A stretch of DNA of 64,000 nt from Octopus vulgaris (Eukaryota), in assembly GCA_951406725.2 (NCBI GenBank), contig OX597818.1, positions 56,172,001-56,236,000 on the forward strand, written 5' to 3'. The notes beneath the pieces were generated by a model. That model was not told the DNA's origin. It saw only the letters and a list, made by a program, of their open reading frames with translations, and did not search any database. The position numbers and the translations under genes were made by a program. This document shows positions 1 through 64,000 of the stretch, one piece after another; position 1 is the stretch's first letter; every line of letters begins with the position of its first letter.

Positions 1-385
1 CAGGATAAGTATTTTTTTATAACGGTGATATTCAACATCCAGCAATGTTATTATCAGTTGTGTACAACCATTGTCGATAACAACAAAGGCTGGTGTTAAA
101 TACCACAACACAACAGAAAAACTTATACAAAGATCTCTGAATGAAGTAAGGGAGGTAACTTTGTTCGTACTACCAACCCAACATGTTGATGATCATTGAA
201 TTTGTTCCATAAATCTGACCCGTGGCTAAACAACATTGTTTTCTTAAATTGTTCGTACGGTTGATGTGTAATAGTGGTGTGTCACTTTAGTGTGCGATCT
301 ACCTCGTCACTTACACTTAAGCGTGTAGGCTAAACATTGGTACTACTTGAGAACAGTGATCCCGGTGCGCGCACTCGCGTACTCG

Positions 386-552
386 CGCATCCGCGCTAGC
401 TAGTCATGACTAGTCGACCCTGACTGTTTTTGTGTGTTATTTACTTTAACAAAAATTGTTTACTCAGTGTAAAAAAATTATTTATTTTGTGTTTTATTTA
501 CTTTGCTAAGAGTCGTAGGATCGACTAGTCACGACTAGCTATCGCGGATGCG
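386..552. repeat. CpG-rich inverted repeat (~36-bp arms, ~95-bp AT-rich spacer)
   Basis: Left arm 386-421 cgcatccgcgctagctagtcatgactagtcgaccct matches the reverse complement of 517-552 with 3 mismatches. Confidence 0.85.
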
Positions 553-960
553 ATTTGACTGAGGACTGGCGAACCAGATGGCTGCACCAGGCTCCAATCT
601 GATCTGGCAGGGTTTCTACAGCTGGATGCCCTTTCTAATGCCAACCACTCAGAGAGTGTAGTGGGTGCTTTTACATGCCACCAGCACAAGGGCCAGTCTG
701 GTGGTACTGGCAACAGCCATGCTCAGATGGTGTTTTTTATGTTCCACCTGCACAGGAGAGTCCAGTGGCACTGGCAACGACCTCACTCGAATACTTTTTC
801 ACGTGCCACCGGCACAAGTGCCAGTAAGGAGTCACTAGTAACGATCACGTTCAAATGGTGCTTTTACGTGCCACCACCACAGAAGCCAGTCAGTTGCTCT
901 GGCAACGATCACACTCGGATGGTGCTCTTAGCGCTTTCATTAGCACGGATGCCAGTCATG
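552..960 (-). mobile_element. SINE-like repeat family C (truncated copy with ~60-bp internal sub-repeats)
   Basis: Shares ggctgcaccagg...ctacagctggatgccc..ctaatgccaaccactc with copies at 12.9-13.4, 16.7-17.1, 23.6-23.9, 25.4, 35.4 and 59.8 kb. Confidence 0.8.
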
Positions 961-1156
961 GAATCTGATTTCGATTTCTCTTGCCTCAACAGGTCTTCGC
1001 AAGCAGAGTTTAGGGTCCAAAGGAGGAAAAGGTACGCATAAGCGGGCTGGTTACACCGCTGGCATAAGCAACGAGGTTATGGTCTCACTTGGCTTGCTGG
1101 GTTTTCTCAAACACAGCTTATTTCCATAGGTCACTGTTGAGACAATGATGATTAAA

Positions 1157-1400
1157 ATGTTTACATTATTTACATTTGACGGATATTTGTCCTCATCTTG
1201 TTTGTTGTTAACACAATGTTTCGGCCGATATACCCTCCAGCCTTCATTAGGTGTCTTGGGGAAATTTCAAACCTGGGTTCTTATTCCTAAGGTATTTTTC
1301 AATATCATTATCATTATTATTATTCAGGTCACTGCCTGGAATCGAACTCGGAATCTTGGAGTTAATAGCCCACGCTCTTAACCTCTATGCCATATGCCTG

Positions 1401-1436
<36 letters not shown>

Positions 1437-1612
1437 TCGAAAATACCTTAGGACTGAAAACCCAGTTTTGAAATTTCCCCAAGACACCTGATGAAGGCTG
1501 GAGGGTATATCAGCCGAAACATTGTGTTAACAACAAACAAGATGAGGACAAATATCCATCAAATGTAAATAATGTAAATAATGTACATAATTCCTCATCT
1601 CTTAAATAGAGA
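1157..1612. mobile_element. tRNA-headed Penelope-like short element, head-to-head inverted pair with hammerhead-like motif
   Basis: Minus copy 1398->1157 has A-box tggcatagagg, B-box gttcgattcc, (AAT)n, then the body. A 5'-truncated plus copy spans 1402-1612. Same architecture at 53239-53850. Confidence 0.7.
1483..1528 (+). ncRNA. Minimal type I hammerhead ribozyme-like motif (degenerate stem III)
   Basis: gacac-CTGATGA-a-ggctg(gagggtatat)cagcc-GAAA-ca-TT-gtgtt. Stem I gacac/gtgtt, stem II ggctg/cagcc. Confidence 0.6.
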
Positions 1613-1655
1613 ATTTGTATTATTAAAAGGCAAAGTATGTTAATAACATTAGTCA

Positions 1656-1840
1656 TTAACCCTCTCAGACCAGGGCCCCTGTGCCTAATTTTACCCTCCA
1701 CCCGGAGGGCTCCTGAGCAAAACAATAAATAGTTGCACACACAGCTCAAGAGTAACGATTGCAGGCAAACCAATGGACAGAATCACTAAAAAAATTCACA
1801 ACAATAATAATAATAATAATAAGTAGTAGTAGTAGTAGTT

Positions 1841-1873
<33 letters not shown>

Positions 1874-2220
1874 ATAATAATAACAATAACAATAAGCCTA
1901 TCTCTCAACTACCATATTTGTTCATTGCAGGCAAACCAATGGACAGAATCACAAAGCAAAACAAAAAAAATCAAGAGAATAACAATGATAAGCTTATCTT
2001 TCAAATACCGTATTTGTTCACCTGAATCACTACTTTCCTCAGCTCTTTCATCTGTTTGGTTGTCCAAATCACTCTTATTTCTGGCGTAAATGAAAACCCT
2101 TCATCCAAAGATTTAATCTTCAACAATTTCCTCAACTACAAAGAGTCTAGGCCTTGCTCGTTTACAAGATGAAGTGCTGGGTTCATTACATACTTGTTTT
2201 ATTGCAAAATCATTTTTGAC
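1656..2220 (-). mobile_element. Possible piggyBac-like remnant
   Basis: TTAA-ccctctcagacc terminus at ~1656. Broken minus-strand acidic peptide (NEPSTSSCKRARPRLFVVEEIVED / NKSDLDNQTDERAEESSDS) resembles transposase N-termini. Weak call. Confidence 0.3.
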
Positions 2221-2789
2221 AAGTATTATTCGTAGCCACTTTAACATGGCTGTCCGTTCGAGCAGACTCTACTGCGATTTTTTAACCCCAACAGGACATT
2301 TCCTCTAGCTGGTTAATGATGCACAGATGCATCCAATAAAACTGTGAGCAGGGTAGCAAACCCCTATCATCTAGCAATGGGACCAGTAGACCAGACCAGG
2401 TTTCAGGCTATTTCTGCCACTCCTCAGTACTGGATACCTCATCTGCTAGAGATGATAGCAGCTCACTTCTGCATGCAATATATATTTTTCAAGTGAATGC
2501 ACAATCACAGATTTCTATTTGTCCTATTTTCTATTACAAACAAAAGTAAACAAAGGCTTTGGGGGACACCATTAACAATGAGTCATAAACACACTCGACT
2601 ACAAAGATGCAACATGATCGGTTGCGTCTATTTTTAGTATTTCATCTCCTTTTCCTACATGTGCTGTTCATTACCACTTTAATGGGAACCCAGTAGAGAT
2701 CAAATCTAGCCAGTTCCCACTCTAGCAGGAACACAGCAGCTTAACTTAAGGAACTTGAAACAAGCTTTTTAATGTTATGCTGCAGGGTG

Positions 2790-3000
2790 TGGCACGCCGG
2801 GCAAAATGCTTAGCAGTATTTCGTCTGCCACTCTGTTCTGAGTTCAAATTCCGCTAAGGTCGACTCTGCCTTTCGTCCTTTCGACGTCAATTAATCAAGT
2901 ACCAGTTACGCACTGGGGTCGATATAATTGACTTAATCCGTTTGTCTGTCCTTGTTTGTCCTCTCTGTGTTTAGCCCCTTGTGGGTAGTAAAGAAATAGG
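2790..3000 (+). mobile_element. tRNA-derived SINE family B
   Basis: gcacgccgggcaaaatgcttagc...gagttcaaattccg...tttagccccttgtgggtagtaaagaaata, present in many copies in the window. Confidence 0.85.
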
Positions 3001-3549
3001 TATAATTCTTAAAATAAAGTAGCAAGCTTGGAGTGGATCTGGTTTTTAAAGACAGCTTGCGAAAGCAGTGGACATGTGTAAGTCACATTGGAGTTCCTCA
3101 GTCAATCATATATAACTCAGAAAGTATTAAGGGGACATACAGAAATAGAGGGAACACAGTGGCACCAATTTAACCCTTTTGATACCAATTCATCTGAGAC
3201 TGCACCTGGTTTTATGATAAAAAAACTTCCTGTTTCAAAGTGATCTAAATTTAAACCTTCCAGCAAAAGTTCATTTATGTTCCAAACACAAATTTGGTAA
3301 GGATTGAATTGCCTTACTTAAATTCTTCGTTATTTCCAAAATTAATTGAAACAAAGGTACAGCATATCAAGAGAAATATGTTTTTGTACTCTAGACACAA
3401 GGCCCAAAATTTTTGGGGAAGAGGGGCAGGTCAATTAGATCGACCTCAGTACACAACTGGTTCTTAATTTATCAAACATGAAAGGATGAAAGGCAAAGTC
3501 GACCTTGGTGGAATTTGAACTCAGAACATAAAGACAGACAAAATACTGC

Positions 3550-3760
3550 TGACGAAGACAAACACGACAGTGACGAAGACAACAACGACGATGACGAAGA
3601 TGATGATGAAGATGATGAAGATGATGACGATGACGACGAAAACGAAGACAATGATGACGACAACGATGATGAAGATGACGACGATGACGAAGATGAAAAT
3701 GATGACAATGACAAAGATGACTACATTGATGATGACAATGATAATGATGATAATAACGAT
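3550..3760 (+). repeat. (GAT/GAC/GAA)n trinucleotide low-complexity tract
   Basis: Directly visible; it generates the D/E-rich pseudo-ORF 3515-3793. Confidence 0.95.
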
Positions 3761-4306
3761 CCCATGCCTCACCCACATGCAACCACTTTATGATGGTGGT
3801 TGATTCTGTTTTATAATTGATCGGTCACTGCGTATACCTGCCCAGAAATCTTCAGCATTATTGGTGTATATATCAGTGACAGGATTCACAAAATAACTTA
3901 CAATTCTATGGATTATTGATTCTGGCCAACATTACCAGCAGTCACAGTGCCAGGGTCACTGCAGTTTGCTTGGGACATTCTCAAGACCTCCTCATTTTGT
4001 CAGTCATCATCATCATCATCATATTAACATCCACTGTTCTTTGTTTGCATGGGTCAGACAGCCTATTGAGGCAGGTTTTCTACAGCCAGTGCCCTTCTTG
4101 TCACCAGCCCCCACCTGTTTCCAAGGAAGCTAATATTTCCCCACAGTCAGCCATGTCACAGAATATTGGAAATGGGTAACACTGTTTTTATAACAGTGAT
4201 GCTTAATTTCCAACTTTCATGTGATGCCAAGACAAAATGACACAAACACGCACATCCATTCACAAAGCTTTTGTTGGCCCGTGGCTATAGCAGAAGACAC
4301 TTGCCA
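3690..4306 (+). repeat. 617-bp segment duplicated in inverted orientation at 14142-14759
   Basis: By-eye alignment with the reverse complement of 14142-14759 shows 4 substitutions and one 1-bp indel. Confidence 0.95.
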
Positions 4307-4347
4307 TTGCCCCCAGGGGGCAATACCGCCCACTTTGAGTACCACTG
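4307..4347 (-). mobile_element. Left end of a hAT-Charlie-type MITE split by inversion
   Basis: Minus strand reads cagtggtactcaaagtgggcgg. Flank gtgtagac (4348-4355) is the reverse complement of gtctacac at 14873-14880. Confidence 0.8.
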
Positions 4348-5606
4348 GTGTAGACTATTTACGATGTAAAGGGAGTTAATTTGAAATTGTATTGTTAGTC
4401 TTCATGTAGGTAAGAGGGCTCTGAAAGGGTCTCAGGGAGTAGTATCCCTGCCTTCCTGATCTAGTTTTCCACCACATTTCTTAAAAATTGTGGTAGAGGC
4501 CTTGGGACCACTCATGTCTAGAAACTGGGGTTGGGGGTAAGCAAAGGCATGCTGCCCGTAGAAAATCCAGCTTCAAAAAACCCCTCATGATAGCAAAGGA
4601 GAATGGGTACCAGCCAGCCCAAAGGTTGAGGTGGGCTGCACCTGCCTACCTCGGTTGCTATGGAATTGAGGTAGATCTTGCCACCCCCATTAACGGGGAC
4701 AAAAAGCCGGATTTAAAACACTAGATGATGATGATGATTGTTACTCATAAATGCTACCTGTGTTATTGGTAAACCAGGTGGTGTTAAGTGTATGGAAGTC
4801 TCTAATGTTCTGGGAGTATTGAAGTGTGTGAGTGGGATGTGTGACCATGATGAACTGTTGGTGATGTTGATAGTGGCAAATATATGCTTGTGTTTCATTT
4901 TTTTCTCTTTTGATATCTAGTATAGTACCTTTCCATTACTTTATGAATTCCCTTTGTGGTAATAAATAGAATGAAAATTTTATCTAGTGAGATCTCAACA
5001 GAGATTTGAACCCTAGCTTTCAGATTTTCCCAGTCTAGGACCATAAACTAAAAGTGTCGCCATAAATGTGTCAGCATGAATATAGCTCAAGCAGTCAGCT
5101 TTTGACTGACTTATTACGATTGGTGTGGCAAACTTCATAAGAAGTATGCAAGTTTTCTTGCCGAACAGTTTGACTGAAGTTTCTAGAAGAATAGCTAACA
5201 GTTATAAAAAGACTGGCGAATTCAGCCTAACCAGAGAGCCACTATTTAGGGGGATCAATATTGCTTGTTTCAACAAGTTGTTCTCTCTCCCCGATCTTTC
5301 TCTTTTAATTAACATAATTATGTTGTCGTTAACAATAAGCACTAACATTCACTTATAGTGTTCATTAACACGTGTTAATTATATGCAGTGATTAATTTTC
5401 TTGCCTTACTTCTATTACATTATCCAGCAAGTTGTATACAGAAGATTCCTGACCATTATGTCCATGGAATATTGATCTATTAATTTATTGAATGTAGTTT
5501 TGTAAATATAACGAGGCAGGTTAATAATGCATTAGGAAACTCAATTAATGTAAGTGTGGTCATTGTCTACAAACACAACCTTCCTAATGAGTAAACAGTA
5601 TAAATA

Positions 5607-5839
5607 AGGCGGTCACCTGGCAGAAACATTAGCACGCCGGGTGAAATGCTAAGCGATATTTCGTCTGCCGTTATGTTGTGAGTTCAAATTCCGCCGAGGT
5701 CGACTTTGTCTTTCATCCTTTCGGGGTCGATAAATTAAGTACCAGTTACGCACTGGGGTCGATGTAATCGACTTAATACCTATGTCTGTCCTTGTTTGTC
5801 CCCTCTGTGTTTAGCCCCTTGTGGGTAGTAAAGAAATAA
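5607..5839 (+). mobile_element. SINE family B, near full length
   Basis: ggcggtcacctggcagaaacattagcacgccgg...gtagtaaagaaata. Confidence 0.9.
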
Positions 5840-5915
5840 GTATAAATATGTATATTATGTGGCCACCCTCACAGAAAAAGTGTCATGCTCCTCAAAATGA
5901 CATACTGTTTTTATA

Positions 5916-6287
5916 TCTTTTACTTGTTTCAGTCAGTAGAATGTGGCCATGCTGGGGCACTGCCTTGAAGAACTTTGGTTGAGTGAATCGACCCCAGAAC
6001 TTATTTTTATGCCCGATACTCATTCTATAAGTCACTTTTGCTGAACTGCTAAGTTACAGAGACACAAACACACCAACATCAGTTGTTAAGCAGTTGTGGG
6101 ACCCACGCACACACATGCACAAATATATGACAGGCTTCTTTCAGTTTCCGTCTACCAAATCCACTCAAATCTTCGGTCAGCCTGAGATTATAGTAGAAGA
6201 TATTTGCTAAAGGTGCCATGCAGTAGGATTGAACCTGGAACCATGTGGTTGGAAAGCAAACTTCTTACTGCACAGCCACTCCTGCGC
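5916..6287 (-). mobile_element. tRNA-derived SINE family A (internal TA/TG microsatellite, gtaaaagag tail)
   Basis: Minus-strand head gcgcaggagtggctgtgcagtaag...ggttcaatcctactgc; body matches other family A copies. Confidence 0.85.
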
Positions 6288-6956
6288 ATGCACACACACA
6301 GATGCATGGCTTAGTGGTTAGGGTGTTGCGCTCAAGATTGCGAGATTGTGGTTTCGATTCCCAGACCAAGACTGCATTGTGTTTTTGAGCAAAACACTTC
6401 ATTTTACATTGCACTACAATCATTACATCATCTGACATGTGGCACCTGTTGCACCTGTACAGGTAATGTCGATTTGAAAGAAGGGAGGGAGCTTATGTGA
6501 ACACAAACATTTGATCACTATAAGCAAACCAACTCTGTGTGGCTGTTCGGTAAGACATTGCAGAACACTCATACGTTGTCTAATGATGGGAGGAAAAACA
6601 TGGTAAATGAAGAAATATTACCTAATTTGGAAATGGATGAGGGTTAGCAACAGGAAGGGCGTCCAGCCATACAAAAAAATCTGCCTCCACAAATTCTGTC
6701 TGACCCATGCAAGCATGGAAAAGTGGATATTAAATGATATTCTATTCTTTTCCTTTATAACGATAATAGTGGGGTGCCACATAAAATCACCCATGCAGTG
6801 TCATGTAAAAGCACCCAGTACACTCTGTAGAGTGGTTGGCGTTAGGAAGAGCATCCAGCCGTAGAAACCATGCCAAATTGAATCCAGGTAAAAAAAAAAT
6901 AAGTCACATGTAATACCATCATATATAAAATGTGTTGTCAATATGTACAAGTCTCG

Positions 6957-7600
6957 AGGTAGTGAGCTGCAGACTTGTTAGCATGCTGAATGAAATGCTT
7001 AGTGGTATCCTGTCTGTCTCTTCGTTCTGAGTTCAAATTCCACCGAGGTCGACTTTGCCTTTCATCCTTTCAGGGTCGATAAATTAAGTACCAGTTGCAG
7101 ACTGGGGTTGATCTAATCAACTGACCCCCTCCCTCAAAATTTGGGCCTTGTGCCTAGAGTAGAAAGGAATATGTACAAGTCTCAAGGCAGTGAGCTGGCA
7201 GACACTTGAGGACGCCGGACGAAATGCTTAGCGGTATCCCATCTGTCTTTACATTTCGAGTTCAAATTCCACCGAGGTCGACTTTGCCTTTCATCCTTTC
7301 AGGGTTGATAAATTAAGTACCAGTTACGCACTGGAGTCAATCTAATCACCTGCCCCCCCTCCTAAGATTTCAGGCCTTATGCCTAGAGTAGGAAAGAATA
7401 TTTATATTATCTATGAAGGCGGTGAGCTGGCAGAAACGTTAGCATGCTGGGTGAAATGCTGAGCAGTATTTTGTCTCTCTTTACGTTTTGAGTTCAAATT
7501 CTTCCGAGGTAAATTTTGCCTTTCATCCTTTCAGGGTTGATAAATTAAGTACCAGTTATGTACTGGAGTCAATCTAATCAACTGTCCCCCTCCCCCAAAA
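6957..7600 (+). mobile_element. Three tandem SINE family B-type copies
   Basis: Repeated gagctg(g)cagac/aa...gagttcaaattc...aattaagtaccagtt units at ~6957, ~7186 and ~7418. Confidence 0.85.
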
Positions 7601-8955
7601 TAATACAAGACACTTGCCCAAGGTGCTATGCAGTGGGACTGAACCTGGAACCATGTGGTTGGGATGCAAGCTACTTACCACACAGCCACTCCCTTCTTTC
7701 CTAGACAAAAGTGTTATTTTTTCTGTGACTTTATTATCAGCCAAGGCCAAATCAGACTGGAATCTGGAGCAACTCCCCAGCCTGTCAGCTCTTGTCAAAC
7801 CGTCCAACCCATGCCAGCATGGACAACAAACATTGAATGATGATGATGATTCAAGGGAGATTTGGTTGCTATTTCTAACAGACTCAATGACTAAACAAAG
7901 CCATGCCCCCCCACCGCCCCCAGTTAACTTGTTCTTTTTGTAGTATGGCAGTAGTGTTGTGGTTATTCTTGTGGTTGTGTGGTGTTGGTTGTAGTGTTGT
8001 GAATGACATTGTTGTACATGTGATGCGGTGTTTGCAGTCTGTGGTGGCTGTCTCTCTCACCATAGCAACAGATCATAATAGATAGCTCGCTCTTACACAC
8101 AGTTGCTTGATCACACACTCACAGTATAGCAGTCATACACACACACACACACACACACAATCACACATGTGGTGTAAATAAACACTCACCCACAAATAGT
8201 CTAACACTTATATACACACAGTGGCACTGTTCAACCGATATCCTGTAAACCCACACACACTGGTGCTGATATCCTCTATGTACATAGCAACAGACACACA
8301 CATACTGGTGTAGTGATCTCTCTCTCTCATATCGTTTACTGGTTTCAGTCATTAGACTGCGGCCATGCTGGGGCACTGAGGTACTTTTTATTTTTAAGCC
8401 TGGTCTTTTTCGCTGAACTGCTAAGCTATGGGGACATAAACACACCAACACCAGATGTCAAGTAGTGGTGATGATGGTGATAATGGTGGTGGGAACAAAC
8501 ATAGACACACACACACACACACACACACAGATATATATGTATACAACAAGCTTCCACACAGTTTCTTGTTTCTTTACTACCCACAAGGGGCTAAACACAG
8601 AGAGGACAAACAAGGACAGACAAAGGGATTAAGTCGATTATATTGACCCCAGTGCGTAACTGGTACTTATTTAATTGACCCTGAAAGGATGAAAGGCAAA
8701 GTCGACCTCGGTGGAATTTGAACTCAGAACGTAGCGGCAGACGAAATACCGCTAAGCATTTCGTCCGGCGTGCTAACGTTTCTGCCAGCTCGCTACCTGA
8801 GCTTCCACACAGTTTCTGTTTACCAAATCTACTCACATGGTTTTGGTCAGCCCGAGGCTATAAAAAAAAAACACTTGGCCAGGGTGCCACGCAGTGGGAC
8901 TGAACCTCGAACCACATGGTTGCAAAGCAAACATATTACCACACAGCCATGTTGT

Positions 8956-8991
<36 letters not shown>

Positions 8992-9201
8992 TACACTGAT
9001 GCTAGTATTCTATATACACACAGCGACTCATCCTCCCATGTAGTGATAGACTGTGACATGCACATATACACATACTCACACACACATACATATATACAAA
9101 TACTTACACACTGGTGTACTGATCACTTACATATACACACACATTGCTGCTGATTTTCCCCTATACACCCTGTCTTGTAAACACCCAGTCGCTGGTATTC
9201 C

Positions 9202-9610
9202 TTTATTCTTTTACTTGTTTCAGTCATTTGACTGTGGCCAAGCTGGAGCACCATCTTAAAGGGGGGGTTTTTGTTCAAAGAACTTGACCCCCAGGACTTA
9301 TTCTTTGCAAGCTTGGTACTTATTCTATCGGTCTCTTTTGCCAGACTGCTAAGCTATAGGGGACGTAAACACACCAACATCGGTTGTGAAGCAATGATGG
9401 TTGGGGTACAAATGAGGACATACACACACACACACACATATATATGTATATATACGACAGGCTTCTTACAGTTTCCGTCTACCAAATCCACTCAAAAGGT
9501 TTTGGTAAGCCCAAGGCTACAGCAGAAGACACTTGTTCAAGGTGTCACACAGTGGGACTGAACCCAGAACCATGTGGTTGGTAAGCAAGCTTCTTACCCC
9601 ACAGCCACAC
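9202..9610 (-). mobile_element. SINE family A
   Basis: Homology to other family A copies. Confidence 0.85.
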
Positions 9611-10999
9611 TTGAGCCTTCTATATACACTCACTGGTGTGGTGATATCATCTATATAACATCTAGTAGTATGGTGTTCTTCTCTATAAACATTCACTTGT
9701 ATAGTAATATCATTTACATATATTCATTATTGCAGTAGTTTTCCTATATATACACCCACTCGTGAAATATCCTTTATGTACATATATTGGTGTTGTGATA
9801 TCGCTTATATATCCCCACTTTTGCAGTGATATCATCTGTGTACATCTACAGCTGTACTGACGTCCTCTATATACACCCACTCAGATAGTGATATCACCAA
9901 CATACATTCGCTGGTGTGGTGATATCCTTTACATATGCCAAGTCTGGTGATATCACTTGTCTGCACCACGTGGATATACACACAGCTTGGCTGTTCCATC
10001 AAGTACTCTTCCACCCTACTGCTGTCACTGAAGTGAAACTGTTTGATGCGTCAAGTCACCATGGAAACACTGCAAGTTGGTCTGCATTTCTCTGGATTTT
10101 TAACAATAATTGGTGTGGGTGGTGCAGTGATTGTAATGGTAGTAGTATAAGGGTGAGGTGTTGTGGCTGTAGTTTGTAATGGTGGTGGTGATGGTGGTGG
10201 TATTACATAAGTTGTGATAGTGGTTAAAGCAGTAGTAGTTTTGGTGCTAGTGCACTGGTTGTAGCATAGTGGTGCATTATGGTAATGGTGGTTGTATTCT
10301 ATGGTGTATGTTGTAGTTGTAGTAGTTGTAGTTTTGTAGTGGTTGAAGTGATTGTAGTATATTGATGGTGGTGGCGTTTCACCCCAGGTCAACTCCCATT
10401 AAGCTGACCTATGGCCAAAGGCATTCCACCCATGGCCATCCTGTCTTTTTCCCTTAGTCAGAACACCCATTATCCAAAGTATCATTTTTTTTTTTAAGAT
10501 TATGGAAGTATGATTTGAGATGGATTAGGCTGCTATTTTTAGCAGGTAGGATGACCACGTATGGGATCCCTTGTTTCTATGTGGTGCTGTCTTGTGTCTT
10601 ATGCTTGTTTCAGTTATTGGACTGCGACCATACTGGGGCACCATCTTGAAGGGTTTAGTTGAGCAAATCGATCCCAATACTCATCTGTCTGTAACCCTGG
10701 TACTTATTCTATTGGTCACTTTTACCAAACTGTTAAGTCACAGTGACATGAACAAACCAACACCTGTTGTGAGGTAGTGATGAGTGGGATAAACACAAGC
10801 ATTAAGACACACACGCATACTTATGTATATAGATATGGGCTTCTTTCAGTTTCCATCTCCCAAATCCACTCACAAGGCTTTGGTCAGCCTGAAACTCTAG
10901 TTAGAAGACACTTTTACAAGGTGCCTTACAGTGGGACTGAACCTGGATCCATGTGGTTGGGAGGCAAACTTATCACACAACCATATCTTTATCTATTAA

Positions 11000-11401
11000 C
11001 TAGAAGTATCGCCTGGTGTTGCTCGGGTTTGTTTCGACCCTTTAGAACTGGAATTTTTGAAAAGTAAAAATTTTGCATTATGTAGCTTGTTATTCTCTCT
11101 AAGTGAACGCTTTTCTGGTTGAAATACACCGAAAAATGCCGACACAGCAATAAAAAAATCATAAAAAAAAGTAGGGATTTTCATAGAAAAAAAAAGCACC
11201 TTTTTTATGTAAATAATTTTTGGTGTTAACATGGTCCAATTTGAATTTTTTCTTCTACAGAAGGAAGAGCAAGCCTTCTTCTATCATACTCTCAATTTTG
11301 GTCAACTTGTGCCGCAGGGTCTCGGAGGGAGATAGTGTTAGTTGAAGGCTACCAAACCTACCATACACAGACAACTTCAGCTTTGTATATATATAGAGAG
11401 A
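11000..11401 (-). mobile_element. Non-autonomous Helitron-like element
   Basis: Minus strand: A|TCtctctatatatatacaaagctgaagttg...acaaacccgagcaacaccaggcgatacttCTAG|T. Near-identical to 28481-28867. Confidence 0.8.
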
Positions 11402-11963
11402 TTACTTGGATAATCCCAGGTGTTTAAAATGTTTCATCTCCCTATGGATGGTAAGAAACTCTAGGGAGTACTGAACAGTAGAAGATCTTCCGAAAAGAAA
11501 CTGCCTTCATGCAACTATGTCAGTCCTTAACTCCTTACATTTTTAAAGAGTCCTAGCTGTACCTAGGTCATGACACCTAGAAACCCCTCTATTTCCACAT
11601 TCTTTGCTATTGCCTACATAAGTGGTTCTCAACCATTTTTTAAAATCTTTGAACCCCTTTGCTTACTATTTTATTCAGGTGGGATCCCGATAGCCATTCG
11701 ATGTTTAAAAACTAGTTTTTTTAGAAATGTCTTTCAAAATTCCTATTTTGTTTTTCACACATTAACTTGTGTAGGTTGATCTATGTAAAACATTAGAGAA
11801 AAAACCCGAATTGTTTCTAGTATTGTTAAATGTATTTTCTAAGAATGGATCGCAAGAAATGAAGGTGAAAAATTTGCTGATGTTGCTTGTGGTTAGAATG
11901 GTACATGTGGGAGGTTTTGGTTCCTGAAGCCTTTGCATGTTCTGTGTTAAGTTACTCTGTTAG

Positions 11964-12667
11964 TCTTTTACTTGTTTCAGTCATGTGACTGTGGCCATGC
12001 TAGAGCACCGCCTTTAGTCGAGCAAATCGACCCCAAGACTTATTCTTTGTAAGCCTAGTACTTATTCTATCGGTCCCTTTTACCAAACCACTAAGTTATG
12101 GGGACGTAAACACACCAGAATCAGTTGTCAAGTGATGTTGGGGGGGCAAACACACACACACACACACATTATATATATATATATATATACAACAGGCTTT
12201 TTTCAGTTTCCCTCTACCAAATCCACTCACAAGGCTTTGGTTGGCCCAACATCATAAGCGGAAAGTGTAACCTCTCGATAGAGCTGTTCTTCACTCCTGC
12301 TCCAGAACATCGGCTGCGGGGTCACTCTGAAAAGATCTATCTGCGACGATTTCATCTCAATCGAAGGAGAGGGGCTTCCTCCGTCCAGGTTGCGGATCCG
12401 TGGAATAAGCTGCCAGACGAGATAGTGAAGATGCCAACGACTGCTTGGTTCAAAGTCTCCCTTGACCACAAATGGCCTGAATTCTTTGCATGAACATCAC
12501 CCTGTACATAACTCCATGTCCCCCTACATGGCCTTGCTTTTTGCTTTTTGAGCCAAAAAATTAACTTAACTTAGAAGACACTTGCCCAAGGTGCCACGCA
12601 GTGGGACTGAACCCGGAATCATGCGGTTTGTAAGCAAGCTTCTTACCACACAGCCACTCCTGCACCT
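11964..12667 (-). mobile_element. SINE family A interrupted by a CR1-type LINE fragment
   Basis: Family A sequence stops at ...ggttggccc (12247) and resumes at tagaagacacttgccc (~12572). Confidence 0.85.
12248..12571 (+). mobile_element. CR1/L2-clade LINE 3' fragment
   Basis: ORF 12125-12493 C-terminal part LRGHSEKI...RRRG...WNKLPDEIV...FKVSLD is the typical CR1 ORF2 end; (aactt)n tail. Confidence 0.8.
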
Positions 12668-12951
12668 ATGGTGAAGTTGGTGAAGAATGTTGCCGTTTGG
12701 TGTGATTGTTGTCTTTTAGCTCCATGTTAGAGTCGATGGAACACATTCAAAGGTATTTCAGCCGTGACCTTTGTGTCTTTGGAGAAATCTAGAACCAGAT
12801 TATTCAGAAACACAATTTTATTGTTTTAGTACCTCTTATTTTGTGATGATTCAGCATGGATGATCCACAGATGAAAACATTGAACAATTTAGCACCTGAC
12901 CCTGTTTTGTAGTTGTTATAAGTTAATTGTATTGTTGTCAATGATAAACCA

Positions 12952-13420
12952 GGCACGTGTGCTGGTGGCATGTAAGAAAGCACCATTTGAGCGTGATCGT
13001 TGCCAGTGCCGCCTGCCTGGCTCCCATGCCGGTGGCACGTAAAAAGCACCATTCGAGTGTGGTTCTTGCCAGTGCCGCTTGACTGGCTCCTGTGCTGGTG
13101 GCACATAAAAAGCACCATTAGAACATGGTTGTTGCCAGTACCACCTGACTGGCTCCTGTGCTGGTGGCACGTAAAAAGCACCATTTGAGAATGGTCGTTG
13201 CCTGTACCACCTGATTGGCTCCCGTGCCTGTAGCATGCAAAAAGCACCCACTACACTCTTGGAGTGGTTGGCGTTAGAAAGGGTATCCAGCTGTAGAAAC
13301 ATTACCAGATCGGATTGGAGCCTGGTGCAGCCTCCTGGCTTCCCAGTTCTCAGTCAAACCGACCAACCCATGCCAGCATGGAAAGCGGATGTTAAACAAC
13401 AACGACGATGTTGATGATGT
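12952..13420 (+). mobile_element. SINE-like family C with ~5 tandem ~60-bp sub-repeats and (GAT)n tail
   Basis: Repeated ggtggcacgtaaaaagcaccatt...gactggctcc units followed by ggagtggttggcgttag...catggaaagcggatgttaaac. Confidence 0.85.
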
Positions 13421-14141
13421 GTATGCGTGTAGATGTGCTTGTGTGCACATGTGGATATTTGTATGTAGGGTTGTGTGTGTGTGTTATGACATTGCATTGT
13501 TGCAATGTCATATTTCTTATGTCAGATTTCTTTATTGAATGTAAAGCTTATTTAGCCATATTTTGCTTTGAGACTTTCATGATGTGATTGTTTATTTTTA
13601 GAATGACAATGTAAGGTTGATGTGAAAACCAGATCTGGTCAGTTTGACCATAAAATGGGTTGAATACTTTGGCCAGATGCGGTCAGTTTAAATCCCATAA
13701 AAGTGTTATTTAGAAACACACAAAACATTTAAAAAAAAACACTGTACAAAGCAACTCATTTCTTACAATATCTAATTTGACAAGATCTCTCATATTTCAA
13801 ATTCTATTAGACTTTGTATGTGAAACGCCAATAATCTGTTTTATGTCTCAGAATGGTAATGGTACCATAGCAGCCATTCTGTGGCATTGATATTTTTGTA
13901 ATATTTATTTGTTCCACAATAATTTTAGAAGTCAGAGTACAACTCGGTGGCAGAACCAATTATGAGATGCAAATTAACAAAAGATTAATGTTCACAACTA
14001 GAAATCATGTCGGGAAGAATTATTAACCAATTTTGGTTTAATGTAGTTAATAGTAACACTGTTGCCAGGCATGGCTGTGTGGTCGAGAGTTCTGTTTTCC
14101 AACCACATGGTTTCAGGTTCAGTCCCACTGCGTGCTATTAT

Positions 14142-14759
14142 TGGCAAGTGTCTTCTGCTATAGCCACGGGCCAACAAAAGCTTTGTGAATGGATGTGCGT
14201 GTTTGTGTCATTTTGTCTTGGCATCACATGAAAGTTGGAAATTAAGCATCACTGTTATAAAAACAGTGTTACCCATTTCCAATATTCTGTGACATGGCTG
14301 ACTGTGGGGAAATATTAGCTTCCTTGGAAGCAGGTGGGGGCTGGTGACAAGAAGGGCACTGGCTGTAGAAAACCTGCCTCAATAGACTGTCTGACCCATG
14401 CACACAGAGAACAGTGGATGTTAATATGATGATGATGATGATGACTGACAAAATGAGGAGGTCTTGAGAATGTCCCAAGCAAACTGCAGTGACCCTGGCA
14501 CTGTGACTGCTGTGTAATGTTGGCCAGAATCAATAATCCATAGAATTGTAAGTTATTTTGTGAATCCTGTCACTGATATATACACCAATAATGCTGAAGA
14601 TTTCTGGGCAGGTATACGCAGTGACCGATCAATTATAAAACAGAATCAACCACCATCATAAAGTGGTTGCATGTGGGTGAGGCATGGGATCGTTATTATC
14701 ATCATTATCATTGTCATCATCAATGTAGTCATCTTTGTCATTGTCATCATTTTCATCTT
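14142..14759 (-). repeat. Inverted copy of 3690-4306
   Basis: Reverse-complement identity about 99%. Confidence 0.95.
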
Positions 14760-14872
14760 TTGAAGAAAAGTGGGGTGATAATGGGGTTGTAATGGTTAGT
14801 TGGGGTGGGAGTGCTAGGAATGTGGCCTGGGTATCGGTGGGGCAGCAGCCTGAAAATGTTTGCGAACCACTG
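14760..14872 (+). mobile_element. Right part of the split hAT-Charlie-type MITE
   Basis: Ends ...aatgtttgcgaaccactg followed by 8-mer gtctacac, close to the NTCTAGAN Charlie target preference. Confidence 0.8.
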
Positions 14873-16734
14873 GTCTACACCAATACACACACAGGCTTCT
14901 CCAGCTAACAACATCAACTCTTCCCCAGGCATCACTTTCTGCTCTACATATCTGGATATGACAACCATTCGAGAATCGATTTTCCAACTGTACTCTGACC
15001 ACCAACCAATTAATTATCATTATCACACACACACACACACATCAATGAAGACAATAAAAGCACTTTTACAAACTAATTGAGAAAACTAATTACTTTGATA
15101 TCTCAGTGGTCCACACAAAATTACAAATATACATCTAGAAACATCTCAAAGATGAAGGAACCTCTACACTCTCCAACATCTGCAAATACTCTTTGGACCT
15201 GGAGCTTAACAACAACAACAGCAATATCAACAACAATATCTACAGCACAGAAAAAGCACAACACACTGCCAAAACCACCGGAAAAATTACACACACACAC
15301 ACACACACAAGTACACACACATATTAGAAGTTATAAGAATGACCAGAGGGAGAGCGAAAGAGAGCGGAGAGAGAAAATGTCAGTCTAGATGATGGCCAGA
15401 AAGTCAAGTGGATAATTTGTAATGTTGCTGGATGAGATGGAATTATTAGATAAACGATGATGAGTGGCATTTAAGCAGGATTAGGGTTGTCGAAGGCTTT
15501 TTAGTGATTGATGACTGGCTTTTGTCGTAACAGCAGCAGATAGGATTTTGCTCTTTCACCGACCATGAATACACAGCAGTGTCAAGAGATTGGGTTTAAT
15601 AAGTAAATTACACGCAATGTGTGTGAAGGCACATGGCTCAGTGGTTAGAGTGTAGGGCTCGCAATGAGGTAGTGAGTTCAATTCCAGGACCAGGCAGTGT
15701 GCTGTGTTCTTGAGCAAGACACTTTATTCCACATGGCTCCAGCAGTTGCAGAAAAGAGTTGCAATGTCACTGGTGCCAAAATATATTGTCCTTTGCCTTT
15801 ATCTTGGATAACATCAGTGGCGTGGAGAGGGCAGTGGACTCGTGGTCAGTAGATCGCAGTTTCAATTCCTAGACCGGGCGTTGTGTGTGTTTATTGAGTG
15901 AAAACACCTAAGGCTCCACGAGGCTCTGGCAAAGTCTATATATTTGTAATTTTTGGAAAATTTTTTTTTTAAATTGAAAAAACTTTAAAATTTCAAGTGT
16001 CTGGAAAAAATTTTAAAGCATCCTGTTTTGGGCTGGAGAAAATAAACAACTTGAATATTGACCAATTAGTCCAAAAGAAAATTAGAAATATGCTTCAAGT
16101 GTATGTAATTTTAGACTGTCTGGTTAGTTAGCACACAGCTTGGTAACTTTATCATCAACCGATTTTTACAGAAAGGAAAGAAAGGAAAGAAATTAAAAAC
16201 ATATCAAATTATCAAGAAGAAAAAAACCACCAAAGAAACAAAGAAATGAAAAGTGGTAGGAGGGGGGGGATTAAGTAGTAGATGGTGGCAAAGAGAGTAA
16301 CAGGTTGTACACCCAGGACCAAATGGTGTGTTCGGCTGTGATTGCAAAGAGTAACAATCTTTTATTTGTTTCTGGCAGTGGACTGTTGCCATGCTGGAAC
16401 ATGTCTGGAAGGGCTTCGTTGAACATATCACTACCAGTGCTTATCTGATGTTTTAAAAAATTGTTTAACACTTATTCTTTCAATCTCTTTTACCAAACTA
16501 ATAAAGAATAAGAGCAAATTCTAAAGAGTAATTATAGGTGACCAATGACAACTTCATGAGCCATCTTAAGGTACAATTGGGCACTTTAGGACATAGATCA
16601 CCATTAGGCTCAAAAAGTCCAAACAATTTAGCCCTCACTCCACCCCTAAAACTACAGATATATATAGGAGTAGAACCGTTAGGAAGAAAAATTTTGTTTG
16701 CAAACTGCGAGATGTTATGTTGTATTTTAATGAC

Positions 16735-17063
16735 ATCATCATCATCATCATCATCGTTTAACGTCCGCTTTCCATGCTAGCATAGGTTGGACGGTTCTAC
16801 TGGGGTCTGGGAAGCCCGAAGGCTGCACCAGGCCAGTCGGATCTGGCAGTGTTTCTACAGCTGGATGCCCTTCCTAACGCCAACCACTCCGCGAGTGTAG
16901 TGGGTGCTTTTTATGTGCCACCGACACAGGTGCCAGGCGAGGTTGGCGAACGGCCACGCTCGGATGGTGCTTTTTATGTGCCACCGGCACGGAGGCCAGG
17001 CGAGGCCGGCACGGCCACGATCGGATGGTGTTTGTTACGTGCCACCAGCACGGAGGCCAGTCG
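16735..17063 (-). mobile_element. SINE-like family C
   Basis: (CAT)n tail on the plus strand then gtttaacgtccgctttccatgctagc... Confidence 0.85.
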
Positions 17064-17529
17064 ATGAGAAGAGACAGCACACCTGTTTCTTGACCAGGCA
17101 GCCATTGCTTGTACACACTGACTGGTACTGGTTAATAATAATGCTTTCTACCAAATGCACAAGGTCTGAAACTTTGAGGAGGGGACTAGTTGATTACATC
17201 GACCCCAGTGTCTCACTGGTACTTAATTTATAGACCCTGAAAGGATGAAAGGCAAAGTTGACCTCGGCGGAATTTGAACTCAGAACGTCAAGGCAGACGA
17301 AATGCCACTAAGCATTTCACCTGGCGTGCTAATGATTCTGCCAGCTTGCCACCATACTGGTTAATAATAATAATTAACCATAATCTTACAATCAAAGGAA
17401 AGTAACTCAATACATTTCCAAGCATAAGACAAATCAATTTACATATGAACAATCACTGCGATAGACTACCCTCATGTTCTGATGGCATTATTTAAGCCAG
17501 TCTCAGAACTGATTAAGTTCTCTATCTTA

Positions 17530-19952
17530 TTGGTTTGTCAATTAGATGAACACTTTTTGTTAATTTTGCCAACTTCTAGAGGTGATGGCTTATTAGGAGT
17601 TGGCTGGTCAACTCGGTCAGACACAACTGGTTCTTCACAGTTTGGTTCATAAGAATGGTCTGCTGTTCTCTAAATTGACTATCAACCTCTTTTGATGGAC
17701 ACGTCGTAAATTTCTTCTGTATTTCTTTCTAGTGGTCATCTAGCTCACATATATGCTTTTCTTCCTGTTGTTGGTATCCACGCTTTGCCACTTATTTATA
17801 CGTGGTCACCAGGTTCCAACAATCCGAGTGCTTTTCCTACATGTTGGTCATAATATTTCTTTATTAGGCTTTGGTGCTCAGCATGTCTATCCTGAACATC
17901 TCTTGGATTTTCTATACAAAGATACAATAGCTGTCATGATGTAGAGTAGGAGTGGCTGTGTGGTGAGTAGCTTGCTTACAAACCACATGGTTCCGGGTTC
18001 AGTCCCACTGCATGGCACCTTGGGCAAGTGTTTTCTACTATAGCCTCGGGCCAACCAAAGCCTTGTGAGTGGATTTGGTAGATGGAAACTGAAAGAAGCC
18101 CATCGTATATATGTATATGTGTGTATGTTTGTCCCCCCAACATCGCTTGACAACCGATGATGGTGTGTTTACATCCCTGTAACTTAGTGATTCGGCAAAA
18201 GAGACTGATAGAATAAGTACTAGGCTTACAAAGAATAAGTCCTGGGGTCGATTTGCTCGATTAAAGGTGGTACTCCAGCATGACCATAGTCAAATGACTG
18301 AAACAAGTAAAAGAGTAAAAGTGTTGTCCTCAGACGAGGATTTAATCTGCAGGTAATTTACCAATCTTTTCTGTTGGAGTATTTCGTATGTCTAACAGTG
18401 GCCTATATTTCTCTCTCTATATTTTTTTTATCAGTATTTTTATAGCTTTCACTGCAATCTTGGCTTGTCCATTCGACTGTTGGAATTGTGGACTGGATGC
18501 CATATGGTGAAATTCCCATATTTGACAAAATTTTTAAATTCTGCAAAAGATAATTGTGATGCTTTATCTAAAATCAGGATCTCTGGAATTCCATATCTAG
18601 CAAAAACTGAACTCATTTATTACTGTAAATCTGGTTCAATCTCTTAATTGTATTACTTCAACAAATGTGAAGTAATAGTCAACAATAACAATGAAATCAC
18701 TATAATTAGTCGAGAATAATACAACTTTTGACCAAGGATGTTGTGGAATCTTATGAGACATTAATAGTCCTTTAGTGTTGTCTGTTCTGAATTTGGCACA
18801 TAGGGTACACTTTGCAACTGCTTCCTGAATTTGTGAATTTATACCACACCGAAACAGTACATCTCTGGCTCTCTGCTTATTTCTTAGAATACCTTGATAT
18901 GACTGGTGAATCAGGTTCACTGCTAAGCAATTCAGGAATGATTACTCTGTCAATTTTGAAAAGCGGTTGGTTGTGAGATGCAATTTTATCACACAACTCC
19001 CAATATGGTATCACTTGATGTTGGACATTCCTCTCTGGATTTCGGTCAACCAATTAACATAATGCCATGCAGTGCTGTCAGACTAAAACTTTGGCTGATT
19101 GTCATCTGAAGCTGTTCTGGTTTCATTAGTGGCATCGGAAGTGAGTTGATAACATTGATATCCAGCAATTCAGCTTCTTTGGACATTCTCCAGAGAGAGT
19201 ATCAACTACAAGTATCTCTTTGCCATATTTGTACATGATTCTGCAATCATATCTTTCCAGGCCTAAAATCATTTTCTGGACTGTCTACTTGACAAAGATT
19301 CTTCTGGAAAACCAATGTGGTTTGTGATGATTTGCAGCTAATGCTGTCTTTCCATACACATAGTTATGGAACCATCTACATCCAAAGACTATGGATATCA
19401 GTTCCTTCTCTGGTTGCAAGTAACTGTTTTTCTTTTTGGTGGTGTGGATGTTGCCATTAATGCACATGATGTATAAGTGATGGAATGATCATCTTGTAAT
19501 ACGCATGCTCCTAGACAGTCTTGTGAGCTGCCTGCAGGAAGTATGATTGGGTTTTTGACATCAAAATACATTAGAACTGGAGCATTTGTTATCAGTTCTT
19601 TTAATCTATCAAAACTCTTCCTGTGTTTATCATCCCATGCGAATTCAATGTTATCTTTGATAACCTCATGGAATGGTACTGAAACGTGAGATAAATTAGG
19701 AATTTACTTTGCAACATACTCAGCCATTCTCAAGAATCTAAATCTTCCTTGTTTGTGGATCGTATACGACCGATGTAACCAAATTCGTCTTAGTCATTTC
19801 TACTTCCTCAGGGTTTAGTTAAGCCCTGCTTGAGTCACACAGTTAAGGACTCGTTTAAATCTCCTGTCGTGTTTTTGTTGGAATTATCCCACTCAAATAT
19901 GTCATCAATGATGACATCATCGATTCTTTCAAGTATATTTTCCATAAGTCAT

Positions 19953-19955
<3 letters not shown>
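17530..19955 (-). pseudogene. Decayed Ty3/Gypsy LTR-retrotransposon pol (RT, RNase H, integrase)
   Basis: Minus-strand peptides: IIDDIF (RT); IPNLS...FDRLKELITNAPVLMYFDVKKP and SYLQPEKELISIVFGCRWFHNYVYGK...HKP (connection/RNase H); IHQSYQG...RARDVLF..GINSQIQEAVAKCTLC...PWSKV...IVDYY (integrase zinc-binding and core). Many stops and frameshifts; no LTRs recognised. Confidence 0.9.
17946..18321 (+). mobile_element. SINE family A inserted in the Gypsy integrase region
   Basis: aggagtggctgtgtggtgag...gactgaaacaagtaaaagagtaaaag. Confidence 0.9.
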
Positions 19956-19998
<43 letters not shown>

Positions 19999-20535
19999 TT
20001 CCATAAATTAGAGACATCACTAAATATATCCCCAATGGTTGTTATATTTTTTTGATAACATAATAGGTTAGATAGGATGATGTCTATATTACAATATTGC
20101 AATAACCAATAATATGTTTTGCATGTACCATCATGAAATTAGCATTAGCTTATCTCACTCTTTCTCACAGAACCCCTAGAAACCTTTTGTGGAACCCCAG
20201 CTGAGAAACACTAATCCAAATAATTCAGACTGACATTTCAGGGAAGTAGTAAGTGAACTATTTTCCTCATCAGGTACTCAGAGTAACAAATAGGATTACT
20301 GAGAGCTGTTCTCAATCAGTGATGTCAGATAAACATGCTTTTTTTTTTGTTTTTAATACTTTAGCATTTAAACCAGTCATATCTGGTGCAAATATTCTAC
20401 TGGCTTTATGTTGAAACCAGCCAGAACTGGCCTCTCACACCTATCATACAATGCCATTCCAAAAATAAACTATCACGTCATCACAACCTCAGAGCTACAA
20501 GATAATGCATGATAAATTCATAACAGTGTATTTAT

Positions 20536-20938
20536 TCTTTTATTCTTTTCCTTGTTTCAGTCATTTGACTATGGTCATGCTGGAGCACCACCTCTGGTCG
20601 AGCAAATCGACCCCAGGACTTATTCTTTGTAAGCCTAGTACTTATTCTATCGGTCTCTTTTACCGAACCGCTAAGTTACAGGGACATAAACGCACCAGCA
20701 TCGGCTGTCAAGCAATGCTAGGGGGACAAACACAGACACACAATGATACACACACACACACACACACACATATACGACGGGCTTCTTCCAGTTTCCGTTT
20801 ACCAAATCCACTCACAAGGCTTTGGTCGGCCCGAAGCTATAGTAGAAGACACTGGTCCAAGGTGCCACACAGTGGGACTGAATCCATGTCCATGTGGTTG
20901 GTAAGCAAGCTACTTACCACACAGCCACTCCTGAACCT
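20536..20938 (-). mobile_element. SINE family A (nested in a TTAA-ended MITE, ~20360-20995)
   Basis: Family A homology. The flanking element ends ...ctgaagggTTAA and resembles 46941-47161. Confidence 0.8.
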
Positions 20939-21271
20939 ATAAATTAGCTTTACATTTGACAGAGTAATCTGGTAATCGGAATACTGAAGGGTTAAAGTAA
21001 CCAGAGAGAGTGCAGATGAAACGATCCTAAATACTCTTTAGAATGGGTCAATGACATCAGGCTTGGATAAATTTCTCAAAACTACAGCAAAATCCTCGAC
21101 AAGGAATCGGTGTCACCAGTGCAAATGTACTACCCTACAATGATTGTTAAGTGAAGTGTTCTTGGTTACATGTCCAATTGCAGTGGTTCTCAAACAGTGC
21201 ATCATAAATAGTAACTACCTGGGCAGTGGATTTGAAGAATATTATAGGAAGCTTTAGAAAATCCATACTTA

Positions 21272-21793
21272 CAAGGCCTGGTCAAAAAGTATCGAGATTT
21301 TTGCTATAATAACGGAGTTACATTACACAGGGTGAAGCCACTTGGTAGAGAGTAGCCTTGAACTTTGTCGCGTATGCACACTAAGATATAACATTCTCAT
21401 TCACTTCTGTTGTTTATAGCAGTGCTTGAAAGTAAAGTGTGTAGGGCGTGGTCGTCTCAAAAGAAGATTGGGTTTCAGCTAGGATTTCCTTGATTGTGTT
21501 GATGAAAACTTTTTGAAAATGGTCATCTATGACCCCGAAACCAGGGCTCGAAAGGAGTCCCATTTGAACAAGGTTTCGAGACATCGAGTAAATCTAAGAG
21601 AATGCAACAAGCCAAGTGTTCGCTATCCCCGAAAAGAAGTTCCAGGAATATATTTCCAGCAATGGAAACAACGCTGGGCACAATGTGTGGCTTCAGGCAA
21701 CTACTTCGATGGAGCTTAAATGCCAAATTGATATGTGGTGTTGTTGTTGTTTTTTTTATAAGAACAGACCCAATACTTTTTGATCAGACCTCA
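21272..21793 (+). mobile_element. Internally deleted mariner (Tc1/mariner) element
   Basis: TA|caaggcctggtcaaaaagtatcg ... caatactttttgatcagacctca|TA imperfect TIRs. C-terminal peptide YFQQWKQRWAQCVASGNYFDG is typical of mariner transposase. Confidence 0.85.
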
Positions 21794-22410
21794 TATGCTT
21801 GTATGTCTTGAAAAAGAAAAAAAGCCGATAATTTTATAATTTTATTTCGTCCTTAGTCGAAAGACACCTGTTGTTATGTCCTGTTGTTATTTTTATTGTA
21901 TTTGTGTAACATTGTCCGTTTTTTTTTTTACTGTCCTTGTTTTTCGTATATGTTTTCGAAATCCCTATCTCAAAAGCTGTGGTTACTAGGGCAACAAAAC
22001 CCACACTTTAACAAATGTTTGTCGTTTCTCTCTTTCGGATATCACCCTCTCTTCCTCGATTTCTCTTTCCTCCCTTCCCTACACATTCTCTCTATAATGA
22101 CGTTTGACAGCTTCGTCTCTCTGTCACTCTTTCTACCACCACCTCTCTCACTGTACGTCTGTCTGTATCTATAGAGAGAAAGCGTTGACAGCCACAAAAG
22201 TTTAAATATTCCCACTACAGGTCTTTTAGAATGGTGAATTATTATCGCCCACCACCAACGCACAATCATAAAAGATATTAATCAGATATATTGTGTTAAT
22301 TTATATATACATGTGTGTGTGTATAAATATATATTTAATGTGTATACATATATATATGTGCATATATATAAAGTGTATATTATATATACGTGTGTGTATA
22401 TATATATATA

Positions 22411-22715
22411 TGTGGAGGCGCAATGGCCCAGTGGTTAGGGCAGCGGACTCGCAGTCGTAGGATCGCGGTTTCGATTCCCAGACCGGGCGTTGTGAGTGTT
22501 TATTGAGCGAAAACACCTAAAAGCTCCACGACGCTCCGGCAGGGGGTGGTGATCCCTGCTGTACTCTTTCACCACTCTTTCTCCCACTCTTTCTTCTGTT
22601 GGCCTGCTCGCTTAGCCAGCGGGGTGGCGTCATTCAAAGGCTAAAACAATGCAAACGCATTGTGACCAGCGATGTGTAACAACATCTGATGGTCTGGTCG
22701 GTCATGTGACGTGAT
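22411..22715 (+). mobile_element. tRNA-derived SINE family D (tail type 1)
   Basis: tgtggaggcgcaatggcccagtggttagggcagcggactc...ggtttcgattccc head with A/B boxes. Confidence 0.85.
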
Positions 22716-23040
22716 ATATGTGTGTGTAGACATGTATATATAATGTGCATATATGTACATATTTAATGCATATGTATATGTGTGTGTGTATATATATATA
22801 TATATGTGTGCATATGTGGTCAGATTGAGCTGAAACTATGCACACCTATGTTAAAAGTGCTAACGAGTTTGCATGGCAACTTTGAGTTTGCTCAATTGAA
22901 AGGCATGGCCTCTAGGGCAAAATTCCTCCTTTTAAAATGTGGCCTGTATAGACCCGAATGAAATCAGGTTATAATAGCGAAACAAGTAAAACAATAATAA
23001 ACTATTTTAATCCCGAGCAAGGTCAAGTATATCTGTCTAA

Positions 23041-23550
23041 TCTATAAAATGAAGAAGGCGAACGGTGATACAAATTGGATTTTTATGTAAAAAGGGGTCT
23101 AAATGGGGCTGGAAGGGGATTAAAATTTAAAGGAGGGCGTAACTTGAGGTGGGAAATTGATTGGGAGATGTTTTTGGGTGCTACAGTGGTTGCTTTGGTG
23201 TGAAAATTGGGATTTTATTGATCTTGGGGGACACTTAGGGGTCTAGATCGGACACCTTTTGCCCAATTTCAATCAAATTTTCAACATGGTAAAGTGGAAG
23301 CAGATTTGTAATTTAAACTCGGAAATCTAATTTTTTTATAAATGGGAGAGAGATAGGTCAAGAAAGATAAAGGATAAAGAGTAAGAGAAATCGAGGGAGA
23401 GTCCGAGAGAAAGGAAGAGTAAGAGAGTGGGAAAATGAGAAAGGAGAGAGAAACAAAGAGGAAGAATGTGGGGATAAGAAACAGAAAGGAAGCAACAGAA
23501 AGTAACAACCACACCCTCACCCACACGTAGAGCAGGTCACCTTAAGCTAG
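23041..23550 (+). mobile_element. Possible Helitron-like element
   Basis: A|TCtataaaatgaag start and ...taagCTAG|T end; subterminal hairpin is degenerate. Confidence 0.4.
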
Positions 23551-23576
23551 TATATATATATATATATATATATATA

Positions 23577-23918
23577 CTGGCCGTGCCAGCCTCGCCTGGC
23601 CTCCGTGCCGGTGGCACGTAAAAAAACACCATCCGAGCGTGGCCGTTCGCCAGCCTCGTCTGGCACCTGTATCCGTGGCACATAAAAAAACACCATCCGA
23701 GCGTGGCCGTTCGTCAGCCTCATCTGGCATCTGTGTCGGTGGCACATAAAAAGCACCCACTACACTCACAGAGTGGTTGGCGTTAGGAAGGGCATCCAGC
23801 CATAGAAACATTGCCAGATCTGACTGGCCTGGTTCAGCCTTCTGGCTTCCCAGACCCCAGTTGAACCGTCCAACCCATGCTAGCATGGAAAACGGACGTT
23901 AAACGATGATGATGATGA

Positions 23919-23922
<4 letters not shown>
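23577..23922 (+). mobile_element. SINE-like family C
   Basis: Tandem ~59-bp sub-repeats, then conserved body and (GAT)n tail. Confidence 0.85.
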
Positions 23923-23954
<32 letters not shown>

Positions 23955-24255
23955 GAGAATTGTCTCACCTTAAAAAAAGTTTAATTATAGTAATGAATTT
24001 CAGTTTCAAAGAACCAAAATGAAATGAAAAATAATCAATAGAAACAGTAGAATCGTATGTGAAAGATAAAATTTGCCGTTGATAGGAATTTTAATGGAAT
24101 TAAATCATTAAAAAATTTGAGTGTTCAATAAAACTTCAACTTAAACATACCACTAATTTCATTGCCAGATATACATCACTTACGTAGAGATTACGCATCC
24201 TACATACACACATTACGAATACTCGTATTTCTTATTTTTTGTATAATTTTATAAT

Positions 24256-24659
24256 ACTCTTTTACTCTTTTACTTGTTTCAGTCATTTGACTGCGGCCAT
24301 GCTGGAGCACCACCTTTAGTCGCGCAAATCAACCCCGGGACTTATTCTTTGTAAGCCCAGTACTTATTCTATCAGTCTCTTTTTGCTGAACCGGTAAGTG
24401 ACGGGGACGTAAACACACCAGCATCGGTTGTCAAGCAATGCTAGGGGGACAAACACAGACACACACACATATATATATATATATATACATATATACGACA
24501 GGCTTCTTTCAGTTTCCGTCTATCAAATCCACTCACAAGGCATTGGTCAGCCTGGGGCTATAGCAGAAGACACTTGCCCAAGATGCCACGCAGTGGGACT
24601 GAACCTGGAACCATGTGGTTGGTTAGCAAGCTACTTACCACACAGCCACTCCTGCGCCT
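24256..24659 (-). mobile_element. SINE family A
   Basis: Full-length homology. Confidence 0.9.
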
Positions 24660-25544
24660 ATTATGCTGTCGAAGGTAATGAAAATGTGGACATAACTGTT
24701 TTATTAACTGATGTTGGTCATTCAAATTACACATTGGTAGAGGAACTTTCTTTTCTTTTATTCTTTTAATGGTTTCATTCGTAGGACTGCAGCCATACTG
24801 GAGCACCACCTTAATTTATTTTCTATCATTTGTGTTGTCGGTTTATGGCTGATTTTACCCGAGTGTATCCTTGAATGGTCAGCTGGTCCAGCATCGTTAT
24901 TAAGAGTGTAGCCAATTTTCATCTTTTAATTTTTCAGCAGAGGATCCTTTTACATTTCTGATATCTTTAGAGAGGCAGTTAAACACATGAGGACCTCCAA
25001 ATATTAAAACAGGTACAACAGAGTGTTTTTGTTTTTTTTCATGATTTCGAAAATTATATTTGGAAAATGACAGTATCTACTAGTTCATGCATTAAAATTC
25101 TAATGCCAAAGTTTGGAACATACCCCTACAGGATTTTCCAAATGTATATGATAGTAGCTACGATCCAATATAGTCTGTCTCAAGGATGATGTAACATCAT
25201 TAAACCAAATTCACAAATCCTCTTTGAAAAGAATCCAGGTGTTCACTGCTGTACCCACTTCTTCACCTCATCTCTATATTAAATGCTGTCCTCCATTTGA
25301 CCAATCAAGCACAAGTCACACGACACCAAATACGAGTTGTATGTTCATAGGTAACCACTAACCAACCCAATTTGCCTGATTTATTATTAATGTACATTGG
25401 CGTTAGGAAGAGCATCCAGCTGTAGAAACTCTGCCAGATCAGACTGAAGCCTGGTGCAGCCATCTGGTTCGCCAGTCCTCAGTCAAAATCGTCCAACCCA
25501 TGCTAGCATTGAAAGCGGACGTTAAACAATGATGATGATGATGC

Positions 25545-26250
25545 ATGGTCACCAGTGTCATAAAGAAAGTGAATCATTTTCAGATTCTTGTTCAGTCTCT
25601 TCCTTCAAATGGCTTCTCTGAGGTTTTTAAGTGTCTCAGTCTACCGCCCACTGTTCAGTATACAGCCATGTTCCAGGAAATCAAAACAAATAACGCTCTT
25701 ATCCCCCCGAAACAGTTGCCATGACTTTCTGTGCTGAAAGTTCATTCTTCAACTTCTCGAACCTTAGAGAAGTGGTGCAGAGCCCTTCTATAAAACATGC
25801 TTTTGTTTCTGCTTCACATAGATGTGCCTAAGATTTGATTTCCTGCCACCAAGTAGGAAAAAAATGTCATTAGCGTCAAGTAGATCAAACTTCTCCTTTC
25901 TCTCCTTCAAACCGAGTGTCAACTGCCAAGGTACCCAGTTTACACACACTTGCCTTCCATGGCCCAAAGTCTTTCATCGTCCTCTATAATACATTGTGAC
26001 CACAGTCCAGTTGAGCAGCAAACTCGCAGACAGTGACTCGTCTGTTTGCGCGACTCGATTTGAGTCAGTGGTTGTATAGTTATGGTTTCCCACTGCGTGG
26101 CTTGTCTTCGATGTTGGTTTCTCGTTCTTTAAACTTCTGCTCTCATTGCTCTTGTCAATGATGTCATCTCTGTAAACAACTTGTACTCATCTGTTGATGA
26201 CGGACATCCTGCATCAATACTTCGTCAAAAACACATTGACGACATGTTGC
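25545..26250 (-). pseudogene. Decayed mariner transposase
   Basis: Minus-strand peptides QKFKERETNIEDKPRSGKP (HTH region), ANRRVTVCEFAAQL, WVPWQLT (WVPHEL motif), SAQKVMATV..DFLEHG. Stops and frameshifts. Confidence 0.85.
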
Positions 26251-26320
26251 TTCTGCTTGGAACCTGCCTGCTTCAAAGAGGAAGTAGTAATCTGCCAACA
26301 TGTGCAATTCCTAGGATGGC

Positions 26321-28466
26321 TAGGGTTGCCAACAGTCCTTTATTCAGCTCTATTTGTTCTTGTCCTTCATTGAGATTTGAAATACTAGTTGTCCTTTATT
26401 TGGAAATCGTTTTGACTGGTACTTCAATTTCCTGCTCTCAAGATGTGATTGCAAAAGCGTTTACTTCTTGTAAGAGTACAAATTCTGTCAACTCTGCAGT
26501 CTGCACAATACCAGAAGCACAGAGCAGCTGACCACAGACTGGCATATAAAATTAGCCTCATTTTATCTATAACTCAATTCTCCATTTCAAAAAAAGGCAC
26601 TCATTTTGGGAAAACGAGAAAATCGGAAACTTTGTTACTAAATGTGAGAATCATCACCAAGAAAAAAGAAAGAAAAAACAATAGAGAAAGAAAGAAGGTA
26701 CCGTTGGACGTTTGGAAAGGCAATACCTCTGTCTGAACTGAACTGGGGCCCACGAAGAAGAAGAACCAAAACAAATATGGCGTGTTATACAACAAGGTGG
26801 TGATGAGGCCTGTCACAAAATTGAGCCATAATTTGTTATAAATACCAGAAGAACAGTGAAATCTATGTGAGAAAACTTGTAATAGTAGTGCCAATATTTC
26901 ATGTTATTATCAGATAACAATATTAATTGAAGGTGTGTTTTTGAGACATGATCATTTTTACATTGTTACAAGAATGTATTGATTAGGCCCAACTTCGGAA
27001 AGACTTCCTCCCATCCCCCACCCCATTTTCTCACAAATTATTGGTTTTTTAAAAATTTTTTTTGCCCAAAACCCACGTTTTTGGATACGGAAATTCCAGG
27101 AAATTGCAAAAAAAAATCGGAATTTTGAAATTTCTCACCCCCCCCCCCATTCCGCCAATTTCTTCATTTTTCACTTTTTTCCATAACCCTTATCCTAAAA
27201 CCCCAACCCTAACCCTAAGTAGAAAAATTTTTGGAAATTTGCTTCAGAAATCTCCATATTCTTTTTCGCATATTTTGACAAAATAAAAATTGTGAAAAAA
27301 AAAATTTCTGAAAATTTGCGGAATTTTTTTTCAGAATCATAATCTCCATATTTTTCTGAATATTTTGAAAAAAAAATTGTGAAAAAAGGTAAAAATGAAG
27401 AATTTAGTGGTAGGGGAGTAATTTCAAAATGCCATTTTTTGCCAATTTTTTTTTACAGATTCGTATTCTCCGTATCCGAAAACGGAGAAAAAAAATTGTG
27501 TAGAAAAAAAAATTAAATTTAAAAAGGGGTGTGTTTTTTTGCGGGAGGGGGGGCATAGAAAAGGCAGTCTTGCCCCAACTTCTCAAGTGCTAGCATTTCG
27601 ATTTCGGTTCACATTTCAAGTTATGTGCCTAGATACATGGTTGTTGGACCATAGAGTATCTTTTTGCTTAATATTGTCACGGTTGGTGAAAAATTATAAT
27701 TAGTAATTATTTTCAAATCCAATACAGCTAGTGACATCATATATTCGGAAAACAGAATAGATTTCGATGAAAATTCAACATTTGGCAAATTACCAAATCT
27801 AAGTTTCTTAGGATATTCATTCCCAAAGTTTCAGAAATTTGTAGAATTAGTAGAACATTTGAAGCTAGAAGGAAAACTTAAATTAAAGATGGATGAACTT
27901 TTTGGGTGAAGTAGTATAAATTCAAAGAAACTTCGACACTATTTCAAAAGCTCGGAATTCTTCATAAGCTCAAAAACAATAAACAGAAAGTGGTATTTTA
28001 TTATGAAATCTATGGACTTTAAATGTACCAATGTTTTCAAAATAGTTTCTTTTGTTCTATCAATTCCTGGAACATCATCTTATTGCGAGAGAGTTTTTAG
28101 TTTAATGCCATCTAAATGGCGAGATGAAAGGAAACGATGCTCTGTAGAATTAATTGAGAATGAACTTCTCATATATTTTAACATAAAAGGTAGTTGCTTG
28201 GAATTCGCTAAAAACATCAAAGATGATACAAATTTCCTGAAGGCAGCAAAAAGCCAGGGCAAATATAGTTTTAGAAATTAGAATCTTTTGATCAAGCTAA
28301 AAAAAATGTCTTCTCATTCTTGTTTTGGTAAGAGAAATGTAATTTTAAACTGCATTTAATATTGGTATCTATTATAATCTATAGGAACTGAATTAAAATT
28401 TGTACACTTAAATATCAATAAAGTTTTTATGTCCTTTATTGTTATTTAACAGAGTTGGCAACCCTA
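26321..28466 (+). mobile_element. Internally deleted hAT (Blackjack-like) DNA transposon
   Basis: TIR tagggttgccaac ... gttggcaacccta; degenerate 8-bp TSD aggatggc/aagacggc. ORF 28003-28281 LSIPGTSSYCERVFSLM..KWRDERKR matches the hAT C-terminal dimerisation domain. Confidence 0.9.
26997..27574 (+). mobile_element. MITE with GG..CC termini and 8-bp TSD (Merlin-like), nested in the hAT
   Basis: ccaacttc|ggaaagact...agtcttgcc|ccaacttc; long imperfect subterminal inverted repeats; internal ccctaa-like motifs. Confidence 0.8.
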
Positions 28467-28480
28467 AAGACGGCTAATAA

Positions 28481-28867
28481 TCTCTATATATATAAAGCTG
28501 AAGTTGTCTGTGTATGGCAGATTTGGTAGCCTTCAACTCACACTATCTCCTCCGAGACCCTGCGGCACAAGTTGACCAAAATTAAGAGTATGATAGAAGA
28601 AGGCTTGCTCTTCCTTCCGTAGAAGAAAAATTTCAAATCGGACCATGTTAACACCAAAAATTATTTACATCAAAAAGGTGCTTTTATTTTTATTAAAATC
28701 CCTATTTTTTTACGATTTTTCACTGCTGTGTCGCCATTTTTCGGTGTATTTCAACCAGAAGAATGTTCACTTAAAGAGAATAACAAGCTACATGATGCAA
28801 AATTTTTACTTTTCAAAAATTCCAATTCTAAAGGGTCAAAACAAACCCGAGCAACGCTGACTGCTAG
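28481..28867 (+). mobile_element. Non-autonomous Helitron-like element
   Basis: A|TCtctatatatataaagctgaagttg...acaaacccgagcaacgctgactgCTAG|T. Same family as 11000-11401. Confidence 0.8.
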
Positions 28868-29448
28868 TAATAGTAACATTAAAAATAATCTTTACTCAAT
28901 TTTATAATTATTTTCGGCACGGCCCTTCTATTAATAAAATGAATTTACAATCGAGGAGGGAAACACAGAGGTACACGTACACTTGAAATAAACGGCTTAT
29001 ATAAAATAAATGGACAATACTTATTTACAACGTCTAGTCGGGTGTAAAGGCAAAAAAAAAAGTTAAAATACAATTAAGATACAAGCCCACACAAATGAAC
29101 GATCTGTTGCTACACCAATAAATACAAATTCGAGAGGAAACAAAAGAATATTAAATATACATTCACAGAAATGTATTTGTGAATTTAGTCTGCTCTTAAA
29201 AACAATAGTAACGAATTAGAGTTACAATGGTTAAATGTACTTTGAGAAAATAAACAGTAATTTTACAACATCGAATGGAGAAGGCCAGACAAAACAATAG
29301 ATATATAACAAGTCAACTCGTATATGTTTTTAATAACAATAAACAGTGAAACAAAAAATGTCTGCCATTTTGGTAATTTGTTTTTAGGTTTTCAGAAACA
29401 AACAATGAATCGATTATTCCAATATAAAACCATAAATATCAAGGTATA

Positions 29449-30002
29449 ACTACAGATTTCTGCACAGCGACTTTGGATGATTATAACTTTCAAGAAAATG
29501 GATATTTTTTAATGAAATTTTCTATGAATATGTGTTATATTATGTAGATTTCGAATATATAAAAGTTTGGGAGGAAAGGCTTCTAAGACGGGGCGGGAGG
29601 GGAATTTCGGAAAATTCACCGATGTCCACTTCAAGTCGTCTTAACTTTCAAGAAAATGGATATTTTTTAATGAAATTTTCTTTGAATATGTGTTATATCA
29701 TTTAGATTTCGAATATACAAAAAGTTCGGAGGAAAGTGTTTTAGGAGGGATGGGGTGGGGAACTTCGGAAAATTCACCGGAGTCCACTTCAATTCGTCTT
29801 AACTTTCAAGAAAATGGATATTTTTTAATGAAATCTTCTACAAATATACCTCGGACTATGTAGATTCCGAGGACATAGGAATTATGGGGGAAAACAATTG
29901 GGGGTTATTTTTGAGAACCGTTCCTCAATCGGAGATGTTTCCGAACAAGTCGTCCGTATGTTTCATTTTCTCCGTTTTGTGCGTTTGTGCATCCGTAGAT
30001 TT
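29449..30002 (+). repeat. Interspersed repeat with ~158-bp internal tandem units; inverted partner at 31336-31731
   Basis: aactttcaagaaaatggatattttttaatgaaat occurs three times (~29485, 29643, 29801). Ends actacagatttctgcac...gtgcatccgtagattt. Confidence 0.85.
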
Positions 30003-30064
30003 CCACACACAAACACACATACGTAATTTAAAAAGTTCAAACGGGGAATTATTTAATTCAATAT

Positions 30065-31090
30065 CTACGGCTTTATATAGCTATGGTACGACCTCACCTG
30101 AAATTTGCATCACCAATCTGGAACCCCTATCTTGCCCAGGATATTAATCGTCTGGAAACCAACCGTTCAGGGACGTGCAACCAAAAGAATACCCTCCATC
30201 AGGCATTTGCCATATCCTGAACGCCTTACTTCCCTGGGCATGGATACATTGAAACTCCGACGTCTGGCAACTGACTTGGCAGACACCCATAAAATTATTA
30301 ACCATCTTACAAACAATAACTCTGAGCACCTTTTCAAACTCCACCTGTCTAACACCTGTGGACATATTTACAAAGTCAGAAAACAGCACAGCTCCCATGA
30401 CTTTAGGAAACATTTTTTTCATGCTAAGAGTTGCTGAAGCATGGAACAAACTGCCAGCATCAGTTGTTAGTTGTCGGATCACTGCATCCTTCAAAACTTC
30501 CATGCTTCCTGAGATTCGCCAACACTACACCTGATTCTCTCCCCTCCATACACACGCAAGCATGTATCTGACTCATGCATTGTTCACTTTCCAGACATTT
30601 GTACATTACTGCATATGCTTTATATATAAAAGTGAAGTTGTGTGTCTGTCTCCTACGATTTAGATTCCTAACTACTCCCACATTTTGCGGTGCAGTTTAA
30701 CCAAAACCGGGTATCTTATAGTCGTGATTCATATCGAGCCCGTCTGGCTATTAGCGCGCGTCTACGATGAGTCTACGATTTTTAAAAATAATTTACCATC
30801 ATTTTTTCCCATTTTAATGCATTTTTTCGCTATTATATAAGGGAAGTAACTCTCTAAAAATGTCTACGATGAATCAACGATTTAAAAAAAAAAAATTACC
30901 ATAATTTTTTTTCCATTTTTAATACATTTTTTTGCTATATTTTGGCTATACCTCTCTAAAAATGCTTATATAGTTATTTCCCTTACAAACCCGAGCAACG
31001 CCGGGCGATACTGCTAGTACTTTATACGCACTTTCTGACAAGTTGTGGGGCACCTGAGCACTGTATACAATAATTTCATTATTAATATAT
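30065..31090 (+). mobile_element. CR1/L2-clade LINE 3' fragment (aatat TSD) containing a Helitron
   Basis: LYIAMVRPHLKFASPIWNPY...VQGRATKRIPSIRHLPYPERL..LGMDTLKLRR...WNKLP; aatat at 30060-30064 and 31091-31095. Confidence 0.85.
30619..31017 (+). mobile_element. Non-autonomous Helitron-like element nested in the LINE 3' UTR
   Basis: tatatataaaagtgaagttgtgtgt start; 3' hairpin cccg-agcaacgc-cggg followed by cgatactgCTAG|T. Confidence 0.8.
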
Positions 31091-31335
31091 AATATGTTTA
31101 TTACAGAGTAAACTTCTATGTTTAACTGTGCGTGTATATTCCTTATTTTTGCTTCTGGTGTCTTCTGTCTTTCTATTAGAAATGTTTGCCTGGGAATTTA
31201 CCTAAAGTGAAAAAAAAAATCGTATGCAACAGATAAAGTCGTCTTAACAGTATATTTCTGTGTCCCAGACCTTTAGCTGTTATATTTAGCATAACGAGTT
31301 TTCTGGTGAGGGCTTCATTTGCCTTGCTTCAGAAG

Positions 31336-31731
31336 AAATCTACGGATGCACAAAAGCACAAAAAGGAGAAAATGAAACAAATATGGACGACTTGTTCCGA
31401 AACACCCCTGAATGGGGAACAGTTCTTAAAAATAACCCCCAATTGTTTTCCCCCAAAATTCCTATGTTCTCGGAATATACATAGTCCGAGGTATATTTGT
31501 AGAGGATTTCATTTAAAAATATCCATTTTCTTGAAAATTAAGACGAATTGAAGTGGACTCCGGTGAATTTTCCGAAATTCTCCACCCCCTCCTAAAACAC
31601 TTTCCTCCCCAAAATTTGTATATTCGGAATCTACATGATATAACATATATTCGTAGAAAATTTCATTAAAAAATATCCATTTTTCTGAAAGTTATGATTA
31701 TCCAAAGTCCGTAGGTGCAGAAATCTGTAGT
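31336..31731 (-). repeat. Inverted copy of the 29449-30002 repeat (two internal units)
   Basis: aaatctacggatgcac ... gtgcagaaatctgtagt. Confidence 0.85.
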
Positions 31732-31773
31732 TAAGCCAATATCAATGCCTTGTTGCTTTAAAGATGAAGTTTT

Positions 31774-32361
31774 GGAAAGACTTCTGCCCCCCCCCCGCCA
31801 TTTTCTCCTAAATTTATTTATTTTTGTAATTTTTTTTTGCCAAAAATCCTCGTTTTTGGACACGGAGGTTCCGGAAAATTGCCAAAAGTCCCCATTTTCG
31901 GGTACGAAGGTTCCAGAAAATTGCCAAAAATCGGCTTTGTGAAAGTTCCCCCCGCCCTCCTCAACTTCTTCAATTTTTACTTTTTTCCCCCAACACTAAC
32001 CCTAAAACCGTAACCGTAAGTTACAGAAATGTTTTGAAATTTTTGGTCCGAATCAGGATGTCCGTATTTTTCTGCATATTTAGACGAAAAAAAAAATTCT
32101 TAAAAAAAATTTTACAAAGATTTTTAGAATTTTTTTTTCAGAATCATAATCTCCGTATTTTTCCACATATTTTGAAAACGAAAAATTATGGAAAAAGTTT
32201 AAAATGAAGGAAATGGGGGGGGGGGGGTTTATTTAGAAATGTCGATTTTTGCCAATTTTTGGCAGATTCGTATTCCCTGTAGCCGAAAAGTGGGGTTTGT
32301 GTCGAAAAAAAAACTTTTTTTAAGGGGTGGTTTTTGGTGGGGGACGGGCGGAAGTCTTGCC
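31774..32361 (+). mobile_element. Second Merlin-like MITE with perfect 8-bp TSD
   Basis: gaagtttt|ggaaagacttc...gaagtcttgcc|gaagtttt; homologous to 26997-27574. Confidence 0.85.
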
Positions 32362-32391
32362 GAAGTTTTTAAATGATTTAAACAGTCTTAC

Positions 32392-32645
32392 CTTATGTCT
32401 AATTATTAAATTGTCAAGGAAGTCCAAATAGTTGCTTGAATTTCTTCGAAAACTGTTGTTTGGGATACGCGAAGTTTGTTCCTTAAAGAAATCGAAGATT
32501 CCCACCACATCTTTGATTTGGCATAGTGTAACGATTTGTAGATGTTTTATGGTTTCCACAACAAATTTACGGCAATAAAGCAATGGATATGTGCTTAATT
32601 GCTTAATTTGTTCGTCCCTCAATTCAAAGAATATTCGACTTCGAA
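32392..32645 (-). pseudogene. Candidate exon of an unidentified gene (5' end lost to a MITE)
   Basis: About 85 open codons RSRIFFELRDEQIKQLSTYPLLYCRKF...LDNLIIRHK ending at CATAAG|gtaaga (phase 0, compatible with the exon starting at 31201). Confidence 0.45.
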
Positions 32646-32864
32646 AATACGAAATTTTGTCAAAAATGTTCAGAGTAAACCGTGTTCTGCGTGAGAAATT
32701 CTACCAGTATTCGAAGTTTCAAACTGTTTAGTTTAAAAAAATTAATTAATTAAAAATTTTCTGACTGAGATGGAATAGATTCGTTCTTTCTTTTGGTAAA
32801 GATGGAATTCACAGGTGACAAAGTTTAGATGAGGGGGAGTGGGGTAAAACTTATAAGGACATGA

Positions 32865-33550
32865 GAGAGAGGAGGAGGATATAGATAGAGAGACGGAAAG
32901 AGAGAAAATGATAGAGGAGGAGGATATAGATAGAGAGGGACGGGAAGAGAGAAAATGATAGAGAGGAGGAGGATATAGATAGAGAGGGACGGAGAGAGAA
33001 GATGACAGAGAGGAGGAGGATATAGATAGAGAGGAACGGAAAGAGAGAAAATGATAGAGAGGAGGAGGATATAGATAGAGAGGGACGGACAGAGAGAAAA
33101 TGATAGAGAGGAGGAGGATATAGATAGAGAGGGACGGAAAGAGAGAAAATGATAGAGAGGAGGAGGATATAGATAGAGAGGGACGGAAAGAGAGAAAATG
33201 ATAGAGAGGAGGAGGATATAGATAGAGAGGGACGGGAAGAGAGAAAATGATAGAGAGGAGGAGGATATAGATAGAGAGGGACGGAAAGAGAGAAAATGAC
33301 AGAGAGGAGGAGGATATAGATAGAGAGGGACGGAAAGAGAGAAAATGATAGAGAGGAGGAGGATATAGATAGAGAGGGACGGAAAGAGAGAAAATGACAG
33401 AGAGGAGGAGGATATAGATAGAGAGGGACGGAAAGAGAGAAAATGACAGAGAGGAGGAGGATATAGATAGAGAGGGACGGAAAGAGAGAAAATGATAGAG
33501 AGGAGGAGGATATAGATAGAGAGGGACGGAAAGAGAGAAAATGACAGAGA
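32865..33550 (+). repeat. 49-bp purine-rich minisatellite, ~14 copies
   Basis: Unit gagaggaggaggatatagatagagagggacggaaagagagaaaatgata; period 49 (for example 33061 vs 33110). Continues as GA-rich low complexity to ~34900. Confidence 0.95.
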
Positions 33551-35427
33551 GGGGGAAGAACAGGAGGGGACTGCTAGGGGGAAGAGGAAAGAGAACGTTA
33601 ATGGTTTAGAGAAAGAATGAAACAGTAAGAGATAATATGAGAGGGAGTTAAAAGAGAGAGAAAGACAGTGTGAGAGGGAGGGTGAACGTGTATGTGTGTG
33701 TGATTGGGAGGGAGAGGGTTGAAAGAAGAAGAGGTAAATGTAACGAGGGAGTGAGTGTAAATTAAATAGAGATAATGTAGATAAGGAGAGAGGGAGACTG
33801 ATGAGAGAAATAGAAAGAAAGATGACTGAGTTTAGATAAAGAAGGAAGCAGACGACAGAAAGTCCGTCAGATAAAGAGAGTGGGAGATGGGGGAGAGACA
33901 AAGAGAAAGAAAGAGAGAGAGAGGGGGGTAGCAGTGGCTTATTGTAGATAAAATGTGACAAGAATAGAGGGTGAGTGAATGAGAAGAAGAGGGAGAAAGA
34001 AAATGAAATTAGAGACGGAGGAGCAATGTGAGTGTGAGTTAGATAAAGAGACAGAGTGACAAAGAGAGGATAAGTAAGATAAAGAGAGGAAGGTGACAGA
34101 GAGCAAAGGATATTTTAGATAGAATGACAAAAAGACGGGGTGAGTAAATGAGAGAGAGAGTGAGTGAGAGGATATGTTTGATTGATAGATAGATTAATAG
34201 ATAAAGAGATAGAGAGAGAGGGGGAGAAAGAAAAAGAAAGTAAGTTGAATAAAAAGAGAGGAGGTAAGTTATGTATGAAGAAAGGAGGGGAGAGGGAAGA
34301 GTTAAGTTAGAAAAGGAGGAGCAATATGAATGTAAGTTAGACAGAGAGAGAGGGAGGAACAAAGAGACAATGAGAGGGTTAGTTATATAAAGAGAGGGAG
34401 CAGGAGAGAGAGAGAGAGAGATAATGAAAGGGTAGATAGAAAAAAGAGAAACAATGAGGGTTAACGATAAAAAGACAATGAAAGAATGTAATGAGAGAGA
34501 GAGAGATGAGAGGTTAAGTTAGATAAAGAGAAGGGGAGACAATGGGAAGGTAAAATATAAAGTTTTATTGTAAGATTTGTATAAAGAAAGAGACAGAAGT
34601 ACAAAGAGAGGGGGAGAAAGAGAGAGAGCGACAACGAAAGGGAATGTTAGATAGAGGGAGGGAGATAAGGAGAGAGATAGTATGTTAGATAGACAAAGAG
34701 AGTGAGTGAGAGAATAAGTTGGAGAGAGAAAAAGTTGATGAAAGACTATATATATATATAGAGAGAGAAGCAAACAGAGAGTGAGGGATAGAAAGAGATA
34801 GACATTGAGTGAGAGGGAGGGGTGGAATGAGATAGATAGACAGATAGATAGAGGCAGGGAAGGGGTAGAAAGAGAGAGACAAAGAAAAAAAGAAAGAAAG
34901 AAATACAATGAAATCACTATTCGAATATTAAGTAATATATTGATTACTAAGTTTGGCATGAGGTGTCACGTTTTCTGTGGGGTGGTGATGGAGGCAACAG
35001 TGGTGGTGGGGGGCGATAGTGGTGTTAGTAATGATGATGGTGGTGGTGGTGGTGGTGGTAGTGGTAGTGGTGGAGGTGTTGGTGGTGATAGTGGGGGTGG
35101 GGGTGGGGGTGATAGCGGTGGTTGTAATGATAGTGTTGGTGGTGAGGGTGTACCTGATTGGGCACTACAGATGGATGCAGAATGTTCCAGAATGGAGTAA
35201 GTGGTGCAAGAACACACACGGAAACAAAAAATGTTGCTGAGAATGGAGCAAGAACACACATGGAAATGAAAAGTGTCGCTGAAGCGGTCACAGATGTGTG
35301 ACAAAAGATTTCCGGACGATGGACAGGAGTTAAAATAATAAAATAAGAACAGTAATAAATGGGTGAAGAAAAAGAATATATAGTGCATGTATTTATTTGA
35401 CTTACACACATACACACACATATGATG

Positions 35428-35765
35428 ATCATCATCATCATCGTTTAACGTCCGCTTTCCATGCTAGCATGGGTTGGACGATTTGACTGAGGTCTGGCGA
35501 ACCAAATGGCTGCACCAGGCTTCAATCTTGATCTGGCAGAGTTTCTACAGCTGGATGCCCTTCCTAATGCCAACCACTCGGAGAGTGTAGTGGGTGCTTT
35601 TACGTGCCACTGGCACGAGGGCCAGTCAGGCGGTACTGGCAACGGCCACGCTCAAATGGTATTTTTTACGTGCCACCTGCACAGGAGCCAGACCAGCTGC
35701 ACTGGCAACAACCTCGCTCAAATGTTTTGTTCACGTGCCAGTAAGGCGACGCTGGTAACGATCAC
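35428..35765 (-). mobile_element. SINE-like family C
   Basis: Homology to other family C copies. Confidence 0.85.
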
Positions 35766-35816
35766 ATACTGGGCTTCATATATTTATACCCCAGTGTCAC
35801 TTTGATGGCATGCACT

Positions 35817-36152
35817 GAGAGGAGGAAGAGAGAGGGGGAGAGGGGGAGAGAGAGAGGAAGAGGGGGAGAGGGGAAGACGGAGAGAGGAGAAAGAGAGGAA
35901 GAGGGAAAGAAAGAGGAAGAAGGAGAGAGACGGGAAGACGGAGAGAGACGGGAAGACGGAGAGAGGGGAAGAGAGAGAGAGGAAGAGGGAGAGAGAGACG
36001 GAGAGAGGAGAAAGAGGGAAAGAGAGAGGAAGAGGGAAAGAAAGAGGAAGAGGGAGAGGGAGGGAGAGAAGAGGGAGAGAGAGAGGGAAGAGGGAGAGAG
36101 AGAGAGGGAGGGAGGGAGAGAGAGAGAGGGAGGGAGGGAGAGGAAGAGAGAG
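35817..36152 (+). repeat. GA-rich low-complexity tract
   Basis: Directly visible. Confidence 0.95.
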
Positions 36153-37080
36153 CTACCACATGGCGATATCACTGCTGCAACGAAAAATAAACCCACCCAA
36201 CCGATTAAAAGAAGGAGATTTTTCTGAGAGTAGCAATCCAATAATCGCTATCGTAGCCTGGGAAAATAGATTTGCAGGAAAACAAAAAACGGTAAATGGG
36301 GATGGAATCCAAAAGAGATTTTTTTCAAAATAAATAAATAAGTAAATAAATACAAGGGAAGAAACTATGGAAGATGTTAAGGGAAGCAACTCAAAAACTG
36401 TTTGAATTTGGTTTGCGTAATTCTTGATAAGAATACGTGTTGAAAGTAAATTTTGTATCATAGGAGAGTCATTTTGCCAACAACACACGCACAGATCCAA
36501 TTCCACTTCAGTTGGCTGAATATTTAACTGACTAACAAATCGACCATTTGTTGAATTGTGTTGGCGAACAACGATGAAAGATCTTTGGTTAACAAACAAC
36601 CGATCGATTGTTTAACCAATGCGTTAAACAATTGGCGGGGGTGGGGGGTAATTCAGTTTCGCACCTCTCCTTGAAAAATGGATTTCTTTGAAAAAATTTT
36701 TTCGGATTCCTACGTTTTAGATGGCGGAGGTTACGAATATGCAAAAATTTTGAACTTTTTCGAAATCCCCCCCCCCCCCTATGTTTTAGATGACGGAGAT
36801 TCCGAATTTGTAAGAAACCACTCAGAACGTAGCGGCAGACGAAATACCAATTTCTTTACTACCCACAAGGGGCTAAACACAGAGGTGACAAACAAGGACA
36901 GACAAACGGATTAAGTTGATTGTATCGACCCCAGTGCGTAACTGGTATTTAATTTATCGTCCCCAAAAGGATGAAAGGCAAAATCGACCTTGGCGGAATT
37001 TGAACTCAGAACATAACGGCAGACGAAATACGGCTACGCATTTCGCCCGACGTGCTAACAATTCTGCCAGCTCGCCGCCT

Positions 37081-37460
37081 TACAAGATTATCTACCATCT
37101 TTCCAACAACGACCTTGGGCACCATTTTGAATTCCATATGTCAAATACTTGTGGACATGCTTACAAAATCAAAAAACTACACAGCACCCATGACTTTCGA
37201 AAATGTATTTCTCATGGAATAAACTACCTGCATCAGTTGTTAGCAGTTGAGACACTACATCCTTCAAAACTTCCATGCTTTCTGAAATCCGCCAACAGTA
37301 CACTTGATGCTTCCCCCCACCCACTCGTTTAGAATTCTTTTTTAATGATTCATTCACTGTTCACTGCCTGTACATTATTCTGTGTATTCTATGTACTGTT
37401 CATGCACTTTTGGGGACGTTTTTTGATGCATTGTAGTGCACTCAAGCACTGTATACAATT
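37081..37460 (+). mobile_element. CR1-type LINE 3' fragment (same family as 30.1-30.6 kb)
   Basis: SNTCGHAYKIKKLHSTHDFRK is homologous to SNTCGHIYKVRKQHSSHDFRK. Confidence 0.8.
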
Positions 37461-37464
37461 ATCC

Positions 37465-37845
37465 GTGGAGGCGCAATGGCCCAGTGGTTAGGGCAGCAGA
37501 CTCGCGGTCATCGGATCGCGGTTTCGATTCCCAGACCGGGCGTTCTGAGTGTTTATTGAGCGAAAACACCTAAAGCTCCACGAGGCTCCGGCAAGGGATG
37601 GTGGTGATCCCTGCTGTACTCTTTCACCACAACTTTCTCTCACTCTTACTTCCTGTTTCTGTTGTACCTGTATTTCAAAGGGCCGGCCTTGTCACTCTCT
37701 GTGTCACGCTGAATATCCCCGAGAACTACGTTAAGGGTACACGTGTCTGTGGAGTGCTCAGCCACTTACACGTTAATTTCACGAGCAGGCTGTTCCGTTG
37801 ATTTGGATCAACCGGAACTCTCGTCGTCGTAACCGACGGAGTGCT
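37465..37845 (+). mobile_element. SINE family D (tail type 2)
   Basis: Same head as 22411 with a different 3' half, which is shared with 60548-60900. Confidence 0.85.
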
Positions 37846-38697
37846 TCCACAATTATCCTCAATGGCAGAAACGTTAGCACACCAGGCAAAATGCTTAGTG
37901 GTAGTTCGTCCATCGTTACGTTTTGAGTTCTGATTCTACAGAAGTTGACTTTGCCTTTCATCCTTTCAGGGTCGATTAAATAAGTACCAGTTACGCAGTG
38001 GAGTCGATGTAATCGACTTAATCCCTTTGTCTGTCCTTGTTTGTCCCCCTCTATATTTAGCCCCCTGTGGGCAATAAAGAAATAAAATTATTATTATTAT
38101 TATTATTGTTATTATTGAGTGAGAGAGCAGCACACACCAACAAAGTGAAGCTGGGGTACAAATATACAAAGCCCAATATATCCATCATGACTACCTGTCT
38201 GATAAGGGTACACCAGGCACATGCATCACAACAGTATGTGCACGACATGGTGATCTCATATCAAGACAAACAGAACATGACCTTGCGGGTGGGTTCCAGC
38301 TAGAATTTTCTTCAGGTTGAGTTGCTTATTCTACTCAAAAGGTCCCTGAATAAGGGTTGCTTAAGGATGATGAACAAAACACTCGTGTTTCCAGAGGTGA
38401 GTTATTCAAATCCCAAAGAATTCCTCTCAGCATATGGCAAAACAATGTACATGATAACACTTCCAATCAGTTAAGATCAGAAGCCATGAGAGCCACTGCC
38501 TGATACTACATCAAGGCATTTATTATTATTTATGGTTTCTTTTCATTATAACTTTATTTCAGCTGCCTTAGTACTGGGCATCCTTCAGAGGCCAAGAGTA
38601 GTAAGGGTACTTTTGTTTTGCTATGCATGCTAAAATTATCACATCTATTCCATTTTAGATGGAGAGTGCTTTCCCATCAAGGTTATCTTTTGTAGTT

Positions 38698-38740
<43 letters not shown>

Positions 38741-40119
38741 GTAGAAGTAAGGACTCAAACCCTTCAAAGGGGTGTTTAGCATCCAAGTTTCTGAGGAAAA
38801 GCCGAATTTGTGATTTCAAATGGATTATATTTTTCTCAAAGTTAAGAGGGAAAAACTCGGATCTTGTGAATCTTGTGAATTTTCCAAAGTCCTCCCCCAC
38901 CCTGTTGCTTTCCGTGCATTTTTGTTTTCAGATTCATTTCCTACATGGGTGTGAAGTAGAAAGATTTTGATTTTCTTCAAAGTTATGAGAGAAAAACATT
39001 GAATCTTGTGAATTTTCCGAAGTCCTCTCCCCACCCCCTCGAAAAAGGTTTTCCCCACAAAATTCATTATAATAGTAATCTATACCATTTGAAAGATATT
39101 TATATAAAATTTCATTTAAAAAAACCCCATTTTCCCAAAAGTTATGAGGGAAAAACATCGGATCTTGTGAATTTTCCAAAGGCCTCTTTCCACCCCCACC
39201 CCTATTGCTTTCTGAGAATTTTTGTTTGCATATCTGTTTCTTACGCCTTTTTTTTTATTTTACACCTGTTGCATTATCTTTTTCTCGATTTCGTTTCCAG
39301 GTAATAATGTCAGCATTAACCCTATTTTATTTTATTGCCCTCAGAAACATAGAAATGTGAAGTAAAGTGTGTTGACACTGCTAACCCTTTCATGATTTAA
39401 TTTCTGACAGGTAATTTGTTTCAATTAATTTTTAGTGCCACTTTAGCATACAGTAGACGTGGCCATTTACACTTTAGCATGCTATCTAACCCTAATTCTA
39501 AACCATAGCTCTAACCCTAATCTAACCCATAACGAGGCATGTATATGATGTAAACAAAAGGAAAAACAATACAAACGGATAAAGATTAAATCAATTTTAA
39601 TGCAGAATATTACACTTTGAAATGCACCATAAAGTTTCATGGCAGTATATACACAGTTCGGGCAAAGGTGCATATAATAAAAAATAACCAGGCACGGTTT
39701 AACACATACAAATTAATGTAAGTAAAATTTGGTGAAAATAAGTCACGGAATTAATGCCGGCAAGTAAACAAAAATAAAGTAGAACAGAGTGGTGAAAACA
39801 ATCAGAAGTAGTAAGCAAAAATATCCAAATTCCTTTAGTAGAAATGACCCGGAAGCTGTTGCTCTTCTGCAAACAGCAGTACATTCCCTCAGCTAAATAC
39901 ATGTCATTGATTGGTTAAAATTACCCAAACATGACAACTTTAACACGAAATAACATCTAAAATACAAAATTTTGTCAAAAATGTTCAGAGTAAACCATAT
40001 TCTATGTGAAAAATTCTACCAGTATTCGAAGTTTCAAACCATTTAGTTAAAAAACAATTAATTAGAAAATCTGTGATTGAGATGGAATAGATCCTAATAT
40101 TCATATCTGTGAAAGCTAC

Positions 40120-40198
40120 CTTCTTCGGCAAAGCATTTTGCTCTTATAAACTGCGGGAGAAAAGTCCTTCCTTTCATTAATCTTGATAAGCATTTCAC
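40120..40198 (-). other. Candidate 79-nt exon (copy 1)
   Basis: tatttacag|GT GAA ATG ... CGA AGA AG|gtagct, reading EMLIKINERKDFSPAVYKSKMLCRR. Confidence 0.35.
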
Positions 40199-40428
40199 CT
40201 GTAAATACCAGGTGTTCACTGATCCAAACCATGATGGGAACTAAAAAGAAAAGAAAAAGTAAAACATTAGTTCCATCAAGGCATCATTACCACCTGCTTG
40301 ACTTCGTTAACAGCGGAGATTGCTGGAGAAAACCCCATGGGAGGGGGTTCTATGCTTTTCTGCCGCACCTTGTATTAATAATTTGTTTTTGTCTTTCTTA
40401 TGCTATTGTAGCAAAAAGTTCTTTCGGT

Positions 40429-40840
40429 TACTCTTTACTCTTTTACTTGTTTCAATCATTTGACTGTGGCCATGCTGGAGCACTGCCTTTTAGTTGAGCA
40501 AATCGACCCCAGGATTTATTCTTTGCAAGCCTAGTACTTATTCATTCGGTCTCTTTTGCCAAACCGCTAAGTTACGGGGACGTAAACATGCCAGCATTGG
40601 TTGTCAAGCGATGTTGGGGGAACAAACACAGACACATAAAGACATACACACACATATACATATATATACATATCTACAACAGGCTTCATTCAGTTTCTGT
40701 CTACCAAATCCACTCACAAGGCTTTGGTCGGCCCGAGGCTATAGTAGAAGACACTTGCCCAAGGTGTCACGCAGTGGGACTGAACCCAGAACCATGTGGT
40801 TCATAAGCAAGCTACCTACCACACAGTCACTCCTACGCCT
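40429..40840 (-). mobile_element. SINE family A
   Basis: Full-length homology. Confidence 0.9.
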
Positions 40841-41199
40841 ACGGTTGAAAACATTTTTTTTGTTAAGTTACAGAAATCATTAAAAATTCGAATCAAATTT
40901 TGTTTCTATTTATTTGGTTCAACTTCTTTCAATTTTCCACGGAATTTCCTCAATATTCCATAGAGTGTGGGGGAGGGGTCAAAAATATTTCATAATTCAG
41001 CCCTCCTCAGAACCTATCTAATGGAACCATGTGTCCTTCATCCAATAAATCGTACCTTCATTTTAACTATCATACACACAAATCATTCTCCCCAGAGCTG
41101 CGATTTGACATCTTTCCTTTCCCTCACTACACTTAAAAGCATGCTTTGTGATGATCCATTTTTTTTTTTTTAATGCAAATCAAAGCACCCTTCCACTTG

Positions 41200-41440
41200 T
41201 AGTAGAATGCTTTGAAAACAAACATGGGGGATTAGATGAAGAGATGGCAAGACGTTGTCAACGCCCTGCAGCTGTTGTTTGGAGTCACTTTCAGTGCCCT
41301 TAGTGCCACAAGATATGCCTATCTCGTGTCGGTCTTGTCAACCACGTCCGCTCCCATAAGAAACTATGTGCTGGAGGCGGAGAAGGATGGACGTCTTAGG
41401 TCAACGTTGTCATCACCTTTGATGGGTTGTCATAAACTAG
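41200..41440 (+). mobile_element. RTE-clade LINE 3' end
   Basis: HFQCP*CHKICLSRVGLVNHVRSH resembles the C-terminal CCHH motif of RTE ORF2. Confidence 0.6.
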
Positions 41441-42062
41441 TGAAAATAAGCATGCAAATCAAAAAGCTATTTTATTGTATTTAGAAAAGCAACTGCAGTT
41501 TTGATACTTATCTGCCAGTATGAAGTTTGTCTTCTTTGTATCTAAGATAACAAAGAAAGTTTCTTGAAAATGTCATTTATAAATGATTTGTTTCAGCCAT
41601 TTTTATGCCAGGAAATTCTTATCTTCAGAGAGAAAAAAAAATCAATAACAAACTGGATAAACTCTCCATACCTTTTTTTAACAGACATGTTTAAGGCAAC
41701 AGGAAACCCAACTTGAACGAGAAGAATACGACCTATTCTGCAGCAAATTGTTTTGAAGCTGCAACTGGTCTTTATTACATAAATTTGTTGCTTTCCTTCA
41801 TGGCTTTAAATGAAGGACTGCATACAGGAATTTTATCAGCTCAAAAATACTTACGCTTGAATGATCTTAAAATTGCTTATTTCATTCAATTCATCAATAA
41901 AAGCGTCTAAGACAAGTTGTAATCAATGATTCAAACATCACTGTTGGATTGTCAAATAAATTCTTTCGTTTATTTCTGCATCACTAATTCGTTTTTTTTC
42001 CTTCATCACTATTTTATTCGGTTTTTTTTAATCTTTTTCCATCAATAATTTTAACAAATCAA

Positions 42063-42380
42063 TCAATAGTGTATTCTCCTTCATTGTTCACTTCTTACCA
42101 ATGTTTCTCAAGCTTGTCAATACCATGAGTGCAAAATTCACAGGGTCTTGGCTCAAAGAATTCATCGAGCCATGTTGTCGGCTCCATGTTATTGTTGAAC
42201 AAAACGCTTCACAGATGTTGAGGAGCGATCAATAAAGATGATAGTCTGAAAGTGCTATATCAAGAGGATACATTGGGTGTGAAAGAGCTTCTCAATTGAG
42301 TTCTTGAGTAGCATTATTTTTGTCAAATTAGCGACAAGGCGGTGATCATTGTCATGTTGAAGATGGCACGCTGTAACTCG
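42063..42380 (-). pseudogene. Mariner transposase C-terminal fragment
   Basis: HLQHDND, PDIALSDYHL (YSPDLAPSDYHLF motif), WLDEFFEPRPCEFCTHGIDKLEKHW..NNEGEY. Confidence 0.85.
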
Positions 42381-43136
42381 ATTTTTTTTATTTCCCACAA
42401 GAGGACAACACAGATAAAGGACAACATAATCTGATTAGAGTCAGATGAACAAATGGTTATTACATTAAGATGAAGTTAAAAATTCACAAAAATAAAAATA
42501 TAAATAAATCGAATGATAGGACAGACCGGAAGACATTACGGATAGAGTGGGGAGGCAGGTTCAATTTGGACCCCATGAGCCCCGCCTCACCACTGATACT
42601 TGAGATACGTCCTGCGTCGCATTCATGAGGTTACATTCACTCGCAACATCCGTGCTACATTCTTCCATCGATTTTCAAACATTTTCACAGTCAGGCATTT
42701 TCTCTCCAGCCCTATCTTCCTTTTAAGGTGAAAGTTGAATTCACCAATTCAGGGCCAGAGATGAAGGAGATGGCACACTATAAGTCATACATATGAAAAG
42801 AAGTAAAAATTTATTCAAGTTTCAAAAACAATAAACAAAATTTGTGCAGGAAAAAGTTATAAAAAGCAAACCATAAAACACTACAATGAAAATATTTTCC
42901 GGATTAATTCAAATAACAGTGGAAGGAAATGATTGAATTTATCTGACAAATTATTCCATTTCACAGTTCTTGAATTAATTTTTTTACTGATTTAAGCTTT
43001 CCATTCAAGTAAACCATGGTCTACATGAGAAATTCTACCAGTATTCGAAGTTTCAAACCATTTAGTTAAAAAACAATTAATTAAAATATCTGTGATTGAG
43101 ATGGAATAGATCTTAATATTCAACTATGAAAGCTAC

Positions 43137-43215
43137 CTTCTTCGGCAAAGCAGTTTGCTCTTATAGAGTGCAGGAAAGAAGTCCTTCCTTTCATTAATCT
43201 TGATAAGCATTTCAC
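43137..43215 (-). other. Candidate 79-nt exon (copy 2)
   Basis: Same splice context as 40120-40198, reading EMLIKINERKDFFPALYKSKLLCRR. Confidence 0.35.
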
Positions 43216-43411
43216 CTGTAAATACCTGGTGTTCATTGATCCAAACTCATGCCCAGTCAGAAAATGCATCAAATTTATATTCAAGTATTATTTGATTACT
43301 GTAATATTTAGAGTTCAACAACTAACACATTTTTAATTTAAAAGGTGGCAAACCAGCAGAATCTTTACACCTGTCAGGTAAAATGCCTTGCGATATCTTT
43401 TCCATCTTTTT

Positions 43412-43575
43412 GCCAATGGCGTAGCTAGGGTGTGGTGGTGCCTGGACAGCTTCTAAGTTTACTACTGCCTCCATCAGGCTCCTGCTTTTATAGCAAACCC
43501 AAATGTACCTTTCTCCCCATAAAAGTGTCACCCGGGGCAGATCGTCCCATCGCCCTGCCATTAGCTACACTGTAC
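43412..43575. mobile_element. hAT-like MITE
   Basis: caatggcgtagctag ... ttagctacactgtact degenerate CAGTGGCGTAGCTA-type TIRs. Confidence 0.5.
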
Positions 43576-43799
43576 TCTTTACATTCTGAATTGAAATCCC
43601 GCCAAGATTAATTTTGCTTTAATCTTTCTGGGGTGAATAAAATAAAATACCAGTAAAATACTGGGGTCTTAAATGCCATCAACTTATCCTCTTCTCTTAA
43701 AACTGCTGCCCTTGTGCCTAACTCAGAAACCATTATTTAATGTTTGGCATTATAAATATTTTCTGCAAATAAACAATTTTAAAGATCTTTTACTTATAT

Positions 43800-44390
43800 T
43801 CTTTTCTACTCTAGGCACAAAGCCCAAAATTTTGGGGGAGGGAGCCACTTGATTAGATTGACCCCAGTACGCAACTGGAACTTAATTTATTGACCCCAAA
43901 AGATGAAAGGCAAAATCAACTTCGACAGAATTTGAACTCAGAATGTAAAGACAGATGAAATACCACTAAGTATTTCACCCGTCGTGCTAACAATTCTTTT
44001 CTATTCTAGGCACAAGACCTGAAATTTTGGGGGAAGGAGGCACAGTCGATTAGATTGACCCCAGTATGCAACTGGTACTTAATTTATCGACCCTGAAAGA
44101 TGATAGGCAAAGTTGACCTAGGCGGAATTTGAACTCAGAACATAAAGACAGACAAAATACCGATTTCTTTACTACTCACAAGGAGCTAAACATAGAGAGG
44201 ACAAACAAGGACAGACAAATGGATTGAGTCGATTATATCGACCCCAGTGCGTAACTGGTACTTATTTAATTGGCCCCTGAAAGGATGAAAGGCAAAGTCT
44301 ACCTCGGTAAAATTTGAACTCAGTACGTGTCGGTAGACAAAATACCACTAAGTATTTCGCCCGGCATGCTAACATTTCTGCCAGCTTACC
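43800..44390 (-). mobile_element. Tandem SINE family B-type copies
   Basis: Three repeated gaccccagt...aatttgaactcag units. Confidence 0.85.
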
Positions 44391-44633
44391 TCCTGAAATC
44401 TTTTACTTATATTAGAAGGTTGTACTCACGGCCCTTTACAGGGTCTCTTTGAGGGAGAAGGAAGATATTTTCAAACCAGGATCAGTCCTGAATGCTTGCA
44501 ACAGAATAGACTCAGTTAAAGACATCCAAGGTGCCATGAGGTGGTGTTAAATCAAGAGACAGATTAAAGTCTACCACCCAAGAAGGCCAAGACCAGATTT
44601 GAACTCAGAACACATTTTTAGGGGGCTGTACTT

Positions 44634-45089
44634 CTGTAAAACCTAAACCTTGTGTATAATATGCACTACTTCTCTAACTTGAGTCGTGCGTAATTAAGCC
44701 AGCAGCACCTAGTCGAACAAACACTTCCATGCATGCGTAATACAATAATGGTGATGTTCTTAACTGTTATATGGGAATGTAAATATGTTTGCAAATTGTT
44801 TTTGTTACATGTTATTCTGTGTTCTGAATACTTTTATTTTAATAAATGTTGCTTACTGCAAGTTATGGATGATTCTTTTATGACTTCATTGCTTTCAGGC
44901 TTAGCTTAAGGTATTTTCGCGCCCGACATCACAAAATGCGTCTGAATAAACATTGCCGGACAGCAAATAGAGACTCGGACATTGCTTAGAAAATAATTTT
45001 TCATTTTTAACCTCGTATATAGGACGCACTAGGGATTTTGACCTTTAAATTTTGGGGGGAAAATGCGGATTATACTCGAGGATTTACGG
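44634..45089. mobile_element. pogo/Tc2-type MITE
   Basis: Right end ...aatgcggattatactcgaggatttacgg|TA; left end degenerate. Confidence 0.55.
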
Positions 45090-45448
45090 TATGCTCTACA
45101 ATAAAAGTTGAAGAAAACCACCAATGCAAGCAGTTCCTTAAACTCACCATATCAGACAATGGTCGGTTTCATTTTACAAAGCTATAAACCATGTTTAAAA
45201 AATTCTTGCTTTGTTATTTTAATATATTTTTCGTATTTCATCATGTAACATTATTTTTATCTTGTAACATCTTATGAAAACTTACAAGAGACTTCTTGTT
45301 TTTATTCATGTCATAGATTTACAACATTTGGGTAAGAATTTTGATTTATTGTTTGGTTCTGACATCCAACAATTGGGTAATAAATTAAAATTTTTTAAAT
45401 CATGGAAGTTTCTTCCAGAAACATGTCACTGCATTAAGAACTTTACAA

Positions 45449-45661
45449 TCTCTTTTACTCTTTTACTTGTTTCAATCATTTGACTGCAGCCATGCTGGAG
45501 CACCACCTTTAGTCGAGAAAATCGACCCCAGGACTTATTCTTTGTAAGCCCAGTACTTATTCTATCGGTCTCTTTTGCCGAACCGCTAAGTGACAGGGAC
45601 GTAAACACACCAGCATCGGTTGTCAAGCGATGTTGGAGGGACAAACACAGACACACAAATG

Positions 45662-45695
<34 letters not shown>

Positions 45696-45868
45696 CATAT
45701 ACATACAACAGGCTTCTTTCAGTTTCTGTCTACCAAATCCACTCACAAGGCTTTGGTTGGTCCGAGGCTATAGTAGAAGACACTTGCCCAAGGTGCCACG
45801 CAGTGGGACTGAATCCAGAGCCATGTGGTTGGTAAGCAAGCTACTTACCACAGCCACTCCTGCGCCTA
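45449..45868 (-). mobile_element. SINE family A
   Basis: Full-length homology. Confidence 0.9.
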
Positions 45869-46419
45869 TGATTATTAATGGCACCAGTGACGTCGCAACT
45901 CATTTCTACAGCTGAGTGAACTGGAGCAATGTGAAATAAAGTGTCTTGCTCAAGACCACATCACAGAGCCTGGTCTGAGAATCAAACTCACTACCCCATG
46001 ATAGTGACCGCCCCCCCCGATGCTCTAACCACTGAACCATGTGCTAGATATATACATACATATACACGACAGGCCTCCCTCAGCCTCCATCTACCAACTC
46101 CACCCACAAGGCCTAGGTAGGCCTGAGGCTATAGTAGAAGATACCCACCCAAGGTGTCACACAGCAGGACCAAACCCAGAACAACATGATTGGAAAGCAA
46201 GTTTCTAACCCCACAACCACGCCTGACTTTGTTATTATTATTTTATAAACATTCCAGCATGGTCTCTACCTCGATTCAAACTACCTCAATCAGAAGTAAG
46301 GCATGTCTACACAAGTGTACCCTTCCTTCGACTTTGTTTCCTCATAACCTTTAGAAGAATGGTAATTTTTAAAATAAAGTTTCCACAAATAACTTTCAGG
46401 TTGTGTAAATTCCAATTAT

Positions 46420-47198
46420 ATTGGAAATTCTTGTGAAGAAAACTTTTTCAGAGGTGGGACGAGAGGAGTTTCTTCACATGAACTGGACACACCTTGGCAG
46501 TCAGTCAGCCCAAAGTCTTTGGCCAAGGACTCTGCTTTCAGTCTTATGTGTACTGTGCTTACCCCTTGGTGTGAGGCTCTCTGCTCAGGTACCCAACTCT
46601 CAACCTGGTCTTCTAGGACTGGCCGTCTAGCTTTCGTGCCACAATTTGCTCTTTTGGTCAGTTGTGGTGAATCTTCCTTTTTGCACCATGAACAGACCAT
46701 GGCTTCATTTATGCTGTGCTGTCTTGCTTTAACTCTGTTACCATTTTCTTTTGCATAGTTGATACATCCTAAATTGAAGACAGCTGTTAACTCTTTCTCG
46801 GAGGCATTTTGAAACTACATACACGTCAGCAAAAAAAAAGCTAGCTGCGGAATCATAGCTCTATGGATCTTTTAAACACTGGTGTGCTCTATGTCTGGAT
46901 AAAACCAAAATTTTCCCCAAAATTTGGCCCTGTGGTTTAACCCTTTAGTGTTCAGATTAATCTGTTAAATGTAATACTTTTTTCACTCAAATTATTTTCA
47001 ATTAATCACACATTATCTTAAAGCTTTGAAGTTTCAATGGTGTGATAGTTTATTCTTAGAATGTCAATGTAGGTTAGGTGTGAGGGGCTAGATACGGCCA
47101 GTTTGAATGAAAAACATGTAGGATATTTAGGCCGGATATGGCCGGCTTAAACACCAAAGGGTTAAATACCGATGCGTTTTATAGACCGGAAAATACGG
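46420..47198 (-). mobile_element. pogo/Tigger-type DNA transposon 5' part with decayed transposase
   Basis: TA|ccgtattttccggtctataaaacgca terminus. Peptides INYAKENGNR..ARQHSINEAMVCSW (Brinker-type DBD) and RPVLEDQVESWVPEQRASHQGVSTVHIRLKA (CENP-B HTH). Confidence 0.8.
46941..47161. mobile_element. piggyBac-type MITE with TTAA TSD nested in the pogo element
   Basis: TTAA|ccctttag ... ccaaaggg|TTAA. Confidence 0.8.
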
Positions 47199-47649
47199 TA
47201 ATCTACCTTACGTGAAAGACATTTGTAGAAAAATTCATTAAAAAAATATCCTTTTGTTTGAAATTTATGCAGAAACAAAGTCAGTGGAACACACTTTTGT
47301 TGATATGCCAAAAATGGACCATAAATATTTAGCCAGTTAGTATAGATTCGGAAGAAGCGGATCTCCTACTTAAATCACAGTCATCTTTACTTTCTCACTT
47401 AAATGTCAATCGGTTTTAAGAACAGGTTAAAATCTGAGAATTCCTAAAGCGCAGAAGTGAGTCAGTTTGGCGTTGGGTTGCAGTAAAACATTAGAAAATG
47501 GCATTCTACAGATTTTCTCTCTGTTTCTGACATTTCAAATACTCTTGTTTGATGCATGTTTAATGGTGTAATTAGTTAATGTAATATTAATTAACTGAAA
47601 TATACTGTAACACATCGAGTACTTACACACATTGTGATAGGCTGTTGCA

Positions 47650-47788
47650 GTGGTAATTGTAGAAGTCGTCATCGTCGTCGTAGTAGTAGTTGTAGTGGTG
47701 GTGGTGGTGGTGGTGGTGGTTGTAGTAGTAGTTGTACTAGTAGTAGTTGTAGTAGTAGTGGTGGTGGTGGTAGTTGTAGTAGTAGTAA

Positions 47789-47825
<37 letters not shown>

Positions 47826-47858
47826 GGTAGTGGTGGTGGTAGTGGTGGTGGTAGTTGT

Positions 47859-47901
<43 letters not shown>

Positions 47902-48030
47902 TGTTGTTGTTGTAGTTGTAGTAGTAGTAGTAGTAGCAGCAACAGCAGCAGTAGTAGTAGTCGTTGTTGCAGTAGTAGTAGTAGTTGTAGTAATAGTAGT
48001 TGTAGCAGCAGCAGCAGCAGTAGTAGTAGT
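47650..48030 (+). repeat. (GTA/GTG/GTT/GCA)n trinucleotide tract
   Basis: Directly visible. Confidence 0.95.
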
Positions 48031-48298
48031 TCGTGTTTCACTACGGGTTTGTCCTGATTGAGCAGACCAAAGACAAGATGGCCCCAATCCAGTTGTGACT
48101 GCCCTGTCTTTTTTCCCCTTTTTCTTATGTGCAAGACTGCATTATCCAACGTCTCCTTTTTATATATATAACCTCTACATCACCACAGAATGTGATCTGA
48201 GGTAGATTTGGTCACTACTTCTAGCAGGACTAGCAGCTAGGCAGAAACTTCTTCTAGAAATCGAGAAAATGGTGAATTTTCTATTTACCTAGACCTAG

Positions 48299-48925
48299 AC
48301 ACAAGAGTGGCTGTGTGGTAAGAAGTTTGGTTCCCAACCACATGGTTCCAAGTTCAGTCCCACTGCATGTCACCTTGGGCAAGTGTCTTCTACTATAGCT
48401 TCAGACCAACCAAAGTCTTGTCGGTGGATCTGGCAGACGGAAACTGAAAGAAGCCTGTCGTATGTATATAAATATATATATACATATTCTTTTATTTGTT
48501 TCAGTCATTTGACTGCAACCATGCTGGAGCACCACCTTTTAGTCGAGCAAATCGACCCCAGGACTTATTCTTTGCAAGCCTAGTACTTATTCTATTGGTG
48601 TATTTTGTCGCACCGCTAAGTTATGGGGACATAAATGCACCGACATTAATTGTCAAGTGATTGTGGGGAACAACACACACATACAATCACACACACACAC
48701 AAACACACACATATATACACAACGGGGTTCTTTCAGTTTTTATCTACCAAATGCACTCGCAAGGCTTTGGTCAGCCTGAGGCAATAGTAGAAGACACTTG
48801 CCCATGGTGCCATGTAGTGGAACTGAACCCGGAACCATATGGTTGGGAAGCAAGCTTCTTACCACACAGCCACATCTGCGCCTATATGTATACATATATA
48901 TATATACCATATATATATATATATA

Positions 48926-48957
<32 letters not shown>

Positions 48958-49200
48958 CATATATGTATGTATATATAAATATGTGCGTATGTGTCTGTGT
49001 GTTGTCTCCCACTACTGCTTGACAACCGGTGTTGGTACATTTACATCCACATAACCTAGCAGCTCAACAAAAGAGACTGATAGAGTAAGTACCAGGCTTA
49101 AAAAGTAAGCAATGGAGTTGATGCATTCAACTAGAAATTCTTCAAGGTGGTGCCCCAGCATGGCCACAGTCTAATAACTGAAACAAGTAAAAGATGAAAG
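48299..49200 (+). mobile_element. SINE family A with an opposite-orientation family A copy (48487-48884) nested in its microsatellite
   Basis: Plus head 48299-48480, minus copy 48487-48884, plus tail ~48990-49200. Confidence 0.8.
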
Positions 49201-49209
49201 ATAGTAACA

Positions 49210-49674
49210 CGACAAGGGAACAGTCAGAGGCTTCGACAAGTTTCCACTAACATAACTCTTGCTGCTGATGCTGTTTGTTTCTTGAGCGAGGTGGTCTTCG
49301 TCTCTGAGCTCGCAAGATCGTGCCTCAGGATTGTCTAGTGGGAGAAGTCTGAAACGTGGTCCTTTGCTATTTGTAAGACCCGCAGAAGAGAAAACAGGTC
49401 AACCCCCGACACCGAGAGCATCGACAGATGGATAAATGCACATTCAGGCTCAGCGGTTGCATAGGAAATCGGAGACAAGAAACAGGAAGAAAGAGTGAGA
49501 TAAAGTTGGAGTGAAAGAGTACAACAGGGGTCGCCACCAACCCCTGCCGGAGTCTCGTGGAGCTTTAGGTGCTTTCACTCAATAAACACGCACAACACCC
49601 GATCTGGGAATTGAAACTGCGATCCTCCGACCACAAGTCCACTGCCCTAACCATTGGGCCATTGCGCCTCCACA
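49210..49674 (-). mobile_element. SINE family D (tail type 3)
   Basis: Minus head tgtggaggcgcaatggcccaatggttagggcagtggac; 3' half unlike the other family D copies. Confidence 0.75.
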
Positions 49675-50340
49675 TCTTGATTCTGTTGATCAAAATTTCA
49701 GTACTTTAGATAGATGAAAGTTGCCACATGAAATAAATGGGGTTTATGTCTAATTGTTAAACTTTGGTTAATATGTAATGGAAGGACGGACGTGGATATC
49801 TTCTCTTGGGTTTTCAGAAACAAAACAGACAGGAAATGGCTGTTTAACAACTATAATAAAATGGTAATTTTCTCAGGAAGCGCTATTAATTATAGCCACG
49901 GTGTTGGTGCTTTCTCAAACAGAACTGTCACCAGGTCCTTGTTTTGATGTAAACCAGTTTATGATTGAGTTATAAAAACCGGATGCAGAGGAAAACAATC
50001 CAATGTTACAGCCAAATATAGAATTTTATGCTCCAATAAACTGATGTGAATGAAGATGAGGTAGGTAGATTCTATGATGCACTACAAGAAATCGATCAAT
50101 CATTTCAAAAAAGATGTTCTCAATCTCATTGGAGACGCAAATGATGAGGTGAGGAAACTAATGAGAAAACTGGTAGGGGAGGGGAAAGTTTCAGGTTAAG
50201 CATTATGAAGAAGCCAGGAGACCATTCTGTTGAATTCTGGGAAACAAACCAAGATAAACTATAATCTGTGATGCTGATTAAACAATGTATTAGAAATTCA
50301 AAGTTTGTTTATTTTAATTTGCAAGATTTGTGACCAAATA

Positions 50341-50772
50341 GCCACAGGAGTGGCTGTGTGGTAAGTAGCTTGCTTATGAACCACATGGTTCTAAGTTCAT
50401 TCCCACTGCGTGGCACCTTGGGCAAGTGTCTTCTACTATAGCCTCGGGCCGACCAAAGCCTTGTGAGTGGATTTGGTAGACGAAAACTGAAAGAAGCCCA
50501 TCGTATATATGTATATGTATATATATATATGCATATGCATGTGTGTATATGTTTGTGTGTCTGTGTTTGTCCCCCCACCATCACTTGACAACCGATGCTG
50601 GTGTATTTACATAACCGTAACCTACCAGTTCAGCAAAAGAGACCAATAGAATAAGTACTAGGCTTACAAAGAATAAGTCCTGGGGTCGATTTGCTCGACT
50701 AAAGGCGGTGCTCCAGCATGGCCACTGTCAAATGACTGAAACAAGTAAAAGAGTAAAAAGAGAGTAGAGAGT
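50341..50772 (+). mobile_element. SINE family A
   Basis: Full-length homology. Confidence 0.9.
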
Positions 50773-52156
50773 AACCAATGGAAAACCAATTATAACAATG
50801 ATAATAACAGATAATAATAATAGTAAAGTAAGGGACAGCAGAAATGCATACTAGCTAACTGCCCCATCCATGATACAGATTTATGCCAGATTTTTCTATT
50901 ATTATTATCTGAAGAAGGAATGTTTGCATTCCGAAATATTATTATTATATCAGACTATGGATAATTAAATTATAACAGTTATTATTGTCCACTCTGCATT
51001 GTTTGTGCTGTTCAAGACATGTTGTATTTTAAAGATGAACATATCAATAAAGTATGAGCTTGCAAACATTCCAAATTAATATAATATCGAAATAGAGAGA
51101 AAAAAAATAAACATGATTGCACAAACTTTGGCAATGTGAGGAGGAATGGTATCCAGGAGAATTGTGGAATAAAGTTGAGAAATGGAGTTTTGGAGGCAGA
51201 AGAAAAAATATCTTACCAAAGAAAAATAAAGATGATTGAAGTGAACAACTGACGAGAGATGAGGTAAAAACTGAAGGATGATCTGTCCAAACCAGTGTTA
51301 GGACAAAAAGTGGATCAACAGCTGAGTCATGAAATTCAAATCATGATGAAAAAAGAATTAGGAAAATAGCAATGAAATTTGTGATGAGATTGAGAAAGAA
51401 TTTTCTGCCAAGAGCAATACTAAAGATTAAAAAAAAAACAAAAACGGTGGAGCTAATAAACAAGAAAATTTGCACCAAGAAATGTTATGACAGACAAAGA
51501 TGGTAATATGATTTATGAAGGAAAAAATATTTGGAAATGGAGAAAGAATAGTGTTATGGCTTACGGAAGAAAACAACAGATATTTATCAAACAGAATGTA
51601 ATCTGAAATGATGAAAGGATAAATTGTGTTAGAAAAGAAAGAACACCTACATCACTGTTGTATCAAGTGAAAACAAAAATGCCTGAAAAATACGAAAAAC
51701 AACAAAACTCTTGGAAAAGATGACATTGCGAGAGAATTTTGAAAAAATGGTGAAGTGTCTGTGAAATTGTTATCACTGCTTGAGTGCAAAAATATGATGG
51801 AATTCAAATGGTCAATTTTTTTGACTGAATGAATTTTCATTTCATTAACAAAATTCTAAAATCAAAAATTAATGTTTAAGGCAGTGAAATAGCAGACCTG
51901 CTAGCATGCCGGACAAAGTGTTTAGTGGCATTTTGTTCAACATTACATTCTGAGTTCAAATTCTGCCGCGGTCGACTTTACCTTTCATCCTTTCAGGATC
52001 GATAAAATAAGTACCAAGTTGAGCACTAGGAGTCGATGTAATCAACTTAACCCCTACCCAGCAAAAAATTTGCTGGCCTTGTGCCAAATTTGAAACCAAT
52101 ATCAAAATTTAATACAATATATGTGTGTGTGTAAACAATGACAAACCTGCACTTTG

Positions 52157-52357
52157 CTCTTTTACTCTTTTATTTGTTTCAGTCATTTGACTGCAGCCAT
52201 GCTGGAGCACCGCCTTTAGTCGAGCAAATCGACCCCAGGACTTATTCTTTGTAAGCCCAGTACTTATTCTATCAGTCTCTTTTGCTGAACTGCTAAGTTA
52301 AGGGGATATAAACACACCAGCATCTGTTGTCAAGCGATGTTGGGGGGACAAACACAC

Positions 52358-52410
<53 letters not shown>

Positions 52411-52596
52411 TATATATATATATATACATATATACGACAGGCTTCTTTCAGTTTTCGTCTACTAAATCCACTCACAAGGCTTTGGTCAGCCTGACGCTAT
52501 AGTAGAAGACACTTGCCCAAGGTGCCACGCAGTGGAACTGAACCCGGAACCATGTGGTTGGTAAGCAAGCTACTTACCACACAGCCACTCCTGCGC
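52157..52596 (-). mobile_element. SINE family A
   Basis: Full-length homology. Confidence 0.9.
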
Positions 52597-52645
52597 ACTG
52601 ATAAAATTACGTTTGTAAAATTTTACTTTCGATTATTACTGTCAA

Positions 52646-52718
52646 GGTTCCATGGCGTAGTGGTTATCACATCTGCTTAACACACAGAAGGTCGTGAGTT
52701 CGAAACTCACTGGAACCT
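52646..52718 (+). tRNA. tRNA-Val (anticodon AAC at 52679-52681), possibly a pseudogene
   Basis: 73 nt: acceptor GGTTCCA/TGGAACC, A-box TGGCGTAGTGG, anticodon arm TCTGC-TTAACAC-ACAGA, T-arm GTGAG-TTCGAAA-CTCAC. One mismatch each in the D and anticodon stems. Confidence 0.8.
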
Positions 52719-52726
52719 ACAGGGAC

Positions 52727-52733
52727 TTTTTTT
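52727..52733 (+). terminator. Pol III oligo-T terminator
   Basis: T7 run starting 9 nt downstream of the tRNA 3' end. Confidence 0.65.
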
Positions 52734-53238
52734 AATGGCAGTGCCCCAGCATGGCCACAGCTCATGAGCTGAAACTAGATGAAATGATAGAGTTAAAGTG
52801 AAATATTAAACAGAAATCGAAGAGTGACAAGTTGGACTTGAACTACAAAAGGAATGAAGGATACTTAACTCTTCCGAAAGTTTTTTCTATACATTATCCT
52901 GTGATGCATCTGGACACACTGTCAGTGATGCATCACGGTGTCATTGTGTGTTTGGGTCTTGAAACATCAGACAACCTTACTCAGGCAACCCAGCTGGGGT
53001 TGACCAAGGAGCAGTTTGTGCCCAGTTGGCATTATTTCTAATAGCCCTACCCTTTGTAGCATAGCCTGCACCTTCTGGTTAAAAATAGTAATAAGCAAAA
53101 AACTTGAGAGCGTAATTTAGAACTATTTATTGATTTATTGATTAGCAATTGATGCAAGCCGTTTCTGATGACAAATTGTGATGTCAATGGTGACACCATT
53201 GGGATTTCCTAAACATGTTATAACCTGTTTAAAAATCA

Positions 53239-53382
53239 CATTATTTACATTTGATGGATATTTGTCCTCATCTTGTTTGTTGTTAACACAATGTTTTGGT
53301 TGATATACCCTCCAGCCTATATCAGGTGTCTTGAGGAAATTTCACACCTGGGTTCTCATTCCTAAGGTATTTTTCGATGTTG

Positions 53383-53440
<58 letters not shown>

Positions 53441-53543
53441 CATTATTATTATTCAGGTCACTGCTTGGAATCGAACTCAGAATCTTGGGGTTAGTAGCTT
53501 GCACTCTTAACGCCAAGATTCTGAGTTTGATTCCAGGCTATGA

Positions 53544-53615
<72 letters not shown>

Positions 53616-53850
53616 TGATGATGATGATGATAACAACAACAACAACAATAATAATAATGATAATAGTAACATAAAAAAATACCTCAGGAATGAGAACTCA
53701 GGTTCAAAATTTCCCAAAGACACTTAATGAAGGCTGGAGGGTGTATCAGCCGAAACATTGTGTTAACAACAAACAAGATGAGAACAAATATCTGTCAAAT
53801 GTAAATAATGTAAACAATGGAAATAATTCCTCATCTCTCAAATATAGAAT
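53239..53850. mobile_element. Second head-to-head inverted pair of the tRNA-headed Penelope-like element
   Basis: Minus copy ~53511->53239 and plus copy 53513->53850, both with (AAT)n and the ggctggagggt(a/g)tatca(g/a)cc stem-loop in a degenerate hammerhead context. Confidence 0.75.
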
Positions 53851-54142
53851 TGTATTAAAATTACTTAGTTCTGTGTAAACGACAACTATCAAAATTAATT
53901 TGGAACTCACTGAGTGATTTGAAATTGGGCAAGGAGCACAACAAGGATGCATGTTTTCTCCGTCTCTGTTTAATATCTTTGCAGAAAGTGTAATGATTAA
54001 AGCAGTAGGTTTTGAAGATACAAATACAGATGGAAGAATGGTCACTAATCTCAGAAATGCTGATGATGCTGTCCTTGTTGATGGCAGCTTAGAACAATCG
54101 AGTGTTTTTGATGAAAGAAATGAAAGATAAAATAAAATGGTT

Positions 54143-54738
54143 ACTCTTTTACTCTTTTACTTGTTTCAGTCATTTGACTGCGGCCATGCTGGAGCACCGC
54201 CTTTACTTGAGCAACTCGACCCCGGGACTTATTCTTTTGTAAGCCCAGTACTTATTCTATCGGTCTCTTTTGCCGAACCGCTAAGTAACAGGAACATAAA
54301 CACACCAGCATCGGTTGTCAAGCAATGCTAGGGGACAAACACACTCACACAAACACACACACACGCTTATATATATATATACGACGGGCTTCTTTCAGTT
54401 TCCGTCTACCAAATCCACTCACAAGGCTTTGGTTGGCCCGAGGCTATAGTAGAAGACACTTGCCTAAGGTGCCATGCAGTGGGACTGAACCCGGAACCAT
54501 GTGGTTGGTAAGCAAGCTACTTACCATAAAGCCATTCCTGCGCCTACATATATATATATATATATACACATATATACGACGGGCTTCTTTCAGTTTCCAT
54601 CTACCAAATCCACTCACAAGGCTTTGGTCGGCCCGAGGCTATAGTAGAAGACACTTGTCTAAGGTGCCACGCAGTGGGACTGAACCCGGAACCATGTGGC
54701 TGGTAAACAAGCTACTTACCACACAGCCACTCCTGCGC
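54143..54738 (-). mobile_element. SINE family A with duplicated 5' head
   Basis: Head segment occurs twice (~54380-54545 and ~54575-54738). Confidence 0.85.
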
Positions 54739-55540
54739 CACTCCTGGTTGGTCAATAATTAAGATAAAACTGACGATAATCATATCACGATTGGTAATTA
54801 AACAGTCAGTGTGGTAGGATTCTGGCTATTCTCAAAGCAATATTACAAATCAACGTGGTAAGAAATAAACAGAAAAATGAAGAATCGCAGAAGCAAATTC
54901 CGCTAAATGGCATTTGGAAAACTCCATCAATAAGTAAAGTGAGCCAAACTGAAGTTGCTGTACATTCTCACGTTTCCAATAACAACGAATGGATCTGAAA
55001 GTTAATCGCTTATAAAAGCTGATAGAATAAAGATAGTTTCCAAGTTTGCTGCCGTATCTTCTGCTCGTTTCAGTTACTGGATTTGTGGCCATGCTGGGGC
55101 ACCACCTTGCAGTGTTTTAGTATTTCCTTCTTTCATTAATGTCTGGTACTTATTTCATCGATCTCTTTTTGCCAAACCACTAAGTTACAGAAACGTAAAC
55201 AACCAGCAGGAGTTGTCAAATGGTGAGGGGGGAAAACAAACACAGACGCAAAGATGTACATATGCACATATGTACATACACAACAGGCTTCCACACAGTT
55301 TCCGTCTACCAAATCCACTTATAAGGCACATTGATCGGCCCAGATTTATAGTAGAAGACACTTTGCCTAAGATGCCAGTGGTGGAACTGAACTCAAGACA
55401 ATGTGGTTGCAAAGTGTGTTTCTTAACCACTCAGCCATGTCTGCCACTATAGAAGGAGACAAAGAATTAACTGGACAAAAAAAAAGAAGAAAAATGGGAA
55501 ACCACTTGTTCGATAGGACTGGAAGTGAATAGAATTGTAT

Positions 55541-56137
55541 GGCGGCGAGCTGGCAGAAACGTTAGCATGCTGGGCAAAATGCTTAGTGGTATTTCGTCTG
55601 CTGTTATGTTCTGAGTTCAAATTCTGCCGAGGTCGACTTTGCCTTTCATCCTTTCGGGGTTGATAAATTAAGTACCAGTTACACACTGGGGTCGATGTAA
55701 TCGACTTAATCCATTTGACTGTCCTTGTTTGTCCTGTCTGTGTTTAGCCCCTTGTGGGTAGAAAAGAAATAGGTATTTCGTCTGCCGTTACATTCTGAGT
55801 TCAAATTCTGCCGAGGTCAACTTAGCCTTTCATCCTTTCGGGACCGATTAAATAAGTACCAGTTACACACGGGGGTCAATGTAATTGACTTAATCCCTTT
55901 GTCTGTCCTTGTTTGTCCTCTGTGTTTAGCCCCTTATGGGTAGTAAAGAAATAGGTATTTCGTCTGACGTTACATTCTGAGTACAAATTCCGCCGAGGTC
56001 AACTTAGCCTTTCATCCTTTCGGGGTCGATTAAATAAATACCAGTTATGCACTGGGGTCGATGTAATCGACTTAATCCCTTTGTCTGTCCTTGTTTGTCC
56101 CTCTGTGTTTAGCCCCTTGTGGGCAATAAAGAAATAA
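55541..56137 (+). mobile_element. SINE family B followed by two tandem ~180-bp partial copies
   Basis: ggtatttcgtctg...aagaaata unit occurs three times. Confidence 0.9.
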
Positions 56138-56318
56138 GAAACTGTATGAAAGAACTGAACAAACAAAGTCTTAAATATTTTAGGGATGTGATAAGGGGCA
56201 AAACCCTACAGAATGGAAATGCCCTTGGAAATATGCCGAGAGAGAGATCTAGAAAAGAAATCTATTGAGAGTATGACAGAGATAATGAGAACGAAGATGT
56301 AACAATAAAGACAACAGA

Positions 56319-56479
56319 AGGCGCAGGAGTGGCTGTGTGGTAAGTAGTGCTAACCAACCACATGGTTCCGGGTTCAGTCCCACTGCGTGGCATCTTGGGC
56401 AAGTGTCTTCTGCTATAGCCCCGGGCCGACCAATGCCTTGTGAGTGGATTTGGTAGACGGAAACTGAAAGAAGCCTGTC

Positions 56480-56533
<54 letters not shown>

Positions 56534-56732
56534 CTGTGTTTGTCCCCCTAGCATTGATTGACAACCGATGCTGGTGTGTTTACGTCCCCGTCACTTAGCG
56601 GTTCGGCAAAAGAGACCGATAAAATAAGTACTGGGCTTACAAAGAATAAGTCCCAGGGTCGATTTGCTCGACTAAAGACGGTGCTCCAGCATGGTCATAG
56701 TCAAATGACTGAAACAAGTAAAAGAGTAAAGA
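56319..56732 (+). mobile_element. SINE family A
   Basis: Full-length, little diverged copy. Confidence 0.9.
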
Positions 56733-56902
56733 GAAGAGGGAATTGAATAGGGAAGAGTTGTCAGATGAGCCACTCACATTCAATGTATCATCAGCTATAA
56801 ATGACAACGACGATGACAATGACGACAATAATGATGATGATTCGTGAGGATAAGAGTCACTGACTCAGCTAAATGACTCACGAGCAGGATCTAAGCAATT
56901 AT

Positions 56903-57310
56903 TTACTCTCTTTTACTCTTTTACTTGTTTCAGTCATTTGACTGCGGCCATGCTGGAGCACCGCCTTTAGTCGAGCAACTCGACCCCTTGACTTATTCTT
57001 TGTAAGCCCAGTACTTATTCTATCGGTCTCTTTTGCCGAACTGCTAAGTAACGGGGACATAAACACACCAACATCGGTTGTCAAGCAATGCTAGGGGGAC
57101 AAACACAGACACACACATACACATATATACATATATATACATATATACGACGGGCTTCTTTCAGTTTCCGTCTACCAAATCCACTCACAAGGCTTTGGTC
57201 GGCCCGAGGCTATAGTAGAAGACACTTGCCCAAGGTGCCATGCAGTGGGAGTGAACCTGGAACCATGTGGTTGGTAAACAAGCTACTTACCACACAGCCA
57301 TTCCTGCGCC
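56903..57310 (-). mobile_element. SINE family A
   Basis: Full-length, little diverged copy, inverted relative to 56319-56732. Confidence 0.9.
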
Positions 57311-57769
57311 TTTGTTGAAAGTTTTGTTCAAAAGTATCCAATTTTCTGGAAGTTATGAGGTAACAAAGTCCGGGGAGCTATGCATCTGTAGTTATGTCTA
57401 TGTGTGTATGTACGTATGTAGGTATGTATGTATGTCACATCGCTTACAACAATGAAGCTCCCCTATCGAGCATTCTTATTGAGCACTCCATCCACTACCA
57501 GTTTCCATGGATTCTCCACTTTATGCATGTTCTAAGTGTCGTTGTCATTTGTAAATATAAAAAGCTAATTTGTTGTTAACAGAAGCACAATAATAATGTC
57601 GATGGATATCTCAGTTGAGCGTTGAAATATCGAGAAAACCTAGTTATAATCTGTTCTTTGACATTACTGAACTCTGTTGCCAACCGTCTATGTCGTTTGG
57701 AATCACAATACGCAATCCAGTTGCCACTGAAAGAAAACAATCTATTGCTAAAGAGGAAGGGAGAGAAAA

Positions 57770-57899
57770 AGAGAGAGAGGGAGAGAGAGAGAGAGAGAGA
57801 CAAAGACAGAGACAGAGAGCGAGACAGACAGAGAGAGAGAGAGAGATAAATAGATAGGTAGATAAATAGATAAAGAGAGATAGATAGATAGATAGACAA

Positions 57900-57961
<62 letters not shown>

Positions 57962-58065
57962 GGATGGATGGATGGATGGATAGCTAGATAGATAGATAGA
58001 TAGATAGATAGGTAGATAGATAGATAGATGGATGGATGGATGGATAGCTAGATAGATAGATAGAT

Positions 58066-58106
<41 letters not shown>

Positions 58107-58136
58107 CAGATAGATAGATAGATAGACAGACAGACG

Positions 58137-58202
<66 letters not shown>

Positions 58203-58287
58203 CAGCCAGATTGGAATTGAGGGAGAAAAATAGAGAATAGAAGGGGGAGAAGAAACAGAAAGAGACAGTGTATGTGTGTATGAGATG

Positions 58288-58357
<70 letters not shown>

Positions 58358-58375
58358 GAGATAGAGAGAGAGAGA
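57770..58375 (+). repeat. (GA)n and (GATA)n/(GGAT)n microsatellites
   Basis: Directly visible. Confidence 0.95.
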
Positions 58376-58517
58376 GAAAAGAAATAAGGAAAGGGAAGAG
58401 AGAGGGTGCACAATTAAACATGCACTCTCAAACAAGGAGATTACACAGTATTTAGTTCTGTTTAACACCAACGTCACTGGCCTTTCTTTTTTTTCCTTTC
58501 TCTGAATGCAAATGTAC

Positions 58518-59230
<713 letters not shown>

Positions 59231-59558
59231 ATTCACACCCACATAACCCACCATCACCCTCGTCCTCTCCTCCAATCGCTTTCGCATAAAGGCACTGACC
59301 ACACACACAAACAGATCTTGTGCGCACAGACTCCAGCCTAACTTATTTAGTGATGAGTCTGTTCAGCGCATCAATATATCATTCAATGTTTCCCATGTTT
59401 CTCTTCTCGTCTTATTTCTTTCTATTTCTGACGTATCTTGTTAAACAGCCATTTTAGAGTTTTATCATTCCTGCAACAATCAACAACCACCTCTCATCCA
59501 TTATTATAGTATAGCTTTTTTAAACACACACACACCCACATATATATATATATATGTA

Positions 59559-59790
59559 CGGCAGCGAGCTGGTAGAAACGTTAGCACGCCGGGCGAAATT
59601 CGTAGCCGTATTTCGTCTGTCGTTACGTTCCGAGTTCAAATTCCGCCGAGATCGACTTTGCCTTTCATCCTTTCGGGGTCGATAAATTAAGTACCAGTTA
59701 CGCACTGGGTCGATGTAGTCGACTTAAATCCCTTTGTCTGTCCTTGTTTGTCCCCTCTGTGTTTAGCCCCTTGTGGGTAGTAAAGAAATA
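59559..59790 (+). mobile_element. SINE family B, full length
   Basis: ggcagcgagctggtagaaacgttagcacgccgggcg...gtagtaaagaaata. Confidence 0.9.
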
Positions 59791-60034
59791 TATATATATA
59801 TATGTACATATATATCATCATCATCATCATCATCGTTTAACGTCCGTTTTCCATGCTAGCGTGGGTTGAACGGTTCGACCGGGGATTTGGGAAGCCAGGA
59901 GGCTGCACCAGGCCCAGTCTGATCTGGCAGTGTTTCTACAGCTGGATGCCCTTCCTAACGCCAACCTCTCCATGAGTGTAGTGGGTGCTTTTTACGTGCC
60001 ACCTTCATGGAAGCCATATGTATATATATATATT

Positions 60035-60068
<34 letters not shown>

Positions 60069-60126
60069 CATACATGCATACATATGAATGTATGTATGTG
60101 TGTGTGGGTACATATATGTGTGAGTG

Positions 60127-60172
<46 letters not shown>

Positions 60173-60250
60173 TATATATATAAATATATATTTATATTAT
60201 AAGTTTATCTATTTATCCATCTATCTATATACATATATATATTAATATAT

Positions 60251-60287
<37 letters not shown>

Positions 60288-60387
60288 TTAATCCAAACAT
60301 GAAAACACAAAGAGAAAACACAACAATGTGAGGACGTGGAACAAATATAGGATTATTGGACGCTCAGGAAGAAAGGGAAGAAGGAGG

Positions 60388-60422
60388 GTTTAACGTTTCG
60401 AGCAGAGCTCTTCGTCAGAAAC
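60388..60422 (-). ncRNA. Minimal type I hammerhead ribozyme motif in a Penelope-like fragment
   Basis: Minus strand gttt-CTGACGA-a-gagc(tct)gctc-GAAA-CG-TT-aaac. Confidence 0.65.
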
Positions 60423-60547
60423 ATAGGAGAAGGAAAGATCCAGAGAAGGGAAGACAGAGGAAAAAAATCGCCAACGGTCACTATATATATATATATATAT
60501 ATATTCCAAGTTTATCTATCTATCCATGTATATATATATAGTCATGG

Positions 60548-60900
60548 CGCACTGTCGGTTACGACGATGAGGATTCCAGTTGATCGGATCAACGGAACAG
60601 CCTGCTTGTGAAATTAACATATAAGTGGCTGAGCACTCCACAGACACGTGCACCCTTAACATAGTTCTCAGGGTGATTCAGCATGACACAGAGTGCGACA
60701 AGGCTGGTTCTTTGTGAAACAGGAAGAGTGAGAGAGAATTGTGGTGAACAAGTACAGCAGGGTTCGCCACCATCCTTGCCGGAGCCTCGTGAAGCTTTAG
60801 GTGTTTTCACTCAATAAATTCTCACAATATCTGGTCTGGGAGTCGAAACCGCGATCCTATGACCGCGAGTCTGCTGCCCTAACCACTGGGCCATTCCACC
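60548..60900 (-). mobile_element. SINE family D (tail type 2)
   Basis: Homologous to 37465-37845. Confidence 0.85.
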
Positions 60901-61155
60901 TACACACACACACACACACACATACACATGCCTTGTCATTAATTGATTGTTATTAATAGACAAGATTATGATTATATTAGATTATCTCGGTAACTATGGA
61001 AGCTATGAAAAAAATACAAAGCCCAGCATCACCACCGGATCATTCTACATATATGTATAGATTTTCGTGCAATTCCACCCAGCCATTTGACCATGAATCC
61101 CAAGACAAGAAAGAATCTCCCATGTCAAATTTATATCTATAGATTAATGTAAATG

Positions 61156-62330
61156 CGGCGAGGTGGCAGAATAGTTAGCACACCAGGCAAAATGCTTTGT
61201 GGTATTTCATTTGCCGCAATGTTCTGAGTTCAAATTCCGCCGAGGTCGACTTTACCTTTCATCCTTTCGGGGTCAATTAAATAAGTACCAGTAACTCACT
61301 GGTGTCGATATAATCGACTTAATCCGTTTGTCTGTCCTTGTTTGTCCTCTCTGTGTTTAGCACCTTGTGGGTAGTAAAGAAATAGGTATTTCATCTGCTG
61401 CAATGTTCCAGGTTCAAATTTCACCGAGGTCGACTTTGTCTTTCATCCTTTCGGGGTTGATAAATTAAGTACCAGTGAAACACTGGGGTCAATGTAATCG
61501 ACTAGACCCCCCTCCCCACCAAATTTCAGGCCTTGTACCTAGAGTAGAAAGAATTAATATATTAATATTAGCACCAAAGAGGCTGTCAGCTGGCAGAATC
61601 GTTAGCACACCAGGTGAAATACTTAGCGGCATTTTGTCTGTCGCTGCCGTGATCGACTTTGCCTTTCATCTTTTTGGAGTCAGTAAAATAAGTACCAGTA
61701 ATTGACATTTTTTATCCTCCCCCACCCCAAAATTTCTGCCCTTTTACCAAAGTAGGAAACCTGTACTAGCACGTCAGAGGAAATGCTAAGTGGACACATC
61801 TTTTGGCTTGATGCTTTGAGTTGAAATACTGCTGAGGTCGACTTTGTCTTTTCTCCTTCAGGGGTTGATGAAATAAGTAGGAATTAAGTACTGGGATCGA
61901 TATAATCGGTTTGCCCCTCCCATCAAAATTTCTAGCGTTGCAAAATTAGTAAAATATTAACACTGTAAGGTGGGGAGCTGGAAGAATCATTTGTGCGTCA
62001 ACCAAAATGTTTTGCGGCATTTCTTTTGACTCGCTATGTTCATCATCATCATCATCATCATTGTTTAACATCCATTTTCCATGCTAGCATGGGTCGGACG
62101 CTTCAACTGGGGTCTGGGAAGCCAAGAGGCTGCACCAGGCTCCAGTCTGATCTGGCAGTGTTTCTACAGTTCTGAGTTCATATTCAGCTGAGGTCGACTT
62201 TGTCTTTCATCCTTTCGGGGTGATAAATTAAATACGAGGACTAGTTGCACAGTGGGGTCGATGCAGTTGATTTACCTCTTCCCTTAATAACGGCTGGCCT
62301 TGCACCAAAATTTGAAACTAATATTAACAC
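61156..62330 (+). mobile_element. Cluster of ~5 SINE family B-type copies (one interrupted by family C)
   Basis: Repeated gaggtcgactttg..tttcatcctttc units. Confidence 0.8.
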
Positions 62331-63174
62331 CGCCCTGTTACCGAATACTTAGTCTTTGGAATCACTTGCATCACATTCCTGAGAAAAATAAAAACCACAG
62401 ACATTCCTTTTCCTGTAGACTTTTCTTTTGCCTCGTAAAGTAAAAATAGCATCTTTTTCTCTTTTAATTCATTCTATGAAGATATATTATTTTACTCTCC
62501 GTCAGCCAATCCATTAAATGGATGGCATCACTTTTTGGCAAGAATACTACAGTGTTTACATGCAGGAAAAAATATTGGCAAATTCAAAAGCAACAACTGC
62601 CAGATATAATAATTTCCTGCATGCAATAAATGTGCTTCGAATACAAAGAATCCTTCAAACTCTTCCAAGGTTTCAATGCTATCGTTTTTCCTCGTAAAAT
62701 TTTTGGTGCCTGAATCGTCGAAAATTAGCACACCTATTCAATCCAGATCGTATAGGTTCCAAGGAGGTTCCAACTATGGCCATCTCGTTTTTTTCTTTTT
62801 ATAAATACAGAGCTACATAATCCAATGTTTCCTTTATTTTTTTTAAAAGTATGGTGTGATCCGAGGGAAATTTGGCTACCATTTCTAGCTGGTTGAGTGA
62901 CCACCAACATGTTACCCCGTTGGTTTGTTATATTAAGGTAATAAACACCTCAGATAGTCAACTGCTGATTATTTCTGTTATGTCTTTCATAATTACTGGG
63001 CACAAAATAGGAGTGCTCTAGAGAATAAACATTTCAAATTGATGCAAAAGTTCACCCCTGCAGCAATTAAATTAAAAATAGGGACCTAAATCATAGCTTC
63101 AGCTTCAGATGACAATTATCAAGCAAAAAAGAGGGCATGTGTATCTAGTGGAGTCATGAGTTCATGCTCTAGAG

Positions 63175-63853
63175 CAGGGTCACCAAACTACAGCCTGCGA
63201 GGTCAGTTCATCCGGCCCGCTGCTGCACTGTATCTTTTGTGTAGGTACCTGCAATTAGAGTGCATTTGCTTCTGGTATGGTATCAGTGTTTGGAACAACT
63301 TATGTCTGTGAGCAAACATTTTCAAAAACGAAATATATTTCTTTACTGCTTATAAAGGGGCTAAACACAGAGGGGACAAACAAGAACAGACAAATGGACA
63401 AAAGTCAATTATATCGACTCCAGTGCATAACTGGTACTTAATTTATCGACCCCGAAAGGATGAAAGGCAAAGTCGACCTCGGTGGAATTTGAACTCAGAA
63501 CGTAAAGGCAGACGAAATACCTATTTCTTTACTATCCACAAGGGACTACACATGGAGGGAAAAACAAGGACAGACAAACGGATTAAGTCAATTATATCGA
63601 CCCCAGTGCATAACTAGTACTTAATTTATCGACCCCGAAAGGATGAAAGACAAAGTCGACCCCAGCGGAATTTGAACCTAGAATGTAACGGCAGACGAAA
63701 TACCGCTAAGCATTTCGCCCGGAGTGCTAAGCACATCGAACGAGATTGACTGATGAACATTTGGAAGCAATTCTCTTGGATGGATGCAGCAATTCCAAAG
63801 CAAATATTGATGATGTCTTAAAAGCTAAACACCAGTTTCACAAATCTCACTAA
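63175..63853 (+). mobile_element. hAT-Charlie/SPIN-type element with transposase C-terminal remnant, interrupted by SINE B (63337-63730); right end not identified
   Basis: ctctagag|cagggtcaccaaactac terminus; peptide MVSVFGTTYVCEQTFSKTKY...HRTRLTDEHLEAIL...HQFHKSH*. Confidence 0.85.
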
Positions 63854-64000
63854 CCTTTTTTGCTACTTAAGCTTGTGAGATTCGGATTATGTGCGCACTT
63901 GATGTGATATAACTATCTCATTGCTAACATCACCTTCTTTGATAACTTTTTTGGTAAATAGATATGTCGGTTGTCTTTATTGTGTATTCACTGTATTGTA

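Follow-up and report, generated by a model that had tools for sequence, protein, structure and literature searches.

A split hAT MITE and a 617-bp inverted duplication mark a probable 9.8-kb dupINV in Octopus vulgaris

We examined a window of 64,000 nucleotides of the Octopus vulgaris genome (contig OX597818.1, positions 56,172,001 to 56,236,000), part of which is rearranged. We consider it probable that the locus is a dupINV of the Drosophila 'staggered-break' type, namely a 9.8-kb inversion bearing a duplicated segment (D) at both ends and having one breakpoint in an old MITE, which likely arose in a single repair event guided by an 8-bp near-match. The ancestral order was flank, D, inner segment, target-site duplication (TSD), MITE, TSD. 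The features on which this account draws are collected in Table 1.

Table 1. Coordinates of features at the rearranged locus, as positions within the window.
Feature	Position	Strand	Remark
Degenerate GAT/GAC simple-repeat tract	3571..3754	+	contains left edge of D (3690)
Duplicated segment D, left copy, 617 bp	3690..4306	+	ends within SINE, retaining 4251-4305
8-bp near-match, D end versus MITE bases lost at left junction	4299..4306	+	7/8, last 3 exact
Perfect 9-bp inverted repeat, 1-base loop, in MITE half, ending at junction	4306..4324	.	weak candidate for a fragile site
Inverted segment, 9835 bp	4307..14141	-	mostly SINEs, other repeats and microsatellites; no gene found
MITE first 41 bp, with left terminal inverted repeat	4307..4347	-	
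8-bp TSD, flipped copy	4348..4355	-	
SINE 5' part	14066..14197	+	unbroken across right copy's inner edge, the ancestral adjacency
Duplicated segment D, right copy, 618 bp	14142..14759	-	carries all five differences when polarised by public contigs
MITE last 113 bp, with right terminal inverted repeat	14760..14872	+	
8-bp TSD, original orientation, TA at positions 4-5	14873..14880	+	

Results

The duplicated segment and the split MITE

The left copy of D aligns with the reverse complement of the right copy over 618 columns at 99.19% identity, with substitutions at 4041, 4045, 4062 and 4118 and one extra base at 14513, bearing out the inverted repeat with four substitutions and one indel that an earlier note had described from the letters of the window. 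It is the longest inverted pair within the window. Of 599 candidates in assembly G000, 40 were scored, and among those only these two copies match the interior of D (3760-4090) at full length. The edges of the two copies are reciprocal, as had also been noted: the GAT-type tract is intact at the left and limited to 14695-14756 at the right, and the SINE is truncated in the left copy and continuous through the right.

Beside each copy lies one half of a single hAT MITE, and the 8-mer at 14873-14880 is the exact reverse complement of that at 4348-4355, in agreement with the earlier reading of one element halved and its TSD flipped. Between different copies of the MITE family an 8-mer of this kind was shared in 1 of 406 pairs (column-wise estimate 0.0014), and the chance probability of the TSD match is ~0.001-0.002. 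Family copies (40 scored of 876 candidates) have terminal repeats of ~14 bp and lengths of 255-314 bp; 16 of 29 copies carry an 8-bp TSD with at most one mismatch, the left end being reachable in 22 of the 29, and T at position 4 and A at position 5 each occur in 15 of those 16 TSDs. The element thus has the hallmarks of a Buster-type hAT MITE, being non-coding and present in many copies, with short terminal inverted repeats and a TSD with a central TA. Domains of hAT transposases are common in G000 (150 scored matches), and MITE ends were found at 0 of 30 transposase loci, these being the best 30 of the 150 matches, with 1.5 kb flanks only.

The rejoined MITE measures 154 bp, versus 255-314 bp in the 22 of 29 family copies having both ends. 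The shortfall comprises 17-20 bp gone at the break, which lies 41-61 bp inside the element, and an older internal deletion of ~100 bp near 14787/14788 which predates the break, so that re-inversion does not yield a complete MITE as had been claimed. Nor does the proposed re-inversion of 4307-14759 recover the original locus, as it yields two tandem copies of D (probe at 3800 and 4417); the single-copy locus is obtained when 4307-14141 is inverted and one D copy removed.

Junctions

The left junction carries the near-match listed in Table 1, which is based on outgroup contigs from run X19, aligning to 4299, and run X4, aligning to 4300. The same word, with one mismatch, is present in 14 of 22 MITE family copies, and the chance of a 7/8 match at a fixed register is 0.0005, a figure for one junction where both were looked at. 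The right junction (14759/14760) is blunt, without a near-match. Taken with the 17-20 bases missing at the break, the near-match at the left junction suggests microhomology-guided repair. The inverted repeat that ends at the left junction folds with a z of -1.89, 8 of 200 shuffles folding equally well, and in family copies the inverted repeat spans 3-7 bp (22/22). There is no N within 3000-15500.

Ancestral and derived states in public contigs

Contigs from 5 of the 24 listed runs were compared, leaving out three raw-read runs and organisms C and E. In X19 (organism D), a single contig extends over 4299-4457 with 3 other letters. A further 26 letters hang loose from it, the last of them being the reverse complement of 14760-14773, so that this contig links the two MITE halves; 20 bp separate the halves, and 8 of these align to 4299-4306. 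In X4 (organism B) coverage extends over 4300-4456, and from 4306 the D of this run leads on into the SINE head. Over 14760-14821, the records of X4 and X18 are free of differences, then have 2 other letters upstream; X18 is labelled organism A yet has organism B's alleles, and was not counted as polymorphism within A. The right junction was crossed without differences in two of four runs, both labelled organism A, namely X1 (14553-14789) and X2 (14730-14789), with 30 letters on the MITE side, one short of our bridging threshold of 31. In X2, the contig of D ends exactly at 14759, and a contig begins exactly at the left-copy boundary.

Although contig depth is not equal to copy number, D is about twofold deeper than the junction in X2 (74.2 vs 38.2) and reaches 33-38 in X1 against 15-17.6 in the flanks, with no rise in X4 (50-63 vs 51-66). 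These depths suggest that organism A may still be polymorphic for the variant. The outgroup check that had been proposed expected a single D and an unbroken MITE, and the contigs agree with it: those of organisms B and D hold the un-rearranged MITE, with D at single-locus depth in X4. The claimed rearrangement and its polarity are upheld by these ancestral contigs and by the right junction in X1 and X2, one of which may be the assembly's own source. With inverted copies at both ends of the span, and a D that was single-copy and uninterrupted ancestrally (on the SINE head and depth in X4, the MITE in X19 and X4, and two full copies among the scored G000 matches), the locus shows two of the features that mark a dupINV; an inner segment inverted on single molecules, and a duplication arising together with the inversion, would be the others.

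The left junction (4306/4307) is supported by the assembly and by the near-match with outgroup contigs. No X1 or X2 crossing of it occurs among the listed records (80% of X2 read, filtered), and both runs are without coverage at 4363-4404; a hole in filtered records proves nothing. Since neither reads nor contigs were seen to span a full D copy from flank to flank, the assembly is the sole source for how the inner 9.8 kb is oriented. Two irregularities in X1 and X2 have local causes: a loose end at 4408, considered as differing local sequence, comes from a paralogous repeat on C9, and a contig break at 14789, considered as heterozygosity, falls where a second MITE copy (L043, C13) shares the word and the next base.

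Differences between the copies

An attempt to polarise the four substitutions by paralogous SINE fragments (10 alignments) was ambiguous, and organism B was used instead. The left copy equals organism B at all four substitutions and differs from it at 4069; the X4 record has 2 other letters relative to the left copy and 6 relative to the right, and the extra base at 14513 is absent from X1, X2 and X4. All five differences therefore fall on the right copy (5/5 by chance, p 0.06), and all four substitutions lie in a stretch of 78 bp (p 0.007 for the clustering, tested after the cluster was seen). The right-copy alleles stand at double depth in X1 and X2 (35.2, 64.5), a poor fit to errors confined to one newly made copy. 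The five differences are no clock for the event; 'recent', as the earlier note had it, cannot be read from them, though organisms B and D lack the event.

Gene content

The Pfam scans took in 120 frames in 1-24090, of which 102 were low-repeat and no shorter than 38 aa and 18 were added by hand, and, beyond 24000, the 111 frames of at least 50 aa; in those frames they returned transposon remnants and sub-threshold matches only, and no gene. The single-copy stretch 9940-10120, searched in one frame as an exon, had 0 matches at E 0.001 among 1.84 billion proteins, and 4990-5580 proved to be an old repeat. A gene whose exons match no Pfam family, a non-coding gene or a location within an intron may be compatible with these scans. 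No second locus was found for 13700-14060.

Discussion

Under the dupINV explanation, the MITE would have broken beside its own hairpin, and the end of D would have joined at the near-match, either through a backward-copying template switch or through microhomology end joining of staggered breaks, with the remaining end ligated bluntly. Template switching and microhomology end joining leave the same sequence and are inseparable by it. The MITE would be a passive marker, and not an agent of the inversion. 'Staggered-break inversion', the earlier term, correctly names the known class, but staggered breakage is only one among several mechanisms which leave such a pattern.

The same two junctions are predicted if a templated copy of D, primed at the near-match 10 kb away and joined bluntly at its other end, had served to repair a single MITE break, after which recombination between the inverted copies flipped the segment. 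For this a single lesion suffices, and it accounts for one junction having a near-match while the other is blunt, as well as for the concentration of differences on one copy (2 vs 6 other letters in X4, the extra base absent from all three runs) and their post hoc clustering. Against it, a second event is required, with a crossover in the 188 bp beyond 4118; the intermediate haplotype would be invisible to short-read contigs, and none was seen; the skew to one copy has a chance p of 0.06; and the right-copy alleles are at double depth. On balance we regard this two-step course as unlikely. That an inverted duplication came first and caused the later inversion, with ancestral, insertion-only and inverted haplotypes coexisting in one species, is in our view rather doubtful. 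It is distinctly improbable that the inversion is an assembly path error, between D copies or between haplotypes within D, that flipped the 9.8 kb beside a genuine templated insertion into the MITE. A haplotype switch inside D would give a left copy equal to organism B at the four substitutions together with double-depth right-copy alleles in X1 and X2, and the orientation lacks a D-spanning read; conversely, the left copy is unlike organism B at 4069, and an assembly of 227 contigs for 2.8 Gb, with no N here, suggests long reads that would span 617 bp.

The artefact that the earlier note had itself raised, a haplotype-overlap misassembly in which the D copies are two alleles of one locus in inverted layout, is largely removed by the right junction, which is present in contigs from two samples, each of a different study. 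The divergence of 0.8% is within the allelic range (across 13600-14129, X1 has 5/529 and X2 9/524 letters off the window), but X1 and X2 have raised depth over D where X4 has none, the left junction coincides with an 8-bp near-match and a loss of 17-20 bp, and there are neither gaps nor a second locus for 13700-14060, making such an artefact very improbable. Equally remote is a transposon-driven inversion, whether by ectopic recombination of two inverted MITEs (Galileo type) or by alternative hAT transposition, despite the MITE half and TSD at each end and the abundance of hAT transposase domains. Alternative transposition of hAT elements is expected to place a breakpoint at the transposon terminus and to create a new 8-bp TSD; here the break is internal to the element and not at its terminal repeat, and the duplication is of 617 bp. 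The other breakpoint is without MITE sequence, the internal deletion of the MITE is older than the event, the ends of the element were absent from the 30 transposase loci fetched (the best 30 of 150), and the outgroup contig with a single MITE contradicts this origin. Inversion 2z3 of Drosophila buzzatii, as described in PMC2775673, likewise has transposon sequence and displaced TSDs at its ends, but consists of two inverted chimeric Galileo copies with exchanged TSDs, whereas here one passive element is present as two non-overlapping halves.

The closest parallels to the favoured dupINV are the inversions of the Drosophila melanogaster group, for which PMC1885836 describes ancestrally single-copy sequence as inverted duplicates at both ends, derived from one breakpoint only, 12 of 18 inversions carrying a duplication on one side, in sizes from 46 bp to 1.9 kb; the 617 bp of D fall in this range. 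Unlike the cases presented there, the span here is only ~10 kb, no gene is duplicated, and the second break lies within a MITE whose TSD records polarity. The human dupINV/INVdup class similarly combines inversion with duplication at one breakpoint, and PMC5338099 attributes it to MMBIR/FoSTeS or to several breaks being repaired together; the present locus is non-human, and its other breakpoint has lost 17-20 bp. With MMBIR/FoSTeS (PMC2621351, PMC4352052) and the O7 inversion of D. subobscura (PMC7584159), as characterised in those sources, it shares short junction microhomology, adjacent hairpin-capable sequence and nearby point changes. Of these signs, microhomology was found at the left junction (7/8, 3 exact) and not at the right, in contrast to those systems, and the point changes are 5/5 on the right copy, yet with right-copy alleles at double depth; nothing favours replication over end joining, and staggered-break and repair-based models are stated in PMC7584159 to leave an identical footprint. 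The element itself resembles Buster-type hAT MITEs such as Mar, described in PMC3517528 as short, non-coding and in many copies, with terminal inverted repeats and an 8-bp nnnTAnnn TSD, but differs in that no autonomous partner was found here and in that this copy is internally deleted and split.

Literature listings on octopus and cephalopod inversion breakpoints gave no report of this locus, which supplementary structural-variant tables could contain. It is likely an ordinary scar of DNA repair, of a class already known in flies and humans. As a single locus it matters little, with no gene found in or beside the inversion and the class being well described in those organisms. Its value is as a worked example, in which a split MITE and a flipped TSD polarise the event from one sequence, outgroups bear this out, and the junctions are defined with single-base precision. 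If the duplication did come first, the locus would be a living test of a two-step origin for 'staggered-break' footprints, and an insertion-only intermediate, if found, would inform the question of whether duplications at breakpoints cause inversions or result from them.

Structure of the rearranged locus

The window (G000:C5:56172001-56236000, in an assembly of 2.8 Gb in 227 contigs) consists to roughly 55% of matches to itself or to fetched loci, and its SINEs presumably resemble octopus SINEs. The inverted duplication described in the earlier note is upheld: the left copy of the duplicated segment, D, agrees with the reverse complement of the right copy at 99.19% over 618 columns, with four substitutions and one indel as claimed. 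The reciprocal truncations of the SINE and the GAT tract also hold, as does the flipped target site duplication (TSD), whose two 8-mers are exact reverse complements; chance sharing of such an 8-mer occurs in 1/406 pairs of different MITE family copies. Positions 3000-15500 contain zero N. Among scored genome candidates, the part of D at 3760-4090 has two full-length matches, both within this locus, and 13700-14060 has one.

Re-inversion of 4307-14759, proposed as restoring the ancestral locus, instead leaves D twice in tandem, whereas inverting 4307-14141 and dropping one D copy yields, in silico, a single-copy locus with a direct TSD. Nor is the rejoined MITE complete, since its halves total 154 bp against 255-314 bp in the 22 of 29 other fetched copies with both ends within reach; relative to this family it lacks ~20 bp at the join and ~100 bp near 14787/14788.

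Features of the locus and of the surrounding window
Feature	Position	Detail
GAT tract	3571-3754	whole at left, truncated at right
D, left copy	3690-4306	
D, right copy	14142-14759	inverted
Substitutions between D copies	4041, 4045, 4062, 4118	
Extra base	14513	right copy
SINE, right	14066-14197	
SINE, left	4251-4305	shortened
MITE half, left	4307-4347	
MITE half, right	14760-14872	
TSD 8-mers	4348-4355; 14873-14880	
Inverted inner segment	4307-14141	9835 bp
Tandem repeat in inverted segment	6940-7601	229-bp unit x 2.9 copies, 82% matches
Palindromic stretches, long	1160-1578; 53238-53811	arm identity 82%; 75%
LTR-retrotransposon remnant, broken	18400-19700 (-)	RNase H-like PF17919, E 1e-12; weak integrase zinc-binding; separate frames
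hAT dimerisation-domain remnant	27910-28278	PF05699, E 6e-5
Tandem array	32861-33559	period ~98 bp, ~96% identity among units
Tc5 transposase DNA-binding match, weak	46419-46814	PF03221, under cut-off

Ancestral and rearranged arrangements

Contigs from 5 of 24 listed sequencing runs were compared with the window. In X19 (organism D, a label distinct from segment D), a single contig spans 4299-4457, and the 26 loose letters of this contig terminate in 14760-14773 reverse-complemented, so that both MITE halves are joined there with 20 bp between. A contig of X4 (organism B) covers 4300-4456, and D in X4 continues into the SINE head. As X4 and X18 match 14760-14821 free of differences and then diverge from the window sequence, the ~100-bp deletion in the MITE predates the rearrangement. 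Judging by record lengths, ~51 extra letters near 14537/14538 (3911/3912 in the left copy) are present in the two versions of D from X4 and in one from X1; both window copies lack them, and the duplication would therefore have followed the loss of these letters. X18, labelled organism A, has mostly organism B alleles across 13600-15000, and its label may cover two taxa.

Records of X1 (14553-14789) and X2 (14730-14789), both labelled organism A, from two samples and two studies, read across the right junction (14759/14760) in full agreement with the window; the crossing is absent from X4 and X18 records (present in 2/4 runs). On the MITE side each of these junction records extends for 30 letters, a single letter under the bridging threshold; that of X1 includes ~200 letters of D and is hence locus-specific. 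The X2 contig of D ends exactly at 14759, equivalent to 3690. Contig depths, which are not copy numbers, place D at ~2x in X2 (74.2 vs 38.2 at the right junction) and X1 (33-38 vs 15-17.6 in flanks); in X4, D and its flanks have similar depth. The assembly may derive from one of the samples X1 and X2. Support for the left junction (4306/4307) comes from the assembly and from an 8-base near-match.

Window-type D in X2 has depth 73.9 and a diverged version 35.9, the latter having 14198 C>T in common with organism B; a similar split is found at 4035-4087 (64.5 vs 46.7). The ratio of D to diverged D to junction, ~2:1:1, is that expected of a heterozygote, and X2 is possibly heterozygous, with the rearrangement polymorphic. 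Two versions occur in X1 as well (24.0 vs 18.8; 35.2 vs 16.7), although its flank depth fits a heterozygote less well. The contig break at 14789 was rejected as a sign of heterozygosity, as a second MITE copy (on contig C13) shares that word.

Polarised with outgroup contigs, all five differences between the D copies fall on the right copy; an X4 record, from the one X4 haplotype of two that was seen there, has 2 other letters relative to the left copy and 6 relative to the right. They cluster within 184 bp (p 0.03, post hoc test), and the extra base is absent from X1, X2 and X4. The cluster could reflect error-prone synthesis (cf. an excerpt of PMC4352052), a template taken from a different haplotype, or an assembled sequence that is a mosaic of haplotypes, the last considered because right-copy alleles are at double depth in X1 and X2. 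The five differences give no date for the rearrangement.

Origin of the rearrangement

The final 8 bases of D agree at 7/8 positions with sequence that the MITE lost at its breakpoint, the last three exactly (chance at fixed register 0.0005), and the word is present in 14/22 MITE family copies. Outgroup alignments run through this near-match at the left junction, which sets the MITE loss at 17-20 bp. At the right junction, comparison with the GAT side and with outgroup letters preceding 14760 gives zero shared bases. A perfect 9-bp hairpin, as read in the window, ends at the left junction and exceeds all 22 family copies; its folding is weakly unusual. We consider it probable that a single repair event produced the inversion: a break within the MITE would have been joined to the end of D via the near-match and the other end closed bluntly, so that the inversion carries an inverted duplication, D, from one side only. 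Staggered breaks with end joining and replication template switching leave an identical footprint, according to excerpts of PMC7584159, PMC2621351 and PMC5338099.

If D had entered the MITE as a templated insertion and the two copies had later recombined, the junctions would be identical to those of a single event, yet we regard these two steps as rather unlikely; less likely again is a real insertion of D with the inner segment wrongly oriented by the assembler, which also predicts the same junctions. A haplotype-overlap artefact is contradicted and highly improbable, and equally so is a transposon-driven inversion (contrast an excerpt of PMC2775673).

Inverted duplications accompany 17/29 Drosophila inversions, are one-sided in 12/18 and span 46 bp to 1.9 kb, as excerpted from PMC1885836. 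The octopus locus, its inner orientation taken from the assembly, shares the testable features of these inversions and of the human dupINV class, and in those features represents a further case of the known class with inverted breakpoint duplications. A record-level literature search returned no published report of this locus.

Gene content and MITE family

Analysis of the genomic sequence revealed no gene within the inverted segment (Pfam gave one sub-threshold match), and a single-copy candidate exon had zero protein relatives; a second unique-looking stretch turned out to be an old repeat. The split element fits the definition of Buster-type hAT MITEs in an excerpt of PMC3517528: among the 29 fetched copies, 16 have an 8-bp TSD with <=1 mismatch, with T at position 4 and A at position 5 in 15/16 each. 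An autonomous partner was not found among 30/150 transposase-domain loci, and 26500-30000, around the hAT remnant, lacks the split element's ends. Elsewhere in the genome, many equal-scoring PF05699 matches in ~720-aa open frames, on several contigs, suggest a young hAT family.
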